Below, one piece after another: positions 1 through 64,000 of a stretch of DNA of 64,000 nucleotides (position 1 is the first letter of the stretch; every line of letters begins with the position of its first letter). The position numbers and the translations under genes are program-made. The notes under the pieces are model-generated. The model made no database searches. It was not told the DNA's origin and saw only the letters and a program-made list of their open reading frames with translations. The DNA is from Fidelibacterota bacterium UBA6531 (GTDB taxonomy: Bacteria > Fidelibacterota > Marinisomatia > Marinisomatales > TCS55), in NCBI GenBank assembly GCA_002436185.1, contig DJKX01000049.1, positions 14,088 to 78,087 on the forward strand. The letters run 5' to 3'.

Positions 1-102
1 ACAGCAAAGGAAATGATCAAATCCATATCTGGAGAAGATGTAACTGCAAAGCCTTTCATTAATTATTTAAAAAAGAAATACAGCAAAATTTATTCCATAT
101 AA
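1..102 (+). CDS. 3' end of an unidentified CDS entering from upstream of the window
   Basis: Frame 1 is open from base 1 to TAA at 100-102 (...TAKEMIKSISGEDVTAKPFINYLKKKYSKIYSI*). Too short to assign a family. Confidence 0.3.
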   Translation, partial: TAKEMIKSISGEDVTAKPFINYLKKKYSKIYSI

Positions 103-167
103 TATTAGGAAGAATTCAATAAGACACGAATTGTTTTCTCCTCGGTAAATAACCTCTACTTTTCTAC

Positions 168-197
168 TTGACACTTGGATAGAGTTGGAAGTAAACT
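168..197 (+). promoter_or_regulatory. Candidate sigma70-like promoter of the 250-7852 operon
   Basis: TTGACA at 168-173, 18-nt spacer, TAAACT at 192-197, about 50 nt upstream of the ATG at 250. Motif match only. Confidence 0.3.
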
Positions 198-249
198 CCT
201 CCAGCCAAGTCGGTAGTTCGTCTTGGTCTTGCAAAACCGAGGTAAATAA

Positions 250-1440
250 ATGAACATAAAAGCGTTGTTTAAATACACACTTATTATACTAAGTATTATA
301 GCTTATAACCCCACCCTATTTGCAAAAGATTTCAAGATAAAAGGCACAGTTTTGGATGCTGATGGTGAAAAAGTTGGCGGAGCCACAGTTTTGCTGCTCA
401 CATCAGACGGTGTTGAATCTCAACGCACGGAAACCGCTAAGCCAAAAATAGCAGTGTTGGCAAAAATAGGATTAGGTGGGGGCTCATTTAAATTTAAAGA
501 TGTTCTTCCGGGTGATTATACATTGAAAATAGATGGAGGAGCAAAAGGGGCAGTCAATATGCCCATTACAGTATCGGATGATGATTTAGATGATTTAGAA
601 CTTGTATTGTCAGCAAAAGCAAAAATTAAAAAAGAAGTTGTGTTAAAAAGTGATGGGAAAGAACCAGACAAAGTTATTGAAATTCCTGAAGACGCCACGG
701 ATGCAGGCAGTGACGCAGCATATGTAACAACAGAATTAAGCTTTGAATTAAAGAAGCTTTCTGCTGAAGTAAAACATCTTAATTCCGAACTGGAAGACTT
801 GAAAGCTTTAAGTAAAATGTGGATAAACCCTCTGGCTATTTATTCAAAAGAAATTATTTTACAAAATGGCAGTACAGTATTTGGAAAAATTGTTTATCAA
901 GATGAAGAAACGTTAAAAGTTGAAACTCTCTTAGGATATTTAATTATTGAACGTAAAAATATTGTACGGGTTATTGATAATGTTGTTACTGAAGAAACTC
1001 AAGAATATGTTCCAGAACAAATTCGTGACAGTTATACCCCACCGCCCATGCCAAAACTGGCAGAACCCAAATATACTTCTGCTGATCCATTAAGCCGGGA
1101 AGCCGGAAAAAGATATTCTGCAAATTGTGTTCTGGTTGGCAACATAAGCGAGCGAAAAGATAACCAGGGAGCAATTATTTTTACAGGTGAGGTTAAAAAC
1201 ATTGGCGGTCGCCGTGCGGATTTTGTGAAAGTAGATTTTGTATTTCGCAAAAACTGGAGCGGAGAAACAAAAACGCTCACCACATTTGTACGCGGAACAT
1301 ACCACACCTTCGACTCTGGCATCACAACAGATGCCACTTTACTCCCTGGGGCGGTTGGAGCATTTGAATTATTTGTTCCCAATGATTTTGGGTCTTTCAT
1401 CGGCTATTCCTATGTCATAGATTGGGAAGAATATCAATAA
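250..1440 (+). CDS. Secreted protein: signal peptide, carboxypeptidase-regulatory-like Ig-fold domain, coiled coil, beta-rich C-terminal domain (gene 1 of the stator-rotor operon)
   Basis: 396-aa ORF with GAGGT 6 nt upstream of the ATG. Hydrophobic N-terminus LIILSIIAYNPTLFA. KIKGTVLDADGEKVGGATVLLL...PGDYTLKI resembles the CarboxypepD_reg beta-sandwich. Heptad stretch ELSFELKKLSAEVKHLNSELEDLKAL. Domain calls by eye. Confidence 0.7.
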   Translation: MNIKALFKYTLIILSIIAYNPTLFAKDFKIKGTVLDADGEKVGGATVLLLTSDGVESQRTETAKPKIAVLAKIGLGGGSFKFKDVLPGDYTLKIDGGAKGAVNMPITVSDDDLDDLELVLSAKAKIKKEVVLKSDGKEPDKVIEIPEDATDAGSDAAYVTTELSFELKKLSAEVKHLNSELEDLKALSKMWINPLAIYSKEIILQNGSTVFGKIVYQDEETLKVETLLGYLIIERKNIVRVIDNVVTEETQEYVPEQIRDSYTPPPMPKLAEPKYTSADPLSREAGKRYSANCVLVGNISERKDNQGAIIFTGEVKNIGGRRADFVKVDFVFRKNWSGETKTLTTFVRGTYHTFDSGITTDATLLPGAVGAFELFVPNDFGSFIGYSYVIDWEEYQ

Positions 1441-2333
1441 TGTCGGCGGAATCATTTTACCGCCGGGTTTTATTTATATTAGGAATAATCTTTTTTCTGA
1501 TTATTCCTATCAATGGGCAACAGCAATCCTCCCGCCTATCGGACGTTTTTCTCCTAGATTTAGGCATTGTTATTGAACCAACAGCAGGAAACGAATCTTA
1601 CAGTCGATTAATTGAAAGCCCATCAAATGAAGTAGCAATAAGAATTAAACAAGTAAAAAGTGGAACGACAGATTATTTATCTAATCAAAAGCTGCTGGTT
1701 GCAATTGAACAAATAAACTCACGGATTATTAGCTTGGAAACATCATTGCAAACCGAACTAATAGCTTTGAAATCTGAAAATACTGAATTGAAAGGATTGC
1801 TTGCTGCATCTATACCTGTTTTAGAAAAACCGTCCAGACCAAGAGTTTCTTTAAGAGTTGATGAACCGCAAACCCTTGAAAATTTGGTTCTTGTGGAGCT
1901 ACCGGTTATAAAAAGCATTGCTCTGGTACAACCAGATCCTTTTATAGAAAATTTTGACGATAATATATATATGACAGGCATGTACGCATATCAATGTGGC
2001 AACTTTGCCACAGCGCTCCACTGTTTTGACAATCTTAATCTGCAATCAGCAAAAATTGAACAAGTAGAAAACATTCTTTATTGGACTGCAGACATATATT
2101 TGCAAATCCGTGATTATGACAATGCTTTAACCACTTTGGACAAACTTTTGGAATATAAAAAATCTGATATGATAGATGATGCCCTGGTAAAAAAAGGATT
2201 GATGTATAAAAAACTGGGCAGTATAGATTTAGCGATGAATACATTTAAAAAGGTTGTTGTGGGACATCCGGACAGTGAATATTCCCGTTTAGCAGCACTT
2301 GAGATAAAACGAGGGGAAATGCTTTTCCAGTGA
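1440..2333 (+). CDS. Membrane-anchored coiled-coil plus C-terminal TPR protein (CpoB/YbgF-like architecture; gene 2 of operon)
   Basis: ATG at 1440 overlaps the upstream TAA (TAATG); the ORF-track start at 1422 is a non-ATG extension. N-terminal hydrophobic helix VLFILGIIFFLIIPI, heptad region LLVAIEQINSRIISLETSLQTELIALKSENTELKGLL, and TPR-like helices in the last ~130 aa (YMTGMYAYQCGNFATALHCF..., YWTADIYLQIRDYDNALTTL..., VKKGLMYKKLGSIDLAMNTF...). Confidence 0.7.
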   Translation: MSAESFYRRVLFILGIIFFLIIPINGQQQSSRLSDVFLLDLGIVIEPTAGNESYSRLIESPSNEVAIRIKQVKSGTTDYLSNQKLLVAIEQINSRIISLETSLQTELIALKSENTELKGLLAASIPVLEKPSRPRVSLRVDEPQTLENLVLVELPVIKSIALVQPDPFIENFDDNIYMTGMYAYQCGNFATALHCFDNLNLQSAKIEQVENILYWTADIYLQIRDYDNALTTLDKLLEYKKSDMIDDALVKKGLMYKKLGSIDLAMNTFKKVVVGHPDSEYSRLAALEIKRGEMLFQ

Positions 2334-3748
2334 AAAAATTTATAAATATAGTATTAGTATTTTCTTTTGTCTTGATATCAATATTAAGTGGCGCATCTCG
2401 CATAGCGTATACCCGCCCGGGGTTTATGATGAAAATCCCCACATCCAGCATGAGAAAAGCACCGTATTTATTCCGCACTGGATTTGGTGTAGAATTACAT
2501 CGTTTTGATCCTTTTAACTCTGCTCAAGGCATCTATTTTGATATGGAACTGGGAAAAAATTTTACATTTGGATTTTCTTCGGTGCAAACTGCCGATAGTA
2601 CAGCACCGGCCCTTTTAGGTAAAACGGGTTATACCCCCCCAGTAGAATTTGGTTTTCATTTGCAGCAACGTGTATACACTTATAATAATGTATCACTTTC
2701 GCTTGGTTTACAAGATATTGTTTTTCAAAACGCAGAAAGTGGTGATGGAGGTTTAAGTCTAGATCCCGAACAGCTATCGTTTTTTGTTGTTGTTAGCAGT
2801 GAAAAAGATTTGGGTAAATATCATTTAAATACCTTTATGGGGTTTGGTTCGGGAGGTTTTGCGCCGACAGATACAATTAACACTTCAGTTGTTGAGGGTT
2901 CAACATCACCGGACACAGAGACGACGACCAATGAGGGCACCAAATCAGGTGTGTTTATGGGCGTCATTATGAATACACCATATCTTAATAAATGGGGTGG
3001 AATAGATATTGTGGGTGAATTCGACGGGACAGGCATCAATGTGGGACTCCGCATCCCCCTTACCTCGGATTATCGCCTGAACTTAGGATTCACCCACATA
3101 GAAAAATTGCCGGACTGGAAATCAAGATACTGGGAAGGCCATCCGGGTGTCACGTTAGGGTTTGATATGGCAGTGCCTCGAGGAATAAAAAGTATCCCTA
3201 GCGGTTCAGGGGGGCCATCTCCTTTCCCCGGAAGCCAATTGAAATTACCAGCTACGGGACAATATGAATCATTATCATCATCAATGGACTCTACTTTGTC
3301 TATGGCTGATTTTGCAGTACACACTGTTCGGGATTCCATGATTATGTTAAAAAATGAAATGCGTAATCTCATGGTCCAATTGGCTTCTATGGAACAACAG
3401 TCTCAATTTTTGGAAGATTCATTACTTTCGATGAAATTAAGTCGCAATGTTGGTGAAAAAAATATGAACAAAGCCATGCGTCACTTATCAAAATCACTAC
3501 GCTATTTTTATGCGGGTGATTATCGAGCTGCTTTACAGGAAGTAGAATCAGCTCTGGATTTGAATCCAAATATGGCCTTGGCTTATGCACGGCGCGGATC
3601 GGTTTATTATAAACTGGGCGACATTCAACGAGCGACAATTAACTGGAATTTAGCATTGCGAATGGATCCTGAATATGACGATGTCCGTAATATCTTAAAA
3701 GCCCTGCATGAAAACCGTTTAAAATCCACGAGGGTAGTAAAGGAGTAA
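2330..3748 (+). CDS. Envelope protein: signal peptide, beta-barrel-like N-terminal half, G/S/P linker, coiled coil, C-terminal TPR (gene 3 of operon)
   Basis: 472-aa ORF with a GTG start overlapping the upstream stop (GTGA). The N-terminal ~280 aa show alternating hydrophobic/polar strands typical of OM beta-barrels (FTFGFSSV, VEFGFHLQ, VSLSLGLQ, INVGLRIPL, YRLNLGFTH). Then come the linker SIPSGSGGPSPFPGS, a heptad region MIMLKNEMRNLMVQLASMEQQSQFLEDSLLSM, and a TPR (FYAGDYRAALQEVESALDLNPNMALAYARRGSVYYKLGDIQRATINWNLALRMDP). Confidence 0.7.
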   Translation: MKKFINIVLVFSFVLISILSGASRIAYTRPGFMMKIPTSSMRKAPYLFRTGFGVELHRFDPFNSAQGIYFDMELGKNFTFGFSSVQTADSTAPALLGKTGYTPPVEFGFHLQQRVYTYNNVSLSLGLQDIVFQNAESGDGGLSLDPEQLSFFVVVSSEKDLGKYHLNTFMGFGSGGFAPTDTINTSVVEGSTSPDTETTTNEGTKSGVFMGVIMNTPYLNKWGGIDIVGEFDGTGINVGLRIPLTSDYRLNLGFTHIEKLPDWKSRYWEGHPGVTLGFDMAVPRGIKSIPSGSGGPSPFPGSQLKLPATGQYESLSSSMDSTLSMADFAVHTVRDSMIMLKNEMRNLMVQLASMEQQSQFLEDSLLSMKLSRNVGEKNMNKAMRHLSKSLRYFYAGDYRAALQEVESALDLNPNMALAYARRGSVYYKLGDIQRATINWNLALRMDPEYDDVRNILKALHENRLKSTRVVKE

Positions 3749-3753
3749 AAAAT

Positions 3754-4536
3754 ATGGATATTGCAACATTAGTAGGAATTTTTTTAGGGTTGGGATCCAT
3801 TTTTGGAGGTATCTTTTTAGCAGCTTCTGCTGCTAATGCCAGCATGGGCGGATTTGTATCACCATCAAGCTTCGCAATTGTGTTTGGTGGAATGGTTGCG
3901 TCTGTTTCAGTTGCTTTTCCCTTGTCAGATGTACTTAAGCTGGGCGCTGCAATGGGCGCTGTTTTTAAAGGTGGGAAGCTTAAACTTGGCGTGGTGGTAG
4001 ATGATGCCGTGGAAGCAGCAGATGTAGGTAGAAAAGGGGCTGCTGAACTTGAAAAATCAGTAGATAGCATCAAAAATCCATTTTTCAGGGACGGCGTTCA
4101 GATGGTTGTAGATGGTTATTCTTTGGAAGAGTTGACAGAAATCTTGGAAACCCGTATTGAATACCGTGAGGTTCGTGAAAAAACACAAGCGGGTCTATTT
4201 AAATCAATGGGCACAATGGCTCCCGCTTGGGGTATGATTGGAACATTAATCGGTTTGGTAATTATGTTATCCGGCTTTGGCGGTGAAGGCGGAGCTGATT
4301 CGCTTGGCCCCGGTATGTCAGCTGCGCTAATCACTACTTTCTATGGTGCTGTTTTCGCTAATTTATTTTTTCTACCTATGGGTGAAAAATTAAACACAAG
4401 AATTGCATTTACCAGCACAATGCAAGCAATGTTAGTCGAAGCTGCACGATTGGTTCACCAGAAAAAACACCCGTTAATCGTTAGGGAAAAATTAAATTCT
4501 TTTATTCCACCAAAAGAGTGGAAGAAGGAAGAATAA
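3754..4536 (+). CDS. motA: Flagellar-type stator protein MotA/PomA (proton or sodium channel A subunit)
   Basis: 260 aa with AAAGGAG SD upstream. It has four hydrophobic segments with a large cytoplasmic loop between TM2 and TM3. MotA/PomA-like motifs are present: IKNPFFRDGVQMVVDG, MAPAWGMIGTLIGL, ALITTFYGAVFANLFFLPMGEKL, and the C-terminal REKLNSFIPP. It is longer than ExbB/TolQ and has a different topology (compare the ExbB at 17990-18613). Confidence 0.85.
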   Translation: MDIATLVGIFLGLGSIFGGIFLAASAANASMGGFVSPSSFAIVFGGMVASVSVAFPLSDVLKLGAAMGAVFKGGKLKLGVVVDDAVEAADVGRKGAAELEKSVDSIKNPFFRDGVQMVVDGYSLEELTEILETRIEYREVREKTQAGLFKSMGTMAPAWGMIGTLIGLVIMLSGFGGEGGADSLGPGMSAALITTFYGAVFANLFFLPMGEKLNTRIAFTSTMQAMLVEAARLVHQKKHPLIVREKLNSFIPPKEWKKEE

Positions 4537-4539
4537 TTC

Positions 4540-5343
4540 ATGCCAAAAACACCCGGAGAAAAAAAAGCTTATAAAGCAGGAATTACAAAAGGTAAAACCC
4601 TTGTAGATGAAGGGCTCCCGGGATGGTTTGGTACATTTGCAGATATGATGACACTGTTGTTTGCTTTTTTTGTTTTATTAGCAGCTATTTCAACCATTGA
4701 CCCTGTGAAATTACAGGAAATGGCTGACGGCATGGGAAAATCTGTTGGTAGTAAAATTAAGAAGGAAAGCCAAGCAATGTCATTGTCAGACATTAAAAAA
4801 GCAGTAAAAAAGATGATTGAAGAAATGAAAGTAGACTCGGAATCAGGCGAAACACCCGTAGATGTTACAACTGGTCCCAAAGGTGTTACGATAGGTATTT
4901 CTTCTGATATTAGTTTTGGTTCTGGGTCGGCTAAAACAAAACCACAGATAGTTGATATTTTAACAAAAATCGTTCCAACGATTGAAAAATCATATTTCCA
5001 AGTAGCGGTTGAGGGTCATACTGATAATGAAAAACTACCTGAAAAACTACAGGAAAAATATCCGACAAATTGGGAATTATCTTCAGCCAGGGCATCAGCT
5101 GTAGTGAGAGAATTAATTAAGCTAGGTGTTAACCCCATCCGGTTGGAAGCTGTTGGTTATGGTGAGTTTGCACCGAGAGACAAGGCCTCGCATGAATTAG
5201 TTACTAATGAAGTAATATTAAAATATAATACAACCGTTCAACAAAAAGCCAGAAACAGAAGGGTGGAAATAACTTTCTTGGCACCCAACTATAGTAGGCC
5301 CGGTGGTGGTGAATCTGAAACTAAATCAAGCGAAAAAACATAA
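4540..5343 (+). CDS. motB: Stator protein MotB (OmpA-like peptidoglycan-binding C-terminal domain)
   Basis: 267 aa, starting 3 nt after motA. A single TM carries the conserved channel Asp (WFGTFADMMTLLFAFFVLLAAIS). The OmpA/MotB C-domain reads VEGHTDNEKL...NWELSSARASAVVRELIKLGV...AVGYGEFAP...NRRVEI. Confidence 0.85.
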   Translation: MPKTPGEKKAYKAGITKGKTLVDEGLPGWFGTFADMMTLLFAFFVLLAAISTIDPVKLQEMADGMGKSVGSKIKKESQAMSLSDIKKAVKKMIEEMKVDSESGETPVDVTTGPKGVTIGISSDISFGSGSAKTKPQIVDILTKIVPTIEKSYFQVAVEGHTDNEKLPEKLQEKYPTNWELSSARASAVVRELIKLGVNPIRLEAVGYGEFAPRDKASHELVTNEVILKYNTTVQQKARNRRVEITFLAPNYSRPGGGESETKSSEKT

Positions 5344-5374
5344 TAGATAGATTTTGATAAGCAAAGGAGCTATC

Positions 5375-6910
5375 ATGAGGAAGTATAACATATTTCAGAA
5401 ACAATTTTTATTGGCTGTATTCTGCGTAAGCATAGCTTGGGGACAAGGCAGTGGTTACCTTGCACAGAAATTGATGGTAGAAAACGACTTGCGACAACGT
5501 ATCACAGATGCTTTGTCTAAAATAATTGATGACAGGAAATATGTCATTGATGTGGATGCAGATATTGAAATCAGCGGGGGAACCGAAGAACAAATTACAA
5601 TTCTTGATGAAAGTCAACAAGCCACCCAAAGGGCAGAAGATGTATCTACTGCCATTGAAGGTGCGCTCGACCAATCTGTGGAAAGCCAAAGCGGGGGTGT
5701 TACCAGTGGATTACCAATTCCCGGTTTCGAATTTGAATCAGATGCTGGCAGTTCTGCGCCCGCGACCAATGATGTTCTTTCTTCATCAACAGTATCCATC
5801 CCGGTTCCATCTAAAAGTGGACAAGGAACGGTGCTTTCGCGGACAGTGACCAGTAAGCATCCCTCTACAGCCTACGTTAAAAAATTGGAAATAAGTATTA
5901 TTCTCCAAGAAGGAGCACCCCCTGAGCTTATAGAAAATATTCGACAAGTGGTAATGGTAGCTGCTCGTTTTAATCGCGCCAGAGGCGATGCATTGAGCAT
6001 AATGACAGCCACGTTTAAAGAACGACGAGATGAAAAAACGGCCGAACAGATATTACTTAAAAATATTGCTGAAAAGCTGGAATCTCTGGAACAACAACAG
6101 TCAGGCGATGATTTTGTGAACTGGAAAGAAGAATTGGATAGCTATAAAACACAAGAAGAAGAACGTCGCACACAGGATAAAATGTATTTTCAACAACAAT
6201 TAACCAATTTGGAATCAGCAGCAAGGGACAGAGCATATCAGGCAGAAAAAAGAGATATTTTGCGTCGTGACTCACTAAAACTTCAAGCCCTGAATAATGA
6301 AATTTCCAGCTTGAAGTCCATGATATCATCCGATGAAATTTCTGGTGATGAAGTCGATCAAGCCCAAAGTGCTATGGGTGAAAAAATGAGTGAAAAAGAA
6401 ACTCTGGACGCTCAAATAGCGGAAAAAATGGCCATGTTGGATGCAGTCCAATCAGACTTAGATCGTATGAATGACGGCAGATCATCCACTATGATGATTC
6501 TATTTGTATCTTTACTAGGCGCATTGGTTATTGTGCTCGTTGTAGTATTGGTCATTATGATAATGGGTAATAGGCAGAAACAACAACTTCCACCGCCTTG
6601 GATGTATCCTCCAAGACCGCGGAAAAAAAAAAGTGAAAATAACACAATGACAACTCCTCAACCTATGGTTCCTCCCCAAACGGTTAATCCGATAGAAGAT
6701 GCTGGGGTTTTACAAAGCGAAATATCAGACATGCGCCAGGCAGTTGTTTCCATGAGTGTAAGCCAGCCGAATACAGCCACACGAATTGTAAAAGAATGGA
6801 TGGAAGATGAAGCACCTCCGCCAGAACCGGAACCTGTTGTAGCGGCAGCTCCTACAGAACAAGAAGACGGTGGTAAAAAGAAAAAGAAAAAAAAGAAGAA
6901 GAAAAAATAA
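5375..6910 (+). CDS. Atypical FliF-like ring protein: signal peptide, RBM3-like domain only, ~155-aa coiled coil, TM helix, Pro-rich cytoplasmic tail with FliG-binding-like motif, poly-Lys C-terminus
   Basis: AAGGAG lies 5 nt upstream of the ATG at 5375; the ORF-track start at 5354 is a TTG extension. VENDLRQRITDALSKIIDDRKYVIDVDADIEISGG and KKLEISIILQEG...ENIRQVVMVAARFNRARGDALSIMTATF resemble the two halves of FliF RBM3. The TM is MMILFVSLLGALVIVLVVVLVIMIMG. The C-terminal IVKEWMEDE resembles the FliF C-terminal helix that binds FliG. Homology judged by eye. Confidence 0.6.
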   Translation: MRKYNIFQKQFLLAVFCVSIAWGQGSGYLAQKLMVENDLRQRITDALSKIIDDRKYVIDVDADIEISGGTEEQITILDESQQATQRAEDVSTAIEGALDQSVESQSGGVTSGLPIPGFEFESDAGSSAPATNDVLSSSTVSIPVPSKSGQGTVLSRTVTSKHPSTAYVKKLEISIILQEGAPPELIENIRQVVMVAARFNRARGDALSIMTATFKERRDEKTAEQILLKNIAEKLESLEQQQSGDDFVNWKEELDSYKTQEEERRTQDKMYFQQQLTNLESAARDRAYQAEKRDILRRDSLKLQALNNEISSLKSMISSDEISGDEVDQAQSAMGEKMSEKETLDAQIAEKMAMLDAVQSDLDRMNDGRSSTMMILFVSLLGALVIVLVVVLVIMIMGNRQKQQLPPPWMYPPRPRKKKSENNTMTTPQPMVPPQTVNPIEDAGVLQSEISDMRQAVVSMSVSQPNTATRIVKEWMEDEAPPPEPEPVVAAAPTEQEDGGKKKKKKKKKKK

Positions 6911-6919
6911 GGCAAAGCC

Positions 6920-7852
6920 ATGATTACAGATATTAACAGACTTTCAGGCCTTCAAAAGGCAGCAATACTGTTCTCTGTTTTAGGAGAAGGCCTTGCGCTA
7001 ACACTGGTAAAAGAATTGTCTAAAACAGATATACGCAAAGTAAGAGCCTCTATGCGCGAGTTAGACAATGTATCTTTTGCCGTTAAGAAAAGAGTGATGG
7101 AAGAATTTTACTTCAGTTTTGTAAGTGAAAAATTTCATGAGGAAGAATCAGATGAACCTAAAAAACCGTTTAATTTTTTAGAGGAAATAACCGATGAACA
7201 ACTTATTGCACTGGTTAAACCGGAAGCTGATTCAGTAGCAGCGATTGCTTTGGCTCAAATATCGGGTGAACGCCGCAATAAAATAATGAGCCGCTTACCC
7301 TCTGAATCAAAAGGGAACATCATTATGGAAATGGGTAATTTGAATGAAATTCCCTTGGAAGCCATTGTTAATGTGGCAAATGATCTTCATAAGAAATCAA
7401 AATTTCTACCCAAAACAATTGCATTCTCCCGTGGTGGAGGAAAAGATGTTGCAGAAATTTTGGGCGGTTTAAGCTCCGATGAAGAAACTCAATTTCTCGA
7501 AAATATTTCCAGAGAAAACCCGGATCTTGCTGCAGAAGTAAAAAAGTATCACCTAACATGGGATGTTTTGTTTGAAATTTTGCCAGACAGTACAATACGT
7601 GATTTGATGAATTCTGTTGAGTTAGATACTATTGCACTGGCCCTAAAAGGAATGCCGGAAGACATTGTAAATCGAGTAATTGAAAACTTGCCAAAGAAGA
7701 AACAGGCTATGTTTGAACCGGTTGAAGGTGCCGTTGCAAAGAGAGAAGTGGACGGCGCTCGCAAAGATATTGTTGCTGCTGCCAGACAATTGGAAAAAGA
7801 TGGAGCCTTCAATCTGGCAGACTTGGTTGGCGGCGGAGAAATGGTAGAATAA
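6920..7852 (+). CDS. fliG: FliG-like rotor/switch protein (N, middle and C domains present)
   Basis: 310 aa. The N-domain is LSGLQKAAILFSVLGEGLALTLVKELSKTDIRKV. The middle domain is ITDEQLIALVKPEADSVAAIALAQISGERRNKIMSRLP...IIMEMGNL. The C-domain is VLFEILPDSTIRDLMNSVELDTIALALKGMPEDIVNRVIENLPKKKQAMF...EVDGARKDIVAAARQLEKDGAF. This matches the FliG_N/M/C layout and the FliG C-terminal signature. Confidence 0.8.
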   Translation: MITDINRLSGLQKAAILFSVLGEGLALTLVKELSKTDIRKVRASMRELDNVSFAVKKRVMEEFYFSFVSEKFHEEESDEPKKPFNFLEEITDEQLIALVKPEADSVAAIALAQISGERRNKIMSRLPSESKGNIIMEMGNLNEIPLEAIVNVANDLHKKSKFLPKTIAFSRGGGKDVAEILGGLSSDEETQFLENISRENPDLAAEVKKYHLTWDVLFEILPDSTIRDLMNSVELDTIALALKGMPEDIVNRVIENLPKKKQAMFEPVEGAVAKREVDGARKDIVAAARQLEKDGAFNLADLVGGGEMVE

Positions 7853-7882
7853 CCCAAATAATAATCGACCGTTTTTTAATAA

Positions 7883-7917
7883 ACAGCCTTCGCTAATTGA
7901 GAAGGCTGTTTTATTTT
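7883..7917 (+). terminator. Rho-independent terminator closing the 250-7852 operon
   Basis: ACAGCCTTC (7883-7891), 9-nt loop, GAAGGCTGT (7901-7909), then TTTATTTT. It forms a perfect 9-bp stem 30 nt after the fliG stop. Confidence 0.8.
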
Positions 7918-7924
7918 CAACGCT

Positions 7925-9457
7925 ATGTTTCGACCCATTCGAATACTTATTCTTTCATTATTATTTCTCGGCTGTGTTAAGGAAATTGATTATAAAACGC
8001 TGACCACAGCATTTTCCACTGACATCCGAGGGTTTGATCCTGCTTTTGCCACTGACATAAGAACAGGTAAAATTATATCACTTGTTTATGATAATTTAGT
8101 GCGATTTGACAATGAAATGAATTTAGTGCCAGCATTGACTCAACGATGGTCAGTTGATCTATCTGGGAGACAATATACCTTTATAATTAGAAACAACGTC
8201 CATTTTCATGATGGTTCTTTATTGACAGTTTTTGATATTGCCAAATCATTTCAGAGAATTTTAGACCCTAACACGGCCTCTACTCAAACATGGTTATTGG
8301 ATCGCATAACCGGTGCAAAAGATTTTATGACCGGTAAAGAAGATTCTTTAAAAGGGTTAATAATCTCTAATGATTCAACAATCGTAATAAAGCTGGACAA
8401 ACCTTTCGCGCCCTTCATTCAATATTTAGCTATGCCTGCAGCAGCGATAATTAATATAAAGGAAAACGAATCGTTAACTCAAACACCTAGCGGTTCAGGT
8501 CCTTGGAAATTGGAACGGTGGGAAAGAGATGGCGAAATAATATTCTCCCGAAATGAAAAATATTGGGACAATCATCCCAAAACAGAAAGAATGCGTATAC
8601 GTATTCTTTCTGAAGTCATGACACAATCTGCAGAATTTGAAGCAGGGTCACTCGATATTTTAGAAGTGCCCCAAGGTGAAATGGAGTACTGGAAACAATA
8701 TAGCTACAATCAACTAGATGTAGATGAATTGAATATCTGGTATATTGGAATGAATTGCTCACGACCACCTTTTAATGATATGCGTTTGCGCCGGGCCATG
8801 AATTACGCAATAGATAGAGAAAAAATAATTCACATACTATTAAACAACTCGGCTACATTGGCCAACGGTCCTCTTCCTCCCCAGTTATTACATGAAGCTG
8901 GTGAGATGCATTATGAATACAATCCTAATCGAGCAATTCAATTACTGAAAGAAGCCGGATTTGATAATGACCTGCATACAGAATTGTACGTAGCGGGTGG
9001 ATCAGGAATGTTTCATGTATTGGAAGCATTACAATCCGATTGGGAAAAAGTTGGCATTACCGTTGATATTAAACGCAGCGACTGGAATGTATTCAAAACG
9101 TCCGTCAGGGAAGGAAAGCCCGACCTTTATTATTTGGACTGGTTTGCAGATTATCCCGATGGAGAGAATTTTTTATATCCATTGTTTCACAGCAAGGAAT
9201 CAATGACAAAACGTAATCGGTTTTCCGATCCAGAAATAGATGTAATTATAGAAAAAATCCAACAGTTAACGAATAGCGTCGAACGGCAACAATTGATAGC
9301 AACAGCAAATATGATGGTTGCGGATGCAGCCCCCTGGGTATTTTTATGGCACAGCAAAACAACATATTTGACCCGGGAATGGATATCAGGATTTCAGCCG
9401 TCTTCGATTTTTAATGCAAACCGTTACATGAATATCACCAAAGATCTTCCTCGATGA
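7925..9457 (+). CDS. ABC transporter substrate-binding protein, family 5 (peptide/nickel, Opp/Dpp/Gsi-like), probable lipoprotein
   Basis: 510 aa with a lipobox-like LLFLGC near the N-terminus. Its length and motifs are typical of SBP family 5 (LVRFDNEMNLVPALTQRW..., YTFIIRNNVHFHDG, YYLDWFADYPD). Confidence 0.8.
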   Translation: MFRPIRILILSLLFLGCVKEIDYKTLTTAFSTDIRGFDPAFATDIRTGKIISLVYDNLVRFDNEMNLVPALTQRWSVDLSGRQYTFIIRNNVHFHDGSLLTVFDIAKSFQRILDPNTASTQTWLLDRITGAKDFMTGKEDSLKGLIISNDSTIVIKLDKPFAPFIQYLAMPAAAIINIKENESLTQTPSGSGPWKLERWERDGEIIFSRNEKYWDNHPKTERMRIRILSEVMTQSAEFEAGSLDILEVPQGEMEYWKQYSYNQLDVDELNIWYIGMNCSRPPFNDMRLRRAMNYAIDREKIIHILLNNSATLANGPLPPQLLHEAGEMHYEYNPNRAIQLLKEAGFDNDLHTELYVAGGSGMFHVLEALQSDWEKVGITVDIKRSDWNVFKTSVREGKPDLYYLDWFADYPDGENFLYPLFHSKESMTKRNRFSDPEIDVIIEKIQQLTNSVERQQLIATANMMVADAAPWVFLWHSKTTYLTREWISGFQPSSIFNANRYMNITKDLPR

Positions 9458-10386
9458 TTCAATATTTCCTAAACAGACTCCTGCAAACCATTCCGGTTTT
9501 ATTCGGTGTTATTGTAATTACGTTTGTCTTGATGTATATCATCCCTGGCGATCCCGTCGTTTCTATGGTTGGAGAACGTTACAACGAAGAAACTATTCAG
9601 CGTCTGCGCGAGGATATGCATTTAGACGACCCTTTGTTCATCCAGTTTTTTCGATATGTAGGAAATGTTTTTCGTGGAAATTTTGGCAATTCGTTTATTA
9701 CAGGCGAACCTGTTATAAATCTAATAATGGAAAAATTTCCCAACACCATGATGCTGGCTGTGGGTGCCATGTTTTTTGCCATACTCTTTGGTCTAACGGC
9801 TGGAATTTTAACATCTATTCGACCGGGAAGTTTTATTGATCGAGGCATAATGGTTTTGGCTCTTGCGGGTATTTCTGCGCCGGTATTTTGGGTAGGATTG
9901 ATCCTCATTTTGGTGGTGGGCGTGATGTTGCGCTGGTTACCTCCTACAGGTTTTGGCGGAATAGAATATCTTATTTTGCCTGCTCTAACGCTCGGACTTA
10001 GATCGGCTGCTTATCTGGCTCGTTTAACGCGAGCAACAATGTTGGATGTTATGAGTCAGGATTATATCCGTACCGCTCGCTCCAAAAAGCTATCGGAATG
10101 GAAAATATATTTACAGCATGCATTTCCAAATACGTTGATTCCGGTTATTACAGTTATTGGCACAGATTTTGGCAGTTATTTATCAGGCGCTGTGCTGACG
10201 GAATCTATTTTTGGTTGGCCCGGGATTGGGCGCTTGGCATTGGAAGCCATTATGAAAAGAGATTTTCCTGTCATTCAAGGAACAGTGCTTTTTATGGCAA
10301 TCATGTTTGTGTTAATGAATGTATTGGTGGATATGTTATATGGCGTTGTTGATCCAAGAATTCGACTTGAAAGATCTGGAAAATGA
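9454..10386 (+). CDS. ABC transporter permease (DppB/OppB-like)
   Basis: 310 aa with a 4-nt overlap with the SBP gene. Multi-TM protein with N-terminal FLNRLLQTIPVLFGVIVITF and C-terminal LVDMLYGVVDPRIR, both characteristic of DppB/OppB permeases. Confidence 0.85.
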   Translation: MIQYFLNRLLQTIPVLFGVIVITFVLMYIIPGDPVVSMVGERYNEETIQRLREDMHLDDPLFIQFFRYVGNVFRGNFGNSFITGEPVINLIMEKFPNTMMLAVGAMFFAILFGLTAGILTSIRPGSFIDRGIMVLALAGISAPVFWVGLILILVVGVMLRWLPPTGFGGIEYLILPALTLGLRSAAYLARLTRATMLDVMSQDYIRTARSKKLSEWKIYLQHAFPNTLIPVITVIGTDFGSYLSGAVLTESIFGWPGIGRLALEAIMKRDFPVIQGTVLFMAIMFVLMNVLVDMLYGVVDPRIRLERSGK

Positions 10387-11390
10387 TAGTAAATAGAACA
10401 TTGAAAGATCCAGGAATTATTTTAGGAATATCATTTGTATTGATTATTGTAGTGCTTGGAATTTTTGCTCCTTGGCTTGCTCCAAGAAACCCAAATGATC
10501 AAATACTGGAATTCCGACACAAACCACCAGGATTTGCAGGCAATATTATTAACTATAGATTAGCGCAAGACTTGCCAGAAACGTCTATGGCTTTACAGAA
10601 TGCCTTTGTTGAAGATAATACAGCTATTATTGTTGATGTATTGAACAGAGAACACAGAATTTTGTTGAAAAACATTTCAGGAGAGAGCTTGACTACTGGA
10701 AAAGAAACAGTCACCTTTTGGTTAGGAACGGATCAATTTGGGCGGGATATATTATCCAGGATAATTTATGGAGCGAGAATATCGTTGATGGTTGGTTTCA
10801 CTGCCAGTTTAATTGCGCTGTCAATTGGTGTTTTGTTAGGAGCACTGTCTGGCATCAACGGCGGGAAAATAGATACAATTATAATGCGTTTCACCGATGT
10901 TATGTTTGGTTTTCCCACATTACTTTTTCTTATAGGGATTACTGCTGCATTGGAACCAAGCCTAAATGTTGTGTTTCTTGCTGTCGGACTCGTTACATGG
11001 CCGGGGATGGCGCGGTTGGTTCGAGGACAAGTTTTACAGTTGAAAGAACAGGAATACATTCAATCAGCAAAAACCTTGGGTATTAGTAAACGAACAATTC
11101 TTATACGACATATTTTACCTAATAGTTTAGCTCCTATAATTGTTACTTTTACTTTAGGAATTGCCGGAGCTATCATGGCAGAGGCCAGTTTGTCCTTTTT
11201 GGGATTAGGGGCTCAACCACCCACACCTAGTTGGGGGGCTATGATTAATAATAGTAAAGATTTCTTACGCATTGCACCATGGTCATCTCTGGCACCGGGG
11301 ATGGCAATTGCGATTGCCGTGTTAGGCTTTAATTTGTTGGGCGACAGCATCAGAGATTTATTAGATCCCAAAATGAGAACAGAAAGGTAA
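10383..11390 (+). CDS. ABC transporter permease (DppC/OppC-like)
   Basis: 335 aa with a 4-nt overlap upstream. Contains the LGTDQFGRDILSRIIYGARISL motif, multiple TM segments, and C-terminal LLGDSIRDLLDPK. Confidence 0.85.
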   Translation: MIVNRTLKDPGIILGISFVLIIVVLGIFAPWLAPRNPNDQILEFRHKPPGFAGNIINYRLAQDLPETSMALQNAFVEDNTAIIVDVLNREHRILLKNISGESLTTGKETVTFWLGTDQFGRDILSRIIYGARISLMVGFTASLIALSIGVLLGALSGINGGKIDTIIMRFTDVMFGFPTLLFLIGITAALEPSLNVVFLAVGLVTWPGMARLVRGQVLQLKEQEYIQSAKTLGISKRTILIRHILPNSLAPIIVTFTLGIAGAIMAEASLSFLGLGAQPPTPSWGAMINNSKDFLRIAPWSSLAPGMAIAIAVLGFNLLGDSIRDLLDPKMRTER

Positions 11391-11393
11391 AAA

Positions 11394-12689
11394 TTGAATA
11401 CTCTTGTTGATCAAATAGAAGCACATATTCTTTCTGGATGCACAAATAATCAAAAGCGGGCTATTGGGACTGAAATTGAAACCATACTATATAATAGTAA
11501 TGGCGAAAGGATTTCTGTAGATCGCGGCGCTGAATATTCAGCAACCGATTTAATAGAGGATATAGAAGACATAAATACATTTGTTACCTGTTCATTGGAA
11601 CCGGGCGGTCAGGTGGAGTGGGCTTCACGACCGGCATTTAATATCCATGATATTCACAAAGAATGGAATGATATTCAAACCATTTTAAAAAGGGCGTGTA
11701 TAGACAATAAACTTACAATTGTTGATTTAGCATTAGATCCAATTTATAGCCCTAACGACATAAAACTTATTAATCATCGAAAGTATCAATTAATGAACGA
11801 CCGTTTTTTGACAACAGGAAAACACGGTCAATGGATGATGCGTAATTCTGCCAGTGTGCAGGTGAATCTTGATCTGGTGGATAAACAGGATGCAGAAGAA
11901 TGCGGATTCATTGCTGATTGTATAAGTCCACTCGCAGCTATTTTATTTTCTAATGCGCCTTTTAAGAATAGTCGCCCCAATGGTTATGAAAATATACGGT
12001 ATCGTATTTGGGAAGACACAGATCCGGCAAGATGTGGTCATTTTCTGGATCACGGCATCCAAGGAGCCGATGGATTATTAAACCAATTTTGTCACTATAT
12101 TTTGGATGTGCCGGTTATTTATACAACACCGGATAAAAATGACCATGTAGGATTTTATGATGGGACTATTAAACAATGGCTGGAAAGCACAACTGAAAAC
12201 AATGAACTTAATTCAGAGGATATTAAAACAGCGCTCCATCAGATTTTTACTCATGGACGTTATAAAACGGTTCTTGAAATTCGTTCAACTGATCGCCCAC
12301 CAAAAGGATATGAATTTGCACCTATTGCCTTTTGGCAGGCTTTGATGGAACAAGGAAAAACGCGTGATACATTATTAGGAAAGATTAGCAACTGGTCTCT
12401 ATCTGAACGAATGGAAATAAATTTAAAAGCTTCCACACTGAATATGAATCAGTTAGGGCCGAATAATAAAACAATTCTTCAATGGTTTGAATGGTTAGCG
12501 GAATTAGTATATGATAGCTTGGATAATCGAGCGTCTGCATTGGATATTGAATCAGAAAAAATATATATTGAACCTTTTTTTGAAAGAGTATTATCCAATG
12601 GAGTATTTACATTACAATCTCAAGAACGGTTTGCAAAAAAAGAAATCCCTATAAAAGAATTTATTATGAAGAAAAATGCAATTATTTAG
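11394..12689 (+). CDS. Glutamate-cysteine ligase family protein (GCS2 / plant-type gamma-glutamylcysteine synthetase-like)
   Basis: 431 aa, TTG start 3 nt after the permease stop. IGTEIETILYN, SLEPGGQVEWASRP and NSASVQVNLDL resemble conserved blocks of GCS2/EgtA/plant GshA-type ligases. The family call is by eye. Confidence 0.6.
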   Translation: MNTLVDQIEAHILSGCTNNQKRAIGTEIETILYNSNGERISVDRGAEYSATDLIEDIEDINTFVTCSLEPGGQVEWASRPAFNIHDIHKEWNDIQTILKRACIDNKLTIVDLALDPIYSPNDIKLINHRKYQLMNDRFLTTGKHGQWMMRNSASVQVNLDLVDKQDAEECGFIADCISPLAAILFSNAPFKNSRPNGYENIRYRIWEDTDPARCGHFLDHGIQGADGLLNQFCHYILDVPVIYTTPDKNDHVGFYDGTIKQWLESTTENNELNSEDIKTALHQIFTHGRYKTVLEIRSTDRPPKGYEFAPIAFWQALMEQGKTRDTLLGKISNWSLSERMEINLKASTLNMNQLGPNNKTILQWFEWLAELVYDSLDNRASALDIESEKIYIEPFFERVLSNGVFTLQSQERFAKKEIPIKEFIMKKNAII

Positions 12690-13092
12690 TCTGGAACATA
12701 TCCATAACCAAGTTATTCATTTTCCAATTGCACTGTTATCAGCAAGCGTGTTATTTGATCTTATTGGTTTTTATTCCGACAACAAAAAGATGTATTCAAC
12801 TTCTTGGTATTTGTTAATACTTGGGACACTGTCTACCATGTCAGCCGTGTTAACCGGTTTTATTGCTGATAAAACTCAAGGCCATATGTCCGAACCGTTC
12901 CCTATTTTCACAACACATGGTTCAACACAAATTTTCGCCAGCTTACTACTTCTTTCACTTCTTATCTGGCGTTATGTAAACAATCAAACGGAAACAAAAC
13001 CCACTTTTGTATATTTAGTTGTCAGTATAGCCGGTATTTTAATACTGTTTTATGGTGGACACTTAGGGGCTGTCATTGCAGGCCGAATATAA
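12676..13092 (+). CDS. DUF2231-like small membrane protein
   Basis: 138 aa with four hydrophobic segments. N-terminal HNQVIHFPIALLSASVLFDLIGF is typical of DUF2231. The start overlaps the end of the preceding CDS by 14 nt. Confidence 0.6.
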   Translation: MQLFSLEHIHNQVIHFPIALLSASVLFDLIGFYSDNKKMYSTSWYLLILGTLSTMSAVLTGFIADKTQGHMSEPFPIFTTHGSTQIFASLLLLSLLIWRYVNNQTETKPTFVYLVVSIAGILILFYGGHLGAVIAGRI

Positions 13093-13181
13093 ATGACACC
13101 GATAAACCTTTCGACACTAAGCGCACATGTTTTAATTTGTATACATAATAAAATCATATTCCAAGATCTTTTTAACCTTTC

Positions 13182-13847
13182 ATGGGCTGGTATTCTACTT
13201 TAATAAAATCTTCCGTTGGTAAAAAAGCCGTTATGGCGTTGAGCGGTTTATTGTTATGCGTATATCTTGTTATTCATTTAGTAGGCAATCTTATGCTTTT
13301 TGCTGGACCTGAAATTTTTAACAGTTATGTGGAAGCATTGTCATCAGTTAAACCGCTAGTACGAGCAATTGAAGTAATATTAGTTGGTTTATTTTTTACT
13401 CACATTTTATTAAGCATTAAACTGACAAGAGGCAATGTTACATCAACTGCTGTTAAATATGATTTGAATAAAGCAGGTGATAATTCCGGTTATTTCTCAA
13501 GAAATATGGGCCTTACTGGAAGCGTCCTTTTTATATTTTTAGTTACTCATTTATCTACCATTTGGTATCAGTTTCAAACCCAACATGATTCAGGGAATTT
13601 TTATGGTATTGTTGTTGGAGAAACAGTCGGTTTCGGAAATCCATATATAACAATATTATATTGTTTTGCCATGGTATTGTTGGGTTTTCATTTACATCAT
13701 GGATTTCAATCTGCCTTTCAATCCTTTGGCATTAGATATAATAAATACAGTGGGCTTATTGAAGCAGTGGCTGTGTTTTTCTGGCTAATTATTCCGGCAG
13801 GTTTTTTATCAATTGCACTTTTTTTTGGAATAATTGGAACCGGCTAA
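13182..13847 (+). CDS. sdhC: Succinate dehydrogenase/fumarate reductase cytochrome b subunit (single-subunit, b558 type)
   Basis: 221 aa with five hydrophobic segments carrying spaced His residues (IHLVGN, FTHILL, VTHLST, FHLHHGF). It sits immediately upstream of sdhA (ATG overlaps the TAA at 13847). Confidence 0.8.
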
Positions 13848-15757
13848 TGCTGAATAACAAAATACCAAGCGGACCCCTTGCAGAAAAATGGACACATCAT
13901 AAATTTTCTTCAAAACTGGTTAATCCATCCAATAAACGAAAATATGATATTATTATTGTTGGTACAGGATTAGCGGGAGCATCTGCTGCTGCATCGCTGG
14001 CGGAACTTGGATATAACGTTCAGGCATTTTCTTACCACGAATCTCCCCGAAGAGCCCACAGTATAGCAGCACAAGGAGGAATTAACGCAGCAAAAAACTA
14101 TCCAAATGATAGCGATAGTATTTACAGACTTTTTTATGATACCATAAAAGGCGGAGATTACCGTTCAAGAGAAGCCAATGTATATCGATTAGCAGAAGTG
14201 AGTAATAATATAATTGACCAATGTGTAGCTCAAGGCATTCCCTTTGCCAGAGAATATGGGGGCTTATTAGACAATCGGTCTTTTGGAGGAGCACAGGTTT
14301 CCAGAACCTTTTATGCTCGTGGTCAAACCGGCCAACAGTTGTTATTAGGAGCCTATTCTGCTTTAGTGCGTCAAATGAATAGAGGACAAGTGAAATTTCA
14401 TCCGAGACATGAAATGCTCGACTTGGTATTGATTGATGGCGAAGCAAAAGGAATTGTAACGCGAAATCTCATTACAGGTGAGATTCAATCTCATTCTGCA
14501 AACGCAGTTGTATTAGCAACTGGTGGGTACGGAAATGCTTTTTTTCTTTCAACAAACGCCATGGCAAGCAACGCAACAGCAGCATGGAGAGCTCATAAGA
14601 AAGGAGCCTTTTTTGCTAATCCGTGTATAACGCAAATTCATCCAACATGTATACCCGTTGCAAGCGGCCATCAATCTAAATTGACATTAATGAGCGAAAG
14701 CTTAAGGAATGATGGTAGAGTTTGGGTTCCTAAAAAGAAAGGAGACAAACGTCATCCATCTGAAATTACTGAAGATGAGCGGGATTATTATTTGGAACGT
14801 CTTTACCCTTCGTTTGGTAATCTTGTACCTCGCGATGTAGCGTCTCGCCGAGCAAAAGAAATGTGCGATTTGGGACATGGAGTGGGCGAAACAGGATTAG
14901 CTGTATTTCTGGATTTTGCAGATGCAATTGAACGAATGGGGAAAGATGTTGTCGTTCAAAAATATGGTAACCTTTTTGATATGTATAAACAAATTACCGG
15001 TGAAGACCCCTATGAAATTCCAATGCGAATTTACCCGGCTGTTCATTATACTATGGGTGGTCTTTGGGTGGATTACAATCTTATGAGTACCATTCCCGGT
15101 TTATATATTCTTGGTGAAGCAAACTTTTCTGATCATGGAGCAAATCGCCTTGGAGCCTCTGCATTGATGCAGGGACTGGCCGATGGTTATTTTATATTAC
15201 CTTATACTATAGGTGATTATTTATCCGGGAAACTTGGCGAAGTTGTTTCAATAGAAAACGAAGCATTTTCAAAAACAGAATCAGATGTAAAAAATAGGAT
15301 TAATAATCTTATTTCAATAAATGGGAATAGAACAGTGGATGATATACACAAAGAACTAGGACTTATTCTGTGGGAAAATGTTGGTATGGCTAGAAATAAA
15401 TCCGGACTGGAAAAAGCAATTGATTCCATCCCAAAACTCAAGGATGAATTTTGGAGCAATGTTAAAGTAACAGGTGTGGCAGATGAACTGAACCCTGAAC
15501 TGGAAAAAGCAGGCAGAGTAGCAGATTTTCTAGAACTTGGCGAATTGATGGCCAGAGATGCTTTAAATCGAGAAGAATCATGCGGTGGACATTTTCGAGA
15601 AGAACATCAAACGGAAGAAAACGAAGCAAAACGAAACGATAAAGATTTCTCATTTGTTGCCGCTTGGGAACACAAAGGAAACAATCTCCCTGCCGAACTT
15701 CACAAAGAAAAATTGATCTTTGAAAACGTTGAATTAACCACAAGGAGTTATAAGTAG
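13847..15757 (+). CDS. sdhA: Succinate dehydrogenase/fumarate reductase flavoprotein subunit
   Basis: 636 aa. Contains the FAD fold [13 protein letters not shown], the covalent-FAD His context [24 protein letters not shown] and [12 protein letters not shown]. Confidence 0.95.
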
Positions 15758-16500
15758 TGAAGGTGATATTAAAGGTTTGGCGACAGAATAATGCCGAATC
15801 TCAAGGCGCCTTTGAAACTTATCCTGTGGATAACGTTTCCGAAGATATGTCCTTTTTTGAAATGATGGATATGTTAAATGATCAACTTGTATTAGACGAA
15901 AAAACACCTATAGCATTTGATCATGATTGTCGTGAAGGCATTTGTGGAACATGTGGTTTATTTATAAATGGTAGAGCTCACGGAAAGATAAGAGGCATAA
16001 CAACATGTCAGCTCCATATGCGTAGTTTTGAAGATGGTGAAACAATAATTGTAGAACCTTGGCGGGCAAAAGCATTTCCTGTCATTAGAGATTTAATAGT
16101 TGAAAGAACATCTTTTGACAGAATTATGGAAGCAGGCGGTTATGTTTCTGTTAAAACAGGTGGAACTCCGGATGCAAATGCAATTCCAATTGCAAAAAGA
16201 AACGCAGATGAAGCCATGGATGCTGCATCTTGTATTGGATGTGCCGCTTGTGTAGCAACATGTAAAAATTCATCCGCGATGTTGTTTGTAGCCGCTAAAG
16301 TATCCCACTTATCCTTACTCCCTCAAGGTCAACCGGAACGGAATGAACGTGCTTTAAATATGATTGAAGCAATGGATGAAGAAGGGTTTGGGAATTGTAC
16401 AAATACAGGCGCTTGTGAAATTGAATGCCCAAAGGAAATATCAATCAGTCATATTGGAAGACTCAATAGAGAGTTTTTAAAAGCCAGTTTAAAAGGCTGA
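15757..16500 (+). CDS. sdhB: Succinate dehydrogenase/fumarate reductase iron-sulfur subunit
   Basis: 247 aa, GTG start overlapping the sdhA TAG (TAGTG). Three Cys clusters: [21 protein letters not shown] and [12 protein letters not shown]. Confidence 0.95.
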
Positions 16501-16519
16501 TTTTTATACGTTAAGAAAT

Positions 16520-16546
16520 AAAAAAAGCCCTCTTGGAGAGCTTTAT
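16520..16546. terminator. Probable bidirectional terminator between convergent sdhB and tonB
   Basis: An A-run is followed by AGCCCTC (16526-16532), loop TTG, GAGAGCT (16536-16542), then TTTAT. The 7-bp stem has one mismatch and is flanked by A- and T-rich runs. Confidence 0.45.
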
Positions 16547-16549
16547 AGT

Positions 16550-17179
16550 TTATTTCAATCTAAAATTCACTGGGATGGAAATCCAAACACCCACAGCTCT
16601 TTCCCGCTGTTTAGCGGGTCTAAAGCGCGTTTTACGAATTGCTGCTATTGCTGCTTCGTCCAATCCGGTATTTGGGATTCCTTTTAAAATGGACGTTTCT
16701 TTTACCCGACCTTTTTTATCAACGAAGACTTGTACAATAACAGTTCCTTCAATTCCAGCTTCCTGGGCAATCTCGGGATATTTTGGACGAATAGGCGTAA
16801 GAGGTTTAGGTGGATCATCATAGGGTATAAATTTTACACGAGGTCCTTCAGGTGGAGGAGGAGGAGCATCCCAAGCCTCAAAGCTTTCCAAGTCCGTTTC
16901 TTCAATTGTTAAATCATCTGCTAAATCTTCGTCTTCCGATTCAATGGGCACGGAAGGACGAGCAGGAGGCGGAGGCAAATCTATTTGTTGAGTCAGAGGA
17001 ATGTCAATTTGTTCAATAATGATTTGATCAGCATCTTCCAATACAACTACTTCAAAACTCCGTGGAATAAATAAAAATCCAAATGTAATCAGTAAAATTC
17101 CAAATAATCCCGTAACACGCACTATAACAGGATAATTGAATTTTAAGATAGGGGAATATTTGTCCATGGGATTATTCAA
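16550..17179 (-). CDS. tonB: Energy transducer TonB
   Basis: 209 aa with an N-terminal anchor helix, a Pro-rich spacer (LPPPPARPSVP, APPPPPEGP), and the TonB C-terminal domain PKYPEIAQEAGIEGTVIVQVFVDKKGRV...FRPAKQRERAVGVWISIPVNFRL. Confidence 0.9.
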   Translation of the reverse strand: MNNPMDKYSPILKFNYPVIVRVTGLFGILLITFGFLFIPRSFEVVVLEDADQIIIEQIDIPLTQQIDLPPPPARPSVPIESEDEDLADDLTIEETDLESFEAWDAPPPPPEGPRVKFIPYDDPPKPLTPIRPKYPEIAQEAGIEGTVIVQVFVDKKGRVKETSILKGIPNTGLDEAAIAAIRKTRFRPAKQRERAVGVWISIPVNFRLK

Positions 17180-17582
17180 CTGCTGTTTTTGTCGAATAAT
17201 TCAATTTTAAGGCATCAGCTTTTCTAAGTTCATTGTGAATTTCAGATATGAGTCCCATTTTTGCAGATTTATCTGCTTTTAACGAAACAGTCAATAAAGG
17301 GTCTGCAGCGCGCACTTCGTACATAATATGGCGAACATTATCAACGCTGTGTAGTTTATCCTGAATAGAGACCATTCCTTCTTTTGAAATCCAAATATGA
17401 GAGGTGTGCCGCTTTGATTTTAGTTTTTCAATTCGTTTCGCCCTTGGGAGTTCTATAGGAAGGCCGGAATATTCCCGTAGGACAGTTGTAACCATGAAAA
17501 ATATCAACAGCATGAAAATGATATCCGGCATAGATGCGGTTGGTATATCGGTTGATATTTGAGTTTTACGCCTGAGCTTCAT
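17172..17582 (-). CDS. exbD: Biopolymer transport protein ExbD/TolR
   Basis: 136 aa. IPTASMPDIIFMLLIFFMVT matches the ExbD/TolR TM signature. Overlaps tonB by 8 nt. Confidence 0.9.
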   Translation of the reverse strand: MKLRRKTQISTDIPTASMPDIIFMLLIFFMVTTVLREYSGLPIELPRAKRIEKLKSKRHTSHIWISKEGMVSIQDKLHSVDNVRHIMYEVRAADPLLTVSLKADKSAKMGLISEIHNELRKADALKLNYSTKTAVE

Positions 17583-17977
17583 TAATCGCTCTCTGCAATA
17601 GAAATCCGTTTAGCGTTTGCCATTTTGAGTTGGTCAATAACACTCACGTAATCACTATATTTTGTTTTTTCATGTGCCTTTACAGATATGATCAACTTAT
17701 CATTTTCAGTAATCCTACGCCGAATTTCTTTGTTGAGATCTCTTGTTTTTACAGGTTCTCCTCCCAGCAAAACATTGCCACTGGAGTTAATTAGACAATT
17801 TAGGATATTATCCTTTTTAATCTCTATTTCTTCTCCTTCAGCTGGTAACACTATTCCTAACCCTTTATCCATATCAATTGTAGTGGTTACCAGAAAAAAT
17901 ATAAGAAGCAAAAAAGCAATATCTGCCATTGAAGCTGTAGGTATTTCTCCGCGTTTAAAGCGGCGTTTTTTCTTCAT
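17582..17977 (-). CDS. exbD: Biopolymer transport protein ExbD/TolR (second copy)
   Basis: 131 aa. IPTASMADIAFLLLIFFLVTT. The tandem exbD arrangement is common in FCB-group tonB operons. Confidence 0.9.
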   Translation of the reverse strand: MKKKRRFKRGEIPTASMADIAFLLLIFFLVTTTIDMDKGLGIVLPAEGEEIEIKKDNILNCLINSSGNVLLGGEPVKTRDLNKEIRRRITENDKLIISVKAHEKTKYSDYVSVIDQLKMANAKRISIAESD

Positions 17978-17989
17978 CGAAAAAGTATA

Positions 17990-18613
17990 TTATTTCTTTT
18001 TATTTGTTTCCATCTCATAGAGATGGTCAACGAGTTGAATGGAGCGTTCTTCCATATCCAGAACCAGTTTATCAATTTGGGCTACAAAAACATTCTGGAA
18101 AATTTGAATAATCATAGCTACGATTAATCCAAAGGCGGTTGTCAACAGTGCTTGTGAAATACCCCCAGCTACAACTGCCGGCGATATATCATCTGCTGCC
18201 GCAATGGCATCAAATGCATTTACCATACCCGCAACTGTACCAGTAAACCCAAGCATAGGCGCAATGGTAATAACTGCATTCAACCAGATCATGTTTTTTT
18301 CCAGAAAAGACATTTCAAGTGATCCTGCATTTTGGATTGCTTTTTCAACTTCTGCAAGACCGCGATGCATTCTGGAAAGCCCGGCATGAAAAATTTCAGC
18401 GACAGGACCGTGTGTTTTTTCACACAATTCGAGCGTTGAGTCTATTCCATCATTATCTAATGAACTGTTTACATCTTTAAAAAATTTCTCTGCATTTATT
18501 GATGACATTATCAGTGAATAAAAACGTTCACCAACAAATGCAAGGCCAAAAACAAGTGATATTAATATGGGCCACATGAAAGGTCCACCATTTACGAAAT
18601 ATTCGACTAGCAT
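17990..18613 (-). CDS. exbB: MotA/TolQ/ExbB proton channel family protein (ExbB)
   Basis: 207 aa with three TM segments. GFTGTVAGMVNAF and ALLTTAFGLIVAMI are typical of ExbB/TolQ. First gene of the exbB-exbD-exbD-tonB operon. Confidence 0.9.
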   Translation of the reverse strand: MLVEYFVNGGPFMWPILISLVFGLAFVGERFYSLIMSSINAEKFFKDVNSSLDNDGIDSTLELCEKTHGPVAEIFHAGLSRMHRGLAEVEKAIQNAGSLEMSFLEKNMIWLNAVITIAPMLGFTGTVAGMVNAFDAIAAADDISPAVVAGGISQALLTTAFGLIVAMIIQIFQNVFVAQIDKLVLDMEERSIQLVDHLYEMETNKKK

Positions 18614-18665
18614 CTAGTCCTCCGTTATTCTTTTATTATTGATATTTTTCCTCGGAAAATCGACG

Positions 18666-18706
18666 CTGAAATTATTAAATCTCGTAGAAAATATCAATAA
18701 TTTCAG
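18666..18706. repeat. 11-bp perfect inverted repeat between ctp stop and exbB start (operator or terminator candidate)
   Basis: CTGAAATTATT (18666-18676), 19-nt spacer, AATAATTTCAG (18696-18706), followed by TTTTTT on the plus strand. Function not determined. Confidence 0.5.
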
Positions 18707-18715
18707 TTTTTTAAT

Positions 18716-20323
18716 TTACTGTGAATTATTGATGAATCCAGCAGCTTCGTTAAAATAATTTAAAGCTGTCATTACTTGATTATCATAATTCAAACGAACA
18801 CCAATTGCCTCATCTTTCCCCCAATGTGCACCGGCTATTTCCGATTTCAACATATTTAAAATATAATCTTTGTCTTTTTCCAATTCCTCCGAATTCAACT
18901 CTATCTCTTTATTGGATGCATATTCTAAAAATAGTTGAAAGTCATTTTCATCAAGTTTCCAATAGGACATGAAGGTTTCAAAAGTTTCAAATTCATCTCT
19001 ATGATTACTGGCATAATTAGACCCCCAATTAAAAAAAGGTCGCTTCGTATGGGTAAGTAATTTTTGAGTATTTTTCTGAAGTTTTAAATCCCATGCGATG
19101 TGTTGATCAGGTGTTATCCCGCCTCCGCCGTACACAACTCTACCTGCCCTCGTTTTGTATTTTGGCCTTAGTTCTTTTAATGAGTCAAGAACTGTTTCTC
19201 GATTTTCAACATACAAATCTTTATAATAATCTTTTGTATCACCATTTGAATATGGCCGTTGTATGAGACGGCCGCTAGGAGTGTAATAGCGCGCTATAGT
19301 GACACGCATTGCCGATCCATCATTCAAAGGTAATTGTCGTTGAACCAACCCCTTGCCAAAACTGGTTTCGCCGACCACTAATCCTCGATCAAGATCCTGA
19401 ACGGAACCGGCCACAATTTCACTGGCACTGGCAGATCCGCGATTGATTAACACAATCAGTGGATAGTCCTCTCGTCCTTGGGTGGGGTCTGCAATAAAAA
19501 CTTGCTCCATATTTTTGCTTTTCCCCTTGGTAAAAACCAACGTGTCTTTCCGGGCGATAAATAAATTGCTAATTGCTGCAGCTTGTTCTAGATATCCACC
19601 GCTGTTATTTCGCAGATCCAATATCAATTTTTTCATGCCTTGGGCTTCAAGCTTATTAAATGCCGTGCGAACTTCTTCGTCTGTTGTTGCAGAAAATCGT
19701 GTGAGCCAAATATATCCAGTTTCACTATCCAACATTAATGATGCTCGAACACTGTAAATGGGAATATCGTCCCGGACAATGTTTACATCAAATCGATCAC
19801 CTCCAAGACGATTTATTGTGATAACAACTTCTGTTCCTTTTGGTCCACGGAGCTTTTTAAACACATCTTTTTTTGTGATTTCATAGGCATCTTCACCGTT
19901 GATGGAGATAATTTGATCACCCGGCATAAGACCTGCCCGCTCTGATGGACTATCAGCCACAGGAGATATGACCGTTATATAGCCGTTTAAAATATCAAAC
20001 TCAATTCCAATACCTTGGAATGATCCCCGAAAAAGTTCATCAATTTCTTCCTGCTGTTTAGCAGGGATATAAATAGAATGAGGGTCTAATTTTTTAAATA
20101 TGCCCTGAAAAGCTCCATCCATTAGTTCGTCCATATCAACATTCTCGAAATATAGTTGATTGATATAATATAAAATTTGGTTCATAACCTTAAACTTGCC
20201 TTCAATGGCGCTGTAAGGATTTTTGGAATACAAAATCTGTGAAAGGGGGATTAGTACAAATAATGCAACTGTAATAACGGTCAACGCAAAAGGAACCCGT
20301 AGGAATATATTCTTATTTTTCAT
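18716..20323 (-). CDS. S41 family C-terminal processing peptidase (tail-specific protease)
   Basis: 535 aa with an N-terminal anchor and a PDZ segment (GIGIEFDILNGYITVISPVADSPSERAGLMPGDQIISING). The catalytic Ser context is INRGSASASEI and the catalytic Lys context is GETSFGKGLVQ. Confidence 0.9.
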   Translation of the reverse strand: MKNKNIFLRVPFALTVITVALFVLIPLSQILYSKNPYSAIEGKFKVMNQILYYINQLYFENVDMDELMDGAFQGIFKKLDPHSIYIPAKQQEEIDELFRGSFQGIGIEFDILNGYITVISPVADSPSERAGLMPGDQIISINGEDAYEITKKDVFKKLRGPKGTEVVITINRLGGDRFDVNIVRDDIPIYSVRASLMLDSETGYIWLTRFSATTDEEVRTAFNKLEAQGMKKLILDLRNNSGGYLEQAAAISNLFIARKDTLVFTKGKSKNMEQVFIADPTQGREDYPLIVLINRGSASASEIVAGSVQDLDRGLVVGETSFGKGLVQRQLPLNDGSAMRVTIARYYTPSGRLIQRPYSNGDTKDYYKDLYVENRETVLDSLKELRPKYKTRAGRVVYGGGGITPDQHIAWDLKLQKNTQKLLTHTKRPFFNWGSNYASNHRDEFETFETFMSYWKLDENDFQLFLEYASNKEIELNSEELEKDKDYILNMLKSEIAGAHWGKDEAIGVRLNYDNQVMTALNYFNEAAGFINNSQ

Positions 20324-20363
20324 TGATTTGATTATTTGATAAAAGGATTTAAGTCAACGTAAG

Positions 20364-21284
20364 CTATAAACCAAAATAAAACATGGTACGTATAGTTAAG
20401 CCCTGTATTGTTGACTTTGGTGAATCGGCAATTTGTTTACGATCGTTCAAAAACCATTCCCCTGCGCCGATCGTTCCTTGATTATAACCAAGGCTCAAGC
20501 GTAATCCCACACGATCCATAATTTGCCATTTGATTGCTACATAAGGTTGAAAATTGAAAAATGTTCCACTGATATCTGTCATTCCACCATAGCCATTAAC
20601 AGGGGAAAGTGTTGTTCCCTGCATAACCCCTATTATAGAATCTGCATCCGTATCCGAATAAGAAGAATCTATGCTATAATATACTGCGCCCTCTGATACT
20701 GTTCCATAGGAATTTGAAAACAAGTCATTCCACTGTGCTTCACCGGTATGCTGATCAATACTGACATTTACGCGACCAAGCCCCATTAATGCACCCCCTG
20801 AAATTTCCAAATCTCTGAAAATGGGAATTACATATTCTAATATAACAGCCCCAAGCGTAAGTGAAAACTTGGCAGAAACAGTGGGGCGAAAACTGCCTTC
20901 ATAAGCTACAATCTTATCACCATCACTTGCCAAAGGAGACGAATTTTCTTGAATTCCTATAGAGTCATTGGTTTCTTGGTAAAAATAAACATCCATTATA
21001 TTACTAATTCTTGATGAACCGATGCCGGCGTAACCACCGAGACGCCAACGTCCTGCGATATGGGTAAACCCTTCACCGCCATGAACGATAAATGGATTAT
21101 CAAAATTATTTGTGTTTAATCCCAGCGCTGACATCATATCAGAGCCCGGGATTGAATCCAAAGAAATATACATTGGGCTGTAGCCAATTCCTCCACCGTA
21201 ATAGTCCTGAATGGGGTATAAATCGCTTTGGGCGCTTAAATACAGCGGAATTAAGTGTAATATGAAAAATATTCGTCTCAGCAT
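20364..21284 (-). CDS. Hypothetical outer-membrane beta-barrel-like protein
   Basis: 306 aa with signal peptide IFFILHLIPLYLSAQ. The sequence is Gly/Tyr/Ser-rich with alternating strands and ends ...IRTMFYFGL. No family recognised. Confidence 0.55.
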   Translation of the reverse strand: MLRRIFFILHLIPLYLSAQSDLYPIQDYYGGGIGYSPMYISLDSIPGSDMMSALGLNTNNFDNPFIVHGGEGFTHIAGRWRLGGYAGIGSSRISNIMDVYFYQETNDSIGIQENSSPLASDGDKIVAYEGSFRPTVSAKFSLTLGAVILEYVIPIFRDLEISGGALMGLGRVNVSIDQHTGEAQWNDLFSNSYGTVSEGAVYYSIDSSYSDTDADSIIGVMQGTTLSPVNGYGGMTDISGTFFNFQPYVAIKWQIMDRVGLRLSLGYNQGTIGAGEWFLNDRKQIADSPKSTIQGLTIRTMFYFGL

Positions 21285-21526
21285 TTTTCTGTGTAATACA
21301 TTATTAAATTTATATTTGCAGATGTCAATTTAAGAAGGGAAATATTGCGGCAAATTTAGACAATTCTATGGGTAAAACAGGCCCTTTTCCTTGGATTTTT
21401 CGAGAGTGGTAAACTATATTCCTTTTCAGTAGAGGTAAGGGAACGTCATTTAAAGGGCCTTTTGGCGCAACTTTAATTCAATCCCTGTCCAATTGTCGAT
21501 TCGAGGTAATACAAAACGGTTAGTAA

Positions 21527-23584
21527 ATGAACCCAAATAGATTGTGTATATACGCAGTTTTTCTGCATGTAGGGCTCCACGCAGGATCTATGAATATTAG
21601 TGGTCCCTTTGATCTCAATAACAATACTCTAGATGAAATTCTTTTATTTTCTGAAAATTATATCCGTTATGTTGAGGTTCAACTCGACAGTTCACATGTA
21701 TTAATGTGGGAAAGCAATCCTGAAAGTTATATAATTAAAGATGCCATTCTATATGATATTAATAATGACGGTAAAACAGAATTAATCATTTTAGCAGACT
21801 ACTTACCGGGAAAGCGGATTAATAGGAGCAAGTGGCTGCATCTATTTTCTTGGTCAGATTCTCTTTTTATTCCCCAAACAATTGAAATAGATAATGGTGA
21901 ATTATTGCACCCCAACCATTTCGATGTTGATGATCAGTCCGGAATTTTATCGATAGCCGTTGGCAGTCCTTATAGAGCGGCCGTACTATTAGAGGTTGAC
22001 AGCGAAGAGAAAGGTTTGGTTGGAAACACTGTGAATATTGAATTACCGAATATGTTGCACAATGGTTTCGGTCCTGTTTTTTCCAGCTTCATGAATTTGA
22101 ATGGCGAAGCGCACTTGGCAGTATTTAGCTTGGAAAAAGATACTTTGAAAACAATACTATTTAGGGCGGATGAAAAGGCTGTGATCGTAGCAGAAAACGC
22201 ATTACACCTTAATAGCGCATTCATATTGTTAGGTTCTGCAATCCAAAAAACAGATTTGGATAACAATCAACGTGAAGAACTTCAGTTACCTTTTGAAAGT
22301 GGCGAAGTTTTAACATTGGAGTTCGTTGACAGTGCATTGGTATTGTCCGAAAGTCCTTTTAATCGACAAAACCTTTTTAATCTTCCGGATAGCGCAGATA
22401 GTGAATCAATAAATCAACTTCTGTCAAATAGAATAAAAGTGGGTTTGGATGTTTTAGATAATGAACCACATCCAGATTTTGTAATTGCTATCATTCCTAA
22501 CGACACATTAAGATTGGGAGATACGCTCAATTATAAAGCAGCTATGGACACATCCACAGGATTTTATAGTTTTCATTGGTTATCAAAACCTCCGGCAAAC
22601 GCCTATTTTAATCCCAGTTCAGGGACGATTTCATGGATACCCAGAAGAGAAAATATTGGCGTTCATGAATTCAAATTTTATACAGAACAGTGGTTAAATG
22701 ATGAATTGGTATCAGATGAAGATGAACTGGGTGATCGACATAGAATTTTGCCTGTTTTGGAAGAGTTGGAACAGTCCTATGCTGTCATTGTGGTTGATAC
22801 AACAAAACCTCCCATTATTTATGTTCCACCGCCCTATGAACCTTATAGTGTTATGGTACACACACCCAATAAAACAGCTGGGGCCGAACGTTTTCTTTTT
22901 GATGGCGTGCCTCCTTTTAGCGCAATGGTTGATGAAATAAATATTCCTAAATATCCATCTTCTTCCCATTCAATATTTGCGAATCTTGGTAGAGTCAATT
23001 TTGACAAGCATGTGGATTTTTCTTATACATCTAACAAAGACAGCAGCAACAACATGATGACTCTAAGATTAAGTCATAAATTGACTGACAATGTAATATA
23101 TGCGAAAATCGAACCCTTTTTAGATTCGCTGAATATAACAGCGAACTTGAATCCCTCAAACTGGCGCGCGAATCTGCAGCATTATCCCATGTATGAATTT
23201 GAAGGATTTCCTGAATCCATGCGCTTGGATGACAACGAAAAAGGAATTTCATTATACACACGTGAAGCAGGACAAAAAATCAAAAAAAATTCTTATATTT
23301 CTGTATTAACCCCGTTATCAGACAACAGGCATAGTCTATCAATCTACATGAAAGCAATAGAATTATGGAATATTACAGGAGATGTAAAAATAGACAGCCT
23401 TGGAAATAAAACAGTTAACACTACAATTAAGTTTTCAGGTGAATTTTCTCCTTATAGTATAAATGCGGAAATGTATACGGATGAAGAGCTTGCCATGCGG
23501 TCAAAAGAAATGAAATTTAAAATTCTAGAGTTTATGGGTGTAGACAGCGTTGTTGTAGATTCTGCCGGTACAAATATACGATGA
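21527..23584 (+). CDS. FG-GAP/VCBS-repeat protein with He_PIG-like Ig domain (paralog of the next gene)
   Basis: 685 aa. Contains the Ca-loop-like YDINNDGKTELIIL and the Ig-repeat YSFHWLSKPPANAYFNPSSGTISWIPRRENIGVHEF. The N-terminal module is similar to that of the downstream ORF. Confidence 0.65.
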   Translation: MNPNRLCIYAVFLHVGLHAGSMNISGPFDLNNNTLDEILLFSENYIRYVEVQLDSSHVLMWESNPESYIIKDAILYDINNDGKTELIILADYLPGKRINRSKWLHLFSWSDSLFIPQTIEIDNGELLHPNHFDVDDQSGILSIAVGSPYRAAVLLEVDSEEKGLVGNTVNIELPNMLHNGFGPVFSSFMNLNGEAHLAVFSLEKDTLKTILFRADEKAVIVAENALHLNSAFILLGSAIQKTDLDNNQREELQLPFESGEVLTLEFVDSALVLSESPFNRQNLFNLPDSADSESINQLLSNRIKVGLDVLDNEPHPDFVIAIIPNDTLRLGDTLNYKAAMDTSTGFYSFHWLSKPPANAYFNPSSGTISWIPRRENIGVHEFKFYTEQWLNDELVSDEDELGDRHRILPVLEELEQSYAVIVVDTTKPPIIYVPPPYEPYSVMVHTPNKTAGAERFLFDGVPPFSAMVDEINIPKYPSSSHSIFANLGRVNFDKHVDFSYTSNKDSSNNMMTLRLSHKLTDNVIYAKIEPFLDSLNITANLNPSNWRANLQHYPMYEFEGFPESMRLDDNEKGISLYTREAGQKIKKNSYISVLTPLSDNRHSLSIYMKAIELWNITGDVKIDSLGNKTVNTTIKFSGEFSPYSINAEMYTDEELAMRSKEMKFKILEFMGVDSVVVDSAGTNIR

Positions 23585-26500
23585 AGAGACTCTCCACAAT
23601 CATTTTGCTGATAATTAGCGTTGTTTTCAGCAAAGATCTTCAGATTATTCATATGGAAGGAACGTTTGATCTTGATCAAGACGGCCTTTATGAATTTGCT
23701 GCGATTGAGGTTGGGCAAGATAACGGTCATTCTGTTTCTATGATCCGTTACTATGAAATTGATGGCGATGGTTATCAGCAATTGAATTGGGAACTGGCTG
23801 CGCCGGCCGGCTCGTTGGGTAATTTTGTGAATTTGAAATTGGGTGATTTGGACGGAGATGGGAATCCTGAACTAATCACAATTATGAACCTCACAGATGA
23901 AAACGAGGAACGCATTTTACATCCCATCGTGTATCACTATCCCTGGGATGGTGAAGGTTTCAGCGAAACTCCGGCGAGTACTTTGAACCTGTCAGAACGC
24001 AATACTTTTCTGCGTTGTCACAATTTTGAATTGTTAAACATGGATGGCGACGATGATCAGGAATTGGTTGTTTCTCTGGGTAGTCCCGTTCGCGGATTGG
24101 CCATTGTAGATGTAAATGAGGACGGACAACTTTTTATAACCAACCGCTTGGAACCGGAGACTATGCGCTTTGGATCAGGTTTTGTATATGCTGGAGCTGT
24201 AGACTGGAATAATGATGGTTTTGATGATATTATCAGTTTCAGTCCTGAAGGAAACGTAATGAAAGCACAACCGTTTTTAAATAAAAACGGTTCATTTATC
24301 CAAGGGGAGGAAAACCATATTACCGTTTCCGGAATGAATGGATTGCTTAATCGAGCAGTCACAATTACGGACTGGGATGCAGATGGATTTTTGGATGTAA
24401 TTGCTCCCTTTCAAAGCGGTCATTTAATTGCCTTAACATTATCACAGGCCGGAATTGATATAGATAATATTCCCAATGAAGCCGGTCCTCTTTCTGGCGT
24501 ACAAATTGCTGATTTTGATCATGATACGTACACAGATCTTTTATTAGTGTCCGGTGAAATGAATATGATGACAGTTTCTTTTGGTGCAGAGGTTCCGGAT
24601 GAGAAAAATGAAAGTTATTTTACACTTTCTGTTGATACGGTGGATCTTCAGATTTTTTCAGCTTTACCTGTTATGGAACAAGGACAATACACTGGCACAT
24701 CTATTGCCGCCGGCTGGGACGGGGATGAAACATCCGTTTTTCTAACAGACTTGGGTTTGCCGCCGCCCGTTGATAAGCCAATCGTTCAAGACACATTAAT
24801 AGACCCCATAGATTTGTTGGATATTTTTCCGGAAATCGAAGGACTGGAGATTGGATCTCTAGCTGCCGGTATTAAGCCGATAAAATCGTTGGGTCAACCG
24901 CTACCAAAAGGCGTTTTACCCAGACATGTTCTGCCCGTTGAACAATTATTTGTATATTCAATTCCGGAAGATGAAGCAAATCAATTTTATAGTTTTCGTT
25001 GGCTGTTACCGCCTCCAAAAGGAATGTTTTTTCATTATGAAACACGCTCCATTCAATGGGTTCCAAACGGAACACAACTTGGCGCTTATAAGTTGGCATA
25101 TCACGTAGAAATGAAAACAGGCGAAATGGTTGAGTTAGAATCTGAAGAAATCGATTCGTTACTCACTTACAAAGTTGTTCCTCATTTAGAGGGCTATGAT
25201 GAACGTCTCTGGATTTATGTGAATGATTCTCCGGAATTTATTTCTGAACCGATTGTCACTGAATTTGTTGCCAACTCATTGTTTACATATTCTCCCATTA
25301 TAAACGATTATAATGAAGATGCGAACATTCAGTTTACTCTGGACGTTTCTCCTGATGGAATGGAAATGGATTCCAGCGGTTCGCTGTATTGGCAAACAGA
25401 CAGCAGCCATGTAAATATTTATGACATTCGCATAGTCGCTTCCGATGGATTTGATCGCGCAGCACAGGAGTTTCAGCTTTTTGCCCGAGCCGGTGTAAAA
25501 ATCCTATCTGAAGCGGATTCCATTATTCGAGTAAATGAATTATTTAAATACCAAGTGGATGTGTGGCGCCCGGATTTAGATCAGGAGTTAACGTATAAAA
25601 TGCTTTATTATCCGGAAGGCATGACCTTATCTGAATCGGGATTAGTTGAATGGACGCCTGCTACAACTCAAATTGACTCTCATAATTTTGCCATTATTGC
25701 AAACCACGGCGTAGCTGCTGATACACAAGAAGTTATTTTATTTGTCAACCATCCGCCGGTTATTGATCGTGCGCCGCCACCCATAAATAAGGTTAATTTG
25801 GGTTATGTGTGGGATTTCCAATTGGAGGTTACGGATCCAAACACCAATGATGAACTCACCTATACGGTTGTAGAAATGCCTGATGGTATGCGCATGGATC
25901 CTTTTACCGGGCGTTTGCGTTGGGAACCCACTCGGGATGAAATGGATTTTGGTCATTTGAAAGTTGAAGTGGATGACGGCAAAGATATCCGGACAGTTGA
26001 AGCAGATTTTTTCATTAATTCTCCAATTAAACTGGTATCTATTCCGGTCATGCAGGCAACTGTTGGGCAGCAGTATAAATATAAGATTATGACGACAGAT
26101 CTGAACAAAGGATCGCTTTTACCTTTTGATCATGTTGTAAAACTGGAAGACACAGAAAAAGCGCGAATATATGCAGTAAATATTGCCGATGACGTTTATC
26201 GTGAAAATGTGGATCGATATATCGGCGATTGGAATGCGGCAGAGGTTATATATCTTACCAGCCAGGGCGATATGGAATCGGAGGAATTCAGCCGCCTGAA
26301 TTTGAAGCGCTACGTCCACTCTGTTTTTTGGGAGGACGATAGGCTGATAGTTATTATCGAGGAAAAAGATGATCGATCAGTAAACGTAAAAGATGTTTTA
26401 TGGGAATTTTTCCAAGGATCAAAAGGGAAGCCGCCCAAAGTCATCGTGGAACGAAGGAGCACCATTCGCTACACATTAGAAGAATTCCCCGATGGTATGG

Positions 26501-27249
26501 AAGTGGATGAATTTACCGGAACTTTGTTATGGACACCGGGCAAAGATCAATATGATAACTATGCAATTAAACTGGTGGTGTCTGACGGATATACCAAAGA
26601 TGAGCAATCATTTGAGTTGTATGTGAATCATCCGGCGACAATAGTTTCCCAGGCGCCAAAAGCTGCGCTGGTTGAAGAAATGTATAAATACCAAATTCAA
26701 GTAGAGGATAAAAATGCCGATGCTGAACTCCATTATGAACTTATTAAGGGGCCCCAAGGTATGCAAATGTCTAATACAGGAAAGATTGTTTGGATTCCAA
26801 AAGCGTCCCAAGTGAATAAACATTCATTCGCAGTACAAGTCTCGGATGGGTATCATAAAGACAATCAATCCGGACAGGTTTTTGTCAATATCCCACCCTC
26901 GATTATTTCCAAACCAAAACCTGTGGGCTTAACCGGTTATGAATACCGCTATAAAGTTGTAGCAGAAGATTTAAATGGTGACCGTGTAGCATTTCGCTCA
27001 ATTCGACTGCCAAAATATGCTTCTTTCAATAAAAAATCCGGGCAATTCAAATGGCGGCCCCGCAACAGCCAAGTGGGACCCCATGATGTAATCATCACTG
27101 CCATAGATGTGCGAGGCGCAACAACAACCCATCAATTTCAAATTCACGTATTTGAAAATCCTGACGCCCGCCGTTTCGTGAATACCGGCTGGCCCCTCAT
27201 GCTCACCTTTGTAGGCGTTATGTTTGCCTGGGGTGTGGCGCAGTTCTAA
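23581..27249 (+). CDS. Giant surface-type protein: FG-GAP/VCBS beta-propeller-like region, seven He_PIG/cadherin-like Ig repeats, C-terminal TM anchor
   Basis: 1222 aa, ATGA overlap with the upstream gene, signal peptide IILLIISVVFS. FG-GAP-like loops: GDLDGDGNPELITI, LNMDGDDDQELVV, VDWNNDGFDDIISF, TDWDADGFLDVIAP and ADFDHDTYTDLLLV. The repeated unit is xxP[DEQ]GMxx[DS]xxxGxxxWxP...SDG (for example YTVVEMPDGMRMDPFTGRLRWEP, YTLEEFPDGMEVDEFTGTLLWTP). The protein ends with the hydrophobic helix WPLMLTFVGVMFAWGVAQF. Confidence 0.7.
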   Translation: MKRLSTIILLIISVVFSKDLQIIHMEGTFDLDQDGLYEFAAIEVGQDNGHSVSMIRYYEIDGDGYQQLNWELAAPAGSLGNFVNLKLGDLDGDGNPELITIMNLTDENEERILHPIVYHYPWDGEGFSETPASTLNLSERNTFLRCHNFELLNMDGDDDQELVVSLGSPVRGLAIVDVNEDGQLFITNRLEPETMRFGSGFVYAGAVDWNNDGFDDIISFSPEGNVMKAQPFLNKNGSFIQGEENHITVSGMNGLLNRAVTITDWDADGFLDVIAPFQSGHLIALTLSQAGIDIDNIPNEAGPLSGVQIADFDHDTYTDLLLVSGEMNMMTVSFGAEVPDEKNESYFTLSVDTVDLQIFSALPVMEQGQYTGTSIAAGWDGDETSVFLTDLGLPPPVDKPIVQDTLIDPIDLLDIFPEIEGLEIGSLAAGIKPIKSLGQPLPKGVLPRHVLPVEQLFVYSIPEDEANQFYSFRWLLPPPKGMFFHYETRSIQWVPNGTQLGAYKLAYHVEMKTGEMVELESEEIDSLLTYKVVPHLEGYDERLWIYVNDSPEFISEPIVTEFVANSLFTYSPIINDYNEDANIQFTLDVSPDGMEMDSSGSLYWQTDSSHVNIYDIRIVASDGFDRAAQEFQLFARAGVKILSEADSIIRVNELFKYQVDVWRPDLDQELTYKMLYYPEGMTLSESGLVEWTPATTQIDSHNFAIIANHGVAADTQEVILFVNHPPVIDRAPPPINKVNLGYVWDFQLEVTDPNTNDELTYTVVEMPDGMRMDPFTGRLRWEPTRDEMDFGHLKVEVDDGKDIRTVEADFFINSPIKLVSIPVMQATVGQQYKYKIMTTDLNKGSLLPFDHVVKLEDTEKARIYAVNIADDVYRENVDRYIGDWNAAEVIYLTSQGDMESEEFSRLNLKRYVHSVFWEDDRLIVIIEEKDDRSVNVKDVLWEFFQGSKGKPPKVIVERRSTIRYTLEEFPDGMEVDEFTGTLLWTPGKDQYDNYAIKLVVSDGYTKDEQSFELYVNHPATIVSQAPKAALVEEMYKYQIQVEDKNADAELHYELIKGPQGMQMSNTGKIVWIPKASQVNKHSFAVQVSDGYHKDNQSGQVFVNIPPSIISKPKPVGLTGYEYRYKVVAEDLNGDRVAFRSIRLPKYASFNKKSGQFKWRPRNSQVGPHDVIITAIDVRGATTTHQFQIHVFENPDARRFVNTGWPLMLTFVGVMFAWGVAQF

Positions 27250-27371
27250 TCTAAATTGGTTTTTTTAAATACTTTGTAAAAGGACTGCAGACATTCTTGT
27301 CCTACATTTATTTTGCCTTTAATAAATCTTGTTCTAATAAGAAAAACCGCAATCAAAATGATTATAGCACA

Positions 27372-28403
27372 TTAACATACTAAATCTATTAACTGTTCTT
27401 CGTCTTTTGTATTAAGCGAAACACCCACTGGCAAAGCATAAACTGGCAAGTCTTTTAGATCCTCTAGTTTTGCCAGGTCTTTTTCTGTTGTAATGATTGC
27501 TTGAGCCTCAGCTGCTAAAAACACTTCGCGAATGACTTCCAACTCTATGACCGAATAATCCACATGGTCATCGTGACGGAAATGATGTACATAATCCAAC
27601 CCTGCTTCTTCCAATATAACTTCAAAACTATCCGGATCGCCCACCCCGGACACAGCCACTACAGGGCCATTGAAATCGCTTACGGGTTTTATTGAGTCAT
27701 CTAATCCTATCAACTGCGTATTTAGCATTAGGTTAGACTCCATGGTAAAGCTGCAATATTTGGATACAGAACTGACTAATTTTTCATCGGGAGGTGTCAA
27801 ATTAGCTTTGGTGAAAATAACTGCATCTGCACGCTTAATATTTTTTAACGGTTCCCGGAGAAGTCCGTAGGGCAGCAGTTTTGGGCGACGGTGATTACTA
27901 TTTATCAAAACAATATCCAAATCGCGAAAGACTCGCCTATGCTGGAATGCATCATCCATGAGAATCACATCCGAGTTGTATTCATTGCAAATAAATTGTC
28001 CACCTCGATAGCGGTTTTCATCCACAACAACAGGAATATCACGCAATTTATTAGCTAGCATAAATGGTTCGTCACCGCTACTGTTCAAATCAGATTTAAG
28101 TGTCTTTCCATCGCTTACGACATGCGTTCCGGTTGACTTGCGTTTATATCCTCTGCTCAACACAGCCACATTCAGACCCTTGGCTTTTAATGTATTAGCC
28201 AAAAATAAAACAAAGGGTGTTTTTCCTGTTCCTCCCACAGAAAGATTTCCAGTACTTACCACTTTGCATGGGAGTTTACGGGAAACAAAAAATCCAATAT
28301 TATAGAAAAAATTACGCCAGAAAATGAGCAGCCAATAGAAAAACCCAAAGGGCCAAAGAAGCATTCGATATTTTTTTATAGATTGAGGATCAAACTTCGG
28401 CAC
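27372..28403 (-). CDS. lpxK: Tetraacyldisaccharide 4'-kinase
   Basis: 343 aa with an N-terminal membrane helix, the P-loop GNLSVGGTGKTPFVLFLA, LSRGYKRK and MDDAFQH. Confidence 0.9.
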   Translation of the reverse strand: MPKFDPQSIKKYRMLLWPFGFFYWLLIFWRNFFYNIGFFVSRKLPCKVVSTGNLSVGGTGKTPFVLFLANTLKAKGLNVAVLSRGYKRKSTGTHVVSDGKTLKSDLNSSGDEPFMLANKLRDIPVVVDENRYRGGQFICNEYNSDVILMDDAFQHRRVFRDLDIVLINSNHRRPKLLPYGLLREPLKNIKRADAVIFTKANLTPPDEKLVSSVSKYCSFTMESNLMLNTQLIGLDDSIKPVSDFNGPVVAVSGVGDPDSFEVILEEAGLDYVHHFRHDDHVDYSVIELEVIREVFLAAEAQAIITTEKDLAKLEDLKDLPVYALPVGVSLNTKDEEQLIDLVC

Positions 28404-29034
28404 GATTCTTGGCTTCCTCTTCCAATCTGTTTAGTTTATTTTTTAATATGTTTGAACATTCATCAAAATCGTCATCTTTAGAAAACGACAAAGGTTCACC
28501 AATTAGTAAATAGGTTTTACCAAAGGGCTTTGCCACATAAAAAGTATCCCAGTTTGTAGATGACCAGTGTTTCGAAGCAAAACTCCCTGTTGGCAATATT
28601 ACTGCTCCCGTCCGCATGGCAGCTTTTACAGTCCCAGGTTTTAGTTCTTTAGCCGGTCCTTTAGGTCCATCCGGGGTGATAAACACAAGGGATCCTTTTT
28701 TATTTAATACATTTACAATTTTCGCGTAGGCTTCCCGACCACCATCTGAACTCGATCCTCGGATAGGAATATATCCTAATTTAATAGCAATTCGTGAAAT
28801 GATTTCTGCATCGCCGTGTTTTCCTGCCACACCGTAAGGCTGCTTATCCGCCACATATAAATAGCCCGGTAATAGGTTCCCATGCCATGTTGTAAAAATA
28901 ATGGACTTTCCTTCAGCCCGTAATTTTTCAATTTGTCCATCGCCTTCGATATTCCACCGGTTGGTGCCATAAAGAAACCTCAACACCCACTTGCCAAAAA
29001 ATACACCAAGAAAAAAGAGAATTTTTTTCTTCAT
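28390..29034 (-). CDS. DUF374-type lysophospholipid acyltransferase family protein
   Basis: 214 aa. TTWHGNLLPG and GDAEIISRIAIKLGYIPIRGSSSDGGREA resemble DUF374 proteins commonly found between Kdo-transferase/lpxB and lpxK genes. Overlaps both neighbours. Confidence 0.65.
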   Translation of the reverse strand: MKKKILFFLGVFFGKWVLRFLYGTNRWNIEGDGQIEKLRAEGKSIIFTTWHGNLLPGYLYVADKQPYGVAGKHGDAEIISRIAIKLGYIPIRGSSSDGGREAYAKIVNVLNKKGSLVFITPDGPKGPAKELKPGTVKAAMRTGAVILPTGSFASKHWSSTNWDTFYVAKPFGKTYLLIGEPLSFSKDDDFDECSNILKNKLNRLEEEAKNRAEV

Positions 29035-30149
29035 ATTTTAGTCCTTGATAAAATAGCATCAGCTGCACGATTGTAGGTGCCAGGAATACCTAACGACCTT
29101 CTAACTTCTTCATAACCAAAGAGCATATTTTTCCTTTCGGAAGAATTATTAAGTAGTGGTCGAACAGCATTAGCAAGATTTTCCGGCGTCATTTCATTTT
29201 GTAAAAATTCCGGAACTATCTCCTTTCCGACAATGAGATTGGTCATAGCTGCAAAGGGGACATGTGACAAATTTTTGGCAAGGAGCCAGCTTCCGGTAGA
29301 AAGTTTGTAGCTTACAACGGCTGGAATATCCTGAACTGCAGATTGGAGGGTAGCAGTTCCTGAAGAAGTTAAAACAGCTGTACCATATTCCAGGCAAAGG
29401 CTTGTATCGTCGTTTTCTATTTTCCAGTGAGCGGGAATTGATGATAATGAAACATTAGGTGCTTTGCCGATAATAATTTGAAGATTTTCATCATTAAGTA
29501 AAGCAATAGTTTTTACAAATATAGGAAGATGACGATCTATCTCTTGTTGACGGCTACCAGGGAAAAGGACTAGTAATGACTTGTTATTATCCAAACTATG
29601 TTTCTGGAAAAATGCTTCCTTGTTTATTGAAGGATTGTGGAATTCTGTAAATGGATGACCTATAAAATGAGCATTTACTCCTCGCTGCTCGAACCATTCC
29701 TGCTCAAACGGGAAAATACACAATGCCTGATCAACACATTTACGAATTATATTCACGCGTTTTTCTTTCCATGCCCAGACTTGAGGCATTATAAAATATG
29801 TGATAGGTAACCCCAAAGGATGAATATTTTTTGCCAAACGCAAGTTAAATCCGGGATAATCAATAAGAATTAAGCGATGGGGTTTTATCTCCTGGGTCTT
29901 TTTCAATGTTTTTCCCATTACATTTATCATATAAGGAAGGTGTTTCAACACTTCTGTAAAACCCATCATGGCTAAATCATCCACGTGTTCAAGAATCTCC
30001 ATTCCGGCTGCTTTCATCTTGTTTCCGCCATGCCCAATAAAAGAAGCATTAGGACTTTTTTCTTTTAGAGCAGAAATCAGCCGAGCACCATGTATATCCC
30101 CGGATTCTTCTCCGGCGACGAGAAAAAAGCGAAGGTTTTGATTGTTCAT
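29031..30149 (-). CDS. lpxB: Lipid-A-disaccharide synthase
   Basis: 372 aa. N-terminal FFLVAGEESGDIHGARLISALKE, LILIDYPGFNLRLAK and SGTATLQSA are typical LpxB blocks. Confidence 0.9.
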   Translation of the reverse strand: MNNQNLRFFLVAGEESGDIHGARLISALKEKSPNASFIGHGGNKMKAAGMEILEHVDDLAMMGFTEVLKHLPYMINVMGKTLKKTQEIKPHRLILIDYPGFNLRLAKNIHPLGLPITYFIMPQVWAWKEKRVNIIRKCVDQALCIFPFEQEWFEQRGVNAHFIGHPFTEFHNPSINKEAFFQKHSLDNNKSLLVLFPGSRQQEIDRHLPIFVKTIALLNDENLQIIIGKAPNVSLSSIPAHWKIENDDTSLCLEYGTAVLTSSGTATLQSAVQDIPAVVSYKLSTGSWLLAKNLSHVPFAAMTNLIVGKEIVPEFLQNEMTPENLANAVRPLLNNSSERKNMLFGYEEVRRSLGIPGTYNRAADAILSRTKI

Positions 30150-30185
30150 TATTTATTAATGGCTTTGGAAAAATTAGTTATACTA

Positions 30186-30240
30186 ATCCCTGTTTTCTTC
30201 TTTCCCCTGTAATAGGGGAGAATTATAGAGAGGTTTATAA
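30186..30240. repeat. Degenerate copy of a short palindromic intergenic repeat (see 50121-50230)
   Basis: TCCCCT (30203-30208) / AGGGGA (30214-30219) forms a hairpin inside TTTCCCCTGTAATAGGGGAGAATTATAGAGAGGTTTATAA. This aligns at roughly 80 percent identity (by eye) with 50189-50229. Its reverse complement also shares CTATAATT...CAGGGGAAAGAAGAAAA with 50123-50173. Confidence 0.6.
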
Positions 30241-30274
30241 TAATGATAATATTCATGGATATTATGTTAGATGA

Positions 30275-30850
30275 TTAAACAAACTGTTGACGTAGTGTAA
30301 TTAAAAGCAAAATTAGGATAATATTTTGCAATGTACGTTTTTCAGTCTTAAGCGTTTTTCCGAAGGACATCGGTATTCGATTGTCGTTACTTTTCCAGGG
30401 CGAAAACCTTGGAAACAACTGTGGAACATTTGATTTGTATAATTCATATTCGTTACCAAATAATCCGGATAATGTTTCTTCCTCCAAATCGATAATGAGG
30501 GCATATTGAATGATAAAAAACGCCCACGTAACAAAGAGCATTATCCAAATATTTGGTGCGCCGGCAATGAGAACAATTCCGGAAAAATCGAATAAATTAC
30601 CAATATAAAGTGGATTGCGAACATGGGCGAACGGTCCGGAAGAACAAAGAGCGGGAGCACCTACTTTTATTGTTCTGGTAATTCCTCCGGCATAGCTCAC
30701 CGCCCAGAAACGAATGAACTCTCCCACAACTAAACACCCCAAACCATACCAAAGATATGGCAATGCCGGTTCAGAAAAAAAGATAATCAATATTGCCAAA
30801 GGGATTGGAGTATAACTGCGGTTTTTGAAAAAGAAATTGCGGATGTCCAT
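30275..30850 (-). CDS. ICMT/PEMT-family membrane methyltransferase
   Basis: 191 aa, multi-TM. GPFAHVRNPLYIGNL and the C-terminal EEETLSGLFGNEYELYKSNVP resemble the isoprenylcysteine carboxyl methyltransferase / phospholipid methyltransferase family. Confidence 0.6.
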   Translation of the reverse strand: MDIRNFFFKNRSYTPIPLAILIIFFSEPALPYLWYGLGCLVVGEFIRFWAVSYAGGITRTIKVGAPALCSSGPFAHVRNPLYIGNLFDFSGIVLIAGAPNIWIMLFVTWAFFIIQYALIIDLEEETLSGLFGNEYELYKSNVPQLFPRFSPWKSNDNRIPMSFGKTLKTEKRTLQNIILILLLITLRQQFV

Positions 30851-31839
30851 TAATGTATATCTTCCAAAATCATGTCATGAATTTTGATGGCAACATCCAA
30901 GGCTTCACGGCCCGCTTGGCCATCCACAATAGGTGTTTGCTCTCCCTTAATGGATGAAATAAAATTTGAAAGCTCCATTTCCAATGCATCAAACGGATTG
31001 ATATCCGGTTTTTCATATACAATTTTCTTGTGTTTTCCATAAGCTTCCAACGAAGCAGTCTCCAATGCGGCGGGATCATCTTGGTCTGCATCAAGAACAC
31101 GATAGATTTCTGTAAGGCCCAAAAGGAAATCGATTGTTACATACATATCTTTTTGAAATACCTTAATCTTGCGAACTTTATCCCGGGCAATGCGACTTGA
31201 CGTTATGCTGGCAACGGTCCCATTTTCAAATCGGAGACGTGCATTTGCAATATCCACAGAATCTGACAAAATGGAGACACCGCTGGCGCGAATGTTTTTC
31301 ACCGGTGAATTGACCAATGATAAAATGATATCAATATCATGGATCATCAAATCCAGAACAACAGGCACATCGGTGCCGCGCACCGTATAGGGGGCCAAAC
31401 GCTGGACTTCAATATAGTTTGGATTTATCTCAAAATCTTTTAGGGGCATTAATGCCGGGTTTAGGCGTTCGATGTGTCCTACTTGAATCAGTACCTTTGA
31501 TTTATTAGCCAACTGCAATAGATGATCTGCTTCAACAACTGTTTTAGTAATAGGTTTTTCAATAAATACGTGTTTTCCAGCCTTGATACATTGTTCGGCG
31601 ACCTTGGCATGAGTACGAGTTGGCGTTACAATCGATACTGCATCGCTCCCATTTAATAAATCATCGAACGAATTATATGAATTGCAATTGTATTCAACAG
31701 CTATTTCCTTAGCTCGCTCATAATCCACATCATGGATCCCAGAGAAGGATATTGTATTATTTTTGGACAAATGTTTTACATGGTGTTGACCTAAATGGCC
31801 CACACCTACAACGCCGATTTTTGGGAGATTGGTTTTCAT
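30850..31839 (-). CDS. Gfo/Idh/MocA family NAD(P)-dependent oxidoreductase
   Basis: N-terminal Rossmann motif KIGVVGVGHLGQHH, then FIEKPI and the typical C-terminal alpha/beta domain. I prefer the ATG at 31839; the ORF track extends to a TTG at 31881. The stop overlaps the start of the downstream methyltransferase by 1 nt. Confidence 0.8.
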   Translation of the reverse strand: MKTNLPKIGVVGVGHLGQHHVKHLSKNNTISFSGIHDVDYERAKEIAVEYNCNSYNSFDDLLNGSDAVSIVTPTRTHAKVAEQCIKAGKHVFIEKPITKTVVEADHLLQLANKSKVLIQVGHIERLNPALMPLKDFEINPNYIEVQRLAPYTVRGTDVPVVLDLMIHDIDIILSLVNSPVKNIRASGVSILSDSVDIANARLRFENGTVASITSSRIARDKVRKIKVFQKDMYVTIDFLLGLTEIYRVLDADQDDPAALETASLEAYGKHKKIVYEKPDINPFDALEMELSNFISSIKGEQTPIVDGQAGREALDVAIKIHDMILEDIH

Positions 31840-32033
31840 ATTTATTAAAGAAATTACATTGTTTATTGTACAGTTAACCAATTTTATACAGGTTTCTAAA
31901 CTGCTGGTATGTGCGGAATACCATCGTTAATCAATTCACCAATTTTCTCTTGCTTTTCCTTCAGAAAACATCCAATTTTCATCTATCATTCGAGGTAAGA
32001 CAATCTAAATGAACCGAGGTAAAAGCATTTTCT

Positions 32034-32600
32034 ATGGCGTCTAACGTTAAAACCGGCATTGGTTTTATAATTCCATTCGGAGCCCTTATTGGATTTGTCC
32101 TTTCTGTATTAGCAGAAAATTATGTGCTGGGTATCTTTTTTGCAGTCGCCGGTGTACTGATCTGGCTCCTCTACTTTGCTGTAATGGAGACTGCTGCTCC
32201 GGACATCATGGGGAATTTCATTATTCTGTTTGGTGTATTACTGTCGTTGGCGGTCTTCATGAACTTTGGTTGGGAACAGAACATGTGGGGCGGAATTGAA
32301 TTCAAAGCCGAAGGGTCAGTTATGGCCCTTGTGGTCCTGTTTTTTGGAACCTTAAGCGGTGTATTATACCGCCAGAGATTGTCTGTGGATGGTCAGCAGC
32401 TTACTGCAAGTGAACAAGAATTAGTGGATAAAGCGTTGCAAGGGGACGATGATCCGCGGGTTATTGTGGTCAAGCAGGAAGCTGAAACGAAAGACGATGA
32501 TGAAGAAGATGACTACGACGAATATGACGAATATGATTATGCCTATCCCTATTATTTTGATGAGGATGACGATTATGAATACGATGACGATGATGACTAA
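32034..32600 (+). CDS. Small membrane protein with extremely acidic Asp/Glu/Tyr-rich C-terminal tail
   Basis: 188 aa with four hydrophobic segments, then ...KDDDEEDDYDEYDEYDYAYPYYFDEDDDYEYDDDDD. No family recognised. Confidence 0.6.
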   Translation: MASNVKTGIGFIIPFGALIGFVLSVLAENYVLGIFFAVAGVLIWLLYFAVMETAAPDIMGNFIILFGVLLSLAVFMNFGWEQNMWGGIEFKAEGSVMALVVLFFGTLSGVLYRQRLSVDGQQLTASEQELVDKALQGDDDPRVIVVKQEAETKDDDEEDDYDEYDEYDYAYPYYFDEDDDYEYDDDDD

Positions 32601-32628
32601 ACATTGTCAATATAAATAACAAATATCG

Positions 32629-32659
32629 AAGGGGCTGATTCAGCCCTTTTTTTATTTTT
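32629..32659 (+). terminator. Rho-independent terminator
   Basis: AAGGGGCTG (32629-32637), short loop, CAGCCC (32641-32646), followed by TTTTTTTATTTTT. Confidence 0.75.
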
Positions 32660-32708
32660 CTGTTGAGGGGGGGTAATTATATGTAAGTTCTTGGTAGTTC
32701 GGAGGTTT

Positions 32709-33929
32709 ATGATGATTTTCAGGAAAATAATAGTTCTTATAAAAACCTGTACACTACTTGTGTTCTCTTCTTGTACCCTTTTTGAAGAAGATAATAAACA
32801 GGATGAATCACCCTTTGCTCAAGAAAGCGTAGACTGGCCGTCTTTGGCAAACGCATCGTGGCCGATGTATAAAAATAACCCTCAAAATACGGGTACACAT
32901 TATTCAGGAAATCCAGTTGAAGGTATAAACATTTCGACAAATCAACTTGAAGAGTTTGGTGAATCGTATTCAAATATACTCATTGATGCAGAGGGAAATT
33001 ATATTGTTACAACATTTATGAATAAATCAGTAAAAAAATATTCATTTGCCGATGAAATGCAATGGTCAGTTTCATTTACAGAATTAATAAGCAGTACCCC
33101 GCTTATAAGAGCTGACGGGGATATCATTGCAGCAACGAGTACGGTGAAAGCGATTGATAAAAATGGTAATGTAGATTGGTCAACAAATCTTAATGATTAT
33201 GTTATAGGCTGGTTGAATATTGACTTGGAAGGAAATATACTTTGCGTGGGTTCATCGGGAACGATATATAGCTTAAATAATATTGGAGATGTTGATTGGC
33301 AGCAATCAAATTCATTTAACCCAAACACGAATAACGGAGTTGTCATAAGCCCGGATGGAAATCAATTATACACTGTCGGTAATTCCCTGATAGCATACAG
33401 TACAACAGACGGCAGTTTATTATGGAACATTGAAATTGTTAACAGTACGAATAATCTCAATAGTGCTCCAGCTATAGACAATGATGGTAATATTTATTTC
33501 ATTTCATATAGTAATGAAATGTCCACTTTATGGTGTGTAAATCCAAGCGGATCAATCGAATGGACTGAATCTTTAATTGGGGGAGATTATAATAAGAGCA
33601 CTGCACCCATTATAACAGATAATGGGAATATTGTTTTCAGTATTGAAACTACTCTTTACAGTTTTTCTGTTTCAGGTGAATTACAGTTTGAAGCACTATT
33701 AGCACGGCCCTCCTGGGGTTCTCTGTGTGCTGACAGTGATGGTAACATATATGTCGCTTCAACCACAATAAATGATCCACAGCTAGTAAGTTATTCAAAC
33801 ATTGGTGAAATCAGGTTTAGTAAATCGCTTACTAATAGTGTTGATGGAGGATTATCTTTATCTGCAACAAATTTGTTTTTTATGTCAACAAACCAAACAG
33901 GAAATCAAGTCATATGGATAATCGAGTAA
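32709..33929 (+). CDS. PQQ-like / beta-propeller repeat protein, probably exported
   Basis: GGAGGT sits just upstream of the ATGs at 32709/32712; the ORF track starts at a TTG at 32691. The hydrophobic N-terminus ends VFSSC. Repeated blades: IDAEGNYIVTT, ADGDIIAAT, IDKNGNVDWS, IDLEGNILCVGSSGTIYSL, SPDGNQLYTVG..DGSLLWN, IDNDGNIYFIS, TDNGNIVFS and ADSDGNIYVAS. Confidence 0.7.
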   Translation: MMIFRKIIVLIKTCTLLVFSSCTLFEEDNKQDESPFAQESVDWPSLANASWPMYKNNPQNTGTHYSGNPVEGINISTNQLEEFGESYSNILIDAEGNYIVTTFMNKSVKKYSFADEMQWSVSFTELISSTPLIRADGDIIAATSTVKAIDKNGNVDWSTNLNDYVIGWLNIDLEGNILCVGSSGTIYSLNNIGDVDWQQSNSFNPNTNNGVVISPDGNQLYTVGNSLIAYSTTDGSLLWNIEIVNSTNNLNSAPAIDNDGNIYFISYSNEMSTLWCVNPSGSIEWTESLIGGDYNKSTAPIITDNGNIVFSIETTLYSFSVSGELQFEALLARPSWGSLCADSDGNIYVASTTINDPQLVSYSNIGEIRFSKSLTNSVDGGLSLSATNLFFMSTNQTGNQVIWIIE

Positions 33930-34924
33930 AAATAACTCTGTTAATAATGATTAGTACTTTTTTGTTTAGTCAAAATAGTCGTTGGGCTGCTGAAATATTC
34001 ATATATCAAGAAGAAGAAGGGACAACTGAACAATTGTCTTTTCAGGCTACATTGGCTTCGAACGTGCTGTGGGATGAACATTTTAATCTTGCAACCGATT
34101 TAGAAGGTAATCTAGTAACAACGTCAGGTGATGGGGATGATGTTGGATGGGATTTTGTCGGAATAGCGCCATATACCGGATATGGTAAATTGGGATATGG
34201 ATATTATAAAATTGAATGTACGAGTGATAATAAACACTTTTTCCTTAACATAAAATCTGACAATTTTATCCCAATGACTAACTTCGACACTTATTTTAAC
34301 TATAGTCCAACTTACAATGAGTTTTCATGGGGTACGGGTACAGCCTCTCCAGGCCAGAGTATAGGCAATGGCGCTGTGTTAACAATTTGGGAATTAAAAC
34401 CACAACTTTCTCAACAAACAACATCAAAATTTCAGCCTACAAGGCCGACTAATCTTAATATTCAAGTTCAAAATACACATCCGCATCTTACTTGGAATTC
34501 AAGTGAGCCAGCTACATCTGAATATCAGGTGTTTAGAAAATCCAGCCAAACTAGTTGGTTTGCAATTGCAAATAACATTTCACAGAATAGTTATACAGAT
34601 AACGAGGTTACATATCAACTCGGTGGTACTATTTATAAATATAAGATTAGAGCAGTTTCTGGGAACGGTAATAAATTTTCTATGTATTCGCCAATTAAAA
34701 GATTTCCGGGATCTGATGGAATAGGCAAAATATTATTTATAGATGTTCCAAGCGAATATTTCTTATATAATGCCTATCCCAATCCATTCAATCCAACCAC
34801 TACTATTCGATTTTCGGTAGAGACGCAATTAATTGCATCTCTGCGTATTTATGATATAGGCGGTCGTTTGGTGGAAACATTGGTCGATGGTGAATTACCA
34901 ACTGGTGAACATGAAATTGTGTAG
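33914..34924 (+). CDS. Secreted FN3-domain protein with T9SS-type C-terminal sorting domain, truncated by an in-frame TAG
   Basis: 336 aa with signal peptide LLIMISTFLFSQ and an FN3-like segment (PTNLNIQVQNTHPHLTWNSSEPATSEYQVFRK...YKIRAVSGNG). The Por-secretion-tail motif begins YNAYPNPFNPTTTIRFSV...LRIYDIGGRLVETLVDGELPTGEHEIV and is cut by TAG at 34922-34924. Confidence 0.75.
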   Translation: MDNRVKITLLIMISTFLFSQNSRWAAEIFIYQEEEGTTEQLSFQATLASNVLWDEHFNLATDLEGNLVTTSGDGDDVGWDFVGIAPYTGYGKLGYGYYKIECTSDNKHFFLNIKSDNFIPMTNFDTYFNYSPTYNEFSWGTGTASPGQSIGNGAVLTIWELKPQLSQQTTSKFQPTRPTNLNIQVQNTHPHLTWNSSEPATSEYQVFRKSSQTSWFAIANNISQNSYTDNEVTYQLGGTIYKYKIRAVSGNGNKFSMYSPIKRFPGSDGIGKILFIDVPSEYFLYNAYPNPFNPTTTIRFSVETQLIASLRIYDIGGRLVETLVDGELPTGEHEIV

Positions 34925-35014
34925 AATGCCAGCAGACATCCAAGTGGTGTTTATTTTATCCGGCTGCAGAGCGGAGAGTTTGTGGAAACGCAGAAAGCTG
35001 TGTTGATGAAATAG
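34925..35014 (+). pseudogene. In-frame continuation of the T9SS sorting domain downstream of the TAG
   Basis: The same frame reads NASRHPSGVYFIRLQSGEFVETQKAVLMK then TAG (35012-35014). This is the canonical last two strands of a T9SS C-terminal domain (..W-[ND]-....PSGVYF.RL......T.K..L.K). Confidence 0.7.
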
Positions 35015-35015
35015 T

Positions 35016-35492
35016 CTATTTCCGATCAGCTCCTGTCATAGCTAAAACAATATTCGTACTGCCAATAAAGGCTTTATGCTGGGCCAGTGTCGCTTTTATA
35101 TAATAATATAGTGTAAGCCAGTAAAGAATGTGAAACCACCATTCACTTACTTTGTTCAGAAAATATGCACCGTCTAAAATAACTGTAGCCATAAACAGCA
35201 AGGTTACCATCATCGTCGGCGGATAGAGTTTTCGTTTGATTCCTAAAACACCCTTATAAAATTTATCCCCAATCTCGGGATGGGCTTGGGTGTATTCTTT
35301 AATATTGACACCTGTTCCCACGAAGAAGAACATGACGAGAGTTTGAGTTGCGATGAAGATAATGCTGACCAAAAGATCCAAAGTGATGTGGGTTGTGGGC
35401 CAGATATTTATATAGTGATTCAGTCCAACCAACGCCAACCCGATCCCCGCCAGAGCGACCATTATATAAGATAGAATCATGAAAAACCACAT
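35016..35492 (-). CDS. Hypothetical four-TM membrane protein
   Basis: Hydrophobic segments throughout. I prefer the internal ATG at 35492 (MWFFMILSY...), which avoids overlap with the ychF 3' end; the ORF track starts at 35528. No family recognised. Confidence 0.5.
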   Translation of the reverse strand: MWFFMILSYIMVALAGIGLALVGLNHYINIWPTTHITLDLLVSIIFIATQTLVMFFFVGTGVNIKEYTQAHPEIGDKFYKGVLGIKRKLYPPTMMVTLLFMATVILDGAYFLNKVSEWWFHILYWLTLYYYIKATLAQHKAFIGSTNIVLAMTGADRK

Positions 35493-35500
35493 ATTAGAAA

Positions 35501-36601
35501 CTACACATTGAAATGGAAATATATACAATCACCATCAGCCACTAGATACTCTTTACCTTGTAGTTTTGCCAGCCCCGCGTCTTTCACTGCTTTTTCTGAC
35601 CCCAGCCGTATCAAGTCATTATATTTGATTACTTCAGCTTTGATAAAGCCTCGTTGGAAATCAGTATGAATCTCCCCGGCTGCTTCCGGCGCAGTGGCAC
35701 CTTGTTTGATCGTCCATGCTCGGACTTCTACATCTCCCCCGGTAAAAAATGTTTCCAGTTCCAGCAGCCGAAATCCGGTGTGAATGAGTTTATTTAACCC
35801 TGGTTCCGGAAGATTGAATTCTTCCAGAAACATCATTTTTTCATCATCAGGTAATACTGCAATTTCTTGTTCCAGTTTTCCACAGAGGCGTATAGCCATG
35901 TTCCCTTCTTTTTCAGCGAATTCTACAAGTTGCTGTTCCAATTTTCCTCGTTTATCATGTGTAATTTCAGTTTCATCAACATTTGCTACATATAAAATAG
36001 GTTTGCGTGTAAGTAAATGTAATGATCGAACGATGGCTATTTCTTCTTCATCAGCTTTGAATGTTCGAGCTCGATGACCGACATTACAATGTTCCAAAAG
36101 ACGCTTGATAACATCAAATTCCTTGTGTCCTTTTTTAACACCCGATTTCAATCCTTTTTCAGCTTTTGAATAACGTCTTTCCAGTGTTTCCAAATCAGCC
36201 AAAAGAAGCTCCGTTTCAATAAGTTCGGCATCACGAACTGGATCCACCCCTCCTTCAACGTGCGTTACATTGTTATCATCAAAACAACGCACTACATGAA
36301 TGATAGCTGCAACCTGTCGAATCTGTCCCAGAAATTGATTTCCCAAACCTTCGCCCCTACTGGCACCTCGAACCAACCCAGCAATGTCAGTAAATTCTAC
36401 AGCAGCCGGAGTCACTTTTCCAGGCTTAAATATTTCAGCTAATTTATCCAGCCGAGGATCGGGAAGCTCCACGATACCCACATGGGGATCAATCGTACAA
36501 AAGGGATAATTTTCCGCAGGAACGGACAAAGCTGTCAAAGCGTTAAAAATGGTAGACTTGCCTACATTGGGCAGGCCCACAATACCGCAGCGTAAGGCCA
36601 T
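35501..36601 (-). CDS. ychF: Ribosome-binding ATPase YchF
   Basis: 366 aa. MALRCGIVGLPNVGKSTIFNALT, DIAGLVRGAS, and a C-terminal TGS-like domain (RAWTIKQGATAPEAAGEIHTDFQRGFIKAEV). Confidence 0.95.
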   Translation of the reverse strand: MALRCGIVGLPNVGKSTIFNALTALSVPAENYPFCTIDPHVGIVELPDPRLDKLAEIFKPGKVTPAAVEFTDIAGLVRGASRGEGLGNQFLGQIRQVAAIIHVVRCFDDNNVTHVEGGVDPVRDAELIETELLLADLETLERRYSKAEKGLKSGVKKGHKEFDVIKRLLEHCNVGHRARTFKADEEEIAIVRSLHLLTRKPILYVANVDETEITHDKRGKLEQQLVEFAEKEGNMAIRLCGKLEQEIAVLPDDEKMMFLEEFNLPEPGLNKLIHTGFRLLELETFFTGGDVEVRAWTIKQGATAPEAAGEIHTDFQRGFIKAEVIKYNDLIRLGSEKAVKDAGLAKLQGKEYLVADGDCIYFHFNV

Positions 36602-36620
36602 ATTATTTGTATACAGTTAT

Positions 36621-37166
36621 TTAAAAAGGATCGAGAGCGGGATCCATACCGGTATCCCATACAAGTTTTTCAAATAAACCAACCTGAAGATCTTTGGCAA
36701 AATAAATGGTTTTATCTTTTACCTGTAATACCGCATCTCCCCAAGCCATAAACATTGGACGAGTGATGAATTTTCGAATATCAACCTGGTAGGTTATTCT
36801 ATCATGGTAAGGCCTAACCTGCCCTTTAAACTTTACTTCTTTTACACCTAAAGCTCGACCGCGCCCCTTTCCACCAGCCCAAGAAAGGAAAAACCCAACC
36901 AACTGCCAAAAACCGTCTAATCCCAAACAGCCGGGCATAACCGGATCGTTTACAAAATGACAATCAAAAAACCAATGCCCCGGATCTATATCCAATTCTG
37001 CCTTAATAAATCCACTGCTATATTTGCCGCCGGAATCTGAAATTTCCAGAATGCGATCCATCATCAGCATAGGCGGTGTAGGTAATTTCCCATTGGCTTT
37101 ACCGAACATTTTACCAGAACCAATATCAAGTAAATCCTGTTTTGTAAATGAAGACTTTTTATCCAT
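36621..37166 (-). CDS. fabA: 3-hydroxydecanoyl-ACP dehydratase / trans-2-decenoyl-ACP isomerase
   Basis: MDKKSSFTKQDLLDIGSGKMFG...LPTPPMLMMDRI...FFDCHFVNDPVMPGCLGLDGFWQLVGFFLSW..GKGRALGVKEVKFKGQV aligns along its length with E. coli FabA. The ATG at 37166 matches the FabA N-terminus; the ORF track extends to 37217. Confidence 0.9.
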   Translation of the reverse strand: MDKKSSFTKQDLLDIGSGKMFGKANGKLPTPPMLMMDRILEISDSGGKYSSGFIKAELDIDPGHWFFDCHFVNDPVMPGCLGLDGFWQLVGFFLSWAGGKGRGRALGVKEVKFKGQVRPYHDRITYQVDIRKFITRPMFMAWGDAVLQVKDKTIYFAKDLQVGLFEKLVWDTGMDPALDPF

Positions 37167-37291
37167 TATTTTATCCTTTATAAGCAAAGAAGTTAAACAT
37201 AATGCCTGTTTGCCCATTAATTCTTTTGTGTTCTTGGTTTGGCTTTGCTCGAGTCTTTCCTAAATTCCCACTTTAATTCTCGGAGAAAATT

Positions 37292-38074
37292 ATGTCTGAA
37301 TGGGTATTATTACTTGGTGGTTCAACTGGCCATGGCGCCGCAACAGCTAAACGATTAGCCAAAGATGGCTATGGTGTAATCGCATTTCACTTTGACCGCG
37401 GTGAAGCGAAAAAAATTGCAGGTGAAACTATTGAGGAAGTAAACAAAATAACAAACGGCAATTGTCACTATTTTAACACCAATGCAGCTGCACTGGAAAC
37501 CATGGATAAGTATATACCGCAGATTGCAGACATAACCAAAGGACAACCTTTGAAGTTGATGCTGCACTCCATTGCCTTTGGAACAACCACAAATTTTTTC
37601 GGGGAAAAACCTGTCAATCAAAAACAAATGGATATGACTGTACATGTTATGGGGAATTCGCTATTGTATTGGACCCAAAAATTATATGAAGCGAAACTTC
37701 TGTCCAAAGGATCACGCATTCTGGGACTCACCAGCGAAGGAAATTATGTAGCCATGGAAGGATATGGTCCGGTGAGTGTAGCCAAGGTTGCCATGGAAGC
37801 CATTATTCGCCAGATTGGTTGGGAACTTGGACAGTTTGGAATTACAGCGAATTCAGTTCAAGCAGGAGTTACACCAACTCGGGCATTAACAAAAATTACT
37901 GATAATTGGGAAGCGTGGGTGGAAAATACCAAAAAGCGTAATCCCATGCGTCGTACAACCACACCAGAAGATGTAGCCAATACAATTTCTTTATTACTCC
38001 GCCCTGGAGCAGACTTTATAAATTGTTCTATTATATATTGTGATGGCGGCGAAAGCCGATCGGGGTCTTTTTAA
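37292..38074 (+). CDS. SDR-fold enoyl-ACP reductase-like protein (FabI/FabL-type Tyr-x6-Lys)
   Basis: 260 aa with Rossmann motif LLLGGSTGHGAATAKRL. The active-site spacing YGPVSVAK is Tyr-x6-Lys, as in FabI/FabL, rather than the classical SDR Tyr-x3-Lys. Divergently adjacent to fabA. Confidence 0.55.
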   Translation: MSEWVLLLGGSTGHGAATAKRLAKDGYGVIAFHFDRGEAKKIAGETIEEVNKITNGNCHYFNTNAAALETMDKYIPQIADITKGQPLKLMLHSIAFGTTTNFFGEKPVNQKQMDMTVHVMGNSLLYWTQKLYEAKLLSKGSRILGLTSEGNYVAMEGYGPVSVAKVAMEAIIRQIGWELGQFGITANSVQAGVTPTRALTKITDNWEAWVENTKKRNPMRRTTTPEDVANTISLLLRPGADFINCSIIYCDGGESRSGSF

Positions 38075-38109
38075 AACCGAAATAGATTAGATAATAATCA
38101 GGATCCTTT

Positions 38110-38472
38110 TTACTGCAAGTCAACACGCTTTCTTAACAGTGTAACTATATCGTAATGTTCTCGGGTGGGTAATAGTTCAAAGCTTGTTTCGGCTTCTTTG
38201 AGAGCATAATCCCACCAATCTTTTTTTGTATACATAAGCGCTAACCGGTAATGTGCATCGGCCAGCAATTCATAATCACCCCTGCTTAACGCTTTAACGT
38301 CTGTAGGCAGAAGCCGTGTCACTTCACGATATTCCAAAATTGCTTCATCAATAAGTCCTTTTTGAGAATACCATTGCGCCAGTTGTAAATGGCGTTGAGG
38401 ATCATCTTTACAGCCGGTTAATGCCAATACAGCAAGAAGAGGTAATAATATGTTTTTCAGGTGTTTAATCAT
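38110..38472 (-). CDS. Small TPR-like lipoprotein
   Basis: 120 aa with lipobox LALTGC and TPR-like helices (LAQWYSQKGLIDEAILEYREV..., ADAHYRLALMYTKKDWWDYALKE). Confidence 0.6.
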   Translation of the reverse strand: MIKHLKNILLPLLAVLALTGCKDDPQRHLQLAQWYSQKGLIDEAILEYREVTRLLPTDVKALSRGDYELLADAHYRLALMYTKKDWWDYALKEAETSFELLPTREHYDIVTLLRKRVDLQ

Positions 38473-38586
38473 CCTCGGAATCCGTATAGAATTTCATTGC
38501 ATACCGTCAGTAAAACAAGAGAAAAGTTTGTTATTTACTCACAAATAACTTACTAATCGCTAGTTTTCAATACACCACCCCACCAA

Positions 38587-39843
38587 TTAACCAGATGTTT
38601 TGTGGGGATGAAGGTGAGGTTCTTTAACCCGGAATATTAATTGTAGCAGACCAATAATAATTAGCCCCCCCAACACCATGAATAAATTGCGAGTTCCAAT
38701 GATTGGATTCAAAACACTTGCTCCTACAATCATTAATAAAACAAAAGGAGCCAAAAATGTATCAATAAGCGCCATATATGTTTTACTATCCCGCGATTCT
38801 GCAAATTCGTAAACCATATTCATGGCGGAGGGCATGAACCCTCCCTGCCCCAATCCCAATGAAAGGAAAATGGCATATACATGAAACATTGATGTGGCAA
38901 AAATAGTAAAAGCAATCGCCAGCAGATAACCACAAAAAGAAAATGTAATAGCCAATTTATGTCCCCAGCGATCACCAATTTTGCCGGAGATTACACTACC
39001 AACGCCGAATGTAATAACTTGTAATACAACAAAAACGCCTGCTTCACTGATATTAAAACCAAACAACTCTTGAGCATAAACCGCGTATAGACTCATGGCA
39101 GGAAAGTGAGCAGTAATAAAAATTCTGCTGTATAAATAGCGTTTAAAATTTTCATGTGTACGTATAATCCCTTTTGTGTCTTGCCAAAATTCAGTTAGTG
39201 ATTTATGGGACGTTTTGTCTGATTTCTTATCCACATTATAGAACACATAGGCAAAAATCCCCAACCCTAAAGAAATTCCCATAATAATAAATCCCCAACC
39301 AAAATTTTTTGGAAAAGGGACTGAACTGTTTAGCAAAATTTTAACAATAATACCGCCGACAAAACCGCCGATGCTATTAAATGCAAATGAAATACCTAAA
39401 TAATGACCCCGAGATTTACGAGGAAAAACATGGGAGAGAAAATCTGCCCAAATGGGAATAATGAATCCCAAAGCTAAACAATAAATTATAAAACAGGCAT
39501 AATAATACATCCAGGCATTGGGTCCGGTTGGCGCTAGGAAAGCAAACAGAAAACCTGCAAAAAATATAGGAGGTAACACAACACTATGACTCCAAAAAAC
39601 AGCCTTTTTAATATTGCGAATATTGCGTCCCAAAACTGCAGAAAATAACATGGGAAATGCTATCAGTATGCTAAATAAACCGGCAACGGAAATTATTACA
39701 GCATCGGGAGCACCAAGTTTTTTTAAAAATAAAGGTATAATGGCATAGGTAGTATGAAAGGCAATCCCAAACCCCCAGCTAAACTCATGAATACAATTTA
39801 AAAATAAATTACGAGAAAGATTATTTTGCGTCAGTTCAACCAT
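38587..39843 (-). CDS. MFS transporter
   Basis: 418 aa with ~12 hydrophobic segments in two six-helix halves separated by a charged loop (KKSDKTSHKSLTEFWQDTKG). Contains GKIGDRWGHK, an MFS motif-A-like sequence. Confidence 0.75.
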   Translation of the reverse strand: MVELTQNNLSRNLFLNCIHEFSWGFGIAFHTTYAIIPLFLKKLGAPDAVIISVAGLFSILIAFPMLFSAVLGRNIRNIKKAVFWSHSVVLPPIFFAGFLFAFLAPTGPNAWMYYYACFIIYCLALGFIIPIWADFLSHVFPRKSRGHYLGISFAFNSIGGFVGGIIVKILLNSSVPFPKNFGWGFIIMGISLGLGIFAYVFYNVDKKSDKTSHKSLTEFWQDTKGIIRTHENFKRYLYSRIFITAHFPAMSLYAVYAQELFGFNISEAGVFVVLQVITFGVGSVISGKIGDRWGHKLAITFSFCGYLLAIAFTIFATSMFHVYAIFLSLGLGQGGFMPSAMNMVYEFAESRDSKTYMALIDTFLAPFVLLMIVGASVLNPIIGTRNLFMVLGGLIIIGLLQLIFRVKEPHLHPHKTSG

Positions 39844-40738
39844 GACTATTTTGCCGCTCCTGCGTCAATAATACAATTGCGATCAGCAGGATAATCGCGC
39901 CGGCTGCCTGGGTCGGCGACATGGTTCTGCCTCGAATAAACCAATCAAAGCAAATAGCTGAAAATGGCCAGAATAATTCATAAATAGTTGTGTGCGATGC
40001 GGGTAAATGGTTCAATCCGTAATAATATATGAAAAGAGCAACGGCACCGGTGGAAATTACAATTGTTGATAAAACTATCCATTGAGAGGAATTTAATGAC
40101 ACAATTTCAGATAAATTCCCCATGCCAATCAGTACAATTCCGGCTAATAAAGCTGTTATAGTAAGTCTCAAAGATGTTACTAACTGAAAGGGTAATTTGT
40201 TCAACGCATGTTTTCCCAAGACAGTTGAACTTCCCCAACTGAAAGCAGCCAACAGGGCAAGTAAAGACGCAATTATGGTTTTATCATCCCAGTCAACCAT
40301 GGGTTTGTTTCCAAATGTGACTAAGTAGCCACCAATCAACGCAGTAACGGCAAGTAATAAAAAGCGATTAGACAGTTTTTCCTTTAATATTACTGCTGCG
40401 AGTATAATAGCAAAAATGGGCTGAAATTTTTGGAGCAATACAACAACAGAAAGATCAATATAGTTAATGTAACTCAATGCCTTTGTGTAAAAAAATGTAC
40501 CTAAAATTCCGCCGCAGATACTGATCCACATTATTGATCCCCAACCTCGCTGGTCTAATTTTTTTATGTTGTTCCAACCTTTGATGAGAAAAGGTAAAAA
40601 CAGGATAGTTCCTAAAGCATGTTCCAGAGTAATAATTAAAAATGAAGAAACATTGAATAATTGCTGGCGTAATAAACCGTCAAGGCTCCATAAAAAAGCG
40701 GCTGCTATGACAGCAATGGGTGGAAGGTATTTTTTCAC
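39836..40738 (-). CDS. EamA/DMT family transporter
   Basis: 300 aa with ten hydrophobic segments in two EamA-like halves. Overlaps the downstream MFS gene by 8 nt. Confidence 0.75.
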   Translation of the reverse strand: MKKYLPPIAVIAAAFLWSLDGLLRQQLFNVSSFLIITLEHALGTILFLPFLIKGWNNIKKLDQRGWGSIMWISICGGILGTFFYTKALSYINYIDLSVVVLLQKFQPIFAIILAAVILKEKLSNRFLLLAVTALIGGYLVTFGNKPMVDWDDKTIIASLLALLAAFSWGSSTVLGKHALNKLPFQLVTSLRLTITALLAGIVLIGMGNLSEIVSLNSSQWIVLSTIVISTGAVALFIYYYGLNHLPASHTTIYELFWPFSAICFDWFIRGRTMSPTQAAGAIILLIAIVLLTQERQNSHG

Positions 40739-40785
40739 GGACGGGAAATTACAGAAAGGGTATATCTAAAAATAATAAATAAGTA

Positions 40786-41343
40786 TTAAGCAGAACCGCC
40801 CAGTCCGGATAATTCAGACATATCTATACCAAAAGATTTGGTTGCCATATCCCACATAAATTTTTCTTCTGTATTGAAAATAAATTCAAGGTTTGTATGC
40901 TGCAAAAGCCAGTCACCATTTTCAATTTCTGCTTCTAATTGATACTGCGCCCAGCCGGCGTGTCCCAGCAAAAGTTTAGAATGTTTAGGTCCCTTCTTTT
41001 CAGCTATTTCCTGAATAATGGCTTTGTTACTGGTTAAAGAAAAATTATCTCCGATTACTATAGTCCCCTCTGTCTTATAATCTGCTGAATGTAATACAAT
41101 CCCCCGCTCCACGAGAACCGGACCACCAAAATAAACATCCGGGACTAATTTCAAAATATCGTCATCTTCAGGAAAAAATTCAGAAAATAAATCCTGAAGT
41201 TCCGGAGTTTCAAAAGGTTTATTGACAATAAACCCCAAAGCACCATCTTTATTATGTTCACAAATAAACACAACTGCCCGCCCAAAATAAGGATCCTGCA
41301 TATGGGGCATTGAAATAATGATTTGATTTTTTAGTGACGACAT
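40786..41343 (-). CDS. yqgE: YqgE/AlgH family protein (UPF0301)
   Basis: 185 aa. MPHMQDPYFGRAVVFICEHNKDGALGFIVNKP, GGPV and LLLGHAGWAQYQLEAEIENGDWL match the family signature. Confidence 0.85.
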   Translation of the reverse strand: MSSLKNQIIISMPHMQDPYFGRAVVFICEHNKDGALGFIVNKPFETPELQDLFSEFFPEDDDILKLVPDVYFGGPVLVERGIVLHSADYKTEGTIVIGDNFSLTSNKAIIQEIAEKKGPKHSKLLLGHAGWAQYQLEAEIENGDWLLQHTNLEFIFNTEEKFMWDMATKSFGIDMSELSGLGGSA

Positions 41344-41506
41344 AGTTTAAATGTAACGTTTTTGCGATGTTGAAACAAGATAGTTAATGGTTAGGTATAA
41401 TTAGTCGAGAAGTTCAACCGATCAGAGCTCATCACTGATCAGTAAATCAGTAGGATAAATGTAAATGGTTTTATGAAAACGGTTGAATAATACGTAAATT
41501 CTTGGC

Positions 41507-41524
41507 TGTCATTTCGAAATGACA
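41507..41524. promoter_or_regulatory. 18-bp perfect palindrome 12 nt upstream of the uvrA start (candidate operator or 5'-UTR hairpin)
   Basis: TGTCATTTCGAAATGACA at 41507-41524; the uvrA ATG is at 41536. Verified base by base. Confidence 0.45.
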
Positions 41525-41535
41525 AAAACGGTATT

Positions 41536-44364
41536 ATGAAGCAAGATAAAATTATCATAAAGGGTGCCCGTCAACATAATCTCAAGAATATTGACTTGGA
41601 GATTCCACGTAATAAGTTAGTGGTCATTACCGGTCTGTCCGGATCCGGAAAATCCTCCTTGGCGTTTGATACTATTTATGCGGAAGGACAGCGTCGCTAC
41701 GTTGAATCTCTTTCATCATACGCACGGCAATTCTTGGGCCTTATGGAAAAACCAGATATGGATACAATTGAAGGATTATCACCTGCAATCTCTATTGAAC
41801 AAAAAGCTTCAGCGCGTAATCCAAGATCCACAGTAGGCACTGTTACAGAAATCCACGATTATTTACGCCTGCTTTATGCTCATATTGGCAAGCCCCATTG
41901 CTGGATATGCAGCCGCCCTATTCAAAAACAAACAGTTCAGCAGATTGTTGATGCCATTTGCAAATTTAAAATTGGAGCCAAGTTTTTTGTACTGGCTCCG
42001 GTTGTTCGTGGACGCAAAGGTTTGCACAAAGGCGTATTTGAAGAAATTAAAAAAGAAGGATTTCTCCGTGCCCGAGTCGATGGGAAAGTGTATGGTATCG
42101 ATGACAAGATATCTTTGGAAAAAAACAAGAAACATACTATCGAAGTGGTGGTAGATAGACTCATTATTGAAGGAGATTACAGAGAGCGTTTAACCGAATC
42201 CATAGAACTTGCCCTAAAGATTGGTTCTGGGTTAGTCATCATTCATGAATTGCCCAAAACTGATCATTTATTTAGTGAGCATTTTGCTTGCCCACACTGT
42301 GAAGTATCATTGGAGGAATTATCTCCAAGGATGTTTTCCTTTAACTCTCCTTTTGGTGCCTGTCCTCATTGTGACGGTTTGGGTTCCCATATGGAAATTG
42401 ACCCGGAACTTGTTGTTCCGGACAAAACCAAGTCCATTATTCAAGGAGCTGTGGCTCCCTTGGGCGAACAACCCCGGGGAAATTGGTACGGCAGTATTTT
42501 AAAAAGCCTGGCCAACCACTACGATTTCAGGTTTACCACACCATGGATGAAATTAGACAAGAAAGTTCGTGAAATGCTCTTGTACGGCTCCGGATCAAAA
42601 CAAATGAAAATGACCTATTCTTCCAAACGCTGGACAGGAACGTATACTGGCGGTTGGGAAGGAGCAATCCCGAATTTAATGCGCCGTTACAAACAGACAA
42701 AATCAGGTCATATACAAAATTGGATTGAACAATTTATGAGCATGCGCCCTTGTCCGGAATGCAATGGTGCTCGCTTACGTATTGAAAGCCGTTCCGTGTT
42801 TATCAATGAAAAGAGTTTGGGGGACATAGCTTCACTGTCCATTAAAGGCGCTCTGCACTTTTTTGAAAAAATTAAACTCACAAAAACGGAAACACAAATC
42901 GCTGAACAAATACTGAAAGAAGTCAAAAACAGGTTGGGTTTTTTAGTCAATGTAGGATTGAACTACCTTACTCTTGATCGTTCTGCTACGACCCTGTCCG
43001 GCGGGGAAGCACAACGTATCCGATTAGCCACGCAGATAGGCTCTCAGCTTGTAGGAGTTTTATATATTCTAGATGAACCGTCCATAGGCCTCCACCCTAG
43101 AGACAATGCTCGTCTATTAAATACACTGCAAACGTTACGTAATCTTGGAAACACTATCCTTGTTGTTGAGCATGATAGAGAAACAATGGAATCGGCAGAT
43201 CAAGTCGTTGATTTGGGTCCAGGTGCTGGGGAACACGGCGGTGAAGTCATTTATTCCGGTTCACCAAAACAGCTATTGAAATGCAATGATTCCGTAACAG
43301 GATTATATTTATCTGGACGACGCAAAATTTCTATACCAAAAATCCGCCGAAACGGCAATGGAAAAGTTCTAACATTAAAAGGTACTCGTGGAAATAATTT
43401 GAAAAAACTGGATGTATCTTTTCCATTGGGAAAAATGGTGGTTGTTACTGGTGTATCCGGCAGCGGAAAAAGTACACTGGTGAATGAAACGTTGTATCCC
43501 ATTTTACATAAAGAACTGAATAATGCCCGATCATATTCACTGCCCTATGATGAGGTGAGTGGTTTGATATATTTGGATAAAGTTGTGGATATTGATCAAA
43601 AACCCATCGGTCGCACTCCCCGCTCAAATCCGGCAACCTATACAGGTGTATTTACGTTTATCCGTGACCTGTTTGCACAATTGCCGGAATCCAAAATCCG
43701 CGGTTATAAACCGGGGCGATTTTCATTCAACGTTAAAGGCGGTCGATGTGAATCCTGCGAAGGTGATGGTATAATAAAGATTGAAATGAATTTTCTCCCC
43801 GATGTATACGTTACCTGTGAAGTGTGCAAAGGAGCGCGCTATAACAGGGAAACACTAGAGATTATGTATAAAGGAAAAACGATCGCTGATGTTTTAAGCA
43901 TGTCGGTGGAAGAAGCGCTTACTTTTTTTGAAAATATTCCCTCCATAAAGAAAAAATTATCTACTTTGTTTGAGGTAGGACTTGGTTATATACGTTTGGG
44001 ACAGCAAGCGACAACTTTATCCGGAGGTGAAGCCCAACGTGTAAAATTGGCCACAGAACTTTCCCGGGTCAGCAGGGATCGCACCTTATATATATTGGAC
44101 GAACCCACAACTGGCTTGCATTTTGAAGATGTAAAAATGCTTTTGGCCGTGTTGCAGCGATTGATTGAAAAAGGCAATACAGTAATTGTTATTGAACATA
44201 ATATGGACGTCATTAAATCTGCAGATTGGATTATTGATCTAGGGCCGGAAGGCGGCGATGAAGGAGGAGAATTGATTTTTGCCGGAACACCGGAAGATTT
44301 GAGCAAGGAAAAATCCTCTTATACCGGCACATTTTTAAAAACAACTTTGAATGGGAAAGGTTAG
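41536..44364 (+). CDS. uvrA: Excinuclease ABC subunit A
   Basis: 942 aa with two ABC modules ([40 protein letters not shown]), LSGGEAQR twice, and zinc-finger CxxC pairs (CPHCEVS...CPHCDG; CESCEGDG...CEVCKG). Confidence 0.97.
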
Positions 44365-44492
44365 ACGTTAGATATTAAAAGTGATAGTGGAATTATGGAA
44401 TATATGAGATTGAACATGGAAGATGTAAAAAAAGTTGGCAATCAACCAATTATTTTTTCAATTCCGCAATACCTAAAAAAATGAATTAAGAC

Positions 44493-46814
44493 ATGAAATC
44501 ACCTACTGAATTAAAACAATATTTCTCCCATTGGGAAGTCACCAAAGACCTTATTGATCAATGCATAGATATTATGCTGAACCTGAGCCAGAGCGGGCAC
44601 CCCGGCGGCTCTCGTTCCAAGGTACACGGCATGGTTGCCACATTACTGTCTGGCGCTATGCGTTGGGATATCCGTGAAGCAGGTAAACGCTTTGCAGATC
44701 GCTATATACTGGTGGCCGGTCATGCAAACCCGGTTGTTTATGCAACTCTTGCTGTGTTGAATGAGGCTATGCGCATTAAGTATAATCAAACAGGTGATAA
44801 AAAATATCAGCATTTTAAGGGCGAAAAGTACCAACTTGTTTGGGAAGACCTGTTTACACTGCGCCGTAACGGCGGTTTGCCGGGTCATGCAGAGATGGAA
44901 GGCAAAACACTCTTTTTTAAATTTAATACGGGCCCCAGCGGACACGGCTCGCCTGCAGCAGCAGGAGAAGCATTGGCATTAAAGTTGGCAAAAGCACCGG
45001 AAGTAAAGGTATTTGCTTTTGAAGGAGAAGGTGGTTTTACCGCTGGCGCTACCCACGAAACGATCAATTCAGCCTGGGGATTGGGATTAGGCAATTTGGT
45101 GTATTTTCTGGATTGGAATGATTTTGGAATTGATGCGAGACCATTTAGCTCTATTATGTACGGTACACCGGAAGATTGGTTTGGCTCCCACGGCTGGCAC
45201 GTGGAAGGTACCATGGATGGAGAAGATTGGGAATCGCTAACAAAAGCCTATTATAAATTGCTTGTGGAAAATGCCAAACCCGATCAGCCTAAGGTGCTCT
45301 ATGTCAGAATGCGCAAAGGACGGGGCTATCATAAATTTGATCACACAAGCCACGGTGCTGCTCATAAACAAAATTCGAAATTGTTCTGGAAAACTAAAAG
45401 CGAATTTGCTGAAAAGTATAATATAGAATTTGATCAATTTGGTGAAGCAGCATCCGAAACCTGGGATGAGCAAGTAAAGCAAGCTAAAGCACTTTTTCAC
45501 ACAGTCTTTTCTGTCATGGAAAATAACCAGGAATTGATAGACTATTTGACAGATACGTTAGTTGAAATTGGAAACTCGGTACCCAAAGAAATCGATAATT
45601 GCCATATGAGTGCAAAAAATCCAACCACAGATAAATCTATGTTTAATATAAATACTTTACCGGATGGTCTTTTTGTTCAGCCTGGTGAGAAAGCGCCAAA
45701 CCGAGTGGGCTTTTCTAAATATGCCAGTTACATTAATACGATTGCTGAAAAAGAATATGGCCGGCCGTTAGTGATTGCCATGAGCGCTGACTTGGCTGAT
45801 TCAACAAACATTTCCGGGTTTGCTAAAGAATGGGATGGGGACGGGAATCATGGTTTTTATAATAAGGATACGAATACGGACAGTCCTTTGATGCCCCAAG
45901 GAATTACAGAATTTGCTAACGCCGGCATGATGGCAGGACTGGCAACGGTTAATTTCAGTCCAGATGTATACAAAAACTTCAATGGTTTTTATGGAGCTAT
46001 GAGCACCTATGGTTCTTTCAGCTATTTGAAATATGGTCCTTTAAGACTATTCAGCCAGATTGCACAGGATTCAGACTTTAAAGTAGGAAAACTTATTTGG
46101 GTCGTTGGGCATTCTGGGCCGGAAACAGCAGAAGACAGCCGCACGCACTTCGGTATTTTTTCTCCGGGGGTAACCCAACTTTTTCCCGATGGACACATAG
46201 TGAACATTCATCCTTGGGAACACAATGAAGTCGCCCCGTCTTTGGCAGCGGCATTTAATACGGATATACCAATTATAGGTTTGCATTTGACCCGCCCTGC
46301 TATAACAATTCCCGATCGTAAAGCGTTAGGGATGGCATCGCACATGGATGCGGCAAAAGGCGCTTATATAATTAAGGATTATGATAAAGACAAAGAAAAG
46401 GAAGGAGTTATCATCGTTCGCGGAACCAGCTCCACAAATTCTATTGTAGAATTGCTGCCGAGAATCAAAGAAGAAGGGCTCAATGTTAAAATCGTTGCGG
46501 CAATATCTTGGGAACTATTCCAAAGACAAAGTGCAGAATACCGCAACAGCATCATTGCTCCAGTAGAATGGCACGATACTATGGTCATAACCAATGGCGC
46601 AAGACAATTAATGCAAAAATGGATGGCCAATCAAGAGGTTGAAAAGTATTCACTATCATCCGATTGGGATAATCGCTGGAGAACAGGTGGATCGGTGGAC
46701 GAAATTGTGGACGAAGCACATTTGTCACCCCGGTGGATATGGGAAGGAATTACCAAATTTGCTACTGATCGTAAAGATCGGCTGGATGCAATTCGTGGAG
46801 AAATTCCTGCATAG
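44493..46814 (+). CDS. Transketolase-family thiamine-diphosphate enzyme (unusually long, 773 aa)
   Basis: SQSGHPGGSRSKVH, LVAGHANPVVYA, FEGEGGFTAGATHE (TPP-binding GDG-like), ADLADSTN and GITEFANAGMMAGLA follow the transketolase N-terminal and pyrimidine-binding domain order. The inter-domain region appears longer than usual. Confidence 0.7.
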   Translation: MKSPTELKQYFSHWEVTKDLIDQCIDIMLNLSQSGHPGGSRSKVHGMVATLLSGAMRWDIREAGKRFADRYILVAGHANPVVYATLAVLNEAMRIKYNQTGDKKYQHFKGEKYQLVWEDLFTLRRNGGLPGHAEMEGKTLFFKFNTGPSGHGSPAAAGEALALKLAKAPEVKVFAFEGEGGFTAGATHETINSAWGLGLGNLVYFLDWNDFGIDARPFSSIMYGTPEDWFGSHGWHVEGTMDGEDWESLTKAYYKLLVENAKPDQPKVLYVRMRKGRGYHKFDHTSHGAAHKQNSKLFWKTKSEFAEKYNIEFDQFGEAASETWDEQVKQAKALFHTVFSVMENNQELIDYLTDTLVEIGNSVPKEIDNCHMSAKNPTTDKSMFNINTLPDGLFVQPGEKAPNRVGFSKYASYINTIAEKEYGRPLVIAMSADLADSTNISGFAKEWDGDGNHGFYNKDTNTDSPLMPQGITEFANAGMMAGLATVNFSPDVYKNFNGFYGAMSTYGSFSYLKYGPLRLFSQIAQDSDFKVGKLIWVVGHSGPETAEDSRTHFGIFSPGVTQLFPDGHIVNIHPWEHNEVAPSLAAAFNTDIPIIGLHLTRPAITIPDRKALGMASHMDAAKGAYIIKDYDKDKEKEGVIIVRGTSSTNSIVELLPRIKEEGLNVKIVAAISWELFQRQSAEYRNSIIAPVEWHDTMVITNGARQLMQKWMANQEVEKYSLSSDWDNRWRTGGSVDEIVDEAHLSPRWIWEGITKFATDRKDRLDAIRGEIPA

Positions 46815-46898
46815 GACTCAAAAATTTGACGACCCCCCTTCGTTTTTGTACCTTCCGTGGCTCAAATAGCATGATTTACAATCAATACCCTGCGTTTT

Positions 46899-47927
46899 AT
46901 GACTGAAATTCACATAACAGACCCCACACCCCTTGAAGAAGACATTATTGTTGAAAAGTCTTTACGCCCAGAAAAGTTCGATGAATTTATCGGTCAGCGG
47001 GAAATTGTAGATAATTTGAAGCTGTATATCGAAGCGGCCAATAAGCGCAAGGAATCTCTGGATCATGTACTTTTGTTTGGGCCGCCGGGGCTTGGTAAAA
47101 CAACACTGGCAAATATTATTTCCAAAGAATTGAGCGTTAGTTTAAAACAATCTTCCGGACCGGTATTAGAACGCGCAGGTGATTTAGCTGGCGTATTGAC
47201 AAATCTCATGGGAAGGGATGTTTTTTTTATTGATGAAATCCACCGGTTGAATTCAGTAGTGGAGGAATATTTATACTCCGCCATGGAAGATTACCGCATA
47301 GAAATTATGATCGACAAAGGCCCCAGCGCACGCAGCGTGCAGCTGAATGTGGAACCCTTTACATTAATTGGGGCGACAACACGATTGGGAAATCTCACAT
47401 CCCCATTGCGGGATCGTTTTGGTGTTGTGCTACGCGTGGATTTTTATAATGCCGAAGACCTGTTTCATATTATCAAACGTTCTGCACAAATCCTTGAAGT
47501 GGATATTGATGAAGGTGGCGCCAAGGAATTGGCACGTCGCAGCCGGGGGACACCGCGTATTGCAAATCGTATTTTACGTCGAGCAAGGGATTATGCAGAA
47601 GTGAAAGCCAATGGTAAAATTGATACAACCGTCGCCAAGGAAGCGCTGGACAGAATGGGAATTGATGTTCATGGTTTAGATGATATGGACCGCCGCATTC
47701 TGATAGCACTTATTGATCAATTTAAAGGTGGTCCCGTAGGTGTCGGTTCTCTGTCTGTTGCAGTAAGCGAAGATGCATATACGATAGAAGACGTCTATGA
47801 ACCTTATTTAATTAAAGAAGGGTTTATTCAGCGAACATCAAGAGGTCGTATTGCCCAAGAAAAAGCATTTAAACTTTTAAACAGAACATTTAATACAAAA
47901 ATACAACAGAGGTTATTTAATGATTAA
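46899..47927 (+). CDS. ruvB: Holliday junction branch migration helicase RuvB
   Basis: 342 aa. [19 protein letters not shown], Walker [20 protein letters not shown], and [15 protein letters not shown]. Confidence 0.97.
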
Positions 47928-48972
47928 TAAAAAGAAAAAGTATAAACTGGCAGATTTTGATTATCCTTTACCGGAAAAATATATTGCCCAATACCCTGCA
48001 AAACGTCGGGACTTGTCCAAAATGATGCTTGTGGATAAAAATACAGGTGATATAGAACATAAAACATTTTCAAATATGGTTGAGAATTTTCGTAAAAATG
48101 ACTTAATTATTATGAACAATACAAAAGTGTTTCCAGCGCGGCTCTATGCAAGCAAAGATAAGACAGAGGCTACCGTAGAAGTGTTTCTTCTGCGGGAACT
48201 GGAAAATGAGTTGTGGGAAGTCATGGTTCGTCCAGCGCGGAAAGTGCGCATTGGCAATAAACTTATGTTTGCTAAAAATGTATTTTGCGATGTTATAGAC
48301 AATACAATTTCCGGAGGACGTGTGGTGCGCTTTGAATATACAGGTAAAAATTTCTACGATATTATTGACCGTATCGGGACATCACCTTTACCTCCCTATA
48401 TTAAACGACCCGCCGAAGCAAAAGACAAGATACGATTTCAAACAGTTTATGCCGAAGAAAGAGGAGCTGTTGCAGCGCCCACTGCCGGGCTTCATTTTAC
48501 CAAAGGGGTGATGAAACGCCTGCAGGACAAAGGTGTTAAAATTGCTTACACAACGCTGCATATTGGATTAGGAACATTTCGTCCGGTTCAAGTAGAAGAC
48601 CTGAACCGCCATCAAATGGATTCAGAATATTTTGAAGTATCCCCCAAAACTGCCTTGGCAATCAATGAAACCAAGAAAAAGCGGCGAAAGGTGTATGCTG
48701 TGGGAACATCCACGGTAAGGGCGTTGGAAACGGTAGCAGTATCCGGATTTCAGGTATCTCCGAAAAGGGGTTGGACAGACAAGTTTATTTATCCACCGTA
48801 TAACTTTAAAATGGTGGACGGGATCATTACCAATTTTCACCAGCCGAAAAGCACATTACTCATGATGATATCAGCCTTTTCTGAAAGGGATATCATTATG
48901 AAAGCTTACCGGGAAGCCAAAAAAAATGATTACCGCTTCCTAAGCTACGGCGATGCAATGTTCTTAAAATAA
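47920..48972 (+). CDS. queA: S-adenosylmethionine:tRNA ribosyltransferase-isomerase
   Basis: 350 aa. [46 protein letters not shown], and [15 protein letters not shown]. Confidence 0.95.
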
Positions 48973-49649
48973 TGTCGTCTCCATTGAAAGCAGGTGCTGT
49001 TATTGCCGCCGCCGGAATGGGGAACCGTTTTGGTGAAAAAAAACAGTTCAAACTGTTAAGCCGACGACCACTCCTCTTTCATACTTTAACCCCATTTCTG
49101 GAATGTGATGATATTTCTGAAATAGTTGTGGTGGTTCCGGAAGAAGACTTGGACAATACATCACGTGAATTGGCTTCGTTTTCATCAGCAAAACCAGTAA
49201 AAACTGTGACTGGAGGAGCACGTCGCCAAGATTCTGTTTTGAATGGCTGTGAAACATTATCAAAAGAAGTAAAAATTGTTGCTGTCCATGATGCAGCAAG
49301 ACCTTTCGTAACCAATAAACTTATTTCTGCAACAATTAAAGGGTGTAGCGAAGCAGATGGTTGTATTGCGGCCATGCCATCTCAAGACACGGTGAAGCAA
49401 GTAAGTGGTGATCACATTCAAAAAACATTAGACCGCAATTCAATTTGGATGGCTCAAACGCCCCAATCATTTCACAGGGATATTTTGATTGAAGCGCTCC
49501 AAGAGGAAATGAAAGCGACCGATGAAGCATCCATGGTAGAAGCGGTTGGTGGTACAGTAGCCGTAACTGAAGGATTTGCCAGGAATTTTAAAATCACCAC
49601 GAGAGAGGACTGGCAACTAGCGGAAAGGTTAGTATTTAATCATGGTTAA
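48972..49649 (+). CDS. ispD: 2-C-methyl-D-erythritol 4-phosphate cytidylyltransferase
   Basis: 225 aa. AVIAAAGMGNRFG, VTGGARRQDSV, VHDAARPF, and AQTPQSF. Confidence 0.9.
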   Translation: MSSPLKAGAVIAAAGMGNRFGEKKQFKLLSRRPLLFHTLTPFLECDDISEIVVVVPEEDLDNTSRELASFSSAKPVKTVTGGARRQDSVLNGCETLSKEVKIVAVHDAARPFVTNKLISATIKGCSEADGCIAAMPSQDTVKQVSGDHIQKTLDRNSIWMAQTPQSFHRDILIEALQEEMKATDEASMVEAVGGTVAVTEGFARNFKITTREDWQLAERLVFNHG

Positions 49650-50115
49650 AACAGGAATAGGCTACGACGTTCATCCTCTGGCGGAAGGTGAAGCTCTCAT
49701 TATTGGCGGTGTAAAAATTGATAGTTCAGTTGGTTCGGTGGGTCATTCTGACGGCGATGTACTCCTCCATGCGATTGTAGATGCATTATTGGGCGCAGCT
49801 AATTTGGGAGATATTGGTCAGCATTTCCCCAGTTCCGATAAGCGCTGGAAAGGAAAAGAAAGCATTCATTTCTTGGAACACACCATTAATCTAGTAAGGG
49901 AAAACGGTTTTGAAATTGACCATATTGACAGCACAATTATTTTGGAAGAACCGAAGCTGGTTAACATCATTCCGGAAATGGTATATAAAATATCTTATTC
50001 CCTTCAAATAGATGAAGCATCTGTGTCTATTAAAGCTACTACCACGGATAAAATGGGTTTTATCGGCCGCGGAGAAGGTGTGGGAGCAGTGACTGTGGTC
50101 ACCATATCGAAATAA
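49642..50115 (+). CDS. ispF: 2-C-methyl-D-erythritol 2,4-cyclodiphosphate synthase
   Basis: 157 aa. GIGYDVHPL, GHSDGDVLLHAIVDALLGA, GDIGQHFP, and ATTTDKMGFIGRGEG. Overlaps ispD by 8 nt. Confidence 0.95.
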   Translation: MVKTGIGYDVHPLAEGEALIIGGVKIDSSVGSVGHSDGDVLLHAIVDALLGAANLGDIGQHFPSSDKRWKGKESIHFLEHTINLVRENGFEIDHIDSTIILEEPKLVNIIPEMVYKISYSLQIDEASVSIKATTTDKMGFIGRGEGVGAVTVVTISK

Positions 50116-50120
50116 TGATA

Positions 50121-50230
50121 ATCTATAATTTTATCCCTTTACATTTCTCCTGTTGCAGGGAAAGAAGAGAAAATTTAAGCAGATTGTTCTCCCCTATCAT
50201 AGGGGAGAAGTAAAAAGGGGTTTTATAATT
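50121..50230. repeat. Short palindromic intergenic repeat, two sub-elements including a 23-bp perfect palindrome
   Basis: TTCTCCCCTAT-C-ATAGGGGAGAA at 50187-50209 is a perfect palindrome. The flanking ...GTAAAAAGGGGTTTTATAATT and the upstream CTATAATT...TTCTCCTGTTGCAGGGAAAGAAGAGAAAA (50123-50173) are both related to the element at 30186-30240. Confidence 0.65.
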
Positions 50231-51074
50231 GAGTTTCAATTCGTTGAAATCACACGCAAAAGTGAATATTGGCCTGCAGGTGTTGAATAAACGTCCCGAT
50301 AGTTATCACAATCTCAACACCATTTTTCAGGAATTGGATTTCCATGATATTATCACTTTGGAAAAAATAGATTCTGGATGTGAATTAACGTCAAACGACA
50401 AGAATTTTCCTTTAGATTCCACCAACACGTGCGCAATGGCCTATGCTGCGATTTTTGAGCAATTCCCTAATTTGGGCGGAATTAAGGTACATGTTGAAAA
50501 AATTATTCCCCAAGGTGCTGGATTAGGAGGAGGTTCCAGTAACGGGGCAACAGTATTAAAAGGCATTAATGAGTTATATGAATTAGGTTTGTCTGTTGCT
50601 GATTTACAAAACATCGGAAAAGGATTAGGGGCAGATGTACCTTTTTTCATTCGCGGGGGAATACAACTTGGCGAAGGAATCGGTGAAAATTTATCGCCCA
50701 TAAATGTAAAATTGAATTTTTCGTTTTTACTGGTTATCCCTACGGTTTTTATCTCCACAGAATGGGCGTATGATGAATTGAAAAAAGTTTTGGAGGACAG
50801 TGTTGAAAAAGCTAACTTTGCCGACTTATTCAGAAGGGATATAATTCCTTTTGAGCTTTTTCAGAATGAATTTGAACGGATTGTGATTCCAGCACATCCA
50901 GAAATTGGTGAAATAAAGGATGCTCTGATAGATAACGGAGCTCAATATGCCAGTTTGTCGGGAAGTGGTTCGACTGTGTTCGGAATGTTTGACGAAGACA
51001 CTGCAGCAAAAGCAGCCGAGTCTGTTTTATCGTCCGACTACCGAACCATCTTAACTCATCCCGTGCACAGCTGA
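50229..51074 (+). CDS. ispE: 4-diphosphocytidyl-2-C-methyl-D-erythritol kinase
   Basis: 281 aa, TTG start per the ORF track. SHAKVNIGLQVLNKRPDSYHNL, GHMP-kinase loop IPQGAGLGGGSSNGA, and SLSGSGSTVFG. Confidence 0.9.
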   Translation: MSFNSLKSHAKVNIGLQVLNKRPDSYHNLNTIFQELDFHDIITLEKIDSGCELTSNDKNFPLDSTNTCAMAYAAIFEQFPNLGGIKVHVEKIIPQGAGLGGGSSNGATVLKGINELYELGLSVADLQNIGKGLGADVPFFIRGGIQLGEGIGENLSPINVKLNFSFLLVIPTVFISTEWAYDELKKVLEDSVEKANFADLFRRDIIPFELFQNEFERIVIPAHPEIGEIKDALIDNGAQYASLSGSGSTVFGMFDEDTAAKAAESVLSSDYRTILTHPVHS

Positions 51075-51096
51075 AATTAAATCCAAACTAACCCTT

Positions 51097-51167
51097 TGGG
51101 GCGTCGTCTAAGGGTAGGACACCTGGTTTTGGTCCAGGCAGTTGGGGTTCGAATCCCTGCGCCCCAG
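51097..51167 (+). tRNA. tRNA-Gln (anticodon UUG)
   Basis: Folded by hand into a cloverleaf. Acceptor stem TGGGGCG/CGCCCCA; D-stem GTCT/GGAC; anticodon stem CCTGG/CCAGG with loop TTTTGGT (anticodon TTG at 51129-51131); T-arm with TTCGAAT loop; discriminator G. The 3' CCA is not encoded (followed by CAA). Confidence 0.9.
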
Positions 51168-51179
51168 CAAAAAAATATT

Positions 51180-52127
51180 ATGAGTAAAGATACCTTAAAA
51201 TTATTTACCGGTCGAAGCAATCCCCGCCTTGGGGAGCAAATTGCGGAATACCTGAGTGTTCCATTAGGTCAATTATCCATTAAGGATTTTGCCGATGGAG
51301 AGATTTGGATCAAGTTTGAGGAAAATATCCGAAACAAGGATGTGTTTGTTATTCAGAGCACTAATGGTCCGGCAAAGAATATTCTGGAACTTGTCCTTAT
51401 TTTAGATGCGGCTGTCCGGGCTTCAGCTAAAAGTGTTACAGCCGTGATACCCTATTTTGGATATGCTAGGCAGGATAGGAAAGATACGCCACGAGTACCT
51501 ATTTCTGCACGAGTTATGGTAGACATGTTTACAGCAGCCGGCACGGATCGAATTGTCACAATGGATTTGCACTCAACCCAGATCCAGGGGTTTGCGAATA
51601 TTCCGTTTGATCATCTTTATAGCCGTATGGTCTTGATGGATAAGATCAAAGCATTGGGTTTGGATCCTGAAAATTCCGTTGTTCTTTCTCCTGATGTAGG
51701 TTCAGCTCGTATGAGTCAAGCTTATGCAAAACGGCTGGGCATGCATTTTGCTTTAATTGATAAACGGCGTTATGCACCGAACCAAGCAAAAGTCATGCAT
51801 TTAATTGGTGAACTTAAAGGGAAAGATGTATTAATTATTGATGATATGATTGATACAGCAGGGACGACAGTAAATGCTGCTGATGCTGCCCAGGAAAATG
51901 GTGCAAATTCAGTTACAGCTGTTGCAACACACGCTCTTTTATCAGGATCGGCAATAGACAGGATAAAATCTTCAGCAATCAGTCAGTTGATTGTAACAGA
52001 TACAGTCAAGATACCAGAAGAAAAATTATTTAATAAAATGAAAATAGTAACAGTTTCCAACATTTTTGCTGAAGCGATTAATCGTATTCATGAAGGTGAA
52101 TCTGTGAGCTCACTGTTCGAATTTTAA
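51180..52127 (+). CDS. prs: Ribose-phosphate pyrophosphokinase
   Basis: MSKDTLKLFTGRSNPRLGEQIAEYL, IPYFGYARQDRK, and the PRPP loop LIIDDMIDTAGT. The ORF-track start at 51096 would read through the tRNA-Gln, so the ATG at 51180 is used. Confidence 0.95.
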   Translation: MSKDTLKLFTGRSNPRLGEQIAEYLSVPLGQLSIKDFADGEIWIKFEENIRNKDVFVIQSTNGPAKNILELVLILDAAVRASAKSVTAVIPYFGYARQDRKDTPRVPISARVMVDMFTAAGTDRIVTMDLHSTQIQGFANIPFDHLYSRMVLMDKIKALGLDPENSVVLSPDVGSARMSQAYAKRLGMHFALIDKRRYAPNQAKVMHLIGELKGKDVLIIDDMIDTAGTTVNAADAAQENGANSVTAVATHALLSGSAIDRIKSSAISQLIVTDTVKIPEEKLFNKMKIVTVSNIFAEAINRIHEGESVSSLFEF

Positions 52128-52139
52128 GCGGAGAAAACA

Positions 52140-52838
52140 ATGGCAGATTATTATCAGTTAGCTGTAGAAAAAAGGGAACAGACCGGAATAAGCGCTACAA
52201 AATCATTACGCAAAAACGGCAAAATTCCAGCAAACTATTATTACAAGGGAGAAGCCAACATCAATTTGATTCTTGATTCCAAAGAACTCTTTCATGCCCT
52301 GAATTCAGGAAACCGAGTATTTGAGGTAGAATTTGACGGCAACACCCAATATGTAATGATTAAAGAAATGCAGTATCATCCGGTAACAGAAAACGTTTTA
52401 CACGTGGACCTTATGCGCGTTCGTAGAGATGTGAAAATGACAATTTCTGTACCTATTCACTTAGAAGGAGAGGCTGTCGGCGTTAATGAAGGCGGTGTCC
52501 TTTCTCAAATCCTTACAAGTGTCGAAGTTGAATGTTTGCCAACGGACGTCCCGGAATTTATTTCTGTCGATGTGACTGAATTGGGAATGAATAGCAGTCT
52601 GACAATTGCGGATATTGTTGTAACAGGTGAATTCACAATTTTGGCGGATGAAGATCAAGCCATTGCTGCTATAGCACCTCCAAAAGAAGAGGAAGAACCT
52701 GTTGTTGAAGAACTCGAAGAAGGTGAAGAGGGTGAAGAAGGAGAGGAAGGTGAAGAAGGAGCTGAAGGAGAAACAGCGGCAGAAGGTGGTGAAGAAAAAG
52801 CTGAAGGTAAAGATGCTGCTGAAGACGGCTCTAAATAA
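52140..52838 (+). CDS. rplY: 50S ribosomal protein L25, Ctc (long) form, with acidic Glu/Gly-rich tail
   Basis: 232 aa. EKREQTGISATKSLRKNGKIPANYY..., ...HPVTENVLHVDLMRV, and CLPTDVPEFISVDVTEL, followed by the EEGEEGEEGEEGEEG tail. Lies in the conserved prs-ctc-pth order. Confidence 0.85.
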   Translation: MADYYQLAVEKREQTGISATKSLRKNGKIPANYYYKGEANINLILDSKELFHALNSGNRVFEVEFDGNTQYVMIKEMQYHPVTENVLHVDLMRVRRDVKMTISVPIHLEGEAVGVNEGGVLSQILTSVEVECLPTDVPEFISVDVTELGMNSSLTIADIVVTGEFTILADEDQAIAAIAPPKEEEEPVVEELEEGEEGEEGEEGEEGAEGETAAEGGEEKAEGKDAAEDGSK

Positions 52839-52840
52839 TT

Positions 52841-53392
52841 ATGAAAGCATTTATAGGCTTGGGGAATCCCGGGTCGGAATATGCCAACACCAAACACAAT
52901 GCCGGATTTTGGGTTGTGGACGAATTGGCCAGACGCTGGTCCGTCGCGTTTCAACCGGGAAAAGGATCGTTTGTGTACGCTGAAGTACCTGAAAAGGATT
53001 CCCTTTTGGTTAAACCCACATCGGGTATGAATACCAGCGGCGTTGCTGTAAAAATGGTCATTCAGAATTGGAATATTGATCTGGCTGATTTACATATTGT
53101 GTTGGATGATGTGGATTTACCGCTGGGTTCCATGCGGCTCAGACCTAAAGGCGGTGATGGCTGTCATCGTGGAATGGAATCTGTTATCTATCATCTAGGA
53201 CATACGGGTTTCCCGAGATTACGTTTTGGTGTAGCAGCTTCTGACCACAAACGGCCAGCAGAAAAATATGTACTTAAACCATTTAAGAAAAATGATCAGC
53301 CGGAAGCTGACGACATGGTCCAGAATGTAGCCGATGCAGTTGCATCCGTTTTGAATCATGGATTGCAAAAAACGATGAATGATTTTAACTAA
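52841..53392 (+). CDS. pth: Peptidyl-tRNA hydrolase
   Basis: 183 aa. FIGLGNPGSEYANTKHNAGF, PTSGMNTSG, and DDVDLPLGSMRLRPKGGDGCHRGM. Confidence 0.95.
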   Translation: MKAFIGLGNPGSEYANTKHNAGFWVVDELARRWSVAFQPGKGSFVYAEVPEKDSLLVKPTSGMNTSGVAVKMVIQNWNIDLADLHIVLDDVDLPLGSMRLRPKGGDGCHRGMESVIYHLGHTGFPRLRFGVAASDHKRPAEKYVLKPFKKNDQPEADDMVQNVADAVASVLNHGLQKTMNDFN

Positions 53393-53412
53393 TGAAAAAG
53401 GAAAAAACTTAA

Positions 53413-55554
53413 ATGAATAATTTATTATTAGTTGTTGGCGCCGGTGTATTGGCCATGCTGTTTTCGTTTTGGAAAACAACATGGATCAATAAGCAGGATG
53501 AGGGAACAGGCAGAATGAAACAAATTGGATCTAGTATTGCTGAAGGCGCCATGGCGTTTCTAAAAGCAGAATATCGTATTTTAACTATTTTTGTAATAGT
53601 TGTTGCTCTTTTGCTCGGGTTTGCAAATTCCGGTCGCGATGATTCAAGTGCTTTGATAGCAATGTCATTCATTGTTGGTGCAACGGCTTCAGGACTGGCG
53701 GGATTTTTAGGAATGAAAGTTGCCACAAAAGCAAACAACCGTACTACAAACGCCGCACGTAACAGTTTAGCCTCTGCATTAAATGTTGCATTTACCGGGG
53801 GAACGGTTATGGGTTTAAGCGTTGTCGGATTGGGCGTTCTTGGTCTTGTCGGATTGTTTATTTTCTATACAAATCATTTTGGTACCGATGCAATTTCAAT
53901 GCGAACGGTATTGAATGTGATATCCGGATTTTCTTTAGGAGCCTCTTCTATCGCTTTGTTTGCTCGTGTTGGTGGCGGTATTTATACAAAAGCTGCAGAT
54001 GTGGGTGCTGACCTTGTAGGAAAAGTAGAAGCTGGAATTCCCGAAGATCACCCGTTGAATCCAGCTACTATTGCAGATAATGTGGGCGATAATGTGGGCG
54101 ATGTCGCCGGAATGGGCGCTGACCTTTTTGAATCTTATGTGGGTTCGATTGTGGGCTCAATGGTTTTAGGGGCGAGCATTTTAGCTGCAGGTGTCTTCGA
54201 TTTAAATTTTGTGATTTTACCCCTTTTCGTTGCTGCAGCCGGGATTCTTGTTTCCATCATGGGAACATTCATGGTTTCAGTTAAAGAAGGCGGCGATCCG
54301 CAAAAAGCTCTAAACCGTGGAGAATTTGGAAGTTCTGCAATTATGGTTGGTGTTATCTATTTTTTGATACAATCATTTCTCCCAGATACATTTATACAGG
54401 GAGGAACAGAATTCACAGCAACAGGCGTATTTTGGGCAACAGTTATCGGACTTGTTGCCGGATTAGGAATTGGACTCATTACTGAACATTATACTGGAAC
54501 GGGGACGGCACCGGTTTTATCTATTGCGAAGCAATCCGTAACAGGACCGGCTACAAATCTAATTGCCGGTCTTGGTGTTGGAATGCAATCAACAGCAATC
54601 CCAATTTTAATTTTAGCATCCGGCATTATGGGCGCACATTATTTTGCAGGCCTTTATGGTATTGCCATGGCAGCTTTAGGTATGCTGGCCAACACCGGAA
54701 TTCAGTTGGCTGTTGATGCCTATGGCCCCATTTCTGATAATGCCGGCGGTATTGCAGAAATGGCTGAATTACCAGAAGAAGTACGCGAGCGGACAGATAA
54801 ATTAGATGCTGTTGGAAATACAACTGCAGCGATTGGAAAAGGATTTGCAATTGGCTCTGCCGCATTAACAGCATTAGCACTATTTGCCGCATTTATGGTT
54901 CAAACCGGAATTAAGAGTATTGATATTTCCAATCCAAGAGTGATGGCCGGTTTATTTGTTGGCGGTATGCTACCATTCCTTTTTTCTTCAATGGCAATGG
55001 GAGCTGTTGGCCGAGCAGCAATGGCTATGATAGAAGAAGTCCGTCGTCAGTTTAGAGATATTCCTGAATTAAAAGCGGCACTGGATATAATGAAAAGCAG
55101 TGACGAAACAACTTGGTCAGATGAAGATAAAGCTACCTATGAATTGGGATTAACAAAAGCGGAACATGGTCGCTGTGTTGAAATTTCTACACAGTCAGCC
55201 ATTAAAGAAATGGTCATGCCCGGGATTTTAGCAATTATTTCTCCCGTCTTGGTTGGATTTACATTTGGACCGGAAACACTGGGGGGATTGCTTGCAGGTG
55301 TTACTGTAACTGGTGTGCTCATGGCAATTTTTCAATCCAATGCTGGTGGTGCTTGGGATAATGCCAAAAAGATGATCGAAGTCGGAGTGAATGTGAATGG
55401 CGAAATGCTCAAAAAAGGCTCAGAAGCTCATAAAGCTGCAATTGTTGGAGATACAGTTGGTGATCCGTTTAAGGATACATCGGGTCCATCACTAAATATT
55501 TTAATTAAGTTAATGTCAGTGGTGTCTTTGGTTATAGCACCATTATTAGTATAA
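53413..55554 (+). CDS. hppA: Membrane-bound proton/sodium-translocating pyrophosphatase (K+-dependent-type signature)
   Basis: 713 aa, ~16 [42 protein letters not shown], and [20 protein letters not shown]. The motif [10 protein letters not shown] has Ala, not Lys, after TT. To my knowledge this marks the K+-dependent subfamily. Confidence 0.93.
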
Positions 55555-55578
55555 AAGGAATTTGAGGAGAATTTATCT

Positions 55579-55977
55579 ATGCGATATTATGAAACACTCT
55601 ACATTTTGAACCCTGATTTTGAACAGGAGAGAACAGATAGCATTTTAAATGATATTGGTGAACACGTAAACAAATTTAGCGAAGTTATTTACCATAATGA
55701 ATGGGGTAAAAAAAGGCTGGCTTACCCTATTAACAATCATAAATATGGAACATACGTCCTTTTGCATTTTGAAACAGAAAACACTGCGGAATTAGACGAT
55801 TTTGAAAGTTTTATGAAATTGAACAACTCTGTATTGCGTTACCAAAATGTACGTCTTGATTCAAAGCCGGAAATTGTAGAGGATGAAACAAAAGCACAAG
55901 AGCCGGAAGAAAAAGAAGAGAAAGACGAAAAAGAAGAAGTAAAACTTGAAACGGTTGAAGAAGAAACTTCAGCATAA
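55579..55977 (+). CDS. rpsF: 30S ribosomal protein S6 (with acidic C-terminal tail)
   Basis: 132 aa. [17 protein letters not shown]..., [10 protein letters not shown], and GTYVLLHFE, followed by a Glu/Lys-rich tail. Confidence 0.93.
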
Positions 55978-55995
55978 TAAAGAAAAGAGGAAATT

Positions 55996-56223
55996 ATGGC
56001 ATTTGTAAGTCGTAAAAAGTTTTGTTATTTCAAAGAAAACAATATTAAAGAAATTGACTATAAAGATGTAAAACTCTTGCGCCGCTTTGTAACGGAACAG
56101 GGCAAAATCATGCCTCGGAGAGTTACTGGCACCAGTGCAAAAATGCATAGGAAATTGATACGAGCTATCAAAAGAGCACGAAACATTGCTTTAATGCCTT
56201 ATACAAGCTTAGGCGACAATTAA
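55996..56223 (+). CDS. rpsR: 30S ribosomal protein S18
   Basis: 75 aa. [61 protein letters not shown]. Confidence 0.95.
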
Positions 56224-56252
56224 TCATTATATTAACCAAAAGGACTTAAACC

Positions 56253-56696
56253 ATGGATATAATATTACTTAAGGATGTAGATACATTAGGTACTGCCGGT
56301 GATATTGTTAACGTAAAACCGGGTTTCGCCCGAAATTTTCTGTTTCCCAGACGGTTGGCATTGCGAGCGTCTAAACGCAATCTGGCCATTGCAGATGAAC
56401 GTAAACGTAACTCTGAAAAACGTCTCAAACATGATGCAAAAATAAATCATGAACTTGCAGATCAATTAAAAGATCTGGAAATGACATTTGAGGTGCAGGT
56501 AGGAGAAGAAGAAAAAATGTTTGGAGCTGTAACAACCAATGATATTCATAAAAAACTGGAAGAAAAAGGTGTTGTTCTTGAGCGTCACCGCATCGAGTTG
56601 CAGGAATCCATCAAATCACTTGGTATTTATCATGTACCGGTATGCGTGTCTGAAGATTTAAAACCTGAACTAAAAGTGTATGTTATAAAAGCGTAA
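56253..56696 (+). CDS. rplI: 50S ribosomal protein L9
   Basis: 147 aa. MDIILLKDVDTLGTAGDIVNVKPGFARNFLFPRRLA. Confidence 0.95.
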   Translation: MDIILLKDVDTLGTAGDIVNVKPGFARNFLFPRRLALRASKRNLAIADERKRNSEKRLKHDAKINHELADQLKDLEMTFEVQVGEEEKMFGAVTTNDIHKKLEEKGVVLERHRIELQESIKSLGIYHVPVCVSEDLKPELKVYVIKA

Positions 56697-56722
56697 CACT
56701 TAAATTCTAAAAAGCTCTTATA

Positions 56723-56756
56723 TAACCCTCGCTTATTGCGGGGGTTATTAATTTAT
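56723..56756 (+). terminator. Rho-independent terminator after rplI
   Basis: TAACCCTCGC (56723-56732), loop TTATT, GCGGGGGTTA (56738-56747). The 10-bp stem has one G-U pair and is followed by the T-rich TTAATTTAT. Confidence 0.7.
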
Positions 56757-56798
56757 ATAAAGAATTCTTGCCGGAAGGTTTTACTGCATTTACCTTCA

Positions 56799-59033
56799 AT
56801 GATCATGTTTGCAGAAGTTGCTTTCCCAATCTCTAGTTATTGCCAATTTACTTACAAAATTCCAAAAGAATTTATTGACTCTCTTCAAGTTGGAACGCGT
56901 GTAAAAGCCCCCTTGGGTAATCGTATGGTTACGGGCATAGTTGTTAATAAATCTGCAAAATCAGATTTTAAAGGTAAACATAAACAGATCAAAGAATTAG
57001 TTGACCACCAACCGGTAATGGATAAAAAACTATGGAAATTGGTAACATGGATGAGCAAATATTATTTCACCCCGATTGGACAAGTAGTAAAAACAGTTTT
57101 ACCATCAAACTTATCAGCTAAGTATACACCTCCAACAACAAGTATCATTTCATTTAAAACATGGGGTGATGATTACAAACAATTTCAAAAAAAATCTCCC
57201 GCACAAGCAAAAGTATTAAAACATTTATCTACTCAAAAAGGAGCTATTCCCATATCCTCACTCAAGAATTTAGTGAGCAATCCCAGCGCAATTAGCAAAA
57301 CATTATTTGAAAAAGATCTAGTTGATTTGGATGAAGTAACGAATCTGCCCGATATAACCGGATTTACTTTTTCAAAAATCCATAAAGAAATCAAATTCAC
57401 AGATGAACAACAACTGGCGATAGATGATTTAAGCACAAAATTGAATTCAGGAAAATTCAGTCCAACATTACTCCACGGCGTTACAGGAAGCGGAAAAACA
57501 GAGATATATATTGAACTTGTACGTCAAGCCTTGGAGCAGAACAAATCAGCAATATTGCTGTTACCGGAAATATCATTAACGCCTCAAATCGCCGGAAGAT
57601 TCCGGGCTGTATTTGACGAACAGGTTGCGTTATGGCATTCAAAACTATCCCATGCAGCACGAGCCTGGACTTGGAAAAAGATTTGTTCAGGAGAATTTAA
57701 TGTTGTGATTGGTGCTCGCAGTGCTATCTTTGCTCCAATAAAAAATATTGGCGTAATTATAATTGACGAAGAACAGGAAAATTCATTTAAACAGGATTCT
57801 CCCGAGCCAAGATATCATGCTCGAGACATCGCTTTGATGCGTGGCAAACTGCACAAGGCAGTTGTGCTTATGTCCAGCGCCACTCCAAGTTTGGATAGCT
57901 ATTATAATTATGTCCAGGGGAAATATGATTATATACAATTAAACGATAGGTTCGGCGGTGCTCCTTATCCACAAGTTTATGTTGTGGACATGATCAAAGA
58001 ACAGGAAGAGACGGGTAAATTTCAGCAAGTTATTTCCAGCATGCTCCAGCAAAAAATGGAGCGAAAATTTGCCAAAGGTGAACAAGTTATATTATTGCAA
58101 AATCGACGGGGATTTGCACCGATAATGCGTTGCGGTGATTGCGGACATGTGGAAACATGTGTTCAATGTGAAATTGCATTAACATACCATAGTTATAAGC
58201 GTATGCTTAAATGCCATTTTTGTGGTTTTGAAACCGGAGATATAACAACAGCCTGTCAGAAGTGTAGTAGTATAAATATAAAACTTCTTGGAGTTGGCAC
58301 ACAAAAGGTAGAAGATATTATTGCTGATATTTTCTCAAACATTAAAGTGGCAAGAATTGATTATGACACCACCCGTAAAATCACTTCTATGACAAACGTT
58401 TTGGAACAGTTTTCTGCTGGTAAAATTGATGTGTTGATTGGAACTCAAATGATTGCCAAAGGATTAGATTTTGACAATGCAACACTTGTGGGAATTGTAA
58501 ATGGCGATACCGGCCTTTTTTTACCTGACTTTCGTTCCGGAGAAAAAGTGTTTCAACTTATTTATCAAGCTGCAGGCCGATCTGGAAGACGGAAGTCCGG
58601 GGAAGTAGTAATTCAAACATATAACCCTGATAATCCTGTATTAAAACATGCAGCCAAACTAGATCAAAAAACGTATTACAATATTGCCTTGAGTGAACGT
58701 CGAGAATTGCAATACGCTCCCTTTTCCTGGATGATACGCATTGAGATAGAAGGAGCAAAAAAAGAACATGTAAATACGACCGCAGAAATAATATGCAGCA
58801 AATTGCGGCCATCTCCAAAAGGTATAATTATATTAGGACCTGCAAATTGTTATCGGGAACGATTACGCAGTAAATATCGTATGCATATCATTCTTAAATC
58901 AAATAAAACATATGATATCAATGGTAATAAGATGCATAAATATTTACAAAAACGTATATCTGCAAAATTATTCGATAAAATTCCTTCAGGCGTAAAAGCA
59001 TTTATTGATGTAAACCCAGTGTCTGTTTTATGA
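56799..59033 (+). CDS. priA: Primosomal protein N' (replication restart helicase PriA)
   Basis: MIMFAEVAFPISS...FTYKIP is the usual PriA N-terminus. Contains Walker A GVTGSGKTE, IIIDEEQE, and Cys-rich zinc motifs (CGDCGHVETCVQCEIALTYH...CHFCG...CQKCSS). The ORF-track start at 56736 would overlap the rplI terminator, so the ATG at 56799 (or 56805) is preferred. Confidence 0.93.
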   Translation: MIMFAEVAFPISSYCQFTYKIPKEFIDSLQVGTRVKAPLGNRMVTGIVVNKSAKSDFKGKHKQIKELVDHQPVMDKKLWKLVTWMSKYYFTPIGQVVKTVLPSNLSAKYTPPTTSIISFKTWGDDYKQFQKKSPAQAKVLKHLSTQKGAIPISSLKNLVSNPSAISKTLFEKDLVDLDEVTNLPDITGFTFSKIHKEIKFTDEQQLAIDDLSTKLNSGKFSPTLLHGVTGSGKTEIYIELVRQALEQNKSAILLLPEISLTPQIAGRFRAVFDEQVALWHSKLSHAARAWTWKKICSGEFNVVIGARSAIFAPIKNIGVIIIDEEQENSFKQDSPEPRYHARDIALMRGKLHKAVVLMSSATPSLDSYYNYVQGKYDYIQLNDRFGGAPYPQVYVVDMIKEQEETGKFQQVISSMLQQKMERKFAKGEQVILLQNRRGFAPIMRCGDCGHVETCVQCEIALTYHSYKRMLKCHFCGFETGDITTACQKCSSINIKLLGVGTQKVEDIIADIFSNIKVARIDYDTTRKITSMTNVLEQFSAGKIDVLIGTQMIAKGLDFDNATLVGIVNGDTGLFLPDFRSGEKVFQLIYQAAGRSGRRKSGEVVIQTYNPDNPVLKHAAKLDQKTYYNIALSERRELQYAPFSWMIRIEIEGAKKEHVNTTAEIICSKLRPSPKGIIILGPANCYRERLRSKYRMHIILKSNKTYDINGNKMHKYLQKRISAKLFDKIPSGVKAFIDVNPVSVL

Positions 59034-59929
59034 GAAGTATAGTTTATAGTTTTTTATTTAATATATTATTTGCGGGAGTCACATTCCCGGGGCTTGAAAA
59101 TTGGTACCATCCCCACCGCATGGCACTCACAGGCGCTGGAGGCGCTATTCAAAATATAACAGCAGATGTGGTCAACCCGGCAGCTTTATGGATGCTACCA
59201 AGACAATTTGAAGCAAGTTTTATTTCCTATCCTGCAGATATTACAGCACAATCAGTTCATTTATCTTTACCTGGGAAAGAGTCTGTAACTGTGTATGGTT
59301 TACGCCATTTAAACTATGGTTTGTTTTCAGGCCGAGATGAATTAAATCAGGAGACTGAAAATTACTCCGCAGCTGATACATGGTTGAACTGGGCAGCAGC
59401 AGGACATTCTTCACGGTGGCCATTAGTATGGGGCATTAGTGCGGGTATTTTTATTAGTACTATCGAGGCAAAGCAAGCAGCACTGTTTACGTTTTCAGCC
59501 GGTGCTATTGTGGATTTAAAAAAATTGAATTCTAAACTAGGTGTTAGTTTAATTAATTTAGGATCCGTCATAAAAAACTATTCTGAAAAGGAGGAAGAAC
59601 TGCCAACAGCTGTTGTAATCTCGATAACAAAAAAACTTGCCTATTTACCATTGACCTTTTCACTGGATGCATATAATAGATTCAGCTTAAAAATGCCTGA
59701 AATACGTTTGGGTGGTGTATTTGCACTTCCTTATCAGCTACAACTAAAGTTGGGTACAAGTACAAATCGATTACAGCAATCAACGAGTCAAAGCCTTTCC
59801 AGAGACTTTTTTGCTGATTCAGGTTTTGGTGTGGCGTGGATATATGAAAATTATAATTTTGAAACAGGGGTGTATTCCTATGGTCCCGGAGGCTGGATTT
59901 CCGGACTGGCAGTAGGTATTAAGTTTTGA
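59030..59929 (+). CDS. Hypothetical outer-membrane beta-barrel-like protein
   Basis: 299 aa, ATGA overlap with the priA stop, hydrophobic N-terminus FLFNILFAGV. It has alternating strands and a C-terminal aromatic residue (...GLAVGIKF). No family recognised. Confidence 0.55.
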   Translation: MRSIVYSFLFNILFAGVTFPGLENWYHPHRMALTGAGGAIQNITADVVNPAALWMLPRQFEASFISYPADITAQSVHLSLPGKESVTVYGLRHLNYGLFSGRDELNQETENYSAADTWLNWAAAGHSSRWPLVWGISAGIFISTIEAKQAALFTFSAGAIVDLKKLNSKLGVSLINLGSVIKNYSEKEEELPTAVVISITKKLAYLPLTFSLDAYNRFSLKMPEIRLGGVFALPYQLQLKLGTSTNRLQQSTSQSLSRDFFADSGFGVAWIYENYNFETGVYSYGPGGWISGLAVGIKF

Positions 59930-59932
59930 TGC

Positions 59933-62695
59933 GTGGTTAACAAACGTATATTAAAAAATAGTATTTGTGGTGTCTTTCTATCCACTCTCCTGCTTGGAAC
60001 CGAACTTAAGATAAATTATAATCTGGATGTCTATTTCCATCCTCGGACGGACCAAACATCCGGATTTATAGAGGGAGTCAATCATGTGCGCATTGTTAAT
60101 AATTCTCATACAGAACTAAAAGAATTATATTTTCATAACGCCGGAAACCATGATCCAAAACATGCTCCTTTATCTGAAATATCATCAATACGTTGTTCTC
60201 ATGGCGGTAAAGTTTCAGGGCAGGATAGCCTGGTGCTAATAATTGGTCTGTTTCCTCCTGTTCAGGCTGGAGAAACAGTCATTGTTGATATCCCTTTTAA
60301 GACGTATTTCACGTCATCAGGGAACCCAAGTCTACCCGCTTATGGCTCCCGGAAAGATACTGTTACATACAATGCTATTCATTACTACCCTGTACTTGAA
60401 TATTTTTATAGTGATGGATGGCATCCTGATGAATATGGAAAGACTATAAAACCTCATTCTAATTTTGCAAAATATGAAATGGACTTAACTGTCCCAACGG
60501 ACTTCTTAGTAGGGATATCGAGCAGTATATCAAAACAGATTGAATTAGAAACAGGGCATACCAAATATAAGATCAAAGATAATCATACACTATCAAGTAG
60601 CGCAGTTTTTATTAAGGGAATGCAAAAATATCCATTAAATATAAGTGGTATCCAGATAGAAATCATTGCACAAAAATCGCAGGAAAAACACGTTAAGAAT
60701 CTTCAAGCTCGTTTGGAAAAATTAATTCCTTTTTATGAAAAACAGTTTGGAAATGCATTAATGGATAAATTGGTTATCAGCAGTGGATATTCTATTGGAT
60801 CAAGAGCTATTACAAAAAGCAATTATATTATTTTTCAAGATAAAATTGACAATGGCCATGTATTTGATCATGAATTAGCACATCAATGGTTTGGTTTTTC
60901 AATTCAAGCTGATGCATATGCAGAAAACTGGTTAAACGAATCTCTTGCTGAATATGCAAGTTGGCTATTTGAACGATCTCAAAAAGTAAAACCTGACCCT
61001 TTTACATTTACTAAACCTATCCCAGACTTGAATATATGGCCCGAGATTAAAGCCATGGATATGGAAGATTGGACACAGTTTTTGCTGGATGTCATTGGTG
61101 AAAAATCACTTCCACCTATTTATCGCCCTGGAAAGCAAACCAATTGGGAAAACGCTGCAAATATATATAGTAAATATATTGTCGGCAGTCATGCTTTGCA
61201 GATGCTGCAGGCATCCGAAGGCGATTCTGTAATGCAAATCATTATGATGGATTATTCTATGTTGTTTAGAGGAAAAACAGCAAATACTGAAGATTTCATT
61301 AATATAATTAAAAAACATACAGACGATAAAATAGCAGATAATTTTAGATTAGCTCTTACAACAAATCTACAACTCGATTTTAAGATTGAAGATGTTACAA
61401 GTCAGTATAAAATTAACAGGTTATGGAATAATAAAATTAATACAAAATATAATGGTAGTTGGATTTTACCGGTAGATGTATTAATTATAACTGAAAATGG
61501 GGATAGCACTTTATTACATCAGATAGATATTAATAGAAACAATACAATTGAAATAACTACCTTATCCCAATTGGTATCAGCAGAGCTTGATCCCAATAAA
61601 CTATTATTTGATGATAACCGGTTTAATAACCGCTGGCCTCGACAAATATCATTACAGCCCAATTATGGTTTACCCCATTGGGAAACATATAAGGTATATT
61701 ACCGACCGAAGTTAAAAAGGGATTGGCGCGGCAATTGGCGAACAGGAGTAAAATTTTCAGGCGGGTTGGGAATTAATCTGATGCCGATTATGCCGGCTTT
61801 TTACCAAAACCTGTTTGACTTGGAGATAACGTTTTCAATAGGTGTCCCAGAATATAATTGGGGCGGAAAAGTCAGTTATAAAACTCCTTTGAAATCTACA
61901 GTCAACACCTATTGGGAGTTGGAAACCGGTTATGAATATCCAAAAAAATGGACAAAAATTGCATTTAATAATTATCTAGGTGAGCCAAAATATTTAGCAG
62001 TACATGGTGAATCATCTTATTCCCGATTAACAACAACATTTTCTAACACTGAATATATTTCGTCAGATTCCAGCGATTGGTGGCCGGCTGGCCGGAATAT
62101 TAAATTGAAAGAAAAATGGTCAATTTTTTCTTATACAACTGATCAGCGATATCTTTTGGAAGTTTACTTTCTTGGTGGTTTTCAGGAAGAAGTATCATTT
62201 TATAATTTTGGAATTTCTGCAGATGTAGAAACACATAAAATAGAAGGTTTTATTATTCGTTTTCATAGTGAAGCCGGTTTTGTTTGGGATGAACGCGGGG
62301 GGAACGAACTTTCTTATAGATTATTGTATATCCCAAAAATCTGGCAACAACGTGAAGGTCAAATCCCCCTTTTTCGCGGTGTTTCAATTATTGAAAAAGA
62401 ATGGCAAAATAATATTTTCAGCAACGGGATAAGCATTGGCTGGGAAACGAAAACGGTAGCATGGCCCATGGTGTTTATCGATGGAGCCGTCGTTAGTAAT
62501 GAGCAAGGAACATTGCTGGATCGAATGGATTATTTGAATAATAGTGGTTCTGTTTATTTGACAGCCGGTGTTGGCCTTGAGTCTCAAACAATGATGGAAA
62601 TTGGATTATATTTTCCTATTTGGGTTTCTCATCCCATTAGAGGTGAAGATAATTTTGCTTTGAGAATGCTAATGCAATGGGGTTTTTATTTTTAA
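59933..62695 (+). CDS. M1-family (gluzincin) metallopeptidase fused to a C-terminal beta-barrel-like domain
   Basis: 920 aa, GTG start 3 nt after the upstream stop, with a signal-like N-terminus. The zinc site is HELAHQWFG followed 18 aa later by WLNESLAEY (HExxH-x18-E). The last ~360 aa are rich in short amphipathic strands and end ...LRMLMQWGFYF, which resembles an OMP beta-signal. Confidence 0.75.
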   Translation: MVNKRILKNSICGVFLSTLLLGTELKINYNLDVYFHPRTDQTSGFIEGVNHVRIVNNSHTELKELYFHNAGNHDPKHAPLSEISSIRCSHGGKVSGQDSLVLIIGLFPPVQAGETVIVDIPFKTYFTSSGNPSLPAYGSRKDTVTYNAIHYYPVLEYFYSDGWHPDEYGKTIKPHSNFAKYEMDLTVPTDFLVGISSSISKQIELETGHTKYKIKDNHTLSSSAVFIKGMQKYPLNISGIQIEIIAQKSQEKHVKNLQARLEKLIPFYEKQFGNALMDKLVISSGYSIGSRAITKSNYIIFQDKIDNGHVFDHELAHQWFGFSIQADAYAENWLNESLAEYASWLFERSQKVKPDPFTFTKPIPDLNIWPEIKAMDMEDWTQFLLDVIGEKSLPPIYRPGKQTNWENAANIYSKYIVGSHALQMLQASEGDSVMQIIMMDYSMLFRGKTANTEDFINIIKKHTDDKIADNFRLALTTNLQLDFKIEDVTSQYKINRLWNNKINTKYNGSWILPVDVLIITENGDSTLLHQIDINRNNTIEITTLSQLVSAELDPNKLLFDDNRFNNRWPRQISLQPNYGLPHWETYKVYYRPKLKRDWRGNWRTGVKFSGGLGINLMPIMPAFYQNLFDLEITFSIGVPEYNWGGKVSYKTPLKSTVNTYWELETGYEYPKKWTKIAFNNYLGEPKYLAVHGESSYSRLTTTFSNTEYISSDSSDWWPAGRNIKLKEKWSIFSYTTDQRYLLEVYFLGGFQEEVSFYNFGISADVETHKIEGFIIRFHSEAGFVWDERGGNELSYRLLYIPKIWQQREGQIPLFRGVSIIEKEWQNNIFSNGISIGWETKTVAWPMVFIDGAVVSNEQGTLLDRMDYLNNSGSVYLTAGVGLESQTMMEIGLYFPIWVSHPIRGEDNFALRMLMQWGFYF

Positions 62696-62817
62696 ATAGT
62701 GTAATTATTTATTATTTAAAGAGATAAGGATTATAATTAGTAAAAATATTAGACAAATCTTTCTTTCTAGTAAAATATTTCAGCGATAAGTTCTTTAAGT
62801 AAAAATAGGTTGTAGAT

Positions 62818-63294
62818 ATGTTTGACAAAAAAGATATTAAAATTTTAGAAATCCTACAAGTAGATGGTCGTTCAACAGCTAGCGATATTGCTAAAGAAGT
62901 AAACCTGTCTATTCCTGCGGTGGGAGAACGGATCAAAAAATTAACTGAAAAGGGACTTATAAAACAATTTTCAGCTATTTTGGATCATAAAAATATTGGC
63001 CTTGACCTAACAGCCTTTGTTTTTATTATTAGTGAGCATTCTGATCATTACAATGAATTTGTAAAGAAAGCCAAAGAAACAAAAGCAATTTTGGAGTGCC
63101 ATTCTATTACAGGGGGTGGATCGCATATTTTAAAAGTACGTGTGAAAAATTCACAAACTTTGGAAGATTTTTTATATGAAATTCAAAATTGGCCTGGTGT
63201 GTCGCGAACGCAGTCAAACGTAGTGCTCTCAACATATAAAGAAACTACGAATGACGACTTAACAACATTAAAAGAATTACACAATATTACTTAA
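62818..63294 (+). CDS. Lrp/AsnC family transcriptional regulator
   Basis: 158 aa. The HTH is DIKILEILQVDGRSTASDIAKEVNLSIPAVGERIKKLTEKGLIKQF. The C-terminal AsnC-type effector domain is LTAFVFI...ECHSITGGGSHILKVRV. Confidence 0.9.
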   Translation: MFDKKDIKILEILQVDGRSTASDIAKEVNLSIPAVGERIKKLTEKGLIKQFSAILDHKNIGLDLTAFVFIISEHSDHYNEFVKKAKETKAILECHSITGGGSHILKVRVKNSQTLEDFLYEIQNWPGVSRTQSNVVLSTYKETTNDDLTTLKELHNIT

Positions 63295-63399
63295 TTAATA
63301 AAGATTATTGAATTATACCTTTTCAAGGTTTAATATTTGCAGGGTAAAAATGCAGGTGCAATAAGAAATCTCGACCTTTAGAAATAAATTTAGCAGGTA

Positions 63400-63427
63400 T
63401 TAAGGGCCTAATACGCCTTAATTTTTT
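63400..63427 (+). terminator. Hairpin plus T-tract downstream of the Lrp-family gene
   Basis: TTAAGG (63400-63405), 10-nt loop, CCTTAA (63416-63421), then TTTTTT. Short stem, so only moderate support. Confidence 0.35.
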
Positions 63428-63441
63428 ATAGTTCTTTTTTT

Positions 63442-63475
63442 TACCCCAACAACATTGTTGGGGTAATTATTTTCC
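63442..63475 (+). terminator. Perfect 10-bp hairpin flanked by T-rich runs (terminator or gltB leader element)
   Basis: TACCCCAACA (63442-63451), loop ACAT, TGTTGGGGTA (63456-63465), then ATTATTTT. Preceded by TTCTTTTTTTT. Confidence 0.5.
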
Positions 63476-63503
63476 CCCAAAATCCAAATAAGAAGAATTT
63501 CTT

Positions 63504-64000
63504 TTGAAAAAAATCAGAAACATATATCCTTTATTTAATAAAGATTCGTTCCATGATGCTTGTGGGACAGGATTTATTGTAACGCTTTCCGGTAAACCGG
63601 AAAGCAGGGTTCTTCCCTTAGCTATTAAAGGATTACAACGATTGGCTCATAGGGGGGCAATATCTGCTGATAAGGAGACAGGGGATGGCGCAGGTATACT
63701 TACGGATATTCCTAAACCATTTTTCCGCGAAATTCTACAGAAAGAGTTAGGAATAAAAATACCACTGCGGAAGAAGTTTTCCGTCGGAATGGCGTTTACC
63801 ACTCCCCGGGAAATTACTTGGTTGAAAAACACTGTAAAAGCACATGCAAAACCTCGCGGATTTACTGTTATTGCTTTTAGGAACGTAAAAGTGAATTCAA
63901 ATGTAATAGGACAATTTGCCCAGTCCAAGCAACCATTAATCGTGCAATTTTTCTTGTCTGAAAGTAGAAAAAGTAATCGACCCATTGAAGCTAGATTGTA
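63504..64000 (+). CDS. gltB: Glutamate synthase large subunit, N-terminal glutamine amidotransferase domain (5' partial, continues past window end)
   Basis: Not in the ORF track because no stop is reached. The frame opens after the TAA at 63489-63491, and the first start candidate is the TTG at 63504. The translation ...FHDACGTGFIVTLSGKPESRVLPLAIKGLQRLAHRGAISADKETGDGAGILTDIP...FSVGMAF aligns with the Ntn-amidotransferase N-terminus of GltB (catalytic Cys in DACG). Confidence 0.85.
   Translation, partial: MKKIRNIYPLFNKDSFHDACGTGFIVTLSGKPESRVLPLAIKGLQRLAHRGAISADKETGDGAGILTDIPKPFFREILQKELGIKIPLRKKFSVGMAFTTPREITWLKNTVKAHAKPRGFTVIAFRNVKVNSNVIGQFAQSKQPLIVQFFLSESRKSNRPIEARL

What the first reader, a model, noticed from the sequence alone, without database searches (positions are those of the whole stretch)
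168..7917. Orphan stator-rotor operon: MotA-MotB, an RBM3-only FliF-like protein and FliG, co-transcribed with three coiled-coil/TPR/beta-barrel envelope proteins and no other flagellar genes in 64 kb
Seen in the sequence:
- Seven co-directional ORFs (250-7852) have junctions of -4 to +31 nt. They are bracketed by a candidate promoter (168-197) and a strong terminator (7883-7917).
- ORFs 4-7 are flagellar-motor homologues.
- The MotA/PomA-type stator subunit has NPFFRDGVQMVVDG, APAWGMIGT and FFLPMGEKL. The last two correspond to the E. coli Pro173/Pro222 regions.
- MotB has the channel Asp (TFADMMTLLFAFF, the E. coli Asp32 equivalent) and an OmpA-like peptidoglycan anchor.
- A FliF-like ring protein and a three-domain FliG complete the set.

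Not seen anywhere in the window: fliE/H/I/J/M/N/P/Q/R, flhA/B, rod, hook, flagellin or che genes. The operon is flanked by a peptide ABC importer and sdhCAB.

ORFs 1-3 encode exported or envelope proteins: an Ig-like beta-sandwich, coiled coils, TPR and a beta-barrel-like domain.

Established knowledge: in canonical loci fliF-fliG are followed by fliH-fliI-fliJ, and FliG acts with FliM/FliN.

Inference: this may be a self-contained PMF-driven stator-rotor device coupled to an envelope-spanning scaffold. Its architecture is reminiscent of Tol-Pal CpoB, Agl-Glt or GldLM machines. It may not be part of a flagellum.
Basis: partly seen in the sequence, partly recalled or inferred. Interest (0 to 1): 0.88.

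Follow-up and report, generated by a model that had tools for sequence, protein, structure and literature searches.

The report
Orphan flagellar motor core in SAR406
A seven-gene operon found in every Marinimicrobia (SAR406) genome fragment examined encodes the torque-making core of a flagellar motor (MotA/MotB, FliG, a cut-down FliF) together with three unrelated envelope proteins and no other flagellar part nearby, so it is probably a proton-driven rotary machine that does something other than spin a flagellum.

Summary
Seven co-directional, tightly packed ORFs (250-7852) end in a strong terminator. They encode three exported envelope proteins, a full-length flagellar-type MotA/MotB stator, a FliF-like protein with only the RBM3 ring domain, and a three-domain FliG.

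The window comes from Marinimicrobia (SAR406/Fidelibacterota). The same gene order recurs in all 80 GTDB species loci fetched and in three very divergent relatives.

No other flagellar or chemotaxis gene occurs in the 64 kb window or within ±10 kb of the cassette in about 83 loci (1.44 Mb).

Stator-rotor residues are conserved: MotB Asp32, MotA Pro173/Pro222/Glu98 and the RK pair, and a near-invariant FliG torque helix. The features that tie FliF and FliG to the rest of a flagellum are gone. FliF has no RBM1/RBM2. In FliG's EHPQR motif, which binds FliM, His, Gln and Arg are each replaced in 79 of 79 sequences.

ORF3 is modelled as an outer-membrane β-barrel with a periplasmic helix and TPR. 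ORF2 resembles CpoB.

Best reading (about 0.6): a self-contained, PMF-driven rotor-stator coupled to an envelope-spanning scaffold, derived from a flagellar motor.

Not tested: whether a full flagellar regulon lies elsewhere in these genomes. I found no published description.

The parts
168..197 (+). Candidate sigma-70-like promoter (TTGACA-18-TAAACT), 53 nt upstream of ORF1
   Evidence: matches 10 of 12 positions. Such matches are as frequent as in shuffled sequence (26 found, 24.4 expected), and the promoter consensus of this phylum is unknown. Weak evidence.
250..1440 (+). ORF1 (396 aa), an exported multi-domain protein. Order of parts: signal peptide, Ig-like CarboxypepD_reg domain, coiled coil, small β domain (Lepto_7_Nterm-like), Pro-rich linker, C-terminal β domain (weak FxLYD-like).
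   Evidence: Found in every locus with enough upstream DNA, at 54-92% identity. No relative among solved structures by sequence.
1440..2333 (+). ORF2 (297 aa from the ATG at 1440, or 303 aa from the TTG at 1422): N-terminal hydrophobic anchor or signal, coiled coil, and a CpoB/YbgF-like TPR domain.
   Evidence: TPR_6 4e-9; tol_pal_ybgF 6.6e-11, 42.8 bits against a 90.1 cut-off. Least conserved gene of the cassette (24-79% identity) and truly absent in one subclade.
2330..3748 (+). ORF3 (472 aa): signal peptide, about 12-stranded outer-membrane β-barrel (residues 46-283), long periplasmic helix (321-394), and C-terminal TPR.
   Evidence: AlphaFold2 on 24 homologues, pLDDT 58.7. Foldseek matches outer-membrane barrels: PorV 6h3i_F at 6.4e-6, then FapF, OmpG, NanC and OMPLA. 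TPR by Pfam and PDB. 54-95% identity across loci.
3754..4536 (+). MotA/PomA-type stator A subunit (260 aa).
   Evidence: Pfam MotA_ExbB 5.4e-28. NCBIfam MotP 2.1e-50 and PomA 1.7e-44, against TolQ 0.011. Aligns end to end with solved flagellar MotA 9lu9 (5.7e-39) and PomA 8bri (2e-30). Glu98, Pro173 and Pro222 are each kept in 70 of 70 sequences, and the preceding Arg-Lys pair in at least 95%.
4540..5343 (+). MotB-type stator B subunit (267 aa) with channel Asp, plug and OmpA-like peptidoglycan-binding domain.
   Evidence: MotB_plug 3.6e-15 and OmpA 6.6e-13. NCBIfam MotD 9.5e-42. The Asp32 equivalent is kept in 71 of 72 sequences; the exception is a gap.
5375..6910 (+). FliF-like ring protein (511 aa from the ATG at 5375). 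Order of parts: cleavable signal peptide, RBM3-like domain with an insertion carrying the invariant motif GLPIPGF-F, about 150 residues of periplasmic coiled coil, one TM helix, a conserved PPPWMYPPRPRKKK motif, two cytoplasmic helices, and a poly-Lys tail.
   Evidence: PF08345 1.5e-6. A profile matches the RBM3 of Vibrio FliF 8z5s at E = 0.009. AlphaFold2 pLDDT 60.5. The top three Foldseek hits are FliF MS/S-rings (8z5v at 9.3e-3, then 7d84 and 8zds). The family alignment shows the shared architecture.
6701..6805 (+). Cytoplasmic helix pair of the FliF-like protein (VLQSE..DM.QAVVSMSV.QP..A..IVK.W), proposed to bind FliG_N.
   Evidence: 20 of 40 columns are invariant. It aligns in position with the FliG-binding C-terminus of Vibrio FliF. 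A profile of the tail alone finds no FliF in the PDB. So this role is inferred, not shown.
6875..6907 (+). Poly-lysine C-terminal tail (11 Lys; mixed AAA/AAG codons) of the FliF-like protein.
   Evidence: A terminal Lys run of at least 3 is present in 60 of 72 family members. Function unknown.
6920..7852 (+). FliG-like rotor protein (310 aa) with N, M and C domains.
   Evidence: Pfam FliG_N, FliG_M and FliG_C all above gathering. T. maritima FliG 1lkv 1.5e-20 and A. aeolicus 3hjl over the full length. TIGR00207 scores 112.6 bits, below its 226.7 cut-off. EHPQR is degenerate: His, Gln and Arg are each 0 of 79. The GG linker is invariant.
7688..7729 (+). FliG torque-helix equivalent, LP[QK]KKQAM[YF]EPVEG.
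   Evidence: Near-invariant in 79 sequences. The E. coli K264 and R281 positions are Lys in 79 of 79. It is 3 residues shorter than in E. coli. D288/D289 are replaced by Glu266 and Glu269.
7881..7917 (+). Intrinsic terminator: 10-bp G+C-rich stem, 9-nt loop, T-run.
   Evidence: ΔG -19.3 kcal/mol, z = -5.0, and 0 of 200 shuffles fold as well. The simple scan missed it because its loop limit is 8 nt.

Best explanation
The operon encodes a self-contained, ion-driven rotor-stator machine derived from a flagellar motor but no longer part of a flagellum.

Shown:
- MotA and MotB are full-length flagellar-class stator subunits with the ion-path residues, plug and peptidoglycan anchor intact.
- FliG keeps its three domains and a near-invariant charged 'torque helix'.
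- The FliF-like protein keeps an RBM3-type ring domain, one TM helix and a conserved cytoplasmic tail.
- All seven genes are co-inherited across Marinimicrobia.

Inferred mechanism:
1. The FliF-like protein oligomerises into a membrane ring through RBM3.
2. Its cytoplasmic helix pair recruits FliG_N, which builds a FliG ring without FliM or FliN.
3. Peptidoglycan-anchored MotA5B2 units dock on FliG_C, unplug, and use the proton or sodium gradient to turn the ring, probably in one direction only because no switch proteins are present.
4. The roughly 150-residue periplasmic coiled coil and RBM3 crown of the FliF-like protein carry that motion or force across the periplasm to ORF1, the CpoB-like ORF2 and the outer-membrane barrel/TPR protein ORF3.

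The output is therefore an outer-membrane or cell-surface process such as surface-protein movement, secretion or envelope maintenance. It is not a rod, hook and filament. Which output it is remains unknown.
For: Identity of the motor parts.

Conserved functional residues.
- MotB Asp32 in 71 of 72 sequences. MotA Pro173, Pro222 and Glu98 each in 70 of 70, plus the RK pair.
- FliG K264 and R281 positions are Lys in 79 of 79, and the torque helix LPxKKQAM[YF]EPVEG is near-invariant.

Loss of flagellum-specific interfaces.
- No RBM1/2 (PF01514) hit. Only about 25 residues lie between the signal peptide and RBM3.
- In EHPQR, His, Gln and Arg are each 0 of 79.
- MFXF is changed to [HR][LI]T[FW].
- All four motor proteins fall below the NCBIfam flagellar equivalog cut-offs.

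Strict synteny. The order ORF1-ORF2-ORF3-motA-motB-fliF'-fliG holds in 80 GTDB species loci. It also holds in three distant members with only 24-46% identity. ORF1 and ORF3 are as conserved as MotA and FliG.

No flagellar neighbours. No FlhA, FlhB, FliI, FliP, FliQ, FliR, FliM, FliN, FliH, rod, hook, flagellin or Che hit in 1.44 Mb, comprising the window and 82 loci. None in the window by Pfam.

Envelope-spanning parts. ORF3 is an outer-membrane barrel with a periplasmic helix and TPR. ORF2 is CpoB-like. The FliF-like protein has long periplasmic helices, and its best fold matches are FliF rings.

Operon unity. Junctions are -4 to +31 nt and a strong terminator follows fliG.

Organism. The only cultured member of the phylum is described as non-motile (PMC11652737).
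Against: - Whole genomes could not be scanned. A complete flagellar regulon elsewhere is not excluded.
- The RBM3 assignment rests on modest statistics: Pfam 1.5e-6, PDB profile 0.009, Foldseek 9e-3.
- The proposed FliG-binding tail is not detectably homologous to FliF C-termini when searched alone.
- Both AlphaFold models are of low to moderate confidence (pLDDT 60.5 and 58.7; pTM 0.25 and 0.42), so domain arrangement is unreliable. This includes whether the coiled coil is a hairpin or an extended stalk.
- No complex prediction, expression data or imaging is available.
- The wider neighbourhood (aldo-keto reductase, Smr, GCS2, sdhAB) is also syntenic in many loci. Part of the conservation therefore reflects general genome collinearity.
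- ORF2 is dispensable in one subclade.
- The acidic pair D288/D289 of the torque helix is not conserved in register.
Confidence: 0.6

Rival explanations
1. It is a PMF-energised envelope system of the Tol-Pal or TonB kind rather than a freely rotating motor. The FliF-like/FliG ring is a static or stalled docking platform. MotAB pulls on it to drive conformational work in ORF1-3, for example outer-membrane tethering, constriction or lipid homeostasis.
For: ORF2 has CpoB/YbgF architecture and a profile similarity. ORF3 is an outer-membrane protein with periplasmic TPR. MotB is peptidoglycan-anchored. The cassette was present in every Marinimicrobia locus examined, including contigs from 1.2-1.8 Mb assemblies, which suits a housekeeping role.
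Against: MotA is of the flagellar class, not the TolQ/ExbB class: MotP 2e-50 against TolQ 0.011. It has a plug, which is reported as specific to flagellar stators (PMC12505986). The FliG torque helix and the stator charges are conserved, as expected for real torque generation. TolA, TolB and Pal are not in the cassette.
Confidence: 0.2
2. It is a dispersed piece of an ordinary flagellum, and the remaining genes lie elsewhere in the genome.
For: All four motor proteins are flagellar homologues. Some bacteria scatter their flagellar genes. Whole genomes were not searched.
Against: FliF lacks RBM1/RBM2, which in MS-rings surround the export gate. This role is from established knowledge of FliF structures. 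The FliM-binding residues of FliG are replaced in 79 of 79 sequences. fliH, fliI and fliJ never follow fliG in about 83 loci. Three non-flagellar envelope genes are always co-transcribed. The motor proteins score far below the flagellar equivalog cut-offs. The cultured phylum member is non-motile.
Confidence: 0.08
3. It is the motor of a surface-motility or secretion apparatus linked to the type IX secretion system, working like GldLM/PorLM in Bacteroidota.
For: Marinimicrobia belong to the FCB group, and SAR406 genomes carry many T9SS C-terminal-domain proteins (PMC5596340). Por_Secre_tail proteases flank the cassette in two distant loci. The best fold match of the ORF3 barrel is PorV. ORF2 has a weak PorW/SprE TPR hit at 2.2e-5.
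Against: The PorV match is generic: all outer-membrane barrels score similarly, with TM-scores of 0.3-0.57. The PorW hit covers TPR only. There is no sequence relation to GldL, GldM, GldK or GldN. Whether these genomes have their own GldLM could not be tested.
Confidence: 0.1
4. It is a decaying evolutionary relic with no function, or an anti-phage Zorya-like module.
For: The flagellar repertoire is reduced. MotB matches ZorB models at 2e-15.
Against: All seven ORFs are intact across 80 or more species, with identities of 33-97% and near-invariant functional residues. There is no ZorA hit and there are no Zorya effector genes. The ZorB hit is generic MotB similarity.
Confidence: 0.02

Closest known systems
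Bacterial flagellar motor core (MS-ring FliF, FliG ring, MotA5B2/PomA5B2 stator)
   Same: MotA, MotB, FliG and FliF(RBM3) are homologous. The ion-path residues, plug, OmpA-like anchor, stator-rotor charged residues, GG linker of FliG and the fliF-fliG gene adjacency are all conserved.
   Different: No RBM1/RBM2 in FliF. A periplasmic coiled coil of about 150 residues is inserted between RBM3 and the TM helix. The FliG EHPQR (FliM-binding) residues are lost and the torque helix is 3 residues shorter. No fliH/I/J, fliM/N, export-gate, rod, hook or filament genes are nearby. The genes are co-transcribed with three non-flagellar envelope proteins.
Reduced flagellar basal bodies of Buchnera aphidicola and orphan flagellar genes of Chlamydia
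   Same: A subset of flagellar genes is retained in non-swimming bacteria, presumably for another purpose.
   Different: Those systems keep the type III export apparatus and lose the motor or filament (from PMC8109811 and my own knowledge). Here the opposite subset, the torque-generating rotor and stator, is kept and no export genes are seen.
Tol-Pal system with CpoB (YbgF)
   Same: A 5:2 PMF motor in the inner membrane is linked to outer-membrane and TPR proteins. ORF2 has the coiled-coil plus TPR layout of CpoB and a sub-threshold profile match to it.
   Different: The stator is MotAB-class, not TolQR-class. There is no TolA, TolB or Pal. A FliF/FliG ring is present, and Tol-Pal has none.
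GldLM/PorLM motor of gliding motility and type IX secretion; AglRQS-Glt of Myxococcus
   Same: The concept is the same: an ion-driven inner-membrane motor whose periplasm-spanning part transmits force to an outer-membrane complex. The phylogenetic neighbourhood (FCB group) is shared with GldLM.
   Different: No sequence homology to GldL, GldM, GldK, GldN or the Glt proteins. Those machines have no FliG/FliF-type large rotor.
Zorya (ZorAB) anti-phage system
   Same: A MotAB-like 5:2 motor used outside flagella.
   Different: No ZorA-type long tail and no ZorC, ZorD or ZorE effectors. PADLOC gives only generic MotB-to-ZorB similarity.

Membership tests
Flagellar stator (MotAB/PomAB, 'FIT' class of PMC12505986) | A subunit: four TM helices with an expanded cytoplasmic torque-generating domain; conserved Pro173 and Pro222; charged R90 and E98 equivalents. 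| tested here: met
   Full-length alignment to solved MotA 9lu9 (5.7e-39) and PomA (2e-30). Pro173, Pro222 and Glu98 are each 70 of 70, and the RK pair is at least 95%.
Flagellar stator (MotAB/PomAB, 'FIT' class of PMC12505986) | B subunit: channel Asp32, plug region and OmpA-like peptidoglycan-binding domain. | tested here: met
   MotB_plug 3.6e-15 and OmpA 6.6e-13. Asp32 in 71 of 72.
Flagellar stator (MotAB/PomAB, 'FIT' class of PMC12505986) | Score above the NCBIfam equivalog cut-offs for MotA, PomA, MotP and MotB. | tested here: not met
   Best MotP score is 171.2 bits against a 394 cut-off. Best MotD score is 143.4 against 283.
Flagellar rotor protein FliG | Three domains (N, M, C) with the Gly-Gly linker. 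| tested here: met
   All three Pfam domains are above gathering. FSRGGG is invariant.
Flagellar rotor protein FliG | Charged torque-helix residues (E. coli K264, R281, D288, D289, R297). | tested here: inconclusive
   The K264 and R281 positions are Lys in 79 of 79. D288/D289 fall in a 3-residue deletion with Glu266 and Glu269 nearby. R297 is Pro, Ala, Ser or Val.
Flagellar rotor protein FliG | EHPQR motif of FliG_M, which binds FliM. | tested here: not met
   Glu is kept in 77 of 79. His, Gln and Arg160 are each 0 of 79.
Flagellar rotor protein FliG | TIGR00207 equivalog cut-off. | tested here: not met
   112.6 bits against 226.7.
Flagellar MS-ring protein FliF | RBM3 ring-building domain (PF08345). 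| tested here: met
   29.1 bits against a 23.8 cut-off, E = 1.5e-6; up to 5.7e-11 in relatives. The top three fold matches are FliF rings. Statistics are modest.
Flagellar MS-ring protein FliF | RBM1 and RBM2 (PF01514) and two TM helices flanking the periplasmic region. | tested here: not met
   No PF01514 hit. The N-terminal hydrophobic segment looks like a cleavable signal peptide ending just before the invariant Gln31, and RBM3 starts about 5 residues later. TIGR00206 scores 17.3 against 129.75.
Flagellar MS-ring protein FliF | C-terminal cytoplasmic helices that bind FliG_N. | tested here: inconclusive
   A conserved helix pair lies at the right position and has a V-V/I-K-x-W motif like FliF. 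A tail-only profile finds no FliF. Binding was not tested.
Complete bacterial flagellum | Type III export apparatus (FlhA, FlhB, FliPQR, FliHIJ), FliM/N, rod, hook and filament genes in the same genome. | not testable with these tools
   None in the window and none within ±10 kb in 82 related loci. Whole genomes cannot be fetched.
Tol-Pal system | TolQ, TolR, TolA, TolB and Pal plus CpoB. | tested here: not met
   TolQ model E = 0.011. Pal scores only 30.7 bits against the OmpA domain of MotB. CpoB-like ORF2 is sub-threshold at 42.8 against 90.1. No TolA or TolB is present.
T9SS/gliding motor (GldLM-GldKN) | GldL, GldM, GldK and GldN homologues. | tested here: not met
   No such hits in Pfam or NCBIfam for any cassette protein. 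Only a TPR-level PorW/SprE hit at 2.2e-5 and a generic barrel match to PorV.
Zorya anti-phage system | ZorA with a long cytoplasmic tail, ZorB, and ZorC/D/E effectors. | tested here: not met
   PADLOC: no ZorA hit, and only a generic ZorB-to-MotB hit.

The most novel reading that the evidence does not exclude
Marinimicrobia carry a previously undescribed class of rotary envelope machine. A flagellar rotor (FliF-RBM3 ring plus FliG) and its MotAB stator work without any type III secretion apparatus, rod, hook or filament. They are coupled through a periplasmic coiled-coil crown to an outer-membrane barrel/TPR complex. This would be the first natural example of the flagellar torque-generating module working as an independent machine. 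It would be either an exapted remnant or a living analogue of a pre-flagellar stage.
Probability: 0.45. Interest if true: 0.92.

Novelty: new variant of a known kind. Interest (0 to 1): 0.82.

Why it matters
**Flagellar evolution.** Models of flagellar evolution argue over whether sub-assemblies of the flagellum can work on their own. Known reduced systems (Buchnera, Chlamydia, injectisomes) keep the secretion core and drop the motor. A conserved module of stator, FliG and FliF ring without the secretion core would be the missing reciprocal case. It would show that the torque generator is a separable, re-usable machine.

**Classification of stators.** It would challenge the idea that plug-bearing, OmpA-anchored 'flagellar-class' stators are diagnostic of flagella.

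**Metagenomic trait calls.** It warns against scoring motility in metagenomes from fliG or motA alone.

**Ecology.** SAR406 is among the most abundant uncultured bacterial groups in the dark ocean. A machine present in every SAR406 locus examined, with unknown output, is likely to matter for how these cells handle particles, surfaces or their envelope.

**Structure.** The cassette offers a minimal rotor (no FliM, FliN or export gate) for structural study.

Tried and rejected
- **Literature.** Ten full-text searches and five papers read found no description of this cassette and no statement on flagellar genes in Marinimicrobia. One paper says only that Fidelibacter multiformis is non-motile.
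- **Whole-genome test for other flagellar genes.** Not possible. The single genome-contig scan went on mapping the cassette, and the look-up of encoding contigs returns only ±10 kb. Walking a 1.8 Mb contig was not affordable.
- **Tail-only profile of the FliF-like C-terminus against the PDB.** No FliF hit, so I dropped the claim that the tail is demonstrably homologous to the FliG-binding peptide of FliF.
- **ORF1 against PDB sequences.** Nothing found.
- **ORF3 profile against PDB sequences.** Only TPR hits.
- **PF23067 (MG280) on some FliF-like relatives.** A coiled-coil artefact.
- **PADLOC.** Rejects a Zorya reading.
- **Search for the family outside the phylum.** The HMM search of 1.84 billion representatives gave 307 clusters. 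Every named member was Marinimicrobia, except one partial protein on a 2.3 kb 'Gammaproteobacteria' contig and one 2.9 kb 'SAR86' contig, both probably misbinned. Most clusters carry no name, so restriction to the phylum is likely but not proven.
- **Promoter at 168-197.** Not distinguishable from chance.
- **Hairpin or extended stalk for the periplasmic coiled coil.** Cannot be decided from a model with pTM 0.25.

Full report
**1. What is in the sequence**

The region holds seven co-directional ORFs:
- 250-1440
- 1440-2333 (an alternative TTG start lies at 1422)
- 2330-3748
- 3754-4536
- 4540-5343
- 5375-6910 (an alternative TTG start lies at 5354)
- 6920-7852

For the sixth ORF, homologues and a Shine-Dalgarno-like AAAGGAG favour the ATG at 5375. 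Junctions run from -4 to +31 nt.

A hairpin (AACAGCCTTC/GAAGGCTGTT) followed by a T-run lies just after the last stop codon. It folds at -19.3 kcal/mol, z = -5.0, and 0 of 200 shuffles fold as well.

The promoter-like match at 168-197 exists. Such matches are as common here as in shuffled sequence, so it is only a candidate.

**2. Identity of the proteins**

Pfam and NCBIfam give the following.
- ORF4 is MotA_ExbB (5.4e-28). Its best NCBIfam models are MotP (2.1e-50) and PomA (1.7e-44), against TolQ at 0.011.
- ORF5 has MotB_plug plus OmpA.
- ORF6 has YscJ_FliF_C, the RBM3 model (1.5e-6, above gathering), on residues 54-221 and nothing for RBM1/2.
- ORF7 has FliG_N, FliG_M and FliG_C, all above gathering and stronger than MgtE_N.

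All four fall well below the NCBIfam flagellar equivalog cut-offs. NCBI's annotation names reflect this ('FliG C-terminal domain-containing protein').

Against solved structures:
- MotA aligns end to end with flagellar MotA 9lu9 (5.7e-39), C. sporogenes MotA and Vibrio PomA.
- FliG aligns with T. maritima and A. aeolicus FliG (1.5e-20 and 1.8e-19).
- A profile of the FliF-like family weakly hits the RBM3 of Vibrio FliF (E = 0.009).

**3. The envelope proteins**

ORF1 has a signal peptide, an Ig-like CarboxypepD_reg domain (2.1e-7, just under the cut-off), a coiled coil and two small β domains.

ORF2 has a hydrophobic N-terminus, a coiled coil and a TPR domain. Its best specific match is CpoB/YbgF (6.6e-11, sub-threshold).

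ORF3 was modelled with 24 homologues (pLDDT 58.7). The model shows 12 β-strands (46-283), a 74-residue helix and TPR. Foldseek matches are all outer-membrane barrels: PorV at 6.4e-6, then FapF, OmpG, NanC and OMPLA. The fold class is supported. No specific family is.

**4. The FliF-like protein in detail**

Seventeen homologues share one architecture, in this order:
1. A signal peptide ending just before the invariant Gln31.
2. An RBM3-like α/β core split by a variable insertion that carries the invariant motif GLPIPGF-F.
3. About 150 residues of helix.
4. One TM helix.
5. PPPWMYPPRPRKKK.
6. A highly conserved helix pair (VLQSE..DM.QAVVSMSV.QP..A..IVK.W).
7. A Pro/Glu-rich linker.
8. A poly-Lys tail.

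The AlphaFold model has low to moderate confidence (pLDDT 60.5, pTM 0.25). Even so, its three best fold matches among 350,542 PDB chains are FliF MS/S-rings (8z5v at 9.3e-3, 7d84, 8zds). MacA-type α-hairpins come next.

The cytoplasmic helix pair sits where FliF carries its FliG-binding peptide, and it aligns with it inside the whole-protein match. A profile of the tail alone does not find FliF. Binding to FliG_N is therefore an inference.

**5. Origin and distribution**

The FliG-like protein is identical to proteins on Tara and JGI marine contigs, and NCBI assigns it to 'Candidatus Marinimicrobia'.

A scan of one genome per GTDB species found relatives of the FliF-like protein in 128 species. 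The best 80 are all Marinimicrobia, Neomarinimicrobiota or Fidelibacterota MAGs or SAGs, or unnamed bacteria. The one exception is a 2.9 kb 'SAR86' contig.

tblastn of the seven proteins shows the same order in every locus long enough to show it. Identity ranges are:

| Protein | Identity to the window protein (%) |
|---|---|
| ORF1 | 54-92 |
| ORF2 | 24-79 |
| ORF3 | 54-95 |
| MotA | 61-94 |
| MotB | 38-98 |
| FliF-like | 33-91 |
| FliG | 48-97 |

An HMM search of 1.84 billion cluster representatives found 307 clusters. The few that carry names are Marinimicrobia. Three very divergent members still sit in the same cassette: L086 on a 1.8 Mb contig, L087, and L088 from a Marinimicrobia MAG. 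They share 24-46% identity with the window proteins.

Variations seen:
- ORF2 is absent in one subclade.
- L088 has additional TPR genes.
- A TPR lipoprotein of about 190 aa lies upstream in 50 of 52 loci with enough upstream DNA. It is adjacent in 30 of them. In the window's lineage it is separated from the cassette by a peptidase M32 gene.

**6. Is it part of a flagellum?**

*Negative evidence on neighbours.* tblastn with 43 E. coli flagellar and chemotaxis proteins was run against the window plus 82 related loci (1.44 Mb). Only FliG, MotA, MotB and one weak FliF match were found. There was nothing for FlhA, FlhB, FliH/I/J, FliM/N, FliP/Q/R, rod, hook, flagellin or Che proteins beyond chance-level receiver and kinase fragments. 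Pfam scans of every other window ORF of at least 120 aa show housekeeping genes only.

*Evidence from the proteins themselves.* FliF lacks RBM1/RBM2. In FliG (79 sequences) the FliM-binding EHPQR motif keeps Glu in 77 of 79, but His, Gln and Arg160 are each 0 of 79. The MFXF hinge is altered.

*What is kept.* The elements needed for torque are conserved.
- MotB Asp32 in 71 of 72 sequences.
- MotA Pro173, Pro222 and Glu98 each in 70 of 70, with a preceding conserved Arg-Lys as in PomA.
- The FliG K264 and R281 positions as Lys in 79 of 79, within a near-invariant LPxKKQAM[YF]EPVEG helix.

The pattern is selective. Interfaces to the stator are kept, while interfaces to the switch complex and export gate are lost.

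*What could not be done.* I could not scan whole genomes.

**7. Mechanism proposed**

*Shown.* The cassette encodes a flagellar-class stator, a FliG with a conserved stator-facing helix, and a membrane protein with a ring-building RBM3 domain and a conserved cytoplasmic tail. It also encodes an outer-membrane barrel/TPR protein and a CpoB-like protein. All are co-inherited and packed as one operon.

*Inferred.*
1. The FliF-like protein forms a ring.
2. Its tail recruits FliG.
3. MotA5B2 units anchored to peptidoglycan turn this ring using the ion gradient, probably in one direction only.
4. The long periplasmic helices and RBM3 crown transmit motion or force to ORF1-3 at the outer membrane.

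The output is unknown. Candidates are movement or secretion of surface proteins (SAR406 is rich in T9SS-type CTD proteins, PMC5596340, and such proteins flank the cassette in L087 and L088) or envelope maintenance of the Tol-Pal kind.

**8. Rivals**

| Rival | Confidence |
|---|---|
| Stalled, Tol-Pal-like force transducer | about 0.2 |
| T9SS/gliding-linked motor | about 0.1 |
| Dispersed part of an ordinary flagellum | about 0.08 |
| Relic in decay, or Zorya-like defence module | about 0.02 |

The last is rejected by conservation and by PADLOC.

**9. Comparison with known systems**

It works most like the flagellar rotor-stator, and its four motor proteins are homologues of that machine. It fails several defining features of a flagellum: RBM1/2, EHPQR and the equivalog thresholds. 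Others cannot be tested. I therefore do not file it as a flagellum.

It resembles Tol-Pal, GldLM and Agl-Glt only in concept. The known reduced flagellar systems (Buchnera, Chlamydia) keep the opposite subset of genes.

According to PMC12505986, the plug, the OmpA-like domain and the expanded cytoplasmic domain are hallmarks of flagellar stators. This cassette has them in a context that looks non-flagellar.

**10. Verdict**

I found no prior description in the searchable literature.

I rate it a new variant of a known kind, a flagellar-derived rotor-stator with new partners. There is a substantial chance that it is a categorically new rotary envelope machine. Interest is high.

Noticed in passing
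Outside the window: L001 1095-1661 (about 1.7 kb upstream of ORF1); L072 2698-3288: A TPR lipoprotein of about 190 aa on the same strand lies upstream of the cassette in 50 of 52 loci with at least 3 kb of upstream DNA. It is within 400 nt of ORF1 in 30 of them. In the window's lineage a peptidase M32 gene separates it from the cassette. It sits directly upstream in the subclade that lacks ORF2, so it may be an eighth, partly interchangeable component.
   Followed up: partly
window 6875-6907: The FliF-like protein ends in an acidic patch followed by 11 lysines (mixed AAA/AAG codons), 9 nt before the fliG start. A terminal Lys run of at least 3 occurs in 60 of 72 family members. Its function is unknown; binding to membrane lipid or nucleic acid is a guess.
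   Followed up: partly
window 5612-5650 (FliF-like residues about 119-127 in the RBM3 insertion): The motif GLPIPGF-F is invariant inside an otherwise variable, low-confidence insertion. The insertion sits where flagellar FliF carries its β-collar. This is a possible contact site for a partner.
   Followed up: no
window 16550-18613 (- strand): An ExbB-ExbD-ExbD-TonB operon lies next to sdhCAB, so the window holds a second, ordinary 5:2 ion-driven motor. The same sdhAB-TonB neighbourhood follows the cassette even in the very divergent locus L086.
   Followed up: partly
window 21527-27249: A 685-aa protein with no Pfam match is followed, with a 4-nt overlap, by a 1222-aa protein with FG-GAP, He_PIG and bacterial Ig domains. 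This may be a large surface adhesin pair.
   Followed up: no
L087 9535-14175; L088 1504-3111: Proteases with a T9SS sorting domain (Peptidase_C25 or S8 plus Por_Secre_tail) lie immediately beside the cassette in two divergent Marinimicrobia loci. This may be coincidence or a hint at the machine's output.
   Followed up: no
L051, L059, L073, L076, L078, L082: In one subclade ORF1 is followed directly by ORF3, so the CpoB-like ORF2 is truly absent. The FliF-like protein is longer there (519-606 aa).
   Followed up: partly
L086 11499-12432: In the 1.8 Mb long-read contig, fliG is called as two ORFs (184 and 130 aa). This is probably an assembly frameshift rather than a real split.
   Followed up: no
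window 51097-51168: A tRNA-Gln(TTG) sits just upstream of the PRPP synthetase gene. The mechanical ORF call from the TTG at 51096 overlaps it, and the Pfam match begins at residue 34, so the real start is probably downstream.
   Followed up: no
window 53413-55554: A membrane H+/Na+-pyrophosphatase (PF03030, 1.3e-266) is encoded among ribosomal protein genes. This bears on how these cells maintain the ion gradient that the stator would use.
   Followed up: no
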